Below are positions 1 through 64,000 of a stretch of DNA of 64,000 nt, in pieces. Numbering within the stretch: position 1 is the stretch's first letter; each line of letters opens with the position of its first letter. The notes under the pieces are model-generated. The model was not told the DNA's origin and searched no databases. It saw only the letters and a list, made by a program, of their open reading frames with translations. This DNA is from Nemertoderma westbladi (lineage: Eukaryota; Animalia; Xenacoelomorpha): NCBI GenBank assembly GCA_032718475.1, contig JAUCBJ010002919.1:1-64000 (forward strand), written 5' to 3'. A program made the position numbers and the translations under genes.

Positions 1-1902
1 GGGCGGACGAGGGACAACGGGCGACAAATTGTGAATATTTCGCTCGGGGTCCAGGACCTGAACTGTCTCTTGGGCAGTTCTGCGGGGCACAGGTAGCTTA
101 GTGCTATGCAGAGGGAATTTAGAGGTAGTTTCAGGGAGCACATGTGTGTCTATCACCGAAGGGGTGATTTCAAGAACAGGCCTAATTATTTCAGGCTCAT
201 CTACTATCGTAGGGAGTCTTTCTATTTTAATTATTTGGTCTGTGGGCTCTGTACTACCTAAGTTGGTGTTATTTAGTTGCCTTCTAACAGCTGGAGGCAA
301 ATCAGGCAATTTCTGACGGTGGAATGTTCTTTTACGTCTGCTTAGGCGGGATCGATTTCCTCCGCCTTCAGTGTCGGTGGTATCGCCTTCCTCAGATGAT
401 GTATAACCTTGTCGTTTGGGAGTAGATCGATTCATCATCTGCATATTACTAGCTGTTAACTGTTTATTAAAGTTATCTTGCCTCTCTTGAAGATTTTCCA
501 ACTCTAGTTGGGTTGTCTCTTCAGATGCCCTCCGTTCTGCTTCTGCCACTGCCATCTTTCTTTCCGCTTCTGCCGCTGCCGCTTTCCTTTCCGCTTCTAC
601 GGCTGCAGCTGCCGCTTTTGCCTCTGCCGCTGCCGCTTTTATTGCTGCAGCTGCCGCTTTTGCCTCTGCCGCTGCCTCTGCTGCCTTTCTTTCCGCTTCT
701 GCCGCTGCCACTGCCGCTGCTGCTGTCTTTCTATCTTCTATACGTTTTTTCTTTACTTGTTCTTCTTGAACCTTGGCGATGCGGAGTTGTTCATCGAATT
801 TAGCTTGGTTCGCCGCTAACCTATCCACATCAATTGCATCTAACACAAGTTTGGCTCCTTCGCTGTTAGGGCTAAGTCCCTCCAGCCTTCTCCTCAACTC
901 GTCATCTCCTAAAAAACGCTGATAGTCTGACAGATAGATGTCAATGGCATCCTTCTTATGCGGTTTCTCTGCCGTCGCTTCACTTTCCACTTGGGAAAAA
1001 GTAGCGTCTGTTGATTCTCCATGGGTTGAGCGCTCCTCCAACTGAGCTTTCCACTGAGCTGCTCCTTGAACCTGGCGACTCACCCGTTGAAACCAAGTCT
1101 TTACGGCAACTTGCAACGACGTGTCTTGTTTTCTTTTAGAAGCCTCCTCAAAGGCGGATAAGATTAGTCTAATCCGCAGAACTCTTTCTCTAACTTGATA
1201 AAGCAGCTGTCCCTGCTCTTGAGGTCCTTGAGGTTGTTGAAACAGTTGTCTCTCTACTCGCTCCATAGAGCTGAAGAATCCCTGGGCGTATCCGGCTGCG
1301 GACCTCTTCCATACAGCTGGATCGATGGTTTCCTTGGCTACTCCCATCCGGTGTATGTCTTCCCAGGCAGCTTCTGATAAATCAAACGGGAGTCCGGGTC
1401 CGGGGAAGTTCCATTGCGACTCGACAATAGACTTCAGTTCTTCACTCGTGTATCCCGCGTAGCTATCTCTAGTTGACCGTTGACTTCTCGCCCAATCGAT
1501 CTGGTGTTCTTCCACCGCGATCAATAACCCAGCGAGCACGGCTGCAGGAAGGATGAGAAGGGGATCCGTATAAACCGCATCCGTCATCTCTGCTCCGCTC
1601 TCGGGTGTCAGCTCTACAGTATCCTCACTACTGGAGCTGCTGGGCCGCTGAGGAATAAGTTCTTGACTAGCGGGTTGTTGCTGTTCCGCTGCCTTTTGGT
1701 CCCGCTTGACCTGAGCTCGAGTGCCTATGATAGACCTACGATGTTGGACCAGCCTAGGTTCTGTTATTACTACTGGAGGGATGACCTTCCTCACAGTGGG
1801 AGGTGAACTGGATTTACGACCAGACGTTTGTACGTCTCTATCTGAGTCGCAGATAGTTACATCTAATAAACTGTCTGACAGGTTCTGCTTAGTATCAGAC
1901 AT
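1..1902 (-). CDS. gag: Gag N-terminal region of copy A, 634 codons open and running off the window edge
   Basis: Manual translation from ATG at 1902 (MSDTKQNLSDSLL...DAIDIYLSDYQRFLG...AAAEAKAAA...LPDLPPAVRRQL...) has no stop down to base 1. Homologous to B ORFs 10779-11642 and 11410-13956. Presumably absent from the ORF track because it has no stop in the window. Confidence 0.85.
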   Translation of the reverse strand, partial: MSDTKQNLSDSLLDVTICDSDRDVQTSGRKSSSPPTVRKVIPPVVITEPRLVQHRRSIIGTRAQVKRDQKAAEQQQPASQELIPQRPSSSSSEDTVELTPESGAEMTDAVYTDPLLILPAAVLAGLLIAVEEHQIDWARSQRSTRDSYAGYTSEELKSIVESQWNFPGPGLPFDLSEAAWEDIHRMGVAKETIDPAVWKRSAAGYAQGFFSSMERVERQLFQQPQGPQEQGQLLYQVRERVLRIRLILSAFEEASKRKQDTSLQVAVKTWFQRVSRQVQGAAQWKAQLEERSTHGESTDATFSQVESEATAEKPHKKDAIDIYLSDYQRFLGDDELRRRLEGLSPNSEGAKLVLDAIDVDRLAANQAKFDEQLRIAKVQEEQVKKKRIEDRKTAAAAVAAAEAERKAAEAAAEAKAAAAAIKAAAAEAKAAAAAVEAERKAAAAEAERKMAVAEAERRASEETTQLELENLQERQDNFNKQLTASNMQMMNRSTPKRQGYTSSEEGDTTDTEGGGNRSRLSRRKRTFHRQKLPDLPPAVRRQLNNTNLGSTEPTDQIIKIERLPTIVDEPEIIRPVLEITPSVIDTHVLPETTSKFPLHSTKLPVPRRTAQETVQVLDPERNIHNLSPVVPRPP

Positions 1903-2034
1903 GACTATGTATACCGTTGAATGTCTACTGCTGTATTACAGTCTGAGTAAGTCTAGTAACTCAGTATGAACTGCTAGCCTAGTAATTAATTACCGTTACT
2001 GCTACTCAGTGTAGCGTGATATATATATAATATA

Positions 2035-2295
2035 TTAGAATACCGGTATACAGCTTACAGTTTGTAGTATATATAATTCTGGACTAGAATTTATTACAGA
2101 GTACCGGTATAATTTCAGCCTAAATTTATAGAAATAAAGATAATAGGCCTATCGTAAATACCGGTATGCAGTTTACACTTATAGTGTATATATATAAGTA
2201 TAATTACAACTAGAATTAATTACAAGTACCGGTATAATTTCAGCCGAAATTTATAGAAATAAAGATAATAGGCCTATCGTAAATACCGGTATATC
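2035..2295 (-). repeat. Tandemly duplicated ~130 bp AT-rich unit with TACCGGTA motifs in the leader of copy A (counterpart ~10390-10640 in B)
   Basis: taccggtataatttcagcc.aaatttatagaaataaagataataggcctatcgtaaataccggtat occurs twice. Confidence 0.75.
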
Positions 2296-3249
2296 AATTA
2301 TTTTAAATAATTGAATTTCTGAATTTTTAGGGTTACTTGGTTACTTTACTTACTTTATTACCGTTATTTGAGCAGTAATCCAACTGATATTGAGACCTAA
2401 TGGTTGTATGGTAGGCCTACGATTTATAAATCGTTAGATTTGATTTATAATATTATATATACCCGTTTTAGTGGGTTTTGTCAATGTTTGAAATAAATGT
2501 TATTATTTCTGGGGAGTAATCACTACACAAAGCGGTGCGCTTTCAATGAAGTGTTACTTATAAGACACTAAAACAAATAATTCTAATTTACCTAAGTTAC
2601 TTAATACTACAAATTACGTACAATTCGGGTGAGATTACAATCTCTAAATAAACACAAAAATTTACAAAAAACACAAAATACGAATTTTTTAGGGTAATTT
2701 TACAAGAAGTCTACAAACCAGCCTAACAAAGGGTTAGAAAACTGGTTATTACACGGACAGGGTACTACGGTGTTTTGAAATAATAAGTAGTAGTAAATAC
2801 ACTGCGTTGTCTAGATAGGAAAATACCACCGCCTGACGACCTATAGCCGTATCGCTATAGGTTCTACGTTATGTATCACGGAGTGTTCCTACCTAGAAGT
2901 TAATAGAGCTAATCGAATGTGCCTATCAACCACTTTACAACACAAATATAATGCCTACACTAATTATTCTCGGAAAGCACTGTACACTAAACCCTAAATT
3001 AGGTACGAGTACTTGTACAACAGATAATCAGTAATTAAATATACTTGAACAGCTAAAAGAACCACGGCATCTGCTGGAGTGACCGATGCACAAAATCACC
3101 AGTCTTTACCTACGCCAAGCAGCCCGTGTAGTACCGAGGTTAATTTAACTATAGCGGTATGTATAACAAACACAATTACTGTAGGAACAAACTTGGGGAC
3201 TTGAATGTTGCGAATAATCGCATAAACTCTGAATAATAAATATTACGCT

Positions 3250-3830
3250 ACGCGTACAAACTACTCAAACAAAATACAGACCGAACACTGACAGACTACT
3301 ATCAAGCCTAAACAAACTACGGTATATGCAGACTCCGAAATGATTAGGGAGTATGCGCTCTAACCCAGTAGTGCGACTTATTCTTTAGTTGGGGGTTTAC
3401 CTTACCGCATTGGCTGCCCCTACTGCCTAATCGTACTTAATCGGACAGATGATCTACACACGCGGCAATCCGTTCAGACCTAATAACAGCCAGACAACTA
3501 TCCAGCCTACAAATTATTTAAATAAAATTATACGCTACCCGTACAGACTTACACAAACAAAGTACAGACTAAACGATGGCAGACTACTCTCAAGCCTAAA
3601 TAAACCACAGGACATGCAGACTCCGAAATGATTAGGGAGTATGCGCTCTAACCCAGTAGTGCGACTTATTCTTTAGTTGGGGGTTTACCTTACCGCATTG
3701 GCTGCCCCTACTTCCTAACCGTACTTAATCGGACAAGTGCTCTACACACACTGTAATCCGTTCAGACTTAACAGCAATCAGACAACAGCTCAGCCTACAA
3801 ATTGTCTGTACAATCTGATCAGGTTTACAC
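3250..3830 (-). repeat. ~289 bp tandem duplication in the leader of copy A
   Basis: gcagactccgaaatgattagggagtatgcgctctaacccagtagtgcg... at ~3328 and ~3617. Confidence 0.85.
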
Positions 3831-4095
3831 GCCTTCTGTTCAATACTGGCCTACAAATAAATAAAACTGACAGAAATAAGTAAGCTCCAAAAGAAACAAG
3901 GGGTGTACAGTCCCTAATCTCTTAAACAGCCTACCGGTATACAACAATCAAATCGAATAATACTAGTGTACTTATACGGCAGTACCGGTTCTAGCGGTTG
4001 GGCCTACTGACCTACAGGTGTACTGTTCAGGTTTACCGGTTGACCGGTACTTTCAACTTTATTGCTTACTGCAATAAAGAAGCTATATCCTTTAA

Positions 4096-5335
4096 TGTTC
4101 GCGCTTTCAGACCTTTGGCAGTTTAACCCACCAAATTAAGATGTCTTCTAGATATTAAATCAGTTTTTAGTCTATGACAAGTATTTGATTCACTACACTA
4201 GTCGAAACCAATCCGTGCGCGACCATTCACCCGCTGGAGATTCCCGGGAGATTGGGTTCGACGGTTTAATTTTATTGCTATGTAAGCCTAATGTATTATT
4301 CGACTGACAGTATTATATAATCTCTGACAATATTATTCACCTTCGGGAATATTAACAGTTCCTTTAGGACGTGGCGCTTTATCTATATAAACAGAGTTAT
4401 GACTTAAACTACTCACAACGATATGGCTTAATTATAATTCACATATATGGCGCATTCTTTAGGAATTGCTTCTTTAACAGACTCACTCATACACAATGCT
4501 GCACAATACTGCACACTAATCTGCCAATCTTCACTGATTTTAGTCACATATAAAAGGAACACAGACTGAATCATGTAGGGTCTATCAAATAACATTAGAT
4601 TCACTTCAAACCACTTTAACATAAGTCACAATCGTTATTGGTAACCTTTCTCTCTTACCTTCGGTATATCAAGAATATTGGGTTTCGGGGTTATTTATCG
4701 TTATTCCAAATATAATAATTCATCAACCATATTATGAAGAACTGACAGTAAATAGCAGTATAAAACAACAACTGAACACTGATTGTTATGAGTTTGCAAT
4801 GTTTCAGCAGTCAGCATGTATGATCAGTCAGCAGTGATTCCATGAGTCAGGTAGTCGTTAAAGGATATATGCCCTTTATAATTAAACCTACTAGTGTAAG
4901 ACTAAAAACAGTAAAGCACAAAATACTTCCAAGCCGTTCTTTCTTTGGCTCAGGACTGAATGTAAACACTGCACATAGGCATTGCGTCATTTCTCGGAAA
5001 TTTTCTGTACAAGGAGCCACAAAAACGCTCTAATTGGCTGACTGAACTGAGAGACGCCGTAGAACAAAGGAAATCAACACGTATGAATGTCAGCTGTTAA
5101 CCGTAGTCATAGTAACTACTGTTCAAGAGTAGCTATCACCCCTTTGCGTCACGAATTGCCATAGAATCATAAAATATGCCTTTCACAGTACACATACGGA
5201 GGAAATAGGTCTTAGATCCTCTAAAAACACCGATACAGCAATAATACGGTCTCTTACACTTATTAAATCAACTACAGAGTATTTTAATGTAAAAGATAAT
5301 AAAAATAACGGGGCAATTCAGCAAAGGCTTTTACA
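4096..5335 (-). repeat. 5' LTR of copy A (1240 bp, TG...CA)
   Basis: Both ends homologous to the ends of B's LTRs. On the minus strand, a TATA-like TTTATATAG near 4390 and AATAAA near 4275. Confidence 0.85.
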
Positions 5336-5488
5336 GACATGGTTAAATTATTATTATTATTTTGTGGTGGTAAATTATTAGTTGGTATAATGAATTATCG
5401 ATTGAAATAAATATTATATAAATTTATTTATTTATAGTATTATACATTATTATTATTATACACATTTATTTATTTATTATACGTGGAT

Positions 5489-5917
5489 ATGTTGGGAGAA
5501 AATGAGCTTGTGGTGGATGAAGTGGATATGGATGTGGAGGAAGAGGAGGAAGATGAGGATGTAGCGAAGGAGAACGAAGAGATATTGGTGGCGATGTATG
5601 TGAGGGAGAGAGAAGAAGCGCGGCTAGAAAGATTATTAAATCCAAGGAATGAGTGGGAGGAGATAAAAAAGAAACATTATAGGGAGGAAGAGGCGAGGAA
5701 GAACAGCACGTGGGGAGAAGATTGGACGTTAGAAATGGAGGCGGAGGGGGATAGGAGAGCGCGGGAGGCAGAGAGATGTGTGCGGGAGAAAGTGATGGAG
5801 GAGAGAATTATTATGTTGGAAGGAATGATGGAGATGCTGGGTGATGGTGGTGGCAGTAATGATGCTGAGGATGAGGAAGAAGATTGGGCGGATGGTGATA
5901 GCGGGATAAGCGGGTGA
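5489..5917 (+). CDS. Possible small, very acidic (Glu/Asp-rich) protein of unknown origin, 142 aa from the first ATG
   Basis: Open, purine-rich frame set in AT-rich flanks (MLGENELVVDEVDMDVEEEEEDED...). No family recognised. Confidence 0.35.
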   Translation: MLGENELVVDEVDMDVEEEEEDEDVAKENEEILVAMYVREREEARLERLLNPRNEWEEIKKKHYREEEARKNSTWGEDWTLEMEAEGDRRAREAERCVREKVMEERIIMLEGMMEMLGDGGGSNDAEDEEEDWADGDSGISG

Positions 5918-5959
5918 GGTGGTGGGATAAATTTTTAAATAAAGCGGTGACGGATATAA

Positions 5960-6330
5960 GTAAATGATCAAATTAAAATAATAATATTATAAATACAATA
6001 ACCTTACTTCGATGCTATCACTCACTTCATGGCTCGCCCCATAGGTAGAATAATCAAATTAAAATAATATTATAAATACTATAACCTTAACCCATATGCT
6101 AAGGCTTCACTTGCTTCATGGCTCGCCCCATTTTTTCATCAAATCACGAAATAACTGAGTTATTAGCAATCAACAATTTATGGTGGCGACAGACGGCGAT
6201 AAGGTAACTCGCCGGTGACACCTATATGCCTTCACACACTTCACGGCTCGCCCCCTCCCCATATAAGTAGAATAATCAAATTAAAAATAATATTATAAAT
6301 ACCTTATTCTCACCTCGCGGCTCGCCCCCA
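5960..6330 (+). repeat. 3-4 degenerate copies of a ~85-110 bp unit (atcaaattaaaataatattataaatac...cttcayggctcgcccc)
   Basis: The ggctcgcccc-ending motif recurs at ~6030, ~6120, ~6245 and ~6320. Confidence 0.65.
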
Positions 6331-7339
6331 CAACTTATTGCTTGGCAATAACTGTAGAATTGCAATATTGGTAGCCACCGTTAGTCTGTTTATTCACCTT
6401 TTTTATTTGTTGCGTCTGTAAATAGTTTAAAGACTATATAACAAACGTTTGCAACCCACTTACTATATTGGGTTTTACCTATTGCGGTTCAAGGTCAAAC
6501 GCCAACTGGTAGACACGAATTAATTAAATTACTTCCGTCTGTGGACTAGCCTTATACCACATATGTCACATATACACAGTGGTGACATATGTTACATATG
6601 CACAATGGAAACCATAGTAAGTGGGTAGGTTGACACAATGGTAATCATAGTAAGTAGGCGGGGCAAGAGCCGTTCGGCAAATTCTTTAACATGGTAGACT
6701 ATGGCAGACGCTGTTTCATTTAAGTTGTTTACCTTACTACTTGTAGTGTATACGTTATAGACCTGCTATATGTACTACTATATCAAAGCTACTACTATTA
6801 TTTCAAATATGACTCGTTTTGTAACTCTGTCTGCACATTCCAATATTTAAAATTAGTTAAGTGGGGTACACAATTTTGGTCAAAAATAATTCGCAATTAT
6901 TTTTATGATCAATTATAATGCACGATAAAATGGTGTTCCAAATCTGAAAACCTCTATTTAATAGCTCTTTTAGTTTTCAAGTTCTAACAATTTCCATTTA
7001 GGGATTCCTATTGAAATTACTATTACTATGTATAAGGAAAGGTTGATTATCTCCAAATATTTTTTTAGGAAATTGTCAACTTCAAAACCCTACTACTTCT
7101 ACAATTTTTATGCAATTAGATTTTAATTAGCAATTAATTTTTTGCGCAATTTATGTGGGGTTTACAAAGCAACCCTGCATAAAAGTATCAGACAACGTTT
7201 TGAAATATTTAGTTAATAAAATGTAATACTATTTATAACAAACGTAAAAATTAACATAAATTTGCAGCGCCACCTAGAAGTGCAGGTTTATTTTCATTTG
7301 TTGCCCCATCCTTGATCTATCATATAAAAAAATTTCATG

Positions 7340-8535
7340 TGTAAAGGCTTTTGCGTAATTAGCCGGTTATTTTCCCCGTGAAGTACTCTGTAGTTGGTTT
7401 ACCAGGCATAAAAGGGCCGTGTCCTTACTGTACTGGTGTTTTAGAGGACATAAAAGTAATTTCTTCTGTATGTGTACTTTAGCGGACATAATCCGCAATT
7501 CCATGACGCAAAAGCCGAAATACTCTTGGAACAGTGTAGTTACTAAGACGAAAGCTAATAGCTGAGCTGTACACGTGGAGCCTCTGCACGGAGCCTTGGT
7601 TCTTTGTTCTGCTCAGCTCAAATGACGACATCTATCAGCTGTGTCCACGTCAGTTCGACCAATCAGAGATTTTCCCTTTGTGTGAAAGCTGTACAGCAGA
7701 ATCCCATGATTCAGTACTGACGTTTCCCCCACGCCTAAGAACACCGGCCGGGGAATGTTTTCTGACATTAGAGCGTCTTTAATTATAAGATCATCAAACT
7801 GTTATCTCGGTTTTGGTACAGCACCTTGGTCAACTTGGTTAAGTACACTTGCATTATTTACTGCTATTTACTGTGTTGTTAATTGTATCGTTCGTTTACA
7901 TATTATTATTGGGAAGAATATTGATAACGATCCGAAACCCCAATCTTCTTGATACACTAAGGTTAGAGAGACCGGTTACATATAACAATTTGCGACATAC
8001 ATTATCGTGGTTTGTAGTGAGTTCAATGCTACTTAATAGGCCCTACAAATGTCGCTGCTGTTCTCTTTATATATGATTAAAATCAGTGAATATCGGCAAT
8101 TCATGTATGCAGTTGTGTGCAATAGTCTGTGTGTGCTTGACCGAGTAACAAAGCATTTCCTAAAGAATGCACTTTGGTGATCTATAAGACATACCGTTGT
8201 GTATAGTGTAAGTCATTGCTCTGTTTAAATAGATAGAGCGCCACGTCCTAAAGGAACTGCTAATATTTCCCGAAAGTGAATAATATTCGTCAGAGATTAT
8301 ATATTAACGATCAATCGAATAGTACGGTAGGCCTGCACCGCAATCAAATTAAAGCATCCAAATCCAGTCTCCCGGGTATATCCAGCGGGTGAATGGTCGC
8401 GCACAGACTGGCTTTGGCTAATGTTAGAATTATTATAGGTGTTCAATACTTGTCATAGGCTGGAGTAGATTTATAACCTAGAAGACATATAGATTTGGCG
8501 GGTTGAACTGCCAAAGGTCTTCAAAAGCGCGAACA
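7340..8535 (+). repeat. 5' LTR of copy B (1196 bp)
   Basis: Direct repeat of 17938-19134, with about 8 differences counted by eye (~99%). Confidence 0.97.
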
Positions 8536-8879
8536 ATAACAGTTTGTAAAATTCTTGATTGCAGTGTAGGCAATAAATACAGTTTAATATTGTTCTGGTA
8601 AGAACAATAACAGTTTGTAGGATCTTGATTGCGGCGTAAGCGATCAAGACTAAGGTACCGGTCGACCGGTAACCAGTAGGCCTGACTGCCTGATCACCCG
8701 GACCGGTACTTACAACAGTACAGGTATATCAGTACTATTTCGATTGTGATATTACATACCGGTAGGCTGTTTAAGAGATTAGGGACTGTACACCCCTTGT
8801 TTCTTTTGGAGCTTACTTATTTCTGTCAGTTTTATTTATTTGTAGGCCAGTATTGAGCAGAAGGCGTGTAAGCTTGCTC

Positions 8880-9430
8880 AGTTTATACAGACAATTGGTA
8901 GGCTGGACTGTTGTCTGGCTGTTGTTGGGTCTGAACGGATTGCAGTGTGTGTAGAGTCTGTCCGATAAAGTGCCAGTTAGTAAGTAGGGGCATCTTGAGT
9001 TGTAAGGTCAACCCCCTCTTAAAGAATAAGTCGTACTACCGAGTTAGAATGCATACTAACTAACCATTTTGGAATCTGCATATACTGTAGTTTATTTAGG
9101 CTTGATAGTAGTCTGCCAGCGTTTTAGCCTGTGTTTGTTTGTGTGGTCTGTTCAGGTACCGTAATAGTTATTACTCAGATATTTTGTAGGCTGGATTGTT
9201 GTCTAGCTGTTATTAGGTCTGAAGAGATTGCTGCGTGTGTAGAGTCTGTCCGATAAAGTGCCAGTTAGTAAGTTGGGGCATCTTGAGTTGTAAGGTCAAC
9301 CCCCTCCTAAAGAATAAGTCGTACTACCGTGTTAGAACGCATACTAACTAACCATTTTGGAATCTGCACATACTGTAGTTTTTTTAGGCTTGATGGTAGT
9401 CTGCCAGCGTTTGGTTTGTATTTTGTTTGA
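8880..9430 (+). repeat. ~288 bp tandem duplication in the leader of copy B
   Basis: tagagtctgtccgataaagtgccagttagtaagt... at ~8952 and ~9240. Confidence 0.85.
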
Positions 9431-10778
9431 GTATTCTGTACGGGTAGCGTAATATTTATTATTCAGAGTTTATGCGATTATTCGCAACATTCATGTCCCC
9501 AAGTTTATTCCTACAGTAATTGTGCTTGTTACACATACCGTTATAGTTAAATTAACCCCGGTACTACACGGGCTGCTTGGCGTAGGTAAAGACTGGTGAT
9601 TTTGTGCACCGGTCACTCCAGCAGATGCCGTGGTTCTTTTAGCTGTTCAAGTATTTTTAACTACTGATTATTTGTTGTACCAGTACTTGTACCTAATTTA
9701 GGGTTTAGTGTACAGTGCTTTCCGAAGGTAATTAGTGTGTAGGCAGTATATTTGTGTTGTAAAGTGGTTAATAGGCACGTTGGTTCTGGTAGACCGCGGT
9801 AATTAACTTCTAGGTAGGGACACTCCGTGATACATAACGTAGTACCTATAGCGATACGGCTATAGGTCGTCAGACGGTGGTATTTTCCTATCTGGACAAC
9901 ACAGTGTATTTACTACTACTTATTATTTTCAAATACCGTAGTATCCTGTCCATTGTAATAACCAGAAAATCTAACACTCTGTTAGCCTGGTTTGTAGTTC
10001 CCTGTAAAATTACCCTAAAAATTCGTACGTAATATTTTTGTTGTGTTTAGTTAGAGATTTAATCTCACCCGTATCGTAAGTAATTCGTAGATAAGTAACT
10101 TAGGAAGTAGAATTATTTGTTTTAGTGTCCAATAAGTAGCACTTCACTGAGAGCGCACAGCTTCTGTGTAGTGATTATTTCCCAGAAATAGTAACATCTA
10201 TTTCAATATTGTAACAAAACCCCTCATACGGGTACATATAAATCCACTAAATCTATCAATAAAATAGTAGGCCTGTTATACAACCTTTAGGTCTTAAAAT
10301 CAGTTGGACTACTGCTCAAATAACGGTAATAAAGTAAGTAAAGTAACCAAGTAACCCCTAACATTCAGAAATTCAATTATTTAAAATAATTGACATACCG
10401 GTATTTACAATAGGCTTATTATATTTATTCTATAAATTTAGGCTGAAATCATACCGGTATTCTGTAATTAATTCTAGTCTGTAATAATTATACTTATATA
10501 TACTATAAGTGTCAGCTGTATACCGGTATTCACGATAGGCCTATTATATATTTATATATATTTGTGCTAAAATTATATACCGGTACTCTGTGACAAATCT
10601 AGTCTGTAATAATACTTATATATCTACTATAAGCATACAGGTATTCTAATATATTATATATATCACGCTACACTGAGTAGCAGTATCGGTAATTAATTGT
10701 TAGGCTAACAGTGATACTGAATTACTAGACTTGCTTTAACTGTAATATAGCAGTAGGCATTCAACTGTACAATCAAAC

Positions 10779-13700
10779 ATGGCTGACACAAGGCAAACTC
10801 TGTCAGATAGTCTCCTAGAAACAACAGCCTGTTTCTCAGATCAAAGTGTAGAGAATCCCAGACCGAGGTCTGAAACCCCTCATACTGTAAGAAGGGCAAC
10901 CCCTGCAGTGGTTGTGTCAGAACCTAGGTTGGTAGGAGCGATTTCACAATTTGCGAAGTTAGTGAAGCGCCGTTGGTCTGCCATAGGCACTCGGGCCCAA
11001 GTCAAGCGGGATCAAGAAGCAGCTATAAAACAGCAGCAACCTCCTAGCCAAGAACCTAGTTCTCAGCGGCCCGATAGCTCCAGTAGTTCGGATACTGTTG
11101 AGCGGACGCCCGAACGCAGAGCGAAGATGGCGGATACGGTTTATGATGAGCGGCCAACCTATGAAGAATCAACCGACTCCACTTCTTCTCAAGAGGAAAG
11201 CGAAGTGGAAAGCGAAGTGGAAGGCGAATTAACAGCAGAGAAGCCGCGAACTAGAGACGCCATTGACATCTATCTGTCAGACTATCAGCGATACCTAGGA
11301 GACGAAGAGTTGAGGAGACGACTGTCTGGACTTCGCCCTAATAGTGAAGGAACCAAGCTTGTGTTGGACGCAATCGATGCGGAAATGTTAGCTGCAAACC
11401 AAGCTAAATTTGATGAAAAACTCCGCCTCGCTAGAGTCCAAGAAGAAAGGACAGAAAGAAAGACAGAAAGGAAGGAAGGACAGAAAGGCAGTAGCAGCGG
11501 CAAAAGCGGCAGCGGCAAAAGCGGCAGCGGCAGTGGAAGAGGCAAAAGCGGCAGCGGCAGTGGAAGCGGCAAAAGCGGCAGTGGAAGCAGCAAAAGCAGC
11601 AGCAGCAATGGCATTGGCAGAAGCAGAACAGAGAGCGTCTGAAGAGACCACCCAACTGGAGTTGGAAAATCTTCAAGAGACGCAAGACTGCATAAATAAA
11701 CAGTTAACTGCTAGTCAAATGCAGATGATGAGTCGATCTACTCCCAAGCACCAAGAATACACATCATCGGAGGAAGGCGAGACCACCGATACTGAAGGCG
11801 GAGGAAATAGATCTCGTCTAAGCAGGCGTAGAAAAACATCTCACCGTCACAAATTGCCTGATTTGCCCCCAGCTGTTAGAAGACAACTAGCTAGCACAGA
11901 CTTAGGTAGTACAGAACCCACAGACCAAATTATTAAGATCAAAAGACTCCCTACGATAGTAGATGAGCCTGAAATAATTAGGCCTGTCGTTCCCAAAGCC
12001 ACTCCTGTGCTAGAGACCCCTGTACTTCCAGAGCTTAACTCTAAATTCCCTTTACACAGTACTACACTGCCTGTACCCGGTAGAACAGTCCATGAGAATA
12101 TCCCTGTCCTGGACGCTGAGAGAGAAATCAAAGATTTGTCTCCCGTCGTCCCGCGTCTGCCCGCTACAATGTTGGCGACTCCTCCCGCTTCGGCGGTCGA
12201 GTGGGTAGAGGAGGGACGGCGGGGGATGAATCTCCTGCTCGGACAGATGCAGGAGACTGTCCACCAACTCAAGGGAACATTAAGGGAAAGTATGTTAGAA
12301 TTGCAAGAAGTGCAGCAAAGTATCGCGCTAGAACGCGACAAATTAGTCAATATACAAAAGGGTATACCAATACCCCCTGTAACATTGTGTCAACCTGTTA
12401 GGTCTGAAGTATTACATGCGCAAGGTGTGGAGCCTACACGCATCTATACTGCTAGTGAAGTAGAAACTCATATAGCAAACCCTATTAAGGGTGATTATAA
12501 ACCTGTTGTTAATGATATTCCCTATAGACCTGATAATAATCCGAGAAATTCATATACCGATAATTCGATATTAAATAACACGATGGCCCAAGAAAGCTTT
12601 ACGCGTCAGATGGCTAGAACAGAAGCCCGCCAAGCGGTCAAAGTGGGAGAGATCGTTAAATTCAATGGAGATGAGATGAAATGGTTACCTTTCAATGAAT
12701 ATTACAAAGATAGCATACAGAACTCTGTACTATCTAACGGAGAGAAACTTAGATTCCTCATCAAGTGCTTGGAAGGACCTCCCAAGTTAATGGCGTTAAA
12801 GTTTATTGGACATCCAGATGGATTAAGACAAGTTTGGGATACATTAAACATCAGGTATGGTAACAAGGATAACATAGCTAAGTATTTGTATGCAAAATTA
12901 GTAGCCCCCAGAAACTTCCTTAGTAGCGGGATTATAGAGTTTTCCGATGAGATTCAGGAGATCTGTAGACAATTGGACTGGTTAGGTAAGTCTCATGAAT
13001 ATCAGAGTTCCATGGTTATTGGAGCAGTAGTCTCTACTTTACCAAAGGGTGGAGTATGTACACGTTGGGACAAGAAAGTGTTGTATATGAATGAGCAGCA
13101 ACGACGAGGCCCTACCATGGCTGATCTCATGTCCTTCTTAGATAGTGAAGTAAAATTACAACTCATAAAGCAGTCCAGAGAGAAAACATCGGAAAATAAG
13201 GTAAGTGAGAAACCCGTTTCTAGGAGAAGGGTAACACCAGTGTGTTATACTGACGACGGCGAAAGCCAAGCTTCTCAAGAAGAGGACAGCGGGAAAGACA
13301 CAGCAAAATCTTACTATGACAACAAGACCTATAAAGACGTAAGTAAATATAAGTCTCGAACCAGTGACAGGAGAGAACAGGTAACAGCAACTCCTTCTAC
13401 GTCTCCTAAGAGAATTCACGGAAGAAAGCCCGAAGAAAGAACGAGAGTGCATAACGTTACCCAAGGTAAAGTGAGTAAAATCAAACCAAAATGTGCGCTG
13501 TGCGACGGGCCCCACCGTTTGAGTGTGTGTGCTGAATTCCTAAAGAAATCCCTGGTAGACAGACGTGAAGTCATGTGGGATAAGCGGTTATGCTATAATT
13601 GCCTCAGACAAGGACACCAACGGCGAACCTGTTACTCTGACGTAAAGTGTGCAAAGTGCGGTGCGAAACATCACATCTTGTTACACAGTGAATTCGAACG

Positions 13701-14925
13701 AAACAACCCGAGTCAGGTAAGTGAGCCCGAACTACATGTCCAATTCAGTGATGTAAATGACACTGATCAAGAATCTGAGATGGAAGGATTCTATACGGAC
13801 GAATTCTCCGACGCCAACGAATCCTGTTACCTAATAAATACCGCAGTGTATCGAGCACTTATGTATGAAAAGGACACCGACAATGAGTTCCCCCCAACTA
13901 CCTTTGACAGACAACCATCTTGGAAACCTCCAACTTCCAACGTAGGAATCAGATAATTTCCTGTAGTGCAGGTAAGAGTTCACGGTCCTAACAAAAGTTA
14001 CATAGTGAACGCCCTCCTTGACTCTGGCAGCACAGGAACATTCATCGATCAAGAACTAGCCGAAGACATCTTTGCTGGACAACCCAAATTCCGAACTAAG
14101 TTGAATATGTCAGGAATTATGTAGGTTTGGAAATCTACCATAACGGCAGATTACTATGTAGGTGCGTTGTCCACCCCCCAGGATAAATTAGGAGCACAAA
14201 GTATAAGGTCAGTAAAAATGGTGGCTATAAAGAACTTCGCTACTACCGAAGTAGAACCTTATAACTGGGACGAGGACGAGAGCATCCAACAGCTTAAGAT
14301 ACCTCGATTCCAGACAGATTATCCTGGAGTGCAAATACTCATCGGCCAAAACGCGCATGAGGCACTCGAGACATTGGAGAAACGGCCTGCTCAACCGCAG
14401 CCACTACAAACCTATGCGGTAAGAACTAGAGTAGGTTGGTACTTCACTGGCCCTTCCCGTAGAACTCTCAAAGAGAGATTACCTCAACAACAGGTATACC
14501 AAGTAAAGGAATGGGAAGTGGAGAGCAGTGATGTGGACGATCCAACTGAGGGAACACCACACTCCTCAGATAATGACGATATTAACTCCAAAGTAGATCA
14601 ATGGAGACATTGCCTTGGGACGATTAATCCAGCCGACATCGCTTCCAGAGGAGCAACTCCTCAAGAACTGATAGATACTCCAGGCTGGTTAGGTGGATCC
14701 GACTTCTTAAGTAAAGAAGAAGAAGAATGGCCTCCTCATCTTACCACGGCGGAGATTAGACAGGCCAAGGGAGCGGATAAAGTAACACAACAACTCAATC
14801 GCCCAGCTGGTCGTTTATGTTTACTGGAAAGAGACCGAAAACTGTCCGGAAACTATGGAAGGCAAGATACTCTTCCTACGACCACTTCCTTAATCCGACA
14901 AATATCTAGGGACTCCATAACGTAA
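10779..14925 (+). pseudogene. gag-pol: Disrupted gag-protease-(deleted pol) reading frame of copy B
   Basis: Frameshift near 11470 (copy A is in frame there). Capsid motif KFNGDEMKWLPF...LSNGEKLRFL. Knuckles CALCDGPH..C, CYNCLRQGH..C and CAKCGAKHH.LLH. In-frame TAA at 13954, then protease ALLDSGSTGTFI, TAG at ~14121, RTRVGWYFTGP, RNase H tail QWRHCLGTINPADIASRG...W..G..FL...EWP and integrase C-tail RPAGRLCLLE. No RT YxDD motif and no integrase core. Confidence 0.9.
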
Positions 14926-16559
14926 TAAAATATGGAGTGGGCGTGTGACTATATCATTTTATATTTGTTTTTATTTTATATTTATGTATGTATTATTATG
15001 TAATTTTATTATAATCGTTTTCTTTAATTTTATTTAGTAGAATGTTATTTTAGTGATTATTTAGTAGATTAGTGCAATATATTAGTGTTTATTACGTACG
15101 TAATTACTTATAATATATATTTAGTGCGCTGGCGAGAAATAATTATTTTTCTCTTTCCTTACTGTCCGTATCATATTATAAATACGTGACTACAGTAAGA
15201 TGAAATGTCCGTACTTATTAAAGTACAATAAAGCCACTACTATATTCAAGTATTATTGGTAGGCAGAGTATTAGGAATGCAAAGTTCAGATCCTCGTGTC
15301 TCGGCTAAACCAAGCTCTGGGTAGACCTTGGAAACGACTTGCCTCTTCACACTGACATTGCTTCGTGCGATATTGCTCTCATACCATATATAATAATACA
15401 TATAGTAGCGTGATGTCCCTCTAACAGTAGCGTGAAACGCAAATAAATCTGTTAAACCTTTTGACCATCTGTAATTCTAGTCGATTAAGATATCGCGGCA
15501 CCCACCGATATACTTGAAAGACAAATTCTAGAATCAGTGGTTAACGTCCCCAGACAAGTTCTGGAATAAATTGGTGCCCATCTCAAATATTAATTATTTA
15601 ATATTTACAAATCTATAAATCAAAATCTGTAAAATTCAGATCCTTTAACAATTCTAGTCGATTAAGATATCGTAGCACTTACCGATACTCTTAAAAGACA
15701 ATTTTCATAGAATTAAGGATCCTATGTCCCCAGACCTGCTCTGGAATCAAATTGTGTCAATTGTACTATCAAATAATAAAATTTCAGGGAATAAATTTAA
15801 ATTCATATTTTAATGAATTTAATAAATTGTCATTCTGTGCAATTTATAACATTCCCAAAATCTATTAATTAATAGATCACGGGAGCGGAGATTCATCCTA
15901 TTAAGTGTGTTAGAGTGTGAGAATCTGCCATGTATGAGTCAATAGCCGATAAAATTTATAAAATCATATATAAACGAGATATTGGACCATTAAAGAATTA
16001 CTATTAAATAGCATCCCAGATCTGTATGCATTGGAATTACCCTAATTCTACCGCTAGCTTTCCATAATGTCACCATAGTAACACCTACGCTAGAATTAGA
16101 AACAAGTTAAAAAGAACAATAGAAAGCTTGCCCCATTGCATAGTAAGAAATAAATAGCGCACTGCTAGTATCCAAGGATACATAATAATAACGTGGCATT
16201 CTGGAAGGCACTGACTAATGGACAAATGGCCCGAGTGTGTGTAATTTGTGACAGTTGTGTGTATGGAATTTGTGAGTTTATAGGCGAATGTTACTACTAA
16301 GGTGTGTTTACAGTAGCGAGTCGCAATTGTGAAAGTAACCCTAACTCTCCAGTAAGAACCTGAAGTGTATCTAAGCCTTTGGGACGGACAGTGGAGTGAC
16401 TCGTGCTAGTGTCGTTGTCGTTGTGTAGCTACACGTTGGCGGAAAACACAGCGGCGACGATACATTTGCGCTGAGGCTCTTACACTGTCCGGGGGCTGAT
16501 TGGGGTAGGCAGCGACGCTCGCTAGCCTAATTATAAGCTCATTATAATATTAATAAACT

Positions 16560-17859
16560 CATATATAGCAGATATAACGGAGTTGATAGAAGATGGTCTT
16601 GGTATTGGGGAGCGATATACTCTACCTTTACAAGTGTTTGTTGATAGCTTGATACGCAGCGACGCTAGTCCAACTACTACGAAGGACGATGGTCGTTATA
16701 TCGAACCGACGATTTCCTAGAAGCAACTTACGCGTGAATTGGACTATGGAAAATTCACCGCTCGCTACACGCATCGTAATAGTACGTATATGGACTTCTT
16801 AACCATTGGCCATTCTATCGATTCACACGATACGGACTATGTCGAACATATATCCTACCCAGCGGAGTCGGAACGATAAACTGAAATTCGAATGCGAAAA
16901 TTCTATTCGAAATGGACTCGAAAGAAAAGACATTAGAGAGACAAATGGACGCGGTAACTCTAACGTATATTTGGAATTCTTGATAGAAGCATTGTAACAA
17001 CAAATAAATATCATCTGCGTTTCCCCTACCAGACGTGCGTCTTTGGTATTATTACGATAAATGCCCTAGACCCAACTAATAAACGGAAAGACATAAACAT
17101 CCACGGAAACCGAAACTTGTTCGACATATCACCTACGCTCGCTCGACTCAGACGATCCTTGAGTAAACCTACGATCATAGTTCCGGAATACTCGGTCAGA
17201 CCACCTCGTTCCTTGATTAGACCTCAGACTTTTGAGTCTGATGGTATCCCGGATCCTCACGAGCTGTATTCACTGTTCAAAGATCTAGTGCTACCCTAAC
17301 AATTAATCGGTAACACTCCGGCAGCGAGCTCTAGCTAGCCGCCCATCTTACCTAGCCGTATTGGGACGCGGACACCTAATATCACCATTCAACCGTATGG
17401 TCGTCCCAGTTTAACGCGATACAACCCTTCATCAAGGTGAAGGAGAGCGTTGTACGAAACGAGTTAAACGCTATTCTACAAAGATCAGAAAGGAAACCTG
17501 CGTTTGTTCAGATAAACGTAAGTTATAACAGCAAGTCCAAGCGGTAAATGAATTGGCTTTATCTCAGTTCGATTGGGAAATCTTGAATCTCTAAGAAGAT
17601 ATCGAGCTTAGACAACCCTATTCTCTGCGAGAGTTTTGGACGAGCGTGTCCAACGACAAGCGGAGGAAAATCAGCTCGAGGAGAAGTAGATCGAAATGGA
17701 CGAGACACTGACCGTAACCCTAAACCTTCTGATGCAATGGTATTGCACCCTTCACCCAGGAGTTACAGCCCTCCTAGTAAAGTGGCTCGCCCCAAAGAGA
17801 AAAGGACTCTTGCCAGCCTCAAAAAGCTGCGTAAACGCCGTCCGCGTAAGAAAGACTAA
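16560..17859 (+). pseudogene. Decayed accessory ORF between the pol remnant and the 3' LTR
   Basis: Coding-like composition; pieces in different frames read KL*QQVQAVNELALSQFDWEILNL*EDIELRQ, ARVLDERVQRQAEENQLEEK*IEMDE and a basic end LKKLRKRRPRKKD*. Several stops and frameshifts; no family recognised. Confidence 0.4.
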
Positions 17860-17929
17860 CTGTTTAGAGTATTTTTATATTTTAGAAACTGTGATTTGTT
17901 ATATTTTATAGACTTAAATCCCATTTTCT

Positions 17930-17937
17930 GGGAGCGG
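17930..17937 (+). other. Polypurine tract (plus-strand primer) of copy B
   Basis: GGGAGCGG immediately before the TGT of the 3' LTR. Confidence 0.7.
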
Positions 17938-19134
17938 TGTAAAGGCTTTTGCGTAATTAGCCGGTTATTTTCCCCGTGAAGTACTCTGTAGTTGGTTTAC
18001 CAGGCATAAAAGGGCCGTGTCCTTACTGTACTGGTGTTTTAGAGGACATAAAAGTAATTTCTTCTGTATGTGTACTTTAGCGGACATAATCCGCAATTCC
18101 ATGACGCAAAAGCCGAAATACTCTTGGAACAGTGTAGTTACTAAGACGAAAGCTAATAGCTGAGCTGTACACGTGGAGCCTCTGCACGGAGACTTGGTTC
18201 TTTGTTCTGCTCAGCTCAAATGACGACATCTATCAGCTGTGTCCACGTCAGGTCGACCAATCAGAGATTTTCCCTTTGTGTAAAAGCTGTACAGCAGAAT
18301 CCCATGATTCAGTACTGACGTTTCCCCCACGCCTAAGAACACCGGCCGGGGAATGTTTTCTGACATTAGAGCGTCTTTAATTATAAGATCATCAAACTGT
18401 TATCTCGGTTTTGGTACAGCACCTTGGTCAACTTGGTTAAGTACACTTGCATTATTTACTGCTATTTACTGTGTTGTTAATTGTATCGTTCGTTTACATA
18501 TTATTATTGGGAAGAATATTGATAACGATCCGAAACCCCAATCTTCTTGATACACTAAGGTTAGAGAGACCGGTTACATATAACAATTTGCGACATACAT
18601 TATCGTGGTTTGTAGTGAGTTCAATGCTACTTAATAGGCCCTACAAATGTCGGTTGCTGTTCTCTTTATATATGATTAAAATCAGTGAATATCGGCAATT
18701 CATGTATGCAGTTGTGTGCAATAGTCTGTGTGTGCTTGACCGAGTAACAAAGCATTTCCTAAAGAATGCACTTTGGTGATCTATAAGACATACCGTTGTG
18801 TATAGTGTAAGTCATAGCTCTGTTTAAATAGATAGAGCGCCACGTCCTAAAGGAACTGCTAATATTTCCCGAAAGTGAATAATATTCGTCAGAGATTATA
18901 TATTAACGATCAATCGAATAGTACGGTAGGCCTGCACCGCAATCAAATTAAAGCATCCAAATCCAGTCTCCCGGGTATATCCAGCGGGTGAATGGTCGCG
19001 CACAGACTGGCTTTGGCTAATGTTAAAATTATTATAGGTGTTCAATACTTGTCATAGGCTGGAGTAGATTTATAACCTAGAAGACATATAGATTTGGCGG
19101 GTTAAACTGCCAAAGGTCTTCAAAAGCGCGAACA
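17938..19134 (+). repeat. 3' LTR of copy B (1197 bp)
   Basis: Direct repeat of 7340-8535, followed by TSD TCATG. Confidence 0.97.
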
Positions 19135-19499
19135 TCATGCGATTAAATTCAAAACTGTAAAAGCCTTAGGGTTTTAAGAGCAACCAAGTTTTTTTCATTG
19201 TTAACTAGTATTAACTAATATTAAAAATTCATACAACATCAAAATATATATTTTCATGTTTCTTCTATCAGAATCTATCAGATCTTAATTTGTAACGTGC
19301 CATAAATGGCATATACTACAAAATGTTTCCAATTGATTAAGCGCCCATTAAACCTATTTAGGCCTATACCATAATACAGTAATATCATAGAAAGCATCTT
19401 GGGAAAATTCTAAATTTTGCTATTTGGTCTAAATTTTCACATTTACCTACGTAACTTTTCATAAACATTGGCGTACTTTTGTTCACATACACATCACAT

Positions 19500-20480
19500 G
19501 GCGAGACGTCCAGCTGAGGCGGATGTTTCGCAGCGAGGACGTTGTGAACCGTTACACTGGCCGGCTGCCTGTCAGGCTCAGCCTCAGGACTCGGGGTCCA
19601 GTACTCCGCCGCTGTCCCGGTCCGTTACGAGGCGGACCGCAGACCGGTTCTGTCCGGCCAGGATCTTCCTATTGTAGGTCCTGGCCATGTTAGGTGGGGC
19701 CGAGCGAAGGGAGCGCGTGAATCTCGCACTACAGCGCTCTGCCTCAGCTATGAGCTGACGGAACTCCTCCCGTTCCCACATCCCGAGTAGGCGCAGGATG
19801 GTCCGTCGGATGTCCGCCCCCTTCACCAAGTCGGGGTCCTGCTGGAACGTGGTGGCGAGGAAACAGAGCGGTCTCTCCAAGGGGTAGATCCCCTCGGTCA
19901 ATTTCTCCACCTCGCTAGTGAGCACGTCCGCCACCTTGCGCCCAATGTTGCCGCCCGGCACAGTGTACTGACGGCAAACTACACGGGTGAGGCGGGCGTG
20001 ACGGGCCTCCCAGTCCGGATCTGCCGACGAACCGGGGGCATTAAGCCACGGCCCATCGAAGGCAGCCTCCAACTGGTTGTATGTCGATGGCCCCGATGGG
20101 AGAGGGGGGGAGGTGCTGCGGGATCCGGATCGTGAGTTAGCAAGGAAGAGTCCGATGTCATCGTTCCATTTCCAGTGCTGGTCTCGTTTGCGCGAAGAAC
20201 CGGGATCTGGGTAGCCACGCCACTCCTTGCGTAGGAGTCCACACTCACGAAGGAATCCGAGTCTGAATCTTCTCTGTCGGGAGACAGGCAGGAGCCAGAC
20301 AGGAGGGCTGTTGTGTCCTCAATGTTCGGGTCGACGTTCCTCGTAGTCGCGATGGACGCCGATGTGTTGTTGGGGTTCCCACACCGGCCGTCATCCCACG
20401 GTTTGCACCCGTTGCAAGGACGACCACCGCGGACGCACCCGCACTTAGTGGAGGGGCCGCACAATGCGACATAATCACAT
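19500..20480 (-). mobile_element. N-terminal fragment of a CRE-like non-LTR retrotransposon ORF, frameshifted
   Basis: Cys cluster CGPSTKCGCVRGGRPCNGCKP...GRCGN, then YTVPGGNIGRKVAD..L, LGMWEREEF..LIAEA and RSAVRLVTDRDSGGVL, which resemble the pre-RT region of metazoan CRE elements. No RT present. Confidence 0.6.
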
Positions 20481-20503
20481 TACAGCATTAGGCTAGGCCT
20501 ATA

Positions 20504-21052
20504 TACGGAAGCCCATAACGGCCATGTCGCGCGCAAACTTCCATGTCAAGCGCGCAAACTTTATGCCATTTCCGTGTAGAAACATTTGCGCGCGCGACAT
20601 GGAAGTTTGTGTCTCGACATGGAAGTTTGCACGCGCGACATGGAAGTTTGCGCGCGCGACATGGAAGTTTGCGCGCGCGACATGGAAGTTTGCGCGTGCG
20701 ACATGGAAGTTTGCGCGCGCAAACTTCCAGTCTGCGCGCGCAAACGTTCCATGTCGCGCGCGCAAACTTCCACAGTTCCATGTCGCGCGCGCAAACTTCC
20801 ATGTCGCGCGCGCAAACTTCCACAGTTCCATGTCGCGCGCGCAAACTTCCATGTCGTGCGAGCAAACTTCCATGTCGCGCGCGCAAACTTTCATGTCGCG
20901 CGCGCAAACTTCCATGTCGCGTGCGCAAACTTCCATGTCGCGCGCACAAACTTTCATGTCGCGCGCGCAAATGTTTCTACATGGAAATGGCATAAAGTTT
21001 GCGCGCTTGACATGGAAGTTTGGGCGCGACATGGCTGTTATGGGCTTCCGTA
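20504..21052. mobile_element. Fold-back MITE with internal 19-bp tandem repeats; IS3EU-like termini
   Basis: TIR TACGGAAGCCCATAAC...GTTATGGGCTTCCGTA with long inverted arms. 6-bp TSD CCTATA at 20498-20503 and 21053-21058. Internal unit GCGCGCGACATGGAAGTTT in both orientations. TAY..RTA ends with a 6-bp TSD fit IS3EU. Confidence 0.8.
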
Positions 21053-21062
21053 CCTATATAAC

Positions 21063-21880
21063 TAGGGCTCGATCGGAGTTCCGGCTCCGGCTCCGGCTCC
21101 GGCCGGAGTTTCTTACATCCGGCTCCGAACCAGAGCGAGTTAGAAAAATCACCGGAGCCGGAGTTTTTTTAATAATGTATGTTTTATATTAATGTACATA
21201 ATATATAGGCTAGTATAGGCATATGGCAGCAGTATATTCCAGTCTGCCAGTGTACGGTATTCCAATAGCCTACTCCAGCTGTCCAGCACCGGTAGTACTG
21301 CAGTCAGGCAGTACTGTCTGACTGTACTACTTTGATACTACTATTATTACAGTATTTCTATACTACAGTAGACTGGTAGAGCAGTGTAATACTAAATAAC
21401 TTAGATTTACTGGCAGGCTGGTACTTGTAGTACTACAGCAGAGCAGTACAGTAGTACCGGTACTACTTCCTGACTTCTGTACTCACTGACTTAATCTAAT
21501 TCCGGAACTGCTGTACTGCAGTACTGGTAGCGGTAGGCCTACCTGACAGCTTGAATACCGTACACAGTCTGACAATCCCGCACCTCAAGCTACTGTACTA
21601 CTATACAGCTATATGTACTATAATTCTGGAAGGGGAATGGACTGAGAATGATGCAAGGAGTTCTGTCCGCGACCAGGATATAAGTACCAACGACGGCGAC
21701 CCGGTGCCCGGATATGAGTACCGACGACGGCGACCCGGATATGAGTACTAACGACGGCGACCCGGCCCGGATATAGGGAAAATACACAGGGAAAGAAACT
21801 CCGGCTCCGGTCAAACTCCGGCAATTTATTTTCCACTCCGGCTCCGGCTCCGGCAAAATAAAAACTCCGATCGAGCCCTA
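21063..21880. mobile_element. hAT-type MITE
   Basis: TIR TAGGGCTCGATCGGAGTT...AACTCCGATCGAGCCCTA. 8-bp TSD TATATAAC at 21055-21062 and 21881-21888. Subterminal CCGGCT repeats. Confidence 0.9.
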
Positions 21881-22099
21881 TATATAACAATTAAACTGTC
21901 AGTTCTGCTATTTCAGTATATATGTATAAATACACAGTACTGCTCTAATCACTGCAGCACTGTGCACAATAATATAAATATTGGTGCACAAAATAATTTA
22001 AATATAATCTGAATACGACAAATAACAATTTATTAAATAATACCGACAGAATTAATCAAAATAATCTAAATAATAACGCAATAAATCAACAGGGCGAGG

Positions 22100-25000
22100 C
22101 TAATGGCGGTACAATTAATATAAACGTAAGGGGGATAGGCAATTTGCCTAGTGAGGGCCTACAAGGCCACGCAGTTGCGCAGGGAGGAACGTGGGTGGAT
22201 AGACCCAGTGAGGATAGAACAAACGTGTTGACTGGAGGGGAACATGGGCATGGGGGCGAAACAAGAGGTGACGGGTGGGGGGGGGGGGCTACGAGCACCC
22301 CACCACAACCAATTAATGGCGAGAGGGGGGGGCAGTAAACGGCCCACGAGTGTCGGCAGATAACTGGATAATGCGTGCGGTGAGTTTAGTGAACCGTGGC
22401 ACCCGACGATGGAGGCAAGGGGGGGGGCAACAGAGGCCCCACGGGCGTCGGCAGAAAATGCGCGCAGTGAGTTAAGTGGACCGTCTGACCGTGGCACCCG
22501 ACGAAAGAGGATAATAGGAGGACTGCGAATACCCGCGGGGCCATCCAACTGGACAGAGGGAGGGACGTTGGTGCCGTAAGTGGCCAAACGAGGAAACGTC
22601 GAGCCCACTCGGAAGACGAAAGAAGAACAGTGGAGTTCATCTGGGAGGTCAATACAAGATCTCGTGAAGGAGGACATTGCGCTGACATTAAAGGAAGCAA
22701 GGAGGGAAGAGGAAGTGTTGCTACGGGCAACCAGAGAGAAAGGATGGACAGTGAACCGTCGATAGTCAAAGTGGAGAAAGTGAGTCAGTGGGGTCGTACG
22801 CGTACCGTACTCCGGGACATTGCTGTCGCCCCAAAGAAACACAACCTGGCGAAATATACCACACACCGGGAGAGGGGTACAGAGTGTACCGGTATGAGGA
22901 AGAATACAGAAGAAGGGATCGGAGCAGAGGGAAACTTCCCGTCGGAACATAGCTGCCGATTGAGGATATGGTAGTCTCGGGGAGGAGTTCTCAGAATATT
23001 CAAGAAGTTTAAACTTCGATCTGGAAGGGCACAGGCAGACTGCAGGACATACTGTAGGCCTTACTGCACATCTATAGGCCATGCTGGGAGAGATAGTGTA
23101 GGCAATAGGGTAACGCGAATGCCAGGATTGGACCCGGAGGTCGTGGTATACATACCGGTTAGTAGGCAAGAACCTGATAGGCCTATACCGGTACCTGCAC
23201 ACCAATATGACTATAACATGCAGGGATACAATATATATCCAGAAGAGGGGGGGGGGGGGGTATTGCAGATAGGTGTATGGGCCCCAATATAATATCATCA
23301 ACCCCAGTACCATCGGTGGGGGGGGGGGGGGGGGGGGGCAGGGTGACATTCCCCCATTACAGTATCCACAATATACACAACCCAAAACAAGAACCCCTAC
23401 CCACTCAGATCCAAACAAATCGTGCGATACAGAGATATGGAGGGAACCGCTACCCCCGATGATATATCCCACTCAGGGAAAGTCGAAGGGCCCGGTAGGC
23501 GAGCCGCACCCAACACCAAAGGAGCCTGTATCACTACCATTGAGTGTGCTAGAAGTACAAGCGATGGGAATGGCAACACTCATCGAAGCGCTAAAAACTC
23601 GAATTGAGCAGCCACCAGTGGAGCCCTTCAAGTTCGATGGTAGTAAGCCAGAGGAATATCTAAAATTCCGGCGTATGTACAGCAATGAAATCTTAACAAA
23701 AAATCTCACGCAGGCGGAGTGCCTTAAATATCTACAAGTCTATACAGTGGGGCCAGCTTACGACATCATGAGGCAATACCAAGTATTGAAGGAGGATTCA
23801 CGACTGCATGGCGAGGAGCCCTGGACAGGGAATTCGGCCATCCTGCGAAGATTATCCGACAAACCTTAAGGGGAATAACATCAGGCGGACTCGCAGATAA
23901 CCTTGTTAGCATCAAGACTTTTGCTAACAAAGTAGAAAAGGCGCTAATAGTATTAAAGACTCTAGATGCACCTTACGAACTCAAAGCATCAAACAACATC
24001 ACCACGATAGCACAGGCACTACCGATCTAGCTGAGAAACTAATGGAGAAAGATCATTTCTCCACTCGAGAAAAGAAAGGTGCGGAGCCAGGGTTGGGGGA
24101 GATGTCGAACTTCCTTAACTACGAGGTGGAGTTAATCACAGATCCAGTCTATAGTGAGGACAATCTAGGAAAGGCACCAAAAACCGAATACAGCCGACCT
24201 AAACCCGAACATAGTGCAGCAAATGCTCTTCCGAAGATGAGGCAGTCGCTACCGTACGCGACCACGCAGGGGGGGACTTCTAGTCCACAGATAGCTGGGA
24301 GTAGAGCCACACCGTGGCAGGGACAGAAACAAATACAAACCCAATACCCCAAGCAGGCTAAGTCCAAGTAACCAAAACACTAAACCACTAGATATGAATC
24401 TACGCGCAATATGTGAAGCGCTATTCAAGGAACGCTACAACCCCGAATACAAATGCCAGTTACATAGGTTCGGTACACATAAGACCATCAACTGTAAACA
24501 CTGGCAGGCATTGCTTAAACAAGATCGGATAGCCTACACGGTAAGAATGGACTATGTCATCGATGCGCGGTAGGAGGACACAGGATGGATGAGTGCCAGG
24601 AACCGCAGATAAAATACGACGAGACGGATGGGACTGGAGGCCAGGGACAGGACGAGGGAGCAGAAGAACAACTCAAGAGGCTGCTACGGCAGGACTTCAA
24701 GGGGTTGAAGGAGACCGGGGTCGGAACCTTGGTGGAGGATAAACAGGCGCAGGAGAGCATCAGGAACTCGATGAAATGTGAAGGGGGGCGATATACCATA
24801 GGAATGGTATGGAAGCAACCGAAGGTGCCACTGCCAGACAATAAGAGGATGGTCTGGACTAGGCTTCAAAAATTAAAGCAGACGCTTAAATGGAGCCCCG
24901 AAAAGGATGCATACTTCCACAAAACAATCATGAAGTACGTGGATAGAGGATGGGCCGTGGAACTACCGGTTGACGAACCAAACACCGATAGGACCTACTA

Positions 25001-25577
25001 TTTGCCACTCCATGTGGCTTTGGACCCTAAGAAGGGCAAACTAAGAATGGTGGTCGACGCGTCTGCCAAGACTAATGGCAAGAGCCTGAATGACTACCTG
25101 CTAGAAGGCCCCAATATCTACAACTCGGAGATAGAGGTCCTGCTAAGATTTAGAAATGGAAAACATGCCTTCACGTGCGATATAGATGGCATGTTTAATC
25201 AAGTGCGAGTGATGGAGGAGGACAGCGATAGTCAGCGCTTCCTGTGGTACAATGGCGACGAAGAACCGTCGGAGAAACCGATGTACAAGATGGTAGTGCA
25301 GAACACGGGGGCCAAGTCGTCCTCGTTTACTACGACTACAGCAGTAAGAGACACAGTGGAGGGCAAAGAGGGGGAATACAGTGAGAAAGCGATTGACATG
25401 ATTCGAAGCGGATTCTATGTGGATGATGGGATGGACTTTGGAAACTCGATTGAAGAGATACTCGATGTAGGGTGCGAAGTTCACGACATCCTGAAGGGAT
25501 CAGGATTCAACCTCACAAAATTCCAGTCCAACTCTAAAGAATTTATGGAGGCCATAGAAGATAAACAACCTCACTAA
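22100..25577 (+). mobile_element. Degenerate BEL/Pao retrotransposon of a different family: gag pieces and RT
   Basis: Gag EPFKFDGSKPEEYLKF...LKYLQVYTVGPA and knuckle remnants. RT YYLPLHVALDPKKGKLRMVVDASAKTNGKSLNDYLLEGPN, DIDGMFNQV and FYVDDG. Frameshifts; truncated at 25577. Confidence 0.88.
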
Positions 25578-25579
25578 TT

Positions 25580-27184
25580 CCTTCTCCCTCTATAGTAATG
25601 CGGTCCCTTCATCCAGCTGTCTCTCTAGTTCCTTTTGATCCAGCGCAACGATATCTAGTTGACACGCCAGATCTATTTCTAACACCCTTCTTGCTTTTGC
25701 GGAGGATGTAGCGGACTTTTCGGTTGCAACGGACTCCCGTCGTCTGCCCGTCCTACTAATTTTCCCGTGTTTACTGGGATTCCCACTAACCGACGACACC
25801 GAATATTTGGGGTTAACCTTGGATTTGGTATCGTGTGTGTCCGCCCATCCCACTAACTTAATCCCCCTCGCATCTACTAGTTAAGGCCCTACGTACACTA
25901 CACTGGCCTCCATCACCTCGGATCACCACAATTCGAACAGTTCTGTGGCGACCCCCCTCGCCCTCTCACTTGCTAGTTCCCCCTGCCCAAATTGGACTAG
26001 GTAGCGAAAATATTTGTTGCACTCACCTAGTAGCCTTTGGTACAACTTGGGCTGGTCTACCTTTCTCCCCTCTCTAGCATCCTTCAACAACCTCTTGGTG
26101 GTGTTGTACCCTCATCACAGGCGATTACTTGTCCCGACGTCTTCCTCCTGGACTTTGCCTTCCCTCCATGTGCGGCGCCGTACCGTCGCCCCCACCGTCG
26201 CTGTTCCGGTGGGCCGTTCGCCGCCCTCGGCCAGTGGTTGGCCGGCGACTTTGGTACCTCGTCCACCGCTCTGATCCCGCGTCGACTCGCTCTCCTCTCC
26301 AACTTCGTACTCGGCTGCCATCCTCCTCGACGTCCGGAGTGTCCCTCATTGACGAATCTGGTGTGGCGGGCCGGTACCGCCTCGTCGCTGCTTCCTGAAT
26401 CGTCTCGTCTCTATCGCTTGGGGTTGGCGGCAGGCTCGTCTCTCCTTCTGAACCTTGGGGCATCCCGTGTCTGCTCATGTTGGCGTCGTCGTCTTGTGGT
26501 TACAGTTTATTTTTAAATAGCTGTCGAGTAGATGGTAACTTTAACTGGTTGTCTTGAGTGGACAGTTTTAACTGAGTTCCAACTGAGTTGGCAGTATCGG
26601 ATCCCGACCAGTGTGTGTATTATACACGTCGCTGCATCTGTGGGCTGCTGAGCTGTCTACTGGATATGTATAGTAGGCCGAATGCCATTCAAAATAACTG
26701 AGTTTTGTTGTCAGTGTTAATAATCATAGTAATCGATAATAGCACAGTCTAAATATAATAGCATGCAATACAACGGTTAGTGACGACGGTTAAAACTGTT
26801 CCGGTCTCACAACTGCATAGGAACCAACTGAACCAGTAATCAATAACTACAACGGTTATATTATCATTGACACATACTAAATTACCTCTACACTACTGAG
26901 TGGCCTGAGTATCCAATAGATGCGCTCTAATCACTCCCAATGTGCTTTCCTACCCACCTTAACCTGATTAATTCTCACCTCACCACTCCCTGTTGCCACT
27001 CTCCCTACATGCTAGCCTCACTAGCTTATTTGCCCCTCTGAGGTGGTTTGACCTCTCAACTCTCCATGTGGCTTGCGGCTTGTATCACCTTAGTTGGTTG
27101 TGAGGTGACATTATTATTGCTAATGTCACCTCGCCAACTATAATTGGTAAAATGCCACTAATCCCATTTTCGGTGGGTAATGCA
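25580..27184 (-). mobile_element. Probable 5' part of another LTR element (LTR ~27184-26612, PBS-like site, broken gag-like ORF from 26478)
   Basis: Minus strand reads ...ACACA-C-TGGTCGGGATCCGATAC (LTR end followed by TGG), then frameshifted GC-rich ORF pieces. No partner LTR in the window, so boundaries are tentative. Confidence 0.4.
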
Positions 27185-27541
27185 TGGAATTGAATCCGCT
27201 TACATTAAACACAATATTATAATAATAGCACAGCGCATTTGATAGAATAAAATAGTAAAATTATTTTAAAAATATATAATTTGGATCAAGATGAAGCCCA
27301 GTTTGATAACCTTTTGCTGTTTTTTGAACAGACGATAAATTCTGTATATAAATACCATAACACAGATATTCCAATTTTACTTATTCAGGCATTTTTAGGC
27401 CGATCTTCTGATGACAATTTTTGGCACTCCTGACTGTTTTTTGAAAAATCTATTTTCTTTGCTTACTTGCATAATTAATTAATCGCCCCTCGACTTTAAT
27501 GTTTAATTAATTTCGCTAATCATTTATTTTTACTCTATTAG

Positions 27542-27869
27542 CCTAGCGTGCAAGGATCCATTAGATGCAACTAAGTGCGCATTTACCAACGCAGCTGACG
27601 GGAGTAAGGCAGCTGATTTCAAGGTGACTTCCAATAAATGTGAATGCGTGAATGGGGAAACAGCCAACTACGAAAACAAAGGCGCCGAAGGGAGATACAC
27701 ATGCCCACCAGCTCCTGAAACCACCACTACTACTACTGCTACTACTACTACGAGCGGGAACGGGAGCGGGAACGGGAACGGGAACGGGAATGGGAGCGGG
27801 AACGGAACCGGTGTTGTGATAATGAGCGCTGTTCTACTAGCTGCCTGCCTCACTATCATTTATCTGTAG
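27542..27869 (+). CDS. Terminal exon of a probable GPI-anchored, Cys-rich cell-surface protein
   Basis: Acceptor ttttactctattAG ending at 27541. Frame reads LACKDPLDATKC...NKCECVNG...YTCPPAPE, a Thr-rich stalk, a (GN/GS)n linker and a hydrophobic tail VVIMSAVLLAACLTIIYL ending at TAG. Upstream exons not identified. Confidence 0.72.
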
Positions 27870-29302
27870 AGAAGATAACAGAAAGAGGCAACATCAGGAC
27901 AATATAAAGACAATAGTATTGCATTCAACATTTTATTTATTAATTTAAACTGCTAATTATTTACACTGCAAACATTTTAATAAGATAAATAATTGTATCT
28001 TTCCGTTAGTTCATGTACTGTCTACAAAACAGTAACTTGTTACAAACACGTAATTGTATTACATTGAACGCAGGGTGCGACTAGGTGTTCGATATTAATT
28101 TATATGTTTATAATTCTGCAAATCTTTTCAATACCCCGGGTTCAATCCTTTTTGTGGTTATATTATATAGCCTACGTTATAGTATCAATTTTAACAACTT
28201 CTTATTTTTTATATCTTATTTCTTATTTTTTATAACTCAATTGAAGTCACTAACTGTAATCACTTTGTTAATAGATAGCGAAAGGATGATTGAACATAAT
28301 TATCTAAGCAAGTTCCTTAGCTCCTACCTACTATCTCTCTACACTTCTTATCAGGAAATTATAATTTCAAGTTTGTTAATAAAATAATATTGTATTAACA
28401 TTGTACTACATTTTTATATTTTAATAAATTTTGTAGTAATAATGAATCATCTATCATATTTTGTAAGTGTATTGAAAGAAAATTCGACTCTATAAAAAAC
28501 CTATCTGTTTTTGGTGCAACCCGCAAATTGTTGTTTCGTATATTTATAGAGTTTTCAGTTATTTTTTCTTACATTACTTTTCTTTTTTTTTCATTCTATA
28601 TTTCGTACATGACCCATGTTACAACAGTTAGTAGTAGTTGCGTACAATTAATAATTAATTGCTGATATCTATGGCGAGTTGAGCTAGGTTGATTTAATTA
28701 AATGTTACTTATTGTCTTCTATTAAACTGCCTGTTCGTAATAATTATTTGATCATTATTCATTTTCTTGGCATAATAATATATACGAGTCACAAACCGAC
28801 ATATTACTATTGAAACTGGAGTCCGTCCATTTCGGCCCTTTTATTCTAAAACCCAGGATCCCTAAATTTTTCATTTGGAGAAAAACGCAAAAGACTTTGG
28901 ACCTTCTGCGATTGATGATCAAAGCTATGAAATGAACCCAAAATTTGTCAGAACCAAGGGAAGCCATTGGTTAATTTAGCCAACCAATAAAAAACAGGAA
29001 TTTATTTACCAGAATTTAGTTATTACTCATGAAATGAGTCATAGTCGTTGATACTGGGTTTTGATATTAAACTTTTTGGAGATATTGGGCTTTGGATTTA
29101 TGCCAAAACCCAGTATCTCCAAAAAGTCCAAAAAAACTTCTCCAAAAAACTTTTTGGCAAACCTTTGTTTCAATTAATTCAAGCCTTTTATTACCAATTA
29201 TAATTATCGAACCTTTCTAAGACATTGTTCATCCATGCAAGCTGTTGTTTTCCCTTCGGTACATGATGCTACCTCGGACCCACAAGGTTGTTTTCCATTG
29301 CA

Positions 29303-29409
29303 AATATACATTGTACAACAGAAAGAGAATAACATCCAGGAATATCATTAGGGCCCCCCCCTAATGATATTCCTGGATGTTATTCTCTTTCTGTTGTACA
29401 ATGTATATT
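29303..29409. repeat. Perfect inverted repeat, 51-bp arms with a CCCCC loop
   Basis: aatatacattgtacaacagaaagagaataacatccaggaatatcattaggg followed by its exact reverse complement. Confidence 0.92.
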
Positions 29410-30239
29410 GTATTACGGGTGTGATAAACTACGGATGGAGGAAATATGGAGGAACCATATATCTGGCACAATTGGTTATGTAAATTATGTTATATTATAT
29501 ATTTAGCTGAAACTTTTATTTTTTTTACATGACTTATGGCTGCATGGAAATAATTTACCCTGCAGCCATAAGGCCATTTGCGCCCACTGTGGGCTTATGG
29601 ATGCAAATTAAATGGTAAAATAAAACATGCAGCCATAAGCAATCAGGTAATAGATGGACTTTATAGCTGGCTGTATGATTTATTTTATGTTTGTTCGTGT
29701 CTCTAAGATTTTCATGTAAAATTTGACAAAATATTTCTACAATCATATTTCGAACAAATTGAAAGATCATTGAAATTATGGGTTTCTATGCCAAATTTTT
29801 TGGCTTAAGAGGCTTAACCTTTTTAGACAAATAAAATGTTCTCTTGTATTTACCTAGATTGCTAGATTTAATCATGAAGGACAATGTCATAGGTAGGTGA
29901 AAATAGCCTCACGACATCTCTTTTATTTCTCGTGTTATAATACTGTAGCTAGCTAGCTATCTTTACATGTCCATAATGTTGGTTTGTCCATCAAAATGTT
30001 AGACGGCATACCAACAATCTAAAATAGAACAACGACGACGTTGTTCTAAAATATTCGCCATTATTTGGGATTTCCTGGATGACGACTTCATTTCTAGTGT
30101 CAGATATTAAATTTGGCGGAATCTAGTCTCTTTCTATTTGTTTGTCTGCCTGAACATCAATACTGACATAACATACAACCAGTTTCATTGCTGCCAATCA
30201 ATAATACTAACATCGGTAATGAAATCGGAGACCAGGTAA

Positions 30240-31200
30240 ACCTCATAAGATTTTAACTATGTGGTGCGATATAATATAATTTAACATACGGATTGCTAGA
30301 CAAACGGACAGACAGACACCCAGTTTAGATGCCACCAAAAATGAAAACTGATATCGAAAATAAGACATACACCAAGAAAACGGAATCAGGACAATTCAAT
30401 CCCGGTCAATTCGGTCCCATTAATTTAGTGTTTTGGGACCGAATTGACCGGATACTTGATATGGAATGAAATCAGAGAACAATAAAAAGCACTTATCGAA
30501 TATTTATGTTGGTATGTTAAAATATATTTTGACAAACATATTGACAGATAAACGGACAGACATACAAACTGTACAAATACTGCCAAAAATGAAAACTGAT
30601 ACCATAAATTAAGTCAGAGTCCAAAAAAAGAGCCATTGCCAAGATCTAAGCTTTATGGGTTGTCATATTGTATTTTGACAGACAGATCAACTGACAAACT
30701 GACAGACTTACAAACTGTACAAATGCTGCCAAACATCAAAACTGATACCGTAAATTAAGTCAGTGTCCAAGAAAGCAGACATTCCCAGAAATTTAGCTTA
30801 GCAGGGTGTCATATTGTATTTTGACAGACAGATTGACTGACAAACGGACAGACATACAAACTGTACAATGCTGACAAACATGAAAACTGATACGGTAAAG
30901 GAAGTCAGAGTGCAAGAAAAGAGACATTCCCAAGATTTAAGCTCTATAGGATGTCATATTGTATTTTGACAGACAGATCGACTGACAAACGGACAGACAT
31001 ACAAACTTTACAAATGCTGCCAAGCATGAAAACTGATACCGTTAATGAAGTCTGAGTCCAAGATAACAGATATTCCCAGGATTTTAGCTTTTTATGGTGT
31101 CATATTGTTTTTTGACAAACGAACAGACATACAAACTGTACAAAATGCCGCCAAACCCTGAAAACTAATATGTGAAATGAAATTAGTGATGAAAAAAACT
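30240..31200 (+). repeat. Degenerate ~140 bp tandem repeat containing GACA/GACT microsatellite seeds
   Basis: ttttgacagacagat.gactgacaaacggacagacatacaaactgtacaaatgctgccaa.catgaaaactgatacc recurs about 6 times. Confidence 0.8.
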
Positions 31201-31366
31201 ACATGGAAGAGTTTAGCTGTGTGGTCTAATATATTGTATATGGATATGCGCCCCAGCAAATGTCGGTACACATATAGAATAATTGCTACAAGCAGATGAT
31301 AATTGATGAAACTTTTTTACCCAATATTTCTTCTACCTTTATTGGTATCAACAAAAACATCTATAA

Positions 31367-31870
31367 CTACTACTACTACTATCGGCATGTTGCATTGCGG
31401 CTGCATTAATTATATCAAATATATTAAGAAAGATAAGAAGGAGGCTTGTCGATAAAATTGCTCCACCACAACTCCCTATCACTCATGACATTTGCTAGAT
31501 CATCCGCATCTTCAAGGCCAGTGTCCTTTAAGATGCGTCTCAAGAAAGTCATGGGCTGTACACCATGCTTATTCACTCCATGAGGCCGCCAAAGCATAAT
31601 ATTATGCACTGGCTGGTCCACACGGTGAAAGTAATGTCCTACAAAGCGGGGGCAGCTCCGTTCAAGTAAAAGATTGCGTAGAATGATGAAACACTTCGCA
31701 TGTTGATCAGAGTCTGGTTATGGAGATGTGTTCATTGTTATTGACACAATGACGCCGGCGTAGCATTATTGTGAATGTGCCATCCAGAGGTTTTGTATAC
31801 TCTGCAGTCAGAGACCAGCATGGATTCCCATCTAAGAACGCTGTCTCTTCTGCTGCCTTAAATAATCTCT
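31367..31870 (-). mobile_element. Old 3' fragment of the RTE-like LINE family also at 47807-49218
   Basis: DQPVHNIMLWRPHGVNKHG.QPMTFLRRILKDTGL matches the C-terminus of ORF 47848-49254; (TAG)n tail. Confidence 0.85.
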
Positions 31871-32630
31871 AAAAGGTTCACGTGCGATATCAATAATTGG
31901 TACATTTGCAACAATATTATGCGAACTTTTCAGCGTTCTGGTGTTTTACTCTTAACGCAGTAAAGTTCCGTATTGCAGCGTTGCGGCCTATAGGACGAAC
32001 CTACTTATACTTCTATAACTAACTATCACTAACTATATACTATCACTAACTTAGTAATAATATCTCTTAAACACGTCTGGATTCTTCTGCATTTCTCTAG
32101 CTTTATAGCAACCATTATATGCTAAGTTAATGATTGTTTACCGTAACTTTGTTGTAATAACTGCAATTAATTAGTGATACAAATTAAATTGGATGTGAAT
32201 TACATCAATATTCCTAATTATTCCAATAGCAAAATGAAAACTTTAAAAAAATCGGAAATACTCGAACTTTTCTGAGAATTAACTATTTAGATAAACCAGC
32301 CCCCACTAAATTAGAACTCTTTTATGGAATATAGTTTAAATAAAACGTGCAGCCATAAGCACTGGAACTTTCAATACAGTTGGTTGCATGCATTATATTA
32401 AATAATATTAGGTTTATTTTAAGTCTTATTATACGGTTATACGGCTGCATATCATATTTCAACATTAATTCAAGTGCCTCAATCTATTTAGATAGACCAG
32501 CCATTACATGTAAACTCACGTCTGAGATAAAGTTTAAATAAAAGATGCAGCCATAAGAACGGCTTCTCAAAAAAACATAATTCGAAACTCGTAGCTAGCA
32601 GTACATCCGTTATTAGGAACCGAATCGTGG

Positions 32631-33540
32631 CTGACTGACTGACTGACTGACTGACTGACTGACTGACTGACTGACTGACTGACTGACTGACTGACTGACT
32701 GACTGACTGACTGACTGACTGACTGACTGACTGACTGACTGACTGACTGACTGACTGACTGACTGACTGACTGACTGACTGACTGACTGACTGACTGACT
32801 GACTGACTGACTGACTGACTGACTGACTGACTGACTGACTGACTGACTGACTGACTGACTGACTGACTGACTGACTGACTGACTGACTGACTGACTGACT
32901 GACTGACTGACTGACTGACTGACTGACTGACTGACTGACTGACTGACTGACTGACTGACTGACTGACTGACTGACTGACTGACTGACTGACTGACTGACT
33001 GACTGACTGACTGACTGACTGACTGACTGACTGACTGACTGACTGACTGACTGACTGACTGACTGACTGACTGACTGACTGACTGACTGACTGACTGACT
33101 GACTGACTGACTGACTGACTGACTGACTGACTGACTGACTGACTGACTGACTGACTGACTGACTGACTGACTGACTGACTGACTGACTGACTGACTGACT
33201 GACTGACTGACTGACTGACTGACTGACTGACTGACTGACTGACTGACTGACTGACTGACTGACTGACTGACTGACTGACTGACTGACTGACTGACTGACT
33301 GACTGACTGACTGACTGACTGACTGACTGACTGACTGACTGACTGACTGACTGACTGACTGACTGACTGACTGACTGACTGACTGACTGACTGACTGACT
33401 GACTGACTGACTGACTGACTGACTGACTGACTGACTGACTGACTGACTGACTGACTGACTGACTGACTGACTGACTGACTGACTGACTGACTGACTGACT
33501 GACTGACTGACTGACTGACTGACTGACTGACTGACTGACT

Positions 33541-33591
<51 letters not shown>

Positions 33592-34004
33592 TGACTGACT
33601 GACTGACTGACTGACTGACTGACTGACTGACTGACTGACTGACTGACTGACTGACTGACTGACTGACTGACTGACTGACTGACTGACTGACTGACTGACT
33701 GACTGACTGACTGACTGACTGACTGACTGACTGACTGACTGACTGACTGACTGACTGACTGACTGACTGACTGACTGACTGACTGACTGACTGACTGACT
33801 GACTGACTGACTGACTGACTGACTGACTGACTGACTGACTGACTGACTGACTGACTGACTGACTGACTGACTGACTGACTGACTGACTGACTGACTGACT
33901 GACTGACTGACTGACTGACTGACTGACTGACTGACTGACTGACTGACTGACTGACTGACTGACTGACTGACTGACTGACTGACTGACTGACTGACTGACT
34001 GACT

Positions 34005-34040
<36 letters not shown>

Positions 34041-35904
34041 TACTGACTGACTTACTGACTGACTTACTTACTGACTGACTTACTTACTGACTGACTGACT
34101 GACTGACTGACTGACTGACTGACTGACTGACTGACTGACTGACTGACTGACTGACTGACTGACTGACTGACTGACTGACTGACTGACTGACTGACTGACT
34201 GACTGACTGACTGACTGACTGACTGACTGACTGACTGACTGACTGACTGACTGACTGACTGACTGACTGACTGACTGACTGACTGACTGACTGACTGACT
34301 GACTGACTGACTGACTGACTGACTGACTGACTGACTGACTGACTGACTGACTGACTGACTGACTGACTGACTGACTGACTGACTGACTGACTGACTGACT
34401 GACTGACTGACTGACTGACTGACTGACTGACTGACTGACTGACTGACTGACTGACTGACTGACTGACTGACTGACTGACTGACTGACTGACTGACTGACT
34501 GACTGACTGACTGACTGACTGACTGACTGACTGACTGACTGACTGACTGACTGACTGACTGACTGACTGACTGACTGACTGACTGACTGACTGACTGACT
34601 GACTGACTGACTGACTGACTGACTGACTGACTGACTGACTGACTGACTGACTGACTGACTGACTGACTGACTGACTGACTGACTGACTGACTGACTGACT
34701 GACTGACTGACTGACTGACTGACTGACTGACTGACTGACTGACTGACTGACTGACTGACTGACTGACTGACTGACTGACTGACTGACTGACTGACTGACT
34801 GACTGACTGACTGACTGACTGACTGACTGACTGACTGACTGACTGACTGACTGACTGACTGACTGACTGACTGACTGACTGACTGACTGACTGACTGACT
34901 GACTGACTGACTGACTGACTGACTGACTGACTGACTGACTGACTGACTGACTGACTGACTGACTGACTGACTGACTGACTGACTGACTGACTGACTGACT
35001 GACTGACTGACTGACTGACTGACTGACTGACTGACTGACTGACTGACTGACTGACTGACTGACTGACTGACTGACTGACTGACTGACTGACTGACTGACT
35101 GACTGACTGACTGACTGACTGACTGACTGACTGACTGACTGACTGACTGACTGACTGACTGACTGACTGACTGACTGACTGACTGACTGACTGACTGACT
35201 GACTGACTGACTGACTGACTGACTGACTGACTGACTGACTGACTGACTGACTGACTGACTGACTGACTGACTGACTGACTGACTGACTGACTGACTGACT
35301 GACTGACTGACTGACTGACTGACTGACTGACTGACTGACTGACTGACTGACTGACTGACTGACTGACTGACTGACTGACTGACTGACTGACTGACTGACT
35401 GACTGACTGACTGACTGACTGACTGACTGACTGACTGACTGACTGACTGACTGACTGACTGACTGACTGACTGACTGACTGACTGACTGACTGACTGACT
35501 GACTGACTGACTGACTGACTGACTGACTGACTGACTGACTGACTGACTGACTGACTGACTGACTGACTGACTGACTGACTGACTGACTGACTGACTGACT
35601 GACTGACTGACTGACTGACTGACTGACTGACTGACTGACTGACTGACTGACTGACTGACTGACTGACTGACTGACTGACTGACTGACTGACTGACTGACT
35701 GACTGACTGACTGACTGACTGACTGACTGACTGACTGACTGACTGACTGACTGACTGACTGACTGACTGACTGACTGACTGACTGACTGACTGACTGACT
35801 GACTGACTGACTGACTGACTGACTGACTGACTGACTGACTGACTGACTGACTGACTGACTGACTGACTGACTGACTGACTGACTGACTGACTGACTGACT
35901 GACT

Positions 35905-35940
<36 letters not shown>

Positions 35941-35953
35941 TACTGACTGACTT

Positions 35954-35991
<38 letters not shown>

Positions 35992-36664
35992 TGACTGACT
36001 GACTGACTGACTGACTGACTGACTGACTGACTGACTGACTGACTGACTGACTGCTGCTGACTGACTGACTGACTGACTGACTGACTGACTGACTGACTGA
36101 CTGACTGACTGACTGACTGACTGACTGACTGACTGACTGACTGACTGACTGACTGACTGACTGACTGACTGACTGACTGACTGACTGACTGACTGACTGA
36201 CTGACTGACTGACTGACTGACTGACTGACTGACTGACTGACTGACTGACTGACTGACTGACTGACTGACTGACTGACTGACTGACTGACTGACTGACTGA
36301 CTGACTGACTGACTGACTGACTGACTGACTGACTGACTGACTGACTGACTGACTGACTGACTGACTGACTGACTGACTGACTGACTGACTGACTGACTGA
36401 CTGACTGACTGACTGACTGACTGACTGACTGACTGACTGACTGACTGACTGACTGACTGACTGACTGACTGACTGACTGACTGACTGACTGACTGACTGA
36501 CTGACTGACTGACTGACTGACTGACTGACTGACTGACTGACTGACTGACTGACTGACTGACTGACTGACTGACTGACTGACTGACTGACTGACTGACTGA
36601 CTGACTGACTGACTGACTGACTGACTGACTGACTGACTGACTGACTGACTGACTGACTGACTGA
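32631..36664. repeat. (GACT)n tetranucleotide array, ~4.0 kb (~1000 units)
   Basis: Directly visible. Rare TACT variants at ~33565, 34028-34087 and 35928-35967, and a CTGCTG slip at 36051. Confidence 0.99.
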
Positions 36665-36799
36665 AATTTGGGGCGGTAAAAAGTATATGGTGCGAAAACT
36701 ATGTAATCTGGGAAAGAATAAGTTGTGGTCAAAATATATTATGTAAGACTGATCGACAACAGTTTATAGGCCACTAAACAAGAAAATTGATTTTGCAAT

Positions 36800-37240
36800 T
36801 TAAATCGGAGACCAATAATAAAACACACATTACATACCGAATGTTTTAGCTTTGTGGTGTGATATAATATATTTTGACAGACAGATTGACATGATAAACG
36901 GACAGACAGAAATACAGTCTAGATAACACCAAAATGGAAAACTGATATCAAAAAGGAAGTCGGATAACGATAAAACACAGATGCCCAAGATTTTAGCTTT
37001 GTATGGTGAAATATTCTATTTTGACAGACACATAGGCAGACAAATGGAAAGACATACAGACAGTCTAGATGCCATCAAACGTGAAAACCGTAATCGGGAA
37101 TGAAATCACAGACTATGAAAACTCCATTCCATAGGTTTTTGCCATGGGGTGAGAGATACTATTATGTAAAACAGACAAACGCGCAGACAGACAAAACGTC
37201 TAAATGCAACAAGCATGAAAACTGATATCGAAAATTGCAA
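36800..37240 (+). repeat. Further degenerate copies of the ~140 bp unit seen at 30240-31200
   Basis: ttttagctttgt...attttgacagaca...aaacggacagacag...gaaaactgatatc. Confidence 0.7.
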
Positions 37241-40099
37241 AAAAAGCAAAGTTAAGCATGCATTAAGCCTAAGCATGTTTAAATAAAACATGCAGCCTTA
37301 AGCACTGGGACTGTATTATGGCTACATGTCTTATTTCATAACTATATACGTTATTATTCACAAAATAGCACATTAGCGTTACGGCACGAGTGATTTTGTT
37401 TCCCGAGCGACCGCGAGGGAATTAATAGAACAAGGGCCGAAAAGAAAAATTATGATTGAAAAGAAAATACAATAACAGTTGTAGCTAGTAATAATGCACA
37501 ATTTTGTAAATTTTTCTTATAATTATCGGTTATATGGCTGCATATTAAATTTCAACATTATTAGGTATATTTATTAGGAAAGATTTATAAAGAATAATGC
37601 TGAAAATTCAAGTGCATCAAACCTTCCACTACACCGAAACTCCTGAAATATAGTTTAAATAAATTATGCAGCCATAAGCAGTTGATATGTCTTATGGTTG
37701 CATGTCATATTTTTATAATTCTTATTATGTTTTTTTTAAAGTTATATTTTGGTTAATTAATACAATATCATTAATTATTTCATGAATCTAAAACTTAGAA
37801 GAAACAAAAATGCAATATAATTATAGCAAATAAAATAACAAATGTTTATCAAAGAAACAGTTTTAGGGAATTTAGGAATTGGATTTATTAATTTTGTTAT
37901 ATGGCTGCATATTTTATCTCAAATTTATGAATTTTGTTAATTTTGAAAAATAACTATTCTTTTACATAAATAATTATTTTTTGTCCATCTTTTTATCCGT
38001 ATATTCGAGGAATTGTAAAAGCATATTTTTTCAGAGGCCAAAGGTCAAGGAAAAAATGCTGGAATAAATGAAGAAATAGAATACAGCTCAAGTCGCAGAT
38101 GATAATATTTAGCTTATTAATATTAACCATTTTTAAAAGCGTGAGGGCATTCATTATTTTATAACAACAGCTATAATTTTAGGTCTATCTAGTGGTAGTT
38201 GTAGTCTGCAATTAATAGCGTAAATTGATATAAATGTTACAATATTAATGTGATTAATTTATTATTTAGCATTTGCTGTTGTAATAAATTAATGTAAGGT
38301 ATCAAAATTTCATACTTCGTTTCTTATTGAACAAAGCTCGCTCTGCTCGTTTGGTACAATGATCGGCGGTCATAAAACTCTGAATAGTGATATTTTCACA
38401 TAAGGACGTTTTCTAGTTAGTAAAACCATTTTTAATTCATTATTTTTGAGTTATGGTGAGGTCCGTTATGCAACAACGTGAAATTGATGTTTCATTAAAA
38501 ATGGAAATGTTTTATCTTAGTAACAGCCCTATAAACAAACCAAATATATATATAAAGTTATATAGATATACATAACTAAATAAATATTCTTATTTCATCA
38601 AAATATGTTGTGCATCCATATGACCAGTCCTACCTAGGATTTCCCAAATTTGGCTAAAGTGAAGAAATTCCTGGAGTTATATAGAATATGATTATACATA
38701 ATACTATATAATATGCAACCATAAGATCGCTAAATTCTATATAAAAGTTATATATATTTTGTTTGATCTTTCAAAATGTCTTATGGCTGCAATCATTAGA
38801 TATATATGTATATATCTTAAATTTAATATGTTTATATTGAATTATCCCTGCTTAGTAGAATAAGAATTGCAGATAGGTGGGAGGGGGACTCTTGATGCAA
38901 CAAAAAGTATAAAAAGTCAAATTTATTATTTATAAAAACACTACCGGTAGCTATCATAAATAATAAATAAAAATAAAAATAAAAAATTAATGATAAGCTC
39001 CTAGCTAACTTAATTGGGCACTACTATAGTATGTGTACCCATAAACGATATTTTTTCCTGGTGACTAGTTTTTTCTACTTTTTTTTTTAGAAAAGGTCTA
39101 TGTTTTCTGTAAAAAATTATATTCTAGAACAAAACTTTTTTGTTCTAGAACATTTTTAAAAATTTGATCACAATGTAATCCCAATATAATCACAATGATA
39201 ATATTTACTTGAACTGTAACCATAGCAACAATAACATAATTTCTGAAATAAATTTATGAAATAAAGTTGTAGTTGGAGAAGAAATAGAAAAGGGAAGTAG
39301 CCGATATATTTGAAAAAAATTTATTTTTCAAAAAATAATAGCTATCTCGCAAAATCGCTAGCTAGCATGAAAATTGGTAGCTATTAATGTTTATAGGTAA
39401 TTAAACGATGTATTACACATAACAATTAATTTCTAATAAAATTAGTCAACTTTAAATTGTTAAAATTGTTAATCTTAAAATTGTTCTAGTACAAAAAATA
39501 TTTGATATAGAACATAATTTTTTTTACCTAACAATAGCTAACTTCACATAGAATACTTCAAAAACACTAATGAAGAACAATTCAATACATAGAACACATA
39601 AAAAAATACAAAGTTTGGTACCCGGGCAATACTAATGACATCATAATAATGGCATCAGTAATTTTTTTTGGTTATAATAAATTAGCTAATGTAGCCTGCT
39701 CTTTTCCCTTAATTGATAATTAACATTGATGTTTCGCGGATATGAGATAATACATTAATTCGGCATGATGGGACTTGCATCAAGTTTCCCTTCTCTGCCA
39801 AGAATCTAATATTACTGTATAATTGGCACGGTAGCTATTCCCCGGCAAAACAACTATAAACAATGTTCTAGAACTGGCCGTTATGTTAACAACATATGGG
39901 GACAACTTAAATATTTGATCATAGCCAAAATTTAGATATTTGAGACAAAGTTTAGCCGCCGGGTATATCAAAGGTGAAATTATAAGTATGAAATAAGTTC
40001 GCATCTTATTGATATAACGAAGATTATAGTGTTTATTAATAAATACAATTCCAAGTTGAATATTTGCGATTTTTTGCTTATATATGACTATTAAATAAG

Positions 40100-40606
40100 T
40101 TGTAAATTTGTTATACTTTGTTACTTATTGATCAATTTATGAGACTTTGTCTCCTATCCATGGTAACAAGATTCCCAAGGATTAGTAGAGTTTACTAACA
40201 GATCCTTTGTACAGTACAGTACTCCCGTGGATGGTTACTTATTGATCAATTTAGGAGATATATTTGGTCAGAAAAAAGTTATATTTTGAAAAAAAAATCA
40301 GTTGCTAAGTAAATATTTGCCCGTTGTTATGGTCCTCATTTGAAGATTCGGTCACCTAAACTTTTAAGTAATTTGCTATATAACAAAGTGTAACTTGACC
40401 AATTTTGGGGAAATTTCATTCAGCCAATCACCCATTACTAAGGTAAGTAGTCTTTGTTGGCATGGTAACAGGGTACCAATGATATTCAGAGGTGGTTCAC
40501 TATCTTTAGACACTCGCCCTTATATGGACTATCTATGGGTAAGTTTTGGTGCTTTTATCACAAAATGCACAATTCCTCCAAAATATGGTGCTTAACGTCC
40601 CTACTA
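40100..40606. mobile_element. Possible terminus of a non-autonomous DNA transposon (Academ-like)
   Basis: Repeated catggtaac motifs and an end ggtgcttttatcacaaaatgcacaatt...ctacta resembling Academ-type ends as recalled. Partner end not found. Confidence 0.3.
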
Positions 40607-41524
40607 CGTATACCCACTAAAATTTTTAAACATTAATTATTATATACTGTATATTGTATATTATATTATATTATTAGGATATCGCGGAGACATCACAGTC
40701 GTAGCAGCGATTGAACAATACAATCATCGATTTAAAATTACAAGTAAAAACTCACATAAAATATACACAACGTCTTATGCTATGGCTTAAAATTAAGTAA
40801 TATACAGTATTTATTGAGTACGAATTTGTAATTAAAGTAAAATTATCTAAATATTGACACTTAACTAATTTGCTATATAAAACGATCAAACTTTAAAAAT
40901 CTGTTAAAATCAACAGTAGGTAAACCAGCCTTAAAAATATTTAACGAAGTAGATGATGACATTGTTGCATTGTTACTATGGCAACTATGGACAGTTTTAG
41001 AACTGTCCATAATTAATAAAAAAAGTTAAAAAAATTAAAAGAACTGTCCGTAATTTTAAAATTCAAAATAGCTAGTATTTAAAAAATAAAAATAAAAAGT
41101 TTTTATTACATTTAGTTTTATAAATTTTATAATTTCATGTAGCTAGTAATTTTTAAGATAGCTAGTATTTTTATAACATAGGTAGGCCTATTGCTTGTGT
41201 GACCATTTTTAAATTTAAAAAATACGGTATATTTTAGATTTATATTAATGGTAGGTGTTATAGAACATTAGTAGAAATGTTTTTTTTATGGTAGGCCCCT
41301 AGCTAGTATTTTTTTTACGAGCTAGTATTTTTTGAAACTATAAAAATGTTAAAACATTTGGCATCAAATTGTTAAAAGTTGAAATCTGAATTTTTTAAAA
41401 ATTACTAGCTAATTTAAAATTAAAAAATAACTAGTGTAGAGAGCGCAGTCTCTCAACTTCCAATAATAATATTTACATAGGTAGGCCTAAACAATACCGC
41501 CATGCAGAATGTGGAAAGTATATA

Positions 41525-42434
41525 CACCATGACCCGTAATATAGTGTCATTTTCTGATGACACGGACCCCCCCCCCCCCCCCCCCCCCGAATTCTTCTCA
41601 AATTCTTCTTAATCATATTGTTTGAAATTTGAAACACAACTAGTTCAACTCACCGTGGTTGTTACCATGAAGCCGGAATTTTCGATTTCGCCTTTTAATT
41701 TTATTTATAAGCGTTTTAAAAAAGTGTCTTTTGCAAAATCGCACCCTCTGTATCACTTCCATTCTTCACTTTAGTCGTAATTTTTTCACATCAATAGAAA
41801 GCTTGCGTTGAAAGGATTCCAAATATGTAGCAATATCTGAATTTCGTTGAGAAACAGCTGAGAAGTAGGCATTCAAAGATTGCAAAAATTATTGTTCGCT
41901 GCAGGCCATTTATTCTATTTAATAAATACACAATATTCTAGAACGTGTTATTTATTTTATGAGTTGGTACGCAACAGCGGTATGCCTATAAAATATATCT
42001 ATATTGCCTAGCTATTTATACATAAACAAATTGTTCCAGAATATTGTGTATTTATTAAATAGAATAAATGGCCTGCAGCGAACAATAATTCTTGCAATCT
42101 TTGAACGCTCATTTCTCAGCTGTTTCTCAATGAAATTCAGATATTGCTACATATATGGAATCCTTTCAACGCAAGCTTTCTATTGATGTGAAAAAATTAC
42201 GACTAAAGTGAAGAATGGCAATACAGAGGGTGCGATTTCGCAAAAGACACTTTTTTAAAACGCTTATAAATAAAATTTGAAGGCGAAATCGAAAATTCCG
42301 GCTTCATGGTAACAACCACGATGAGTTGAACTAATTATGTTTCAAATTTCAAACAATATGATAAAGATTTGTAGAAAAATTTGGGGGGGGGGTCCGTGTC
42401 ATCAGAAAATGACACTATATTACGGGTCATGGTG
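41525..42434. mobile_element. Almost fully palindromic MITE (910 bp), TA-flanked
   Basis: CACCATGACCCGTAATATAGTGTCATTTTCTGATGACACGGACCCC... and its reverse complement; arms >400 bp; TA on both sides. Confidence 0.9.
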
Positions 42435-42559
42435 TACGACTGGCAGATACTGCAGTACTGGTTAAGTGGTCGGTCTGCTAGTGGCGGTTGTATCAGTATA
42501 GCTGAACTTTATAGTTTCAGTTTCGGTCAATTCGGGTTCGATGACCCCCAATATATATA

Positions 42560-45500
42560 TGGCCACTACATGGCTCCCCCCAGAACCTGAATTAATAAAA
42601 ATAGTCCGGCTGCTGGATGGCCCGCCCACTTCGAGTTGCTATGGTAGTTTGCGGTGGGTCGGATGAGTTGCAGAGACTGGGGGGGGGGGGGGGAGGTCCG
42701 GGGGTGTCACTGTAGGTCGTCGACCACGATGCGGTGGGACGGCCACAGTTGGCGGGTTCATCGATAGCGAGGTGGGCCGGTTTGAGTCTGTCGATGGAGA
42801 CAGTCTCCTGACGCCCACCCACCTCGATGACGAACGTTTTTGAGCCGCGCTGTACGACCTAGTACGGCCCGGTGTAGGGCTGCTGTAAGGGAGTGCGGTG
42901 AGCATCGGTGCGTAGAAAGACATAGTCACTGGTGGTTATTTGTGACGGCACTGACGAGTTTGGTTGGCCATGACGGGAGGTTGGTGTGTGCATGAACTGC
43001 CGTGCGTGGTTGTGGAGGTCCGGGAGGAAAGCTGTCGAGTTTGGAGGGTCGGTTGGCGAGGCAATGAAGTCGCCAGGCACCGGGAGTGGCTCGCCATAGA
43101 CCAGTTCGGCCGACGAGCAGAGGAGGTCCTCTTTGGGGGCTGGTCCTGTAGCCCAGAAGGGCGCAGGGCAGTTCGTCAACCCAGTTTGGTCCAGTTAGTC
43201 GGGCTCTAAGGGAGACCTTGAGGGAACGGTGGCACCGTTCCACCAGGCCGTTGGCCTGCGGGTGGTAAGCTGTCATCTGGTGGAGTTTGGTGCCAAAGAG
43301 TCTGTTGACATCGGCCCACAACTCCAAGGTGAACTGACTACCGCGGTCGGAGGAGAGTTCAACCGGGACGCCGAACCGAGCGATCCAGTGGGCGACGAGA
43401 ACGCGGGGCAGCTCTTGGTGGTGGAGTCGGCGAGCGGGATGGCCTCGGGCCAACGAGTAGACCGGTCAACGATCGTGAACAGGTAGGTGAAGCCCTGGGA
43501 TGGAGGGAGGGGACCCACAAGGTCGACGTTGACATGGTCAAACCAGCGTCGAGGAACAGAGAATGTCTCGAGGGGGGCCTTTATATGGCGCTGGACTTTG
43601 GAAGTCTGGAAGGCGACGCAGGTCTTGGCTCAGCTCATCACCTGTTTGGACAGGCCATGCCAGACGAAACGCTTGGAGAGGAGTTTCCTAGTGGAGCGGA
43701 TGGATGGGTGGGACAGCAAATGGACCACATCGAACATGTGGCGGTGCCACGTGCTGGGGACAATCAGCCAAGGTGTGCCCGTAGAGACGTCACAGAGGAG
43801 CGTGACATCATCATCCGCTAGTGTGACGTCACGTAGATTGAGGCTACCAGGGTTTGCCCGGAAGGCCTGGAGTTCGTCGTCCTCCCGTTGGGCGGCCGAC
43901 ATGGCCTTATAGTCGACCCCGAGTTGGGTTGACAGATGGCCCACGAAGCTGCGAGAGAGGGCGTCCAAGACCTGGTTGTCCTTCCCATCTACGTGGCGTA
44001 CATTTATGGTAAATTCTGAGATGTATGCCAGGTGGCGCTGTTGACGGGGAGATCAGGGGTCAGTTACCTTTGAGAAGGCCTGAGTTAGGAGTTTATGGTC
44101 TGTGTAGGCCACAAACAGACGGCCCTCGAGAAGGTAATGGAAGTGGCAGACAGCGAGGTAGAGGCCGAGGAGTTCTCGGTACTTCCGCTCGGGAGAGTGG
44201 AGTTGTGAAGAACTGAAGAATGCGAGAGGACGCCACTTGCTGTCAGTCCACTGCTCGAGGGCCGCGCCAACAGCGGAGTCGGATGCGTCGGTGGTGACGG
44301 AGGTCAGCGCATCGTGGCGAGGGTGGACTAGCATGGTGGTGTTCGCGAGGGCCCACTTGGAGGACTCGAAGGATGTGGCTAGTTCGGGAGTCCAGTCGAT
44401 GTCCTTAACCTTGGTGGCGATGGCATCGTAAAGTGGCTGCAGTGTGGCAGCAGCTGCGGGAATAAATCGGTGGTAAAACGTTATCATACCGATAAATTCC
44501 CGCAAACCTTTGGTGGTGGTTGGACGTGGGAAGGAGCGGTTGGCTTCTACCTTATCGGGGAGCGGATGGACGCCGGATGCTTTGTAGAGGTCGCCCAGCA
44601 ACTGGATTTCCTTCACCCCGAATACGCACTTCGCCACATTAACGACAAGGCCATAGTCTTGGAGCCGCTGGTAGAGTTGATGCAGATGGGCGAGGTGTTC
44701 CTCGGGGGTTGCAATCGCGATGAGGATATCGTCGAGGTACACGTAGAGGAAGTCCAGCCCGGAGCACACAAAATCCATCAGGCGTTGGAAGACTGGGCGG
44801 CGTTCCTGACGCCGAACGGCATACGAACGAATTCGAAGAGGCTGAACGGAGTGATGACGGCAGTCTTTGGAACGTCCTCGGGAGCCACGGGGATCTGCGG
44901 TGGTAACCCCGCACCATGTCAACCTTGGAGAAGATCGTTGCCCCGGCGAGTTGCGCCGAAAAGTCCTGTATGTGCGGGACAGGGTAACGATCGGGGGTGG
45001 TCGCGTCGTTTAGCAGCTGGTAGTCGCCGCAGGGCCACCAACCGCCGTTCGGTTTGGGTGCCATGTGGAGGGGAGACGACCAGCGGCTACTCGAACGGCG
45101 AATAATCCCCATCGCCTCCATCTTGCAGAACTCCTCCCGTGCAATGTTGAGTTTATCGGGCGGCAGTCGGCGGGTGCGGGCATGGACAGGAGGACCAGTG
45201 GTCGGGATGTAATGCTCCACTCCGTGGCGAGTGGACGAGTCCGAGAAGGTTGGCATCGTGATGGCGGGGAACTCCGCCAGGAGGTTGGAGTAAACTCGTT
45301 CCACGGCGGTCGACGAGAGGCGAGGATGGGTTCTCAGGATGGTGGAGGAGGAGCAACGGAGGGGGATCGGCTGGAAAGTTTCCATGTCGATGAGTTGCTG
45401 CCCCTTTATGTCCACCATCAGGGTGTGGTCGCAGAGGAAATCAGCCCCAAGCAACGGTTGGGGGACGTCTGCGATCACGAAGTCCCAGTGGGTCCGCCGG

Positions 45501-46240
45501 TCATTGAACCGCAGAGGGATAGAGTGGGTCCCGTAGGAACAAATCGCTGTTTGTATCAACCAGTCGATGCCGCGGCTACCGTCGGCTGGTCAGGGCGTTT
45601 CCCGGGAAGGAACATGGCGAATTGCACTTCTTGGCAGCTCTACCAAACCGGGCATGGTAGTAACACACGTGGTCAGTGTCAGGCTGAGCAGTGCCGGTGG
45701 AGTTTGCGGATGAGCAGATTTTGGGGGGGGGGGCGCGAGTTTGTCATCATCCTGTTAACGCCAGCCAGTTGAGAATGTCCCTGGCGTTTGGCCAACCAAA
45801 GAACGTCGGTGGTGGCAGCCAGGGTGTGGGGGCCCTTGAATGAGTCGTTCGAGATCTGGAGCTGAATGTCCTCAGGGAGCTGTTCGACGAAGAGTTGCTC
45901 AAACAGCAAACACGGTGTGTGGCCGGTGAGGAGCCCCAGCATCTCATCCATCAGTTTGGACTGCTTGCGGTCGCCCAGCCCACGCATATGGAGGAGTCTC
46001 GCAGCGCCCCCCCGCCTACTCAGGGTGAATGTCCCGAGGAGCCTCGTCTTCAGTCCCTCGTACTTCCCGTCGATAGGCGGAGCTGTGAGGGTGTCGAGTA
46101 GGCGAGCGGCGGTCGGATGGTCGAGAGAGGCGACGACGTGGTAGTACATGGTGGAGTCATCCACAATCCTCCGAAGGTGGAACTGCGCCTCCACCTGAGC
46201 GAACCAGACGGATGGGTTTTCCGCCCAGAACGGGGGCAGC
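42560..46240 (-). mobile_element. Degenerate Ty3/Gypsy retrotransposon (gag, RT, RNase H, integrase; frameshifted)
   Basis: Gag LPPFWAENPSVWFAQVEAQF. RT WSSPLHMAPK, DRYPVPHI and YVYLDDILI. RNase H TTDASDSAVGAALEQ. Integrase TIVDRSTRWPEAIPL, SDRGSQF, TAYHPQANGLVER and PYTGPY. PPT GGGGGGAG then TGTAGTGG at 42570. Protease active site not found. Confidence 0.93.
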
Positions 46241-47806
46241 ACGGTCAGATCGTAATGCGAGCCACTGCCAAGTTCCTCATGCCTCACTCAGGCCACCCAC
46301 CTTGGAGTGCGGTGGGAAGAGTCCGACTTATGTCGACGACTGGACGAATCGACGAGGATTGCGATTTGGGTTTAGCGGCGGCCCAGACAGCCGGATCCCG
46401 GATCTTGGGATCGCCTGGGGGAAATTGTTTAAAGTCGGGCAGACGTGAATCGCACCGGATTACGTTTTCTGCCATGCAAAAGCGTGGGGCGAATTCGTTG
46501 TCGCATTGGGTCGGAAGCTGCGGGAATTCTACTGTTCTACGGGAATAACCGGTGACTGTCCGGTGACTACGGACGGATACTGGGATAAGCAGGTATTTCG
46601 ATCGAGTTTCTCGTATTCTCGATTTTCTCGAATTCTCGATATTTCCTATAAACCACATGGCTTCGCATATTGAACGTGTGATTGGAAATATGTTTATGCT
46701 ACCCTTCCGCCCCTTGGGTGGTTTTCAGCTTTAAAGCTGAAAAGCTGAAAAGCTTCAGCTTCAGCTTGTTTATTTATGTAAACCTCCCTCGCTGCGCTCG
46801 CTCGCTACGCTCGCTCGCTACATAAATAAACTCGGGTCATAACGCTGCAAAGTGCTACTTTGCACACAATGATGTAACTAGTTATTATTTACTATGCATG
46901 CAACATACAATATATTATTTGTGATACTTTATGATTACATTCTTACTGACGGACAGTATGTTCCCACATTTGTTGTATTTTTTGGTAACATACTGTCTGG
47001 GAACCTACTATGATGTTGTCGTTCTCATTCATGAAAGCTGGTGCGTAGACGGGCGTACGATGTTATGTCTGATGAAGAGTAGACCAGTTATAAGTCATAC
47101 GGTCGGGTGGGGGTGGAATTGAATTCAAAATACGTATAGGCCTATCTATATATGTTTGGATTTTTTCGGCTGATTTTTCCAGGATCGCATTTTTCAGTGA
47201 TGAGAGGGAAGATTCTAGAGTAGCCTTAGGATATAGGTTAAGGTCAAGAGCCATCTTCAATGGCGATTTGACGCTGGCTACTAATTTGTGGATTGAACTC
47301 ACCTCAGGTGAGTTCAATCCACAAATTCACAGCCATTCCACAGCCAGGTGAGTCACCTGGCTGTACGGTACTTAATGATGTCTTTGATGAGGGGGCGACC
47401 TAATTTAATGAGGGAAACTCATTTGGCGTGGAGGTTTTGATACCGAGTTTCGTCTTTAGTATTTTCCGGAATTTATTATCTAATTAGTGCAGTGGAATAT
47501 TTCTCCATGCCTCATAGTATATGGGATTGTTTTTTGTTAAGCAGGCTGCGTATACTAAGCTTGACTACAGTATCATAATCAAAATATGATAATTATTTTT
47601 TCAATTTAATTAAAATAAACAGAAAATGCAGGGTGAGTACAAAACAAAGACCAAAGATACAAGACCCAATTAAGTAACCTGCATAATCTTGTAACAAGTG
47701 TTAATTTTCGTTTATTGATTTGGTTCCACCAACACGCCTCTGTCTGCTCCTGTACTAACCTGCTCACTTAAATGACAATGTGACCTAACGCTCTGGCGCC
47801 TGTACA

Positions 47807-49218
47807 AACTACTACTAGGATCGGCATGCTGCATTGCAGCTGCATTTTTAAGAATGCTGTGCCGGCTTGTCAACAAAATTGCACCACCACAACTCCCTAT
47901 CACCCATGACATTTGCTAGATCATCCGCAACTTTAAGGCCAGTGTCCTTTAAGATTCGTCTCAAGAAAGTCATGGGCTGTCCACCATGCTTATTCACTCC
48001 ATGAGGCTGCCAAAGCACAAGATTATGCACTGGCTGGTCCTCACGGCGAAAGCAATGTCCTGCAAAGCGGAGGCGATTTTGTTCTAGTGTCAAGCTTGGG
48101 GGAACCAATGAGACACCTCCAATGTTATATAGTGTCTGGTTGGAGATGTGTGCATTGTACTTGACACAATGAACCCGGCGTAGCATTCTTGTGAATGTGC
48201 CATCCAGAGATTTGGTGTCCTCAGCAGTTAGAGCCCAGCATGGACTCCCGTAGAGGAGTACTGGAACTACTGCTGCTCTAAATAATCGGACCTTAAGTTT
48301 CCGATTAATTCTCGGTGACTTCCAAATCCTGGAAAGCCTATTCAAGGCTGCCCATGCCTTTCCCTTACGTATTCGAAGGTCCTCACCTGACTTCCGGATC
48401 CATGATCCCAGGTAACAGAAGTCATCCACATGCTCAAGCTTACCATCCTTTGAGCTTATGCTCATCCGATCAGAGTCTTGCTGAGGACTTTCAAAGTTAA
48501 CGGTCAGAATTTTGGTCTTTCTGGAGTTAATAAAAAGACCAACACTAGAAGCAGCATGTTCTAATGAGCTGAGGAGCCGTTGGGCTCCCTCTAATGATTC
48601 TGAGAGTACTCCTAAGTCATCAGCAAAGTCTAGATCAGTTAGGTACTTGGCAGGATTTCCTCGACTTCTGGAGCCAGTAGGTGGAGTTATCAACACCCCA
48701 TCATCATTATGATGATCTAAGGACATGCGTAGAACATAGTCAACCACAATAATGAACAAGAATGGTGCAAGTGTGTCTCCTTGGAGGACGCCCCATAACA
48801 CTTCAAATGGTTCTGTGTCACCGTCAACAGTAGACACAAATGTTGTCGAACCATCGTATACTGATCTGATTGCTGCAATAATTTCATCAGGAATCCCATA
48901 TAATGAAAGTATGCTGAACATACGTGAGCGAGAGACTGAATCAAAGGCCTTGAAGAAGTCAACAAAGATAACAGCCAGATGCCTGTCTTTCTTTTTTGAT
49001 AATTCTTCAATTATCCTTCTAATTGCCAAAATGGGCTCCATGGTCCCACGACCTTTACGGAACCCATTCTGATTTCCACGGAGCAGTCTCTCAATGGGAT
49101 CCCTGATGCGATTTAATAGAATCCTATTGTATAGCTTTGCAACAATCGAGATCAATGAGATTCCCCGAAAAGAACCATAGAGTGTTAGGTTGCCCTTCTT
49201 GGGAACTGGCACCAACTT
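47807..49218 (-). mobile_element. 5'-truncated RTE-like LINE with an intact RT domain (ORF 47848-49254)
   Basis: PVPKKG...RGISL, QNGFRKGR, FVDFFKAFDSV, GVLQGDTLAPFLF, DLDFADD and FCYLGS motifs; short 3' UTR with (TAG)n tail. Confidence 0.92.
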
Positions 49219-49604
49219 ATTAGGCCTGATTAACGACACTATATTCCGGGACATGGTGCATAAGTTGCATTCTAACAGTTATTCCACACAATAGATAAAA
49301 GCTGCAGGCATGCCAGATCTTACTTGTATGTAAAACTGAATTAGTAAATATATGCAAGCTTATACCATCACCACGGTAACGGGATTGTAAATATAAATAA
49401 ACTTTTTCCTCTGACATATTTCAGTATTTGATATTTGTCAAATATTTTATAGCCTAACTATCAAATGACTCAACTAACAAATCTGAATGTCAGAAACTGT
49501 CACAGTATTGAATTATAGGCGCGCAAAGTTCGAACATTGCAACAAATTAATATAACAAGTTTAAGCTAAATAATGTATTAAAGGGACACACAATACGTAC
49601 ATAT

Positions 49605-50003
49605 TAGTGTTTAAACGGGATCAGACTTTCCGGGATTCCAGGAGTGAGAACGGGATTATCCCTCTCGGGATCGGGATTGCAATTTTGGATTAAATTCCTT
49701 AAAGTTAATGTATATGTGGCGGGTTTTGGATAACACTGTAATTTGCAGTTCTGAAATATTAGTAAGAAAAAGTTATATAAAAATTATTTTGCAATCGATT
49801 ACTGGGTAGTTTACTGACATATAATAAATAAATGTGATATAATAAAAACTTTTCCGCTGCAACTATTATAGGATATTCAAGAAATTTACTTCACTATTTT
49901 TTATACTTCGGGATCCCGTTCCAAAAACGTCGGGATCGGCACCGGGATTGCATATTTTGCCAGGATCCCGGTTTTTCGGGATCGGGATCCCGTTTAAACA
50001 CTA
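49605..50003. mobile_element. hAT-like MITE
   Basis: TIR TAGTGTTTAAACGGGATC...GATCCCGTTTAAACACTA; subterminal CGGGAT repeats. No clean TSD. Confidence 0.75.
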
Positions 50004-51299
50004 ACGTATCACAATAAATGACAAATATAAATTACGGTTATTCATATTCATTATTTCAAATTCGAAACTATACCAGCATTGGTGAAAAGACATTGATAAC
50101 GTGCGGAGATCCAAATCCCGATATGATATTAAACTCCTTGCATCCATTCTTGAAACAGGAACTTCATTCTGCTGGTATAACTTTTTCAAAACAAATGTAT
50201 ATTAATTTCAAAAGCTGCCCCGGAATTCATCCGGTCAGAAATTCGACCGTGTTTATGAGAATTCCGGTTCCGTTCGGAATCAAAGTGATTCCGGGCGGAA
50301 CTCATGGAATTAAAGGAAATCATAAGGCCTGTTTGAAAAAAATGAAATCACCAAATTCAAAAGTACATAAATATTAATTTCATACATAATAGTATAACAT
50401 AAACAAAACCATGCCGGCTAGTTTCATTACACCAAACAGACAGAGCCAAATATCCCTTCTAAGAAATTTAAGGCCAAAGGGTATTCATAACAAATGGAAG
50501 TGCCTGTGTTGGTGTAAATTCTAACAATGATAGTGTATTTTATTATCGTGGTACTTGCACGGTATAAATTCCATAAATGAACCATGTCAGTATTTTGAGA
50601 ATAAATAATTGAATTTGAAATAATTATGTTTAATTATATCGCATAAATGAATCCCACGGCGTCTGTCTAGGTACCACAAAATCATAGTCAAAGTGTGTAC
50701 TTGTGAAATTTCCACGCGGTGCCGGTGGTAGTCTGCCTTGTCTCAGTCTAATCCAGCTGATAACCGCAGTGGTAGATATTAGATCTTCGGTGAGACAAGA
50801 AAACAATATTATTTATTTATCAAAATATCAGATTCAGTTAAAGTAACATTCCGTACTGGTAATTAATTGGTTAAATAGTCACTCCAGTCTCGGATTCTTG
50901 GAAAAATTCCGGTTCTGATTCAGGTGCAGCCCGAAAATAATAGACAACATTCTGATACTATGTTATCTCAAAAGTTTCACTTTCCTTTGTATTTCATACA
51001 CCATAATATTCATACCAGTATATAACGGTACTGCTATTCCGTACAGGCAAACTTTATACGTATAACGTGTAGTCTACGTTTAATGTTTCGTACTCGGTCA
51101 AAACAAAACATAAATATCAGTGAGATGTTCGGCCAACTATAAATCAGTGCACTAAACAGTATAGTGCATTCCCTTCGATGCATTCATTGTATTTTAGGAC
51201 TTACAGAAATTTAGTTTTAAAATACAAAAGTGAAATACAAATGTTTCAATCATGGGATTTAATGAAGTACCGGTATATAATTATTTATTCAGTCTTGAC

Positions 51300-51802
51300 G
51301 TACCGATACCGGTACCGTACCGGTACCGTACCGGTACCGCACCGGTACCGACCGGTACCGCACCGGTACCGTACCGGTACCGCACCGGTACCGACCGGTA
51401 CCGCACCGGTACCGCACCGGTACCGTACCGGTACCGCACCGGTACCGCACCGGTACCGTACCGGTACCGCACCGGTACCGCACCGGTACCGTACCGGTAC
51501 CGCACCGGTACCGTACCGGTACCGCACCGGTACCGACCGGTACCACACCGGTACCGCACCGGTACCGTACCGGTACCGCACCGGTACCGCACCGGTACCG
51601 TACCGGTACCGCACCGGTACCGCACCGGTACCGCACCGGTACCGACCGGTACCGCACCGGTACCGCACCGGTACCGCACCGGTACCGCACCGGTACCGAC
51701 CGGTACCGCACCGGTACCGCACCGGTACCGACCGGTACCGCACCGGTACCGCACCGGTACCGTACCGATACCGCACCGGTACCGCACCGGTACCGTACCG
51801 GT
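51300..51802. repeat. Minisatellite of 10-11 bp units ACCGGTACCG(C/T)
   Basis: About 45 tandem units built from overlapping palindromes ACCGGT and GGTACC. Confidence 0.95.
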
Positions 51803-53030
51803 AGCGCTATTACAATTATGGATATGTTTACAATTATTTAATTGCATCTAACATTGGAGATTGAGATAAAGCGTTTATAGTTTTCAATAAATTGTGCTAC
51901 TTGCTACAGCGTATCACACAGATCTCGCACCGGTTTGGTGGTTTGGTTTGGTACTATTACGACCGATAAATAACTAAACATAATAATCGGAAAAATGTGT
52001 CCCATGTGTAAAAAAGATACACATTTAGACAAAGCGATAGAAAAATACACAGTCATAGAAAAATACACAACGCAGAGACATAGAAAAATATTTATTTACA
52101 ATAACAATGTGGAGAAAATCGGTGTGGTAAATAAATAACAATAAAAATAAACGTAATGTAACGCATATATATAGATTATAATTTAGTCATTAAGATTGTA
52201 AGAATATATAAATTATATATATAATAATGAATATGAATATTTTAACTAACCACTAAAAACTCACTGAATTTCGGTTTATAACTTCAATTTATTAGTTCAA
52301 TAACTTAATACCGTTGATATTTTGTTACGTCATTTTGATAAATATACGTTATGTTTAATATTAACTTGACAGTATCCAAACTGCCCTGAGAGATATTAAT
52401 ATCTACACTAGGCCACCTTGCCTTATCGTTATCATCCCAAAATAAAAGCCTCAAACAAACTTCATTACTTGATAGGGCTAGTCACTACAGTGTTGTAGCG
52501 ACTGCCAGAGGGCTCATTGGATATTAAGCGACGATTTTGTCGTATAAGAAATCAAATTCGAAATGTTGCAAAATATGGTTGGTATATAAAGTAAAAACAT
52601 AATAAAGGTATTTTCAGTAAGCCTTTTAGATATCCTACGGATAAGGATAGGCCTAATATTATATATAGAAAAATAACAAATATAATCTTGTAATATGTAC
52701 AATCAATCATTCGCCGCATAAATAAAAACAAGCAATTTGACAACAGTCGTAGCGCAATACTTAGCAAAAGGTGGTAGCTGATTAGGAAAATCAATCATTC
52801 TTTTTTTTACTATTATTTTTGATTTCATACAAAATTAATTAATTGATTGAATATAAATTAAATATAAAGTTCTAGGAAAACCAATTGCTTGTTATTATTT
52901 AATCGGTTCAATGGCATACTATCCATTCATATTTAAAATGAAATATATACCTCAGGTAACCTGCATAAGAAATAAATTTATTCAAAGATTTCAACGAATT
53001 GTAATCTTTCTAACTACAATCTACATAGAT

Positions 53031-56003
53031 CTAGATTTCGGTGGATGTAATGTCAATATTATTGACGGCATCGGAATCATGATTAAGTTCAACGGTAGTG
53101 ATACTTACTCTATCGTCACCAATGGCAATATGATTAATATCAATGGGTGCGACAACCTTAGAACTGATAATTCGTTCTCTTTCTGAATATGTAACACATC
53201 CTCTAGAAAGCTCGGTATCGGTGTTAGATTCGAGAGGGGAGGATTTGGGGTCAAAATTTCCATCCGGAGATAGTAACGGGCCATCGAACGTAGGGTATGT
53301 TCGCAGACAAGTTGGTTGTTGGCCCTCTATTTCTTCCCCTTTATGAGTCGCAGTTTCAGGAGATTTCGGCAAATTATCTCGATCTGATTCTGAAGATGTA
53401 CCGGTACCTTCCGTGTGATTTTCGGTTATAACATCTGATTCCTCAGACGTAGCTTCATCAATATTTCCGGTGTTAACCACTGCTATTAGAGCAGAGGGTT
53501 TAGTTGTATGGTCTGATTCTAGCGATGTATGTTGTTGACTATCCGACGCATTCTCTGATTCTAAAGACTTAAGTTTTAGACTGTCATTTGAAAGCGTAGT
53601 CGACTCTTGAGATAAAATTATTAGACTCGCCGTGTGTTCCGATTCTTGATATGACAGATGACGATCCTCAATTTCATTTGATACAGGAATTGTAGTCTTT
53701 AAGTCAACAGCGTTCAAAATGCCGGCAGTAGAAGTCTCAACAAAATCATCATTCTTCCCCCTATTCGCAACATTAACCATATTAGCTGCGCTGCAGTATA
53801 CTACGTCCGTAGACGCATGCAGGTCAGGAGAAGGAGTGGAGATATTATAATTTCTATTACTTCTGAGACCCGCATTCCGATGCATGAATGACCCACTGGA
53901 AACACCCTCATCAGCTGAGCGATTCTTGTAGTCCGCTCCCTGGGGCGTCATTCCAGTTCCTGGCCGTCCTTTAGAAGTTAGGTTGTTCTCCACGTCGGCA
54001 TCAGTGTTAATTGATCTGTTATCATAAATCGCTACAGCGGTGGACGATTCGTAATAAGGAGATGTGCCGTCGAATACCCGCCCCTTTGAATCACGTGACA
54101 GTTCCCAGGTGGATAATAAATCATTCTCATCGACGAGTGTTATGCGCTCGTTACAAATAGCATCAAAAAGCGAATTAGTTGTTTCATCATCACTACCAAG
54201 GAAGTCCCGCGAAAAGCCGGATAAGCTCATATTTGCGTGGGATTCAACTGATATAGAAGGGATACTATTTCTATTGGGTAGCAAATCAACATCCTTAATT
54301 CCAAAATTATCAACAAATGTAGTAGAAAAACTTTGAAGTTGATAATCAGTAAACGCCTTTTGTACAGCAGGTTCAATAAAAACAACGCTGGGCGCCACAA
54401 AGTCCAAGTCTTCGTCATCTTCACTAGAAGAATGGTGACATAAAGAAGGATGAGACCCACCGAGAATACATGAATTAACTTTGTTTATTTCATTCAGATG
54501 GCCATTGATGAAGTCGAACCACTTAGCCTTTGTTTCAGCGCTTAATGATCCAATACGGGAAGTAAACACAGATGCTGCTGGACCTTTCTCACACTGATCT
54601 ACCACCATATTAGCTATTTTCCACAAATGACCTGAGAACCCAAAACCACTACTAGACATGTTGCTGCTCTGCTTTTCCATGTACGTTTCAAAACCTTTTA
54701 GGATATTTTGTATCAAACGGCATTCATCTAAAAGATGAAGTAACAAGCAATGGTTACCATTAGTTTCCCACTGCGCAGTAAAAATAGCTTGAAATATGTT
54801 CACAACCTGGGTGTGTAGAAAATTGTTCAATGGGAAGTCAAAAAACGAAGACCACAGCATGAGAATAATATTACTGTCTTTTAGCTTGACTTGAAATTCA
54901 TACGGGACATCGGGTTGTTGCATCATTATCGCTGTAAGTTTAGCAATAGACAATCTTGTTGGCCCCAGTGGGATGTAGTTATGATGTATAATATTAGTCG
55001 CATTAGGTGGGTTGGATAGTATATCGGATATAGATTTCAGATAAGGTGAAAATGCGTCAATTGTGGTAATATCAAGAGGGGAAATAATATTAGATTTATC
55101 ACTATCACCACTATCATATGGTAAACCTAGATCAGATCTGTAGACCGAAATCTCCAGCAAAACTAAAAGAACACCAATCCCATTTGTTATTATAGATTCA
55201 GTTTGTTTCTCAGAGTCACCAAAGATCCGATGTAGTAATTCCTCTACAGTAGATTGGCTTTCCAATGTTGCTAAGAGACAATTGACCTCAACTTTGGTAA
55301 CGTAATTGTAGAAATGGTCACGGCTAAATCGTATTATTTCCTGCAAACACTGGCTGGCATTACTGTGGGAATCTTCACTTTCATTAGAATCAAGTACTCC
55401 TATTAATATTGTAATTAAATTTTGACTATTTAACCACTGAAGCACTTCTTCGAGAAATAGGTCAGAGGCAGGAACACATGAAAGGCAGCGCAATAATAAA
55501 TCCATGATTGAAGACGTTGCAATATGATAAACAATTTTCTCAATAGGGCGTTCTTGGACTTTAAGGAAATCTAACACAGACTGCGGATTGTGCTGCAGCA
55601 TGACACCAAATAATTTCGAAAAATAGCTGGCAAGCAAAGGATTCAATGGCCGTTCTGTGGATAAAAATGTCCACACCTCAGAAATAATATCTGTACGAAT
55701 AAGTTTATCATTGATAATGCTGATATCCGTGGTCAATATTTCACAAGCTATATTGGTCCATTTATACTTTAAACATTCATCAACATCTTTTCCAACTTCA
55801 GGCTCGGTCAGAGCGAGTTTAAGAAGTTCTAGTATATTAATATCTTGAGAAATAAATTCAATCAATTTAGTATTATGAATTCTACATTCTTGCAATATAT
55901 CATCATCACCAATAAGTTCATGCAATGACAAATCAACCCTTTGAAGCATTGAATCAATGTTACTACTCCTAGGGGACTCAAATTTTCCTGAATTCCAAAA
56001 CAT
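53031..56003 (-). CDS. PPP6R3: Protein phosphatase 6 regulatory subunit (SAPS/SIT4-associated family, PPP6R1/2/3-like), 990 aa, intronless CDS
   Basis: N-terminus MFW...IDSMLQRVDLSLHELIGDDDILQECRIHNTKLIEFI, plus KYKWTNIACEILT, LNPLLASYFSK, PLGPTRL, NNFLHTQV and GHLWKIAN, match conserved SAPS motifs. Low-complexity acidic/Ser-rich C-terminus. Paralog assignment is nominal. Confidence 0.93.
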   Translation of the reverse strand: MFWNSGKFESPRSSNIDSMLQRVDLSLHELIGDDDILQECRIHNTKLIEFISQDINILELLKLALTEPEVGKDVDECLKYKWTNIACEILTTDISIINDKLIRTDIISEVWTFLSTERPLNPLLASYFSKLFGVMLQHNPQSVLDFLKVQERPIEKIVYHIATSSIMDLLLRCLSCVPASDLFLEEVLQWLNSQNLITILIGVLDSNESEDSHSNASQCLQEIIRFSRDHFYNYVTKVEVNCLLATLESQSTVEELLHRIFGDSEKQTESIITNGIGVLLVLLEISVYRSDLGLPYDSGDSDKSNIISPLDITTIDAFSPYLKSISDILSNPPNATNIIHHNYIPLGPTRLSIAKLTAIMMQQPDVPYEFQVKLKDSNIILMLWSSFFDFPLNNFLHTQVVNIFQAIFTAQWETNGNHCLLLHLLDECRLIQNILKGFETYMEKQSSNMSSSGFGFSGHLWKIANMVVDQCEKGPAASVFTSRIGSLSAETKAKWFDFINGHLNEINKVNSCILGGSHPSLCHHSSSEDDEDLDFVAPSVVFIEPAVQKAFTDYQLQSFSTTFVDNFGIKDVDLLPNRNSIPSISVESHANMSLSGFSRDFLGSDDETTNSLFDAICNERITLVDENDLLSTWELSRDSKGRVFDGTSPYYESSTAVAIYDNRSINTDADVENNLTSKGRPGTGMTPQGADYKNRSADEGVSSGSFMHRNAGLRSNRNYNISTPSPDLHASTDVVYCSAANMVNVANRGKNDDFVETSTAGILNAVDLKTTIPVSNEIEDRHLSYQESEHTASLIILSQESTTLSNDSLKLKSLESENASDSQQHTSLESDHTTKPSALIAVVNTGNIDEATSEESDVITENHTEGTGTSSESDRDNLPKSPETATHKGEEIEGQQPTCLRTYPTFDGPLLSPDGNFDPKSSPLESNTDTELSRGCVTYSERERIISSKVVAPIDINHIAIGDDRVSITTVELNHDSDAVNNIDITSTEI

Positions 56004-56486
56004 TGTTGAAGGAAGAAGGTAAGATAAATACGATGTTTATTCCGCGTAATAGACCCGAATATATATAAATATATAAGCGTATAGCATAGCTGTATGGTAT
56101 TGTGTATCACAGTATTAGGCCTACGTCACTCAATAATTTCAACAGTCAGACACGTAGGTTGGTCAAAGAAAACTTTTCCGAATTTCAACTCAGTTCGCAT
56201 CGCACATCAGATGTCATCAAATGGGCCCAAACTTTGATAGATACCAAAATTTCGATTTGGGGATGACAGGAACTGCCACGGCAGCAAGGGTACGGCAGAC
56301 GGCTGCACGGGCCAAATGCAGTAGGCCTAATGCTGTAATGCCATACCCTGACCCGGGGCCGGGACCCGTACCGGTAATGCTGTAGGCCTACTCCCTATCT
56401 GCCTATTCTGCTATTGAAAATATTTAAATGTACGCCGAACACGTTCGGCGCAGGATTTAAACTTGCGCCGGGAGCGGGAGCGGGCT

Positions 56487-59400
56487 CAGTAAGGGAAAAT
56501 ACCCCGAATCGGGGCATAGAGGCAAACCCCGATTCTGGGTTTTGTAATGCCCCGATTCTGGGGTCTCCCATAGACATTTTTTCTCCTTAATTTCCGCATG
56601 TAAGATTTTAATTCCGCAATTTCGTTTTAACATATTCGAATACACATTTATATGTTCTACAAATAAGAAAACTTTGGAGTAATAATGAAATCTTCCGGCT
56701 TCAATATTGTACCGGAAAATCTAATGTAAATTGTACCCCGAATCAGGGTATCCAGGACTCCCTGTACCCCGAATCGGGGCTTGCGATATTTTCATACAGC
56801 CTGCAGAGCACCGATTCGGGGTCAATATTTTCTAGTACACCGATTCAGGAATTCAATTTTCTCGAAAATACACCGAATCGGCTCTTTTTTTCCACTCAGA
56901 CACCGATTCGGTGTATATTTTCTAGTCGTTATTTATATTTTTCAATGGATTTCCTGATGTAATTTATATTTTAATTAGAATTAATATTATATAAAGTAAC
57001 AAATTAATTAAAATATTTAATATATTTGCGATGCGAGTATATTTGATGATTTCATATTGTATTATTGTTAGTTATTAATTATTATACGTACTTTGTCATT
57101 GTAATTAATGTATACTACGTTTTAGTGCTTATTGTTAGACAAATTGCAATTATATCTATATATAATATTATGTGCTATGATGTACTATAATAATATTATA
57201 ACTATAATACTATAATAATAATATAATGACAGTCAATGTGTTAACTGGGATGGCTCTCCTAATGTCTGTCTCAGTGGGCAATGGAGAATAGTGTGCTATG
57301 GAAAGTATTAAGTAATAACGAATCTGCCTTTTTGTATGAAGTTGGAGGCTGAAAGAAATTTGGGATCTATCTATCTATGTGGCGGGCTGGAGGGCCTTGT
57401 TTGTCCACAAAATGGCTTGGCCGCACGAGCATTTAATGAAACACTGTGAAACAGGTATCGAATGAAATGTTCTCTAGTTGGTGAAAAAAAAAGTTTGAAA
57501 ATCTTAGACCAAAGGGTGTCGAGAAATTGACATGTATTGGCTTTTTGCACAAAATACTCATTTCAGCTGATTTTCAGCGGTTCTACAAGTGGGAACTAAT
57601 TATTTTACATGGTAAGAATAACTTATTCTTATATAAATATTAAATTGCTAGTCTCTAATCTCTATAACCCATTCCATCAAAGTCTTTAATTAATTTAAGA
57701 AATTAATGTTAAGAATGCATGTTTTTAATTGATTGAAATGATTTAAGTGATATTTATTGTTGAATTATCCACGCTGGACACATATTTCCATAGACCACTA
57801 TTATAGGTAGATTAGCCTTCTTAATTCAGCCTAGCTAGAACTCCATCTTGCTTGCTTCCATCCAATCACAGACTAATAACTGAATAACTACCTACTATTA
57901 TCTACTGAATATGAATAATGTATTGACAATAGATATCATATTGCCGGCAGGTTCAACGAACTGTGTTTATTACACGAACGGATTACGTGGTAAACATTAA
58001 ACAACTGTAACATAGTGTATGGATGATATAAATCAAATATAATATTGAGGGTCTTTCTGTCTTTAGCTGGTTTATATTATATTAATTAAAGATAACACTA
58101 GTAAACGTTTTCAACGGTTTCTGCATCAGACTATTATCTTTCTGTCTTAAATTAATATAATAAACCAGCTAAAGACCCTCAATATTTTATTTCATTTCTA
58201 TCATCCATACACTGTGTTTATTACCTGATTTATTTGTAAGCTATTTCCCACGGTGTTAGTTGATCAGAGTGGCTATTTGGACGAGCCATAAAGGCAGCCA
58301 AGACGCATTTACAATTAGCATAATGGTTATTCCTCGGGCCGAGCCGCAAACGGTGTTGTGAGACATTAGCAAAAAAAATAAAGTGAAAAATAAAATTAAA
58401 ATTAAAAAAAAAATAAAATAAGATTTAAAAAAATATGATTTTTGATTGATTATTTATTACAAATACATTATAATAATTAAAAAGGGTAATAAATTTCGCT
58501 ATTTAAGAAAGCCATATCGATCCGATGAAGCCGAGTCGAACTGATGGAGCCGAGTCGAACCTATCGAGCTGAGTTGAACCTATCGAGCTGAGACAAACCT
58601 ATCGAGCCAAGTTGAACCTATCGAACCGAGTCGAACCCATCAAGCCGAGTCACACCAATTGAGCCAGATCAAGATGAGTCAGACCGTTTGAGCCGAGCCG
58701 AACCTATTGAGCCAAGTCGAACCTATTGAGCCGTGTCGAACCCATTGAGCAGAGTCGAACTGATTGAGCCGGATCATGCCGTCTTGGACCGATTGAGCTG
58801 GAACGAACCTGTCGAGTGGGACTGATAGTGCCGAACGTATCGAGCTGAGTCAAACTTATCAAGCCGTGTCAAACCTATCGAGCCGAGTCAAACCTAAGGA
58901 GCCGAGTCGAACTGATCGAACCAAGTCGAACCGAGTCAAACTGATCGAGCCAGATCAATTGGAGACGAACCAATTGAGCTGAATCGAACCGATCAAGCCA
59001 TGTCGAACCAATCAAGCCAAGTCGAACCATGATCGAGCCGAGTCGAACCATGATCGAGCCGAGTCGAACCATGATCGAGCCGAGTCGAACCATGATCGAG
59101 CCGAGTCGAACCAATCGAGCCAAGTTTAACTGATTGAGCCGAGTCGAACTGATTGAGCCGAGTAAATAGGCTTATGTAAGTATGTATGTGCACAATATTG
59201 GCTGTATGTATGTACATATTGACATTGGCCCTAGCACCTAGCTGATAGCAGGACAGGCCATTAGAGTTTGTAATAGGCTTCCAGTAATGATTGGAACCTA
59301 GATATTGTCTGCATGCTGGTGCCACCCATACCAGGGCAATAGATTTGTCTGCATGGTCACTCAGGGTACTAGTTTGATGGGCAGGTACGTTTAAAGCCAG

Positions 59401-60170
59401 CTTGCTGGCCTTCTAGTTGAGTTGATGTAAAGGACAAGGCTATACATGGCAATAATAATAAGATCAATTTGTATTCTATTTATTTTAGTTAGATTACCCA
59501 TAGCCTCGTTTAACATTGCTGCCTAGTTGAATTAGTCTGCCGCCCAACCTCAACAGCAACGCCGAGTAAAGCCAGGAAATCAGGAATGCTTATAAATTTA
59601 ATCAGTCTAAATAAAACAAAATATAAAAGCAGAAGCAATATTCCATTCCAATATTGGATTCCAACGCAAACAAAAAGGTTCAAAGCAAGAATGACTTTCA
59701 TCAAGTACACAATAATTAATTAATCTATAAAGTCGTAAAATGAAATTAACTCAGGATTGATTTTATTTTACCACACTTTTAGTGACAAGAGTCATTTATT
59801 AGAATCGTATGTTAAAATCAACGCCAGGAATTGCGCCATAATATTCAATATTACAGTATTATATGTACACAAACACAACATAGCGCCAATCGGCACTCTG
59901 TCAGCCAGTGCCAATGAAGAATAGCCATTGCAATCATAATATGATTGATTGACAGGTTCCACTTGACAGATTTCACAGGGAACTAAATAACTCCTATACC
60001 CTGATTCGGGGTATACCTAATTTTTTCCGCTGCCTGGAGATTTTCTAGTAGAACACCAATTCGGGGTATACCTTTCTACTGAAAATCTCGAATCGGTGTC
60101 ACTATTTTCCACTATAACACCGATTCTGGGTATAGAGCAGTACCCCAATTCGGGGTATTTTCCCTTACTG
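56487..60170. mobile_element. 3.7 kb non-autonomous DNA transposon with a 5-bp TSD
   Basis: TIR CAGTAAGGGAAAATACCCCGAAT...ATTCGGGGTATTTTCCCTTACTG. TSD GGGCT at 56482-56486 and 60171-60175. Multiple CCCCGAATCGGGG-type subterminal palindromes at both ends. No transposase ORF. Confidence 0.88.
58520..59165 (+). repeat. Degenerate 20-22 bp tandem repeat (ATCGAGCCGAGTCGAACC..)
   Basis: About 30 units, most regular at 59020-59120. Confidence 0.9.
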
Positions 60171-62599
60171 GGGCTGGCTGGCACAGAAATGTTCAGCCCC
60201 AGCATAGCATTGGCGTAGCATTACCAAGCAGCCAAGGACAGACTGACAGAAGGAAAGGACCAAGCCGGCGCAGGATTTTTTGCACTTGGCAGTCGGGGAG
60301 CCATTTCTGTATTTTCAACTGAGTTGAAAATCAAATTTATTTTTTAAAATTCAACTTTTTATTAAAATTCAACTTTTGGAGTAGGCTACTACGTACTAGC
60401 AGACTAGACAGCTACCGGCTGACCGGTACCGGTAGTGCGGTAGTTTAAAATTCACCTTTTTTAAAAATTCAAATTTTGGAGTAGGGCCTAGCTTTGCAGC
60501 TTTGGACTGTTCTTGGAAATAATGAAATAAGGAATTGGAACCCATTACTGCATTAGTCTGTTAGTCATGGTAGCAGGCCTATTCCATTATAATAACAATA
60601 ATTAGGCCTATGACATTCAGCGGTAATTTACAGATTTAATACCGGGCTGCCGGGTACATCTAAAAAATTCCTGTAGTATTTCAGTATTTCAGCTACCCGG
60701 TTGCGGTAGGACTACCCCAAACCAGCTAACAGCCTAATTTGCAAATGTAACCACTTAAAATGTTTTAAATAAAAGTATTCCCGACGGTGAAAGTTTTTAT
60801 TCCATTGGTAATGAGGGTCAATTTTTCGAATTACGGTACCGGTCAGCCGGTGGCCGGTCTGTCGGTACATCAATAAAAACAATTAAAACAAAACACCCCT
60901 TACAGCCTTATGTCACGTCTTGGGCAGTTGGGGGCCTTCTGCAGTTCTGCATGTTCTGCCTGCCTGCCATTTTACAGTTTTAGAGTTGAATTTACAACCT
61001 GACAACTTCTGAACTTAAGGCCTAAAAGTTGAACTTAAAAAAAAGTTGTAGGCCTACAGGCCTACCGGTCTGCCGGTATATTTCAACTCAGTTGAAATTT
61101 GAACTTCTCCTCTCCCCAACTGCTTGGCAGCTTGGCGCCGCGTTCTGGCAGTCTGGCGCTCGGCGCAGAAAATAAAACTTTTCAATAGGTAGCCTAGATA
61201 GGCTGTAATGTAATGGTAACGTGCAGACGTCTGGACCCGGCTGCCCGGTACTCTGTAACTGCATAGGCCTAATCTAGTAGGCTAGCTGTACAGCTGTACA
61301 CTTTACAGCGAGGCAGCTGTACCTGTCAGCCTGTAATGCAGTACAGACGTGCCGGTTGCCGGTACCGCGGTACCGGAGTTTAATCTGTAGGCCTAGCTGC
61401 CTAGTCTGTAGTCCAGTCAGCCAGTGGTCTGCTAGCAGGCTACCGCCAGACCGCAGTGCAGTACCGGGCAGCCGGGTACCGTAGTTCATTAAAAAAACGA
61501 ATGTACCGGTAATCAAAATAAAATGATTCCCGGTCAGCCGGTAGGCCCTATTAAAAAAACTAATGTTTGTCAGTTAGTTCAGTTTCAGTAGTTGTCCTGT
61601 TGTCTCTTACATCTTAGTCTCTGTATCTTCTTATTTCAGTATTTCAGTTTTTGAGCTACCGGTGACCGGCTGACCGTGGACCGGTAGAGTCTGGCTCATG
61701 CCTGCATGCTACCTGTCCTATACTGCTATATAGTATATACGGTACTGCTATAGGCTGATAGGCCTATGCAGATACTGAAAAGCAGATCTGAGACATGCCT
61801 AATTATTCATAATTACTGAATTAGCTGATTCCGGATTCGTGATCTGCTGATAAGTGATAAGAAGACATGACGTGAGAGTAACAAGTAATCCCACAAGCGT
61901 AAGCTTGTGTAACCATAACCTACTCGTAGGCTACGCGTAAGCGCAGGCGATGAAAAGCAGTTTCGACTAGTTACATTTTTGCGTAGCAGCGTAGTGCTGT
62001 AGAGACCAATGAATTAAGTCTGGGCACGAGCTACCGCAATGCAGAGCCACAACGACATGCGTCGAGTATAGGGATATACAGTTATACCGACCCATACCCA
62101 CCTAATACCGGGACCTGCCGACCTGTCTGCCGTACCGCGCTATCACCAACCTACTGTATAAATTGGCTACTAAATATGACTCTTTATTTTAACCAGTAAA
62201 GATTTTTTGTAGTGAAATTATCTGATTATTGTTGCCCGTAGCCGTAAGTGTGCCTGCGAGTAATGTTCTCCTTTTTATTTCATTTTATATGTTAAACATA
62301 GATTAATAAAGGAGTGTTTTTTACTTTTATTATTATGTATAGCTTCGCCAGCTCCTCCGAATGCCGAGAAAGATCAGATCAGAACCCCGGGTTGCGCGAA
62401 CCGCGCTCCCGGTACATAGAAGCAGACTACACGTCGATCTCGACGTGTAGTCTGCCCCCGGTTAGACCCTAACCGAGTCCGAACCGAGTCAGTTCTCAAG
62501 ATATAGGCGTTGTTACGGCGATCATGCAGCAAACCTGGGGACCTCTTAATACCGCATCGCGAAGAGAGTTCTAAAGTTCCGTGGTTCATCATCCTGGTG

Positions 62600-64000
62600 C
62601 ATATTCGATTTCCTTTGCACATTAAAATATTCACGTATCCGACGATGTTTGACGCTAAATGCTGAGTATCTTAGGCTGTAGACGTCCTGCGTTCCTTTGC
62701 GTTGATGATATCCATCCAATTAGGAACATTGGTTATTGAACCACGAATTACATCCTTTGAGTATTCATGGTTAAGTGGGGAAATTGGCTGTGGGACTGGA
62801 TAACACTGGACGCATTTTGAGTATGCTATGCTGAGCCAGCAGTCATAATATGTCTTAGAACCATCATTTCCCTCATGCCAGATTATACTCCGTATAATGT
62901 AGTGGAGAGGGATAATAGGGCAGTTTGTAATGCGCATAATCAGACCGGCGGCCGCTCTATAAACTTTCTGCACTTATAGAATTTGTTTTCACCAGATGGT
63001 AGATACATCCATTCGAGACATAGTTTCCAACCATGAATAAGCCACGTAAAGTTTTCCTATAATAAGCATCAAGTTGAGCAGAGTGTTTGTCACTTAATCC
63101 AGCAGTCAGTCAGGAAAACGAAAGTATATACTGTAGTAGCGACGGCAATGCAAATGTATTCCATAGTTTTGAAATTTCTTCAGCATTACACCAGCGCGAG
63201 TTCCATCCCAGCTTGTGGAATCTTTCTGACATAATTGTTATGGCTTTCAGGCATTCTCTGAAGCAGTTGACGGAGGAGCTTGATGCATATAGCTTATGAC
63301 CTAGAAAATTTGTTTTCATCCAGTGTGTTTTTGAATTTTCTATTCGTAGATCTATAGAGGTTAGACCAGTTTCAATGGTTCCAACCATGGGTTCTATTGA
63401 AGAGGGCATGGTACTCAACAGTAAAATGTCATCGGCAAAGGATATGCACCCTGCCCATATCCTATATGCAGTACAGCCCAACTGTAGTTGCTTTACAGCA
63501 CATAATACATCCTTCATATAGTAATTGAATAATAAGGGTGATAACAGTGACCCCTGCTTTATACCCTTAGTCATAATCAATCCAATATGTCGATTTCTGT
63601 CCCGAACTTTAAATACGCAAGACCAATGGAATAGTAGTCCAGCAAGAGTAATGATATATAGGGATTCATCGTATTGGCCAGTTTGCTGATGAGGGTAACA
63701 TGATTCACATTGTCGAAGGCTCCTTCTATATCCAGTTGACAGACATATAATCCTGACCCTTGCTGGTGATAGTAATCCATTATTTCTAGCACCGTTGCTA
63801 CAGTATTACCATATCAGGCCCTTTTCTTGGCTTATAAGCCCACACTGTAAGTCATCACTATCCACATTGCCCATATAGTGCTGTGCGATGATTGACTCAA
63901 ACATCTTCGCAAAAATACATATTGAACTAACGGGTCGGTATGAGCTGGGATCATTTCTCTGTTTACCCTTACCCTTATATAGACTGCTAATTACGGTGTT
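62600..64000 (-). mobile_element. Frameshifted LINE RT fragment (RTEX/L2/CR1-group), continuing beyond the right edge
   Basis: YRPVS, QLDIEGAFDNVNH, GIKQGSLLSPLLFNYYM and CISFADDILLLS motifs split across frames. Confidence 0.85.

Follow-up and report, generated by a model that had tools for sequence, protein, structure and literature searches.

Two related LTR retrotransposons in the window (the whole stretch of 64,000 nucleotides analysed here), element B on the plus strand and its diverged relative, element A, on the minus strand, probably prime reverse transcription with their own RNA, as judged from the nucleotide sequence. The array of hairpins in the 3' part of their LTRs would then be the scaffold of a Tf1-like fold for self-primed reverse transcription, a reading to which we give a probability of roughly 0.6. 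Four features seen in the sequence carry the case for self-priming: a tRNA-type primer site is absent, the 11-12 nt that follow the 5' LTR are the complement of a stretch within the same LTR, a 12-pair stem covaries between the two elements, and two further duplexes could form. The features and their coordinates are collected in Table 1.

Table 1. Features of elements A and B in the window
Feature	Position	Strand	Remark
5' LTR of element B	7340..8535	+	1196 nt, TG...CA ends
3' LTR of element B	17938..19134	+	repeats the whole structured region
5-bp target-site duplication of B	7335..7339	+	second copy at 19135-19139
gag of B	10746..13956	+	frames that overlap, interrupted between 11392 and 11642; two in number
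Protease and short RNase H-side pol remnant of B	13957..14925	+	
Short purine-rich tract	17930..17937	+	precedes the 3' LTR of B
5' LTR of element A	4096..5335	-	1240 nt
gag start of A	1..1935	-	runs off the window
Primer-binding position of B	8536..8546	+	directly after the LTR, no TGG
Candidate self-primer of B	7795..7805	+	perfect complement of 8536-8546
Primer-binding position of A	4084..4095	-	directly after the LTR, no TGG
Candidate self-primer of A	4858..4869	-	perfect complement of 4095-4084
Second copy of the primer-binding sequence	8607..8617	+	in a 71-nt leader duplication
TATA-like motif	7784..7789	+	starts 11 nt before the candidate primer, in A and B
23-nt block identical in A and B	8237..8259 (A 4378-4356)	+	sequence conserved
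LTR arm of the LTR:leader duplex	8331..8347	+	pairs with 8555-8571
Leader arm of the LTR:leader duplex	8555..8571	+	in A, a local hairpin as alternative
Poly(A)-signal-like hexamer	8348..8353	+	no other lies at an aligned position in the two LTRs
Stem 1 of B	8358..8417 (8358-8370 with 8405-8417)	+	encloses a 34-nt core
Stem 1 and core of A	4202..4261	-	
Inner hairpin of the core	8371..8389	+	4-bp stem kept, loop variable
Core arm	8394..8402	+	8 of 9 pairs with 8527-8535, invariant in A and B
LTR 3' end	8527..8535	+	partner of the core arm, adjoins the primer site
Stem 2	8451..8487	+	weakly supported
Stem 3, terminal hairpin	8494..8515	+	8 pairs, one one-sided change
Stem 4 of the sequence-only reading	8257..8293	+	unsupported

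Element B is 11.8 kb long in total, with a long non-coding 3' part, and its 5' and 3' LTRs show 8 differences. Its Gag contains a DUF1759 domain (PF03564, E 1.5e-12) and three zinc knuckles, its protease is recognised at E 3.5e-4, and its pol remnant aligns with a BEL polyprotein at E 5e-8. B is a young yet non-autonomous element, the latter because neither a reverse transcriptase nor an integrase was found in it. The 3 kb from the pol remnant to the purine tract (14925-17930) hold short frames only, the last of which (17587-17859) has a basic tail, and possibly represent a decayed extra gene. Element A is 81% identical to B over 8257-8535; its other end and its pol lie outside the window, and the LTR pair and target duplication are established for B. 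The leader, 2.2 kb in both elements, contains a tandem duplication of about 290 nt (8888-9467; 3238-3803 in A). A splice-donor-like motif is present inside the LTR at 7962 (4659 in A) and a tandem acceptor-like motif just before the start of gag in both elements (around 10750 in B), and splicing could yield a gag mRNA from which the primer site is missing.

The best 150 representatives listed as relatives of the Gag protein are all distant BEL/Pao proteins with 24-44% identity; the eight that were scanned all carry DUF1759, and six of these eight also carry Peptidase_A17. The Gag search gave 2 matches among longer proteins and none among proteins of near length, and the alignment of the BEL polyprotein against viral contigs returned no relative. 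The ICTV profile of the Belpaoviridae describes priming by host tRNA from an 18-nt site for tRNA-Arg or tRNA-Gly (PMC8742986). Like members of this family, A and B combine TG...CA LTRs of 1.2 kb and a 5-bp target duplication with a DUF1759 Gag bearing three zinc knuckles, a protease and a purine tract (PMC8742986 and, for the element Achilles, the accessible part of PMC4580426). They differ from it in that neither has a tRNA site and in that B, at 11.8 kb, is without reverse transcriptase and integrase. We file A and B as BEL/Pao-type elements that would depart from the family profile in their priming, because the 18-nt tRNA-Arg/tRNA-Gly site is absent from both. Membership of the Tf1/sushi group, whose proteins are those of Ty3/gypsy chromoviruses, was ruled out, since Gag and its relatives are of the BEL/Pao type.

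There is no TGG within 60 nt of the LTR end in B or within 126 nt in A, and the tRNA-type site of the control loci described below has no match in the window at 3 mismatches. Instead, counted from the first base after the 5' LTR, 11 nt in B and 12 nt in A are complementary to stretches that lie 455 nt (B) and 466 nt (A) into the element's own LTR. The letters of the primer site differ between the two elements, and each site matches the LTR of the other element by 6 nt only. Shuffling the LTR produced complements this long 1 and 2 times in 2000. Among internal start points, 5 of 9281 in B reach at least 11 nt, in a stretch that includes the duplicated site, which was not subtracted; in A none of 4010 reaches at least 12 nt, and 2 reach 11 nt. 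When the whole region of 830-850 nt is folded, the primer duplex forms with P 0.95 in A and P 0.85 in B, there with the duplicate site. All 23 primer pairs are Watson-Crick pairs, whereas G-U pairs or mismatches occur in stem 1, in stem 3 and in each of the two flanking duplexes.

The duplicate site of B belongs to a 71-nt duplication at 8529-8651 that repeats the LTR end, the primer site and the leader arm. Since B's 3' LTR terminates at the first copy, the site used in the last replication of B was the one in that copy. Other copies of the family were sampled as 5846, 1641, 99 and 64 contigs from four public sequencing runs, and some of them skip parts of 8529-8651. These contigs align through the primer and then run into unlike sequence at 7804-7815, with up to 6 other letters over 7765-7804. 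In one of the runs the primer-binding site has a variant form. The divergence at 7804-7815 fits a constrained primer, on this sequence comparison, and would favour neither of the two start-site readings discussed below. A primer assembled across a splice junction was ruled out, as the primer is contiguous; the best match over a GT-AG junction is 10 nt in B, and A has none of at least 10 nt. Some copia lineages prime with half-tRNAs, from a site complementary to an internal segment of a tRNA; for A and B such priming would take two different fragments.

For comparison, we took 80 BEL loci from metagenomes, of which 11 were dropped for a short match or a contig end. The 69 that were examined comprise 8 with flanks too short, 25 without an LTR pair and 36 with one. 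None of these 36 LTR pairs has a self-match of at least 10 nt, the maximum being 7. Of the controls, 13 have both TG...CA ends and a target duplication, and every one of them has a TGG tRNA-type site; with a single assembly as their source and 7 distinct LTR starts among them, this control is narrow. A tRNA-type site usually begins 0-2 nt after the LTR end; in five of the control loci (L032, L043, L052, L064 and L071) it starts 5-13 nt past the called LTR end.

The sequence-only reading of this region had proposed four stems, and every letter and coordinate that it quoted is present in the sequence. Its claim that stem 1 differs between A and B by three compensatory changes is confirmed: the stem has 12 pairs in both elements, with one further change to G-U and one unpaired column. 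In shuffles of the 262 aligned columns of 8257-8535, a helix of at least 12 pairs with at least three two-sided changes appeared in 0 of 500, and one of at least 10 pairs with at least two such changes in 3 of 500, results that depend on a 1-nt gap set upstream of the stem. With the gap placement of MAFFT and unbroken helices only, the region does not rise above shuffles (60, 72, 200 and 18 of 200 reached the observed counts), and the unbroken-helix covariation test on the MAFFT alignment is negative in all three regions. The RNAalifold consensus fold has z = -3.6 at 8352-8483, while the remaining 16 of 17 LTR windows lie between -1.8 and +0.8, and the structure signal in the LTR is confined to 8331-8535. 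Folded singly, B has z = -2.9 (0 of 100 shuffles) and A has z = -1.7 (6 of 100 shuffles).

These numbers bear on the reading that the stems arose by chance or are neutral in two related sequences. The independent full sequences are two, A and B; nothing beat the shuffles with the default gap of MAFFT and unbroken helices; and stems 2 and 4 are weak. That stem 1 beats all 500 of 500 shuffles argues in the other direction, and so do the other copies, among whose contigs a change at 8415 is common and one loose end has the matching change on the opposite arm, which points to a third version of stem 1 at the level of sequence. We consider chance the least probable of the explanations weighed here.

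The 34-nt core enclosed by stem 1 is identical at 32 positions between A and B, as had been noted. It is not invariant, because two loose ends among the other copies, at 8375 and 8387, have a different loop on the short inner stem, which they retain. An exact-pattern scan of viral contigs with a 23-mer of the core gave 0 matches, as did one of metagenome contigs with a 20-mer of the LTR, and neither 12-mer end of the 3' half of the core occurs in any of the 80 metagenome BEL loci. It had been suggested that the array might be a new cis-acting RNA or ribozyme, with a core outside the hammerhead, HDV and twister consensus. The latter part holds, in that no Rfam family is matched and the hammerhead core motif CUGANGA is absent from the sense strand of both LTRs. 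The ribozyme itself is very improbable. It would agree with a covarying stem that encloses a conserved G+C-rich segment with pseudoknot potential, and a compact fold of this kind in a retroelement repeat is also what the hammerhead, HDV-like, twister, pistol and hatchet ribozymes offer; A and B differ from these by the missing Rfam match and the variable, replaceable inner loop. Searches against Rfam at E up to 10 returned no ribozyme on A or B and nothing on the LTRs within 1-31000; the region 8150-8660 gave one chance match to a lncRNA family (RMST_6, E 3.2, 17.6 bits against a threshold of 90), and the corresponding region of A gave none. Moreover, cleavage at the core would sever the genomic RNA in both of its LTR copies. 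The 2',3'-cyclic phosphate left by small ribozymes cannot be extended by reverse transcriptase, which makes them ill-suited to producing a primer. The conservation of the invariant half of the core may be explained more simply by pairing with the LTR end than by catalysis.

The remaining stems fared unequally. The terminal hairpin, stem 3, is well predicted in both elements (P 0.94 and 0.95). Stem 2 can pair with one two-sided change, as had been claimed, but neither single-sequence fold predicts it, and in B a rival helix, 8481-8486 with 8517-8522, has P 0.98. Stem 4 is absent from the folds, and the sole register tested for its middle was broken. The sequence comparison thus supports the broader proposal of an RNA fold under selection in the 3' portion of the LTR for stem 1 and the terminal hairpin, which appear to be real cis-acting structure, and does not support its ribozyme option. 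Priming was one of the functions listed in the sequence-only reading, which did not note the self-complementary primer site. Just upstream, the identical block at 8237-8259 falls where identity along the LTR is highest (0.88) but gives no consensus-structure signal (z +0.7); it is perhaps a protein-binding site or a second promoter. In the putative R region, the fold of B contains a 16-pair helix of 7833-7848 with 8131-8146 (P 0.99); the same region of A has long stems, but no common covarying helix beat the null.

Two candidate duplexes flank the primer site. In the first, the LTR arm just before the poly(A)-signal-like hexamer pairs with the leader; it forms with P 1.0 and 0.93 in the folds of B and shows two two-sided changes between A and B. 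The best partner of the leader arm is the same place of the LTR in both elements, with 0 and 1 of 300 shuffles doing as well, for an arm whose limits were set after the pairing was seen; fixed 30-nt control pieces did as well as the leader arm in 6 of 135 cases in B and 73 of 132 in A. The alternative local hairpin of the leader arm in A has P 0.99. In the second duplex, the core arm pairs with the LTR end. Six pairs of this helix have P 0.96 in A, and the core is the best partner of the LTR end in both elements, against a weak null (31 and 15 of 300 shuffles). The helix shows no covariation between A and B. The LTR end is constrained by integrase, and the conservation of the core half could be explained by its having such a partner.

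Together with stem 1, the helix of core and LTR end would have the topology of an H-type pseudoknot with a 2-nt linker, a type of fold that the folding program used cannot score. Because the primer site directly adjoins the LTR-end helix, a stack of stem 1, that helix and the primer duplex is conceivable. In the self-priming scheme that we propose, transcription would start near 7795, by analogy with Tf1, and the primer would be the 5' end of the RNA. Over a distance of about 730 nt, the first 11-12 bases of the element's RNA would base-pair with the site that follows the LTR; the core arm would join the LTR end in a pseudoknot on stem 1, and the pairing of 8331-8347 with the leader would close the domain. 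RNase H supplied by an autonomous partner would cut 3' of the primer, again by analogy with Tf1, the primer would be extended through U5 and R, and plus-strand synthesis would recopy the primer into the site. Such recopying would account both for the way in which primer and site change together, without G-U pairs, and for a complement that stops at 11-12 nt.

Several observations weigh against this scaffold. The self-priming structure of Tf1 spans about 90 nt, whereas about 730 nt would be looped out here between primer and site. The helix of core and LTR end, as described above, is without covariation and has a weak null; stem 1 is absent from the minimum-energy form of A; and in the free fold of B the LTR end pairs with the primer site instead of the core. 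The position of the TATA-like motif is a further point. The usual spacing from TATA box to start site is about 30 nt, and a motif that begins 11 nt before the candidate primer, if real, is too close for this, so that the start would lie past the primer and the primer would fall in U3.

We therefore weighed a second route, in which the complementary stretch would belong to U3, would occur solely close to the RNA's 3' end and, by pairing with the site, would join the two RNA ends. Transcription would begin past the primer under the direction of the TATA-like motif, and the primer would be contained only in the 3' LTR copy; the pseudoknot on the covarying stem would stack against the primer duplex and direct, or help to make, the cut. 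The primer would be cut from the 3' end of one genome copy, at the expense of one of the two packaged genomes, or it would be another RNA. The TATA-like motif stands 11 nt before the stretch in both elements, a second one lies near 8224, and the restriction of the structure signal to 8331-8535 is what a short R-U5 would lead one to expect. On the other hand, a primer inside a long RNA would give no reason for the limit of the complement at 11-12 nt, and an initiator-like 7-mer coincides with the primer start in B (+1 at 7796, 7 of 7 positions, one of 7 such motifs in the LTR) and in A (+1 at 4868, 6 of 7). We know of no precedent for priming by a U3 stretch that joins the RNA ends, and we regard this route as improbable; if true, it would be a way of priming unlike that of Tf1 or of any tRNA-primed element. 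If the primer is instead of the Tf1 type and begins at 7795, the TATA-like box near 8224 would not be the main promoter.

The array may also have a role other than priming. Chief among such roles is control of polyadenylation, which we consider unlikely as the main function, and which could coexist with self-priming. The hexamer at 8348 would be used in the 3' LTR, with stem 1 bringing it near the cleavage site, and in the 5' LTR pairing of the leader to 8331-8347 would mask it. In keeping with this, no other hexamer occupies an aligned position in the two LTRs. A leader arm follows the 5' LTR only, and its alternative local hairpin in A is what a switch would have. Poly(A)-type hexamers of A are AATAAA at 4276 and ATTAAA at 4270, and the AATAAA lies within the leader duplex; the hexamer of B, however, lies just outside it. 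Control of polyadenylation also leaves unexplained both the pairing of the core with the LTR end and the self-complementary primer site.

A packaging or dimerisation signal bound by Gag, with the CGCG palindrome of the core as its kissing site, is less probable still. In its favour, B keeps gag and the LTR structure while lacking reverse transcriptase and integrase, and its core holds two palindromes; structured signals near the primer site are usual in the Ortervirales. Pairing with the LTR end explains the palindrome equally well. A role of the stems in polyadenylation or packaging would also be compatible with a correct self-priming reading.

Among known systems, the closest parallel to the proposed fold is that of the Tf1/sushi group of Ty3/gypsy chromoviruses. 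According to the accessible parts of the papers, Tf1/Tf2, Tj1, Tosmo and the group at large self-prime through a 'pretzel' structure (PMC10085805, PMC7175516, PMC4600332), self-priming of Tf1 needs three duplexes, namely that of primer and site and two more in which sequence adjacent to the site pairs with the LTR downstream of the primer (PMC10085805), and the Tf1 route that served as our model runs from a self-primed start to an RNase H cut 3' of the primer (PMC7175516). A and B resemble these elements, as far as the same texts describe them, in the absence of a tRNA site, in the roughly 11 nt after the 5' LTR that complement their own LTR, and in two further duplexes, here candidates, between site-adjacent sequence and the LTR downstream of the primer. 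They differ in having a BEL/Pao Gag and no chromovirus features, in the distance of about 730 nt from primer to site, with the RNA 5' end and the cleavage being predictions here, and in that the partner of the U5-side duplex lies inside a separate covarying 12-pair stem.

The plant TAR lineages (Houba as well as Osr-1, in Ty1/copia) and the Tcn1 lineages are predicted self-primers in the part of PMC6317226 available, by a criterion of at least 10 bp of complement starting 0-5 bp past the 5' LTR, and the complements in A and B are of this length and position. Those lineages belong to other superfamilies and hosts, and are likewise predictions from sequence (same partial source). A tRNA-primed virus offers a further parallel. 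In Rous sarcoma virus, duplexes form on both sides of the primer site, one with the LTR end and one with the leader, and the virus uses a tRNA primer with short local stems. The candidate duplexes of A and B also flank the primer site and use the LTR end and the leader, but around a self-complementary site in place of a tRNA primer and short local stems. The U5-IR and U5-leader stems of the virus are cited in the accessible text of PMC3601003 and PMC5445492.

No report of self-priming in BEL/Pao elements was found in the full-text literature, which here means main texts with few subscription papers. In the accessible parts of PMC3601003, PMC6317226, PMC6934838, PMC4600332 and PMC7175516, self-priming is attributed only to the Tf1/sushi and Tcn1 groups and plant TAR, and the same holds for those of PMC10085805, PMC5445492, PMC5443660 and PMC4580426. 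Two papers on BEL/Pao elements, PMC3118150 and PMC554778, do not mention primer sites in their main text. If true, a BEL/Pao self-primer with a three-duplex fold would place the mechanism in all three LTR superfamilies and would bear on whether self-priming is ancestral or has arisen repeatedly. What the window contributes is a covarying structural scaffold around a self-complementary primer site, and A and B offer two natural variants in which entirely different primers sit on one conserved scaffold; many further copies of the family are present in the public sequencing runs. Fragments of tRNA can inhibit LTR elements through the tRNA primer site, and elements of the A/B type, if they do self-prime, would be without the site through which such fragments act.

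The rest of the window is eukaryotic and repeat-rich. The SAPS protein described below places the host no more narrowly than among eukaryotes, and an animal host is suggested by the BEL/Pao elements. A second, unrelated BEL/Pao-like remnant with gag and reverse transcriptase lies at 23273-25577, with no LTR pair in the window. The minus strand carries gypsy-like pol fragments together with two reverse transcriptase frames of non-LTR type (42926-46724, 47848-49278 and 63110-63805). Other repeats include two foldback or palindromic ones (41523-42436 and 20504-21052) and an array of about 500 copies of an 8-nt unit (32476-36760). Finally, an intron-free frame of 1001 codons on the minus strand (53031-56036) encodes a SAPS protein, a regulatory subunit of PP6 (PF04499, E 1e-68), and is either a single-exon gene or a retrocopy.
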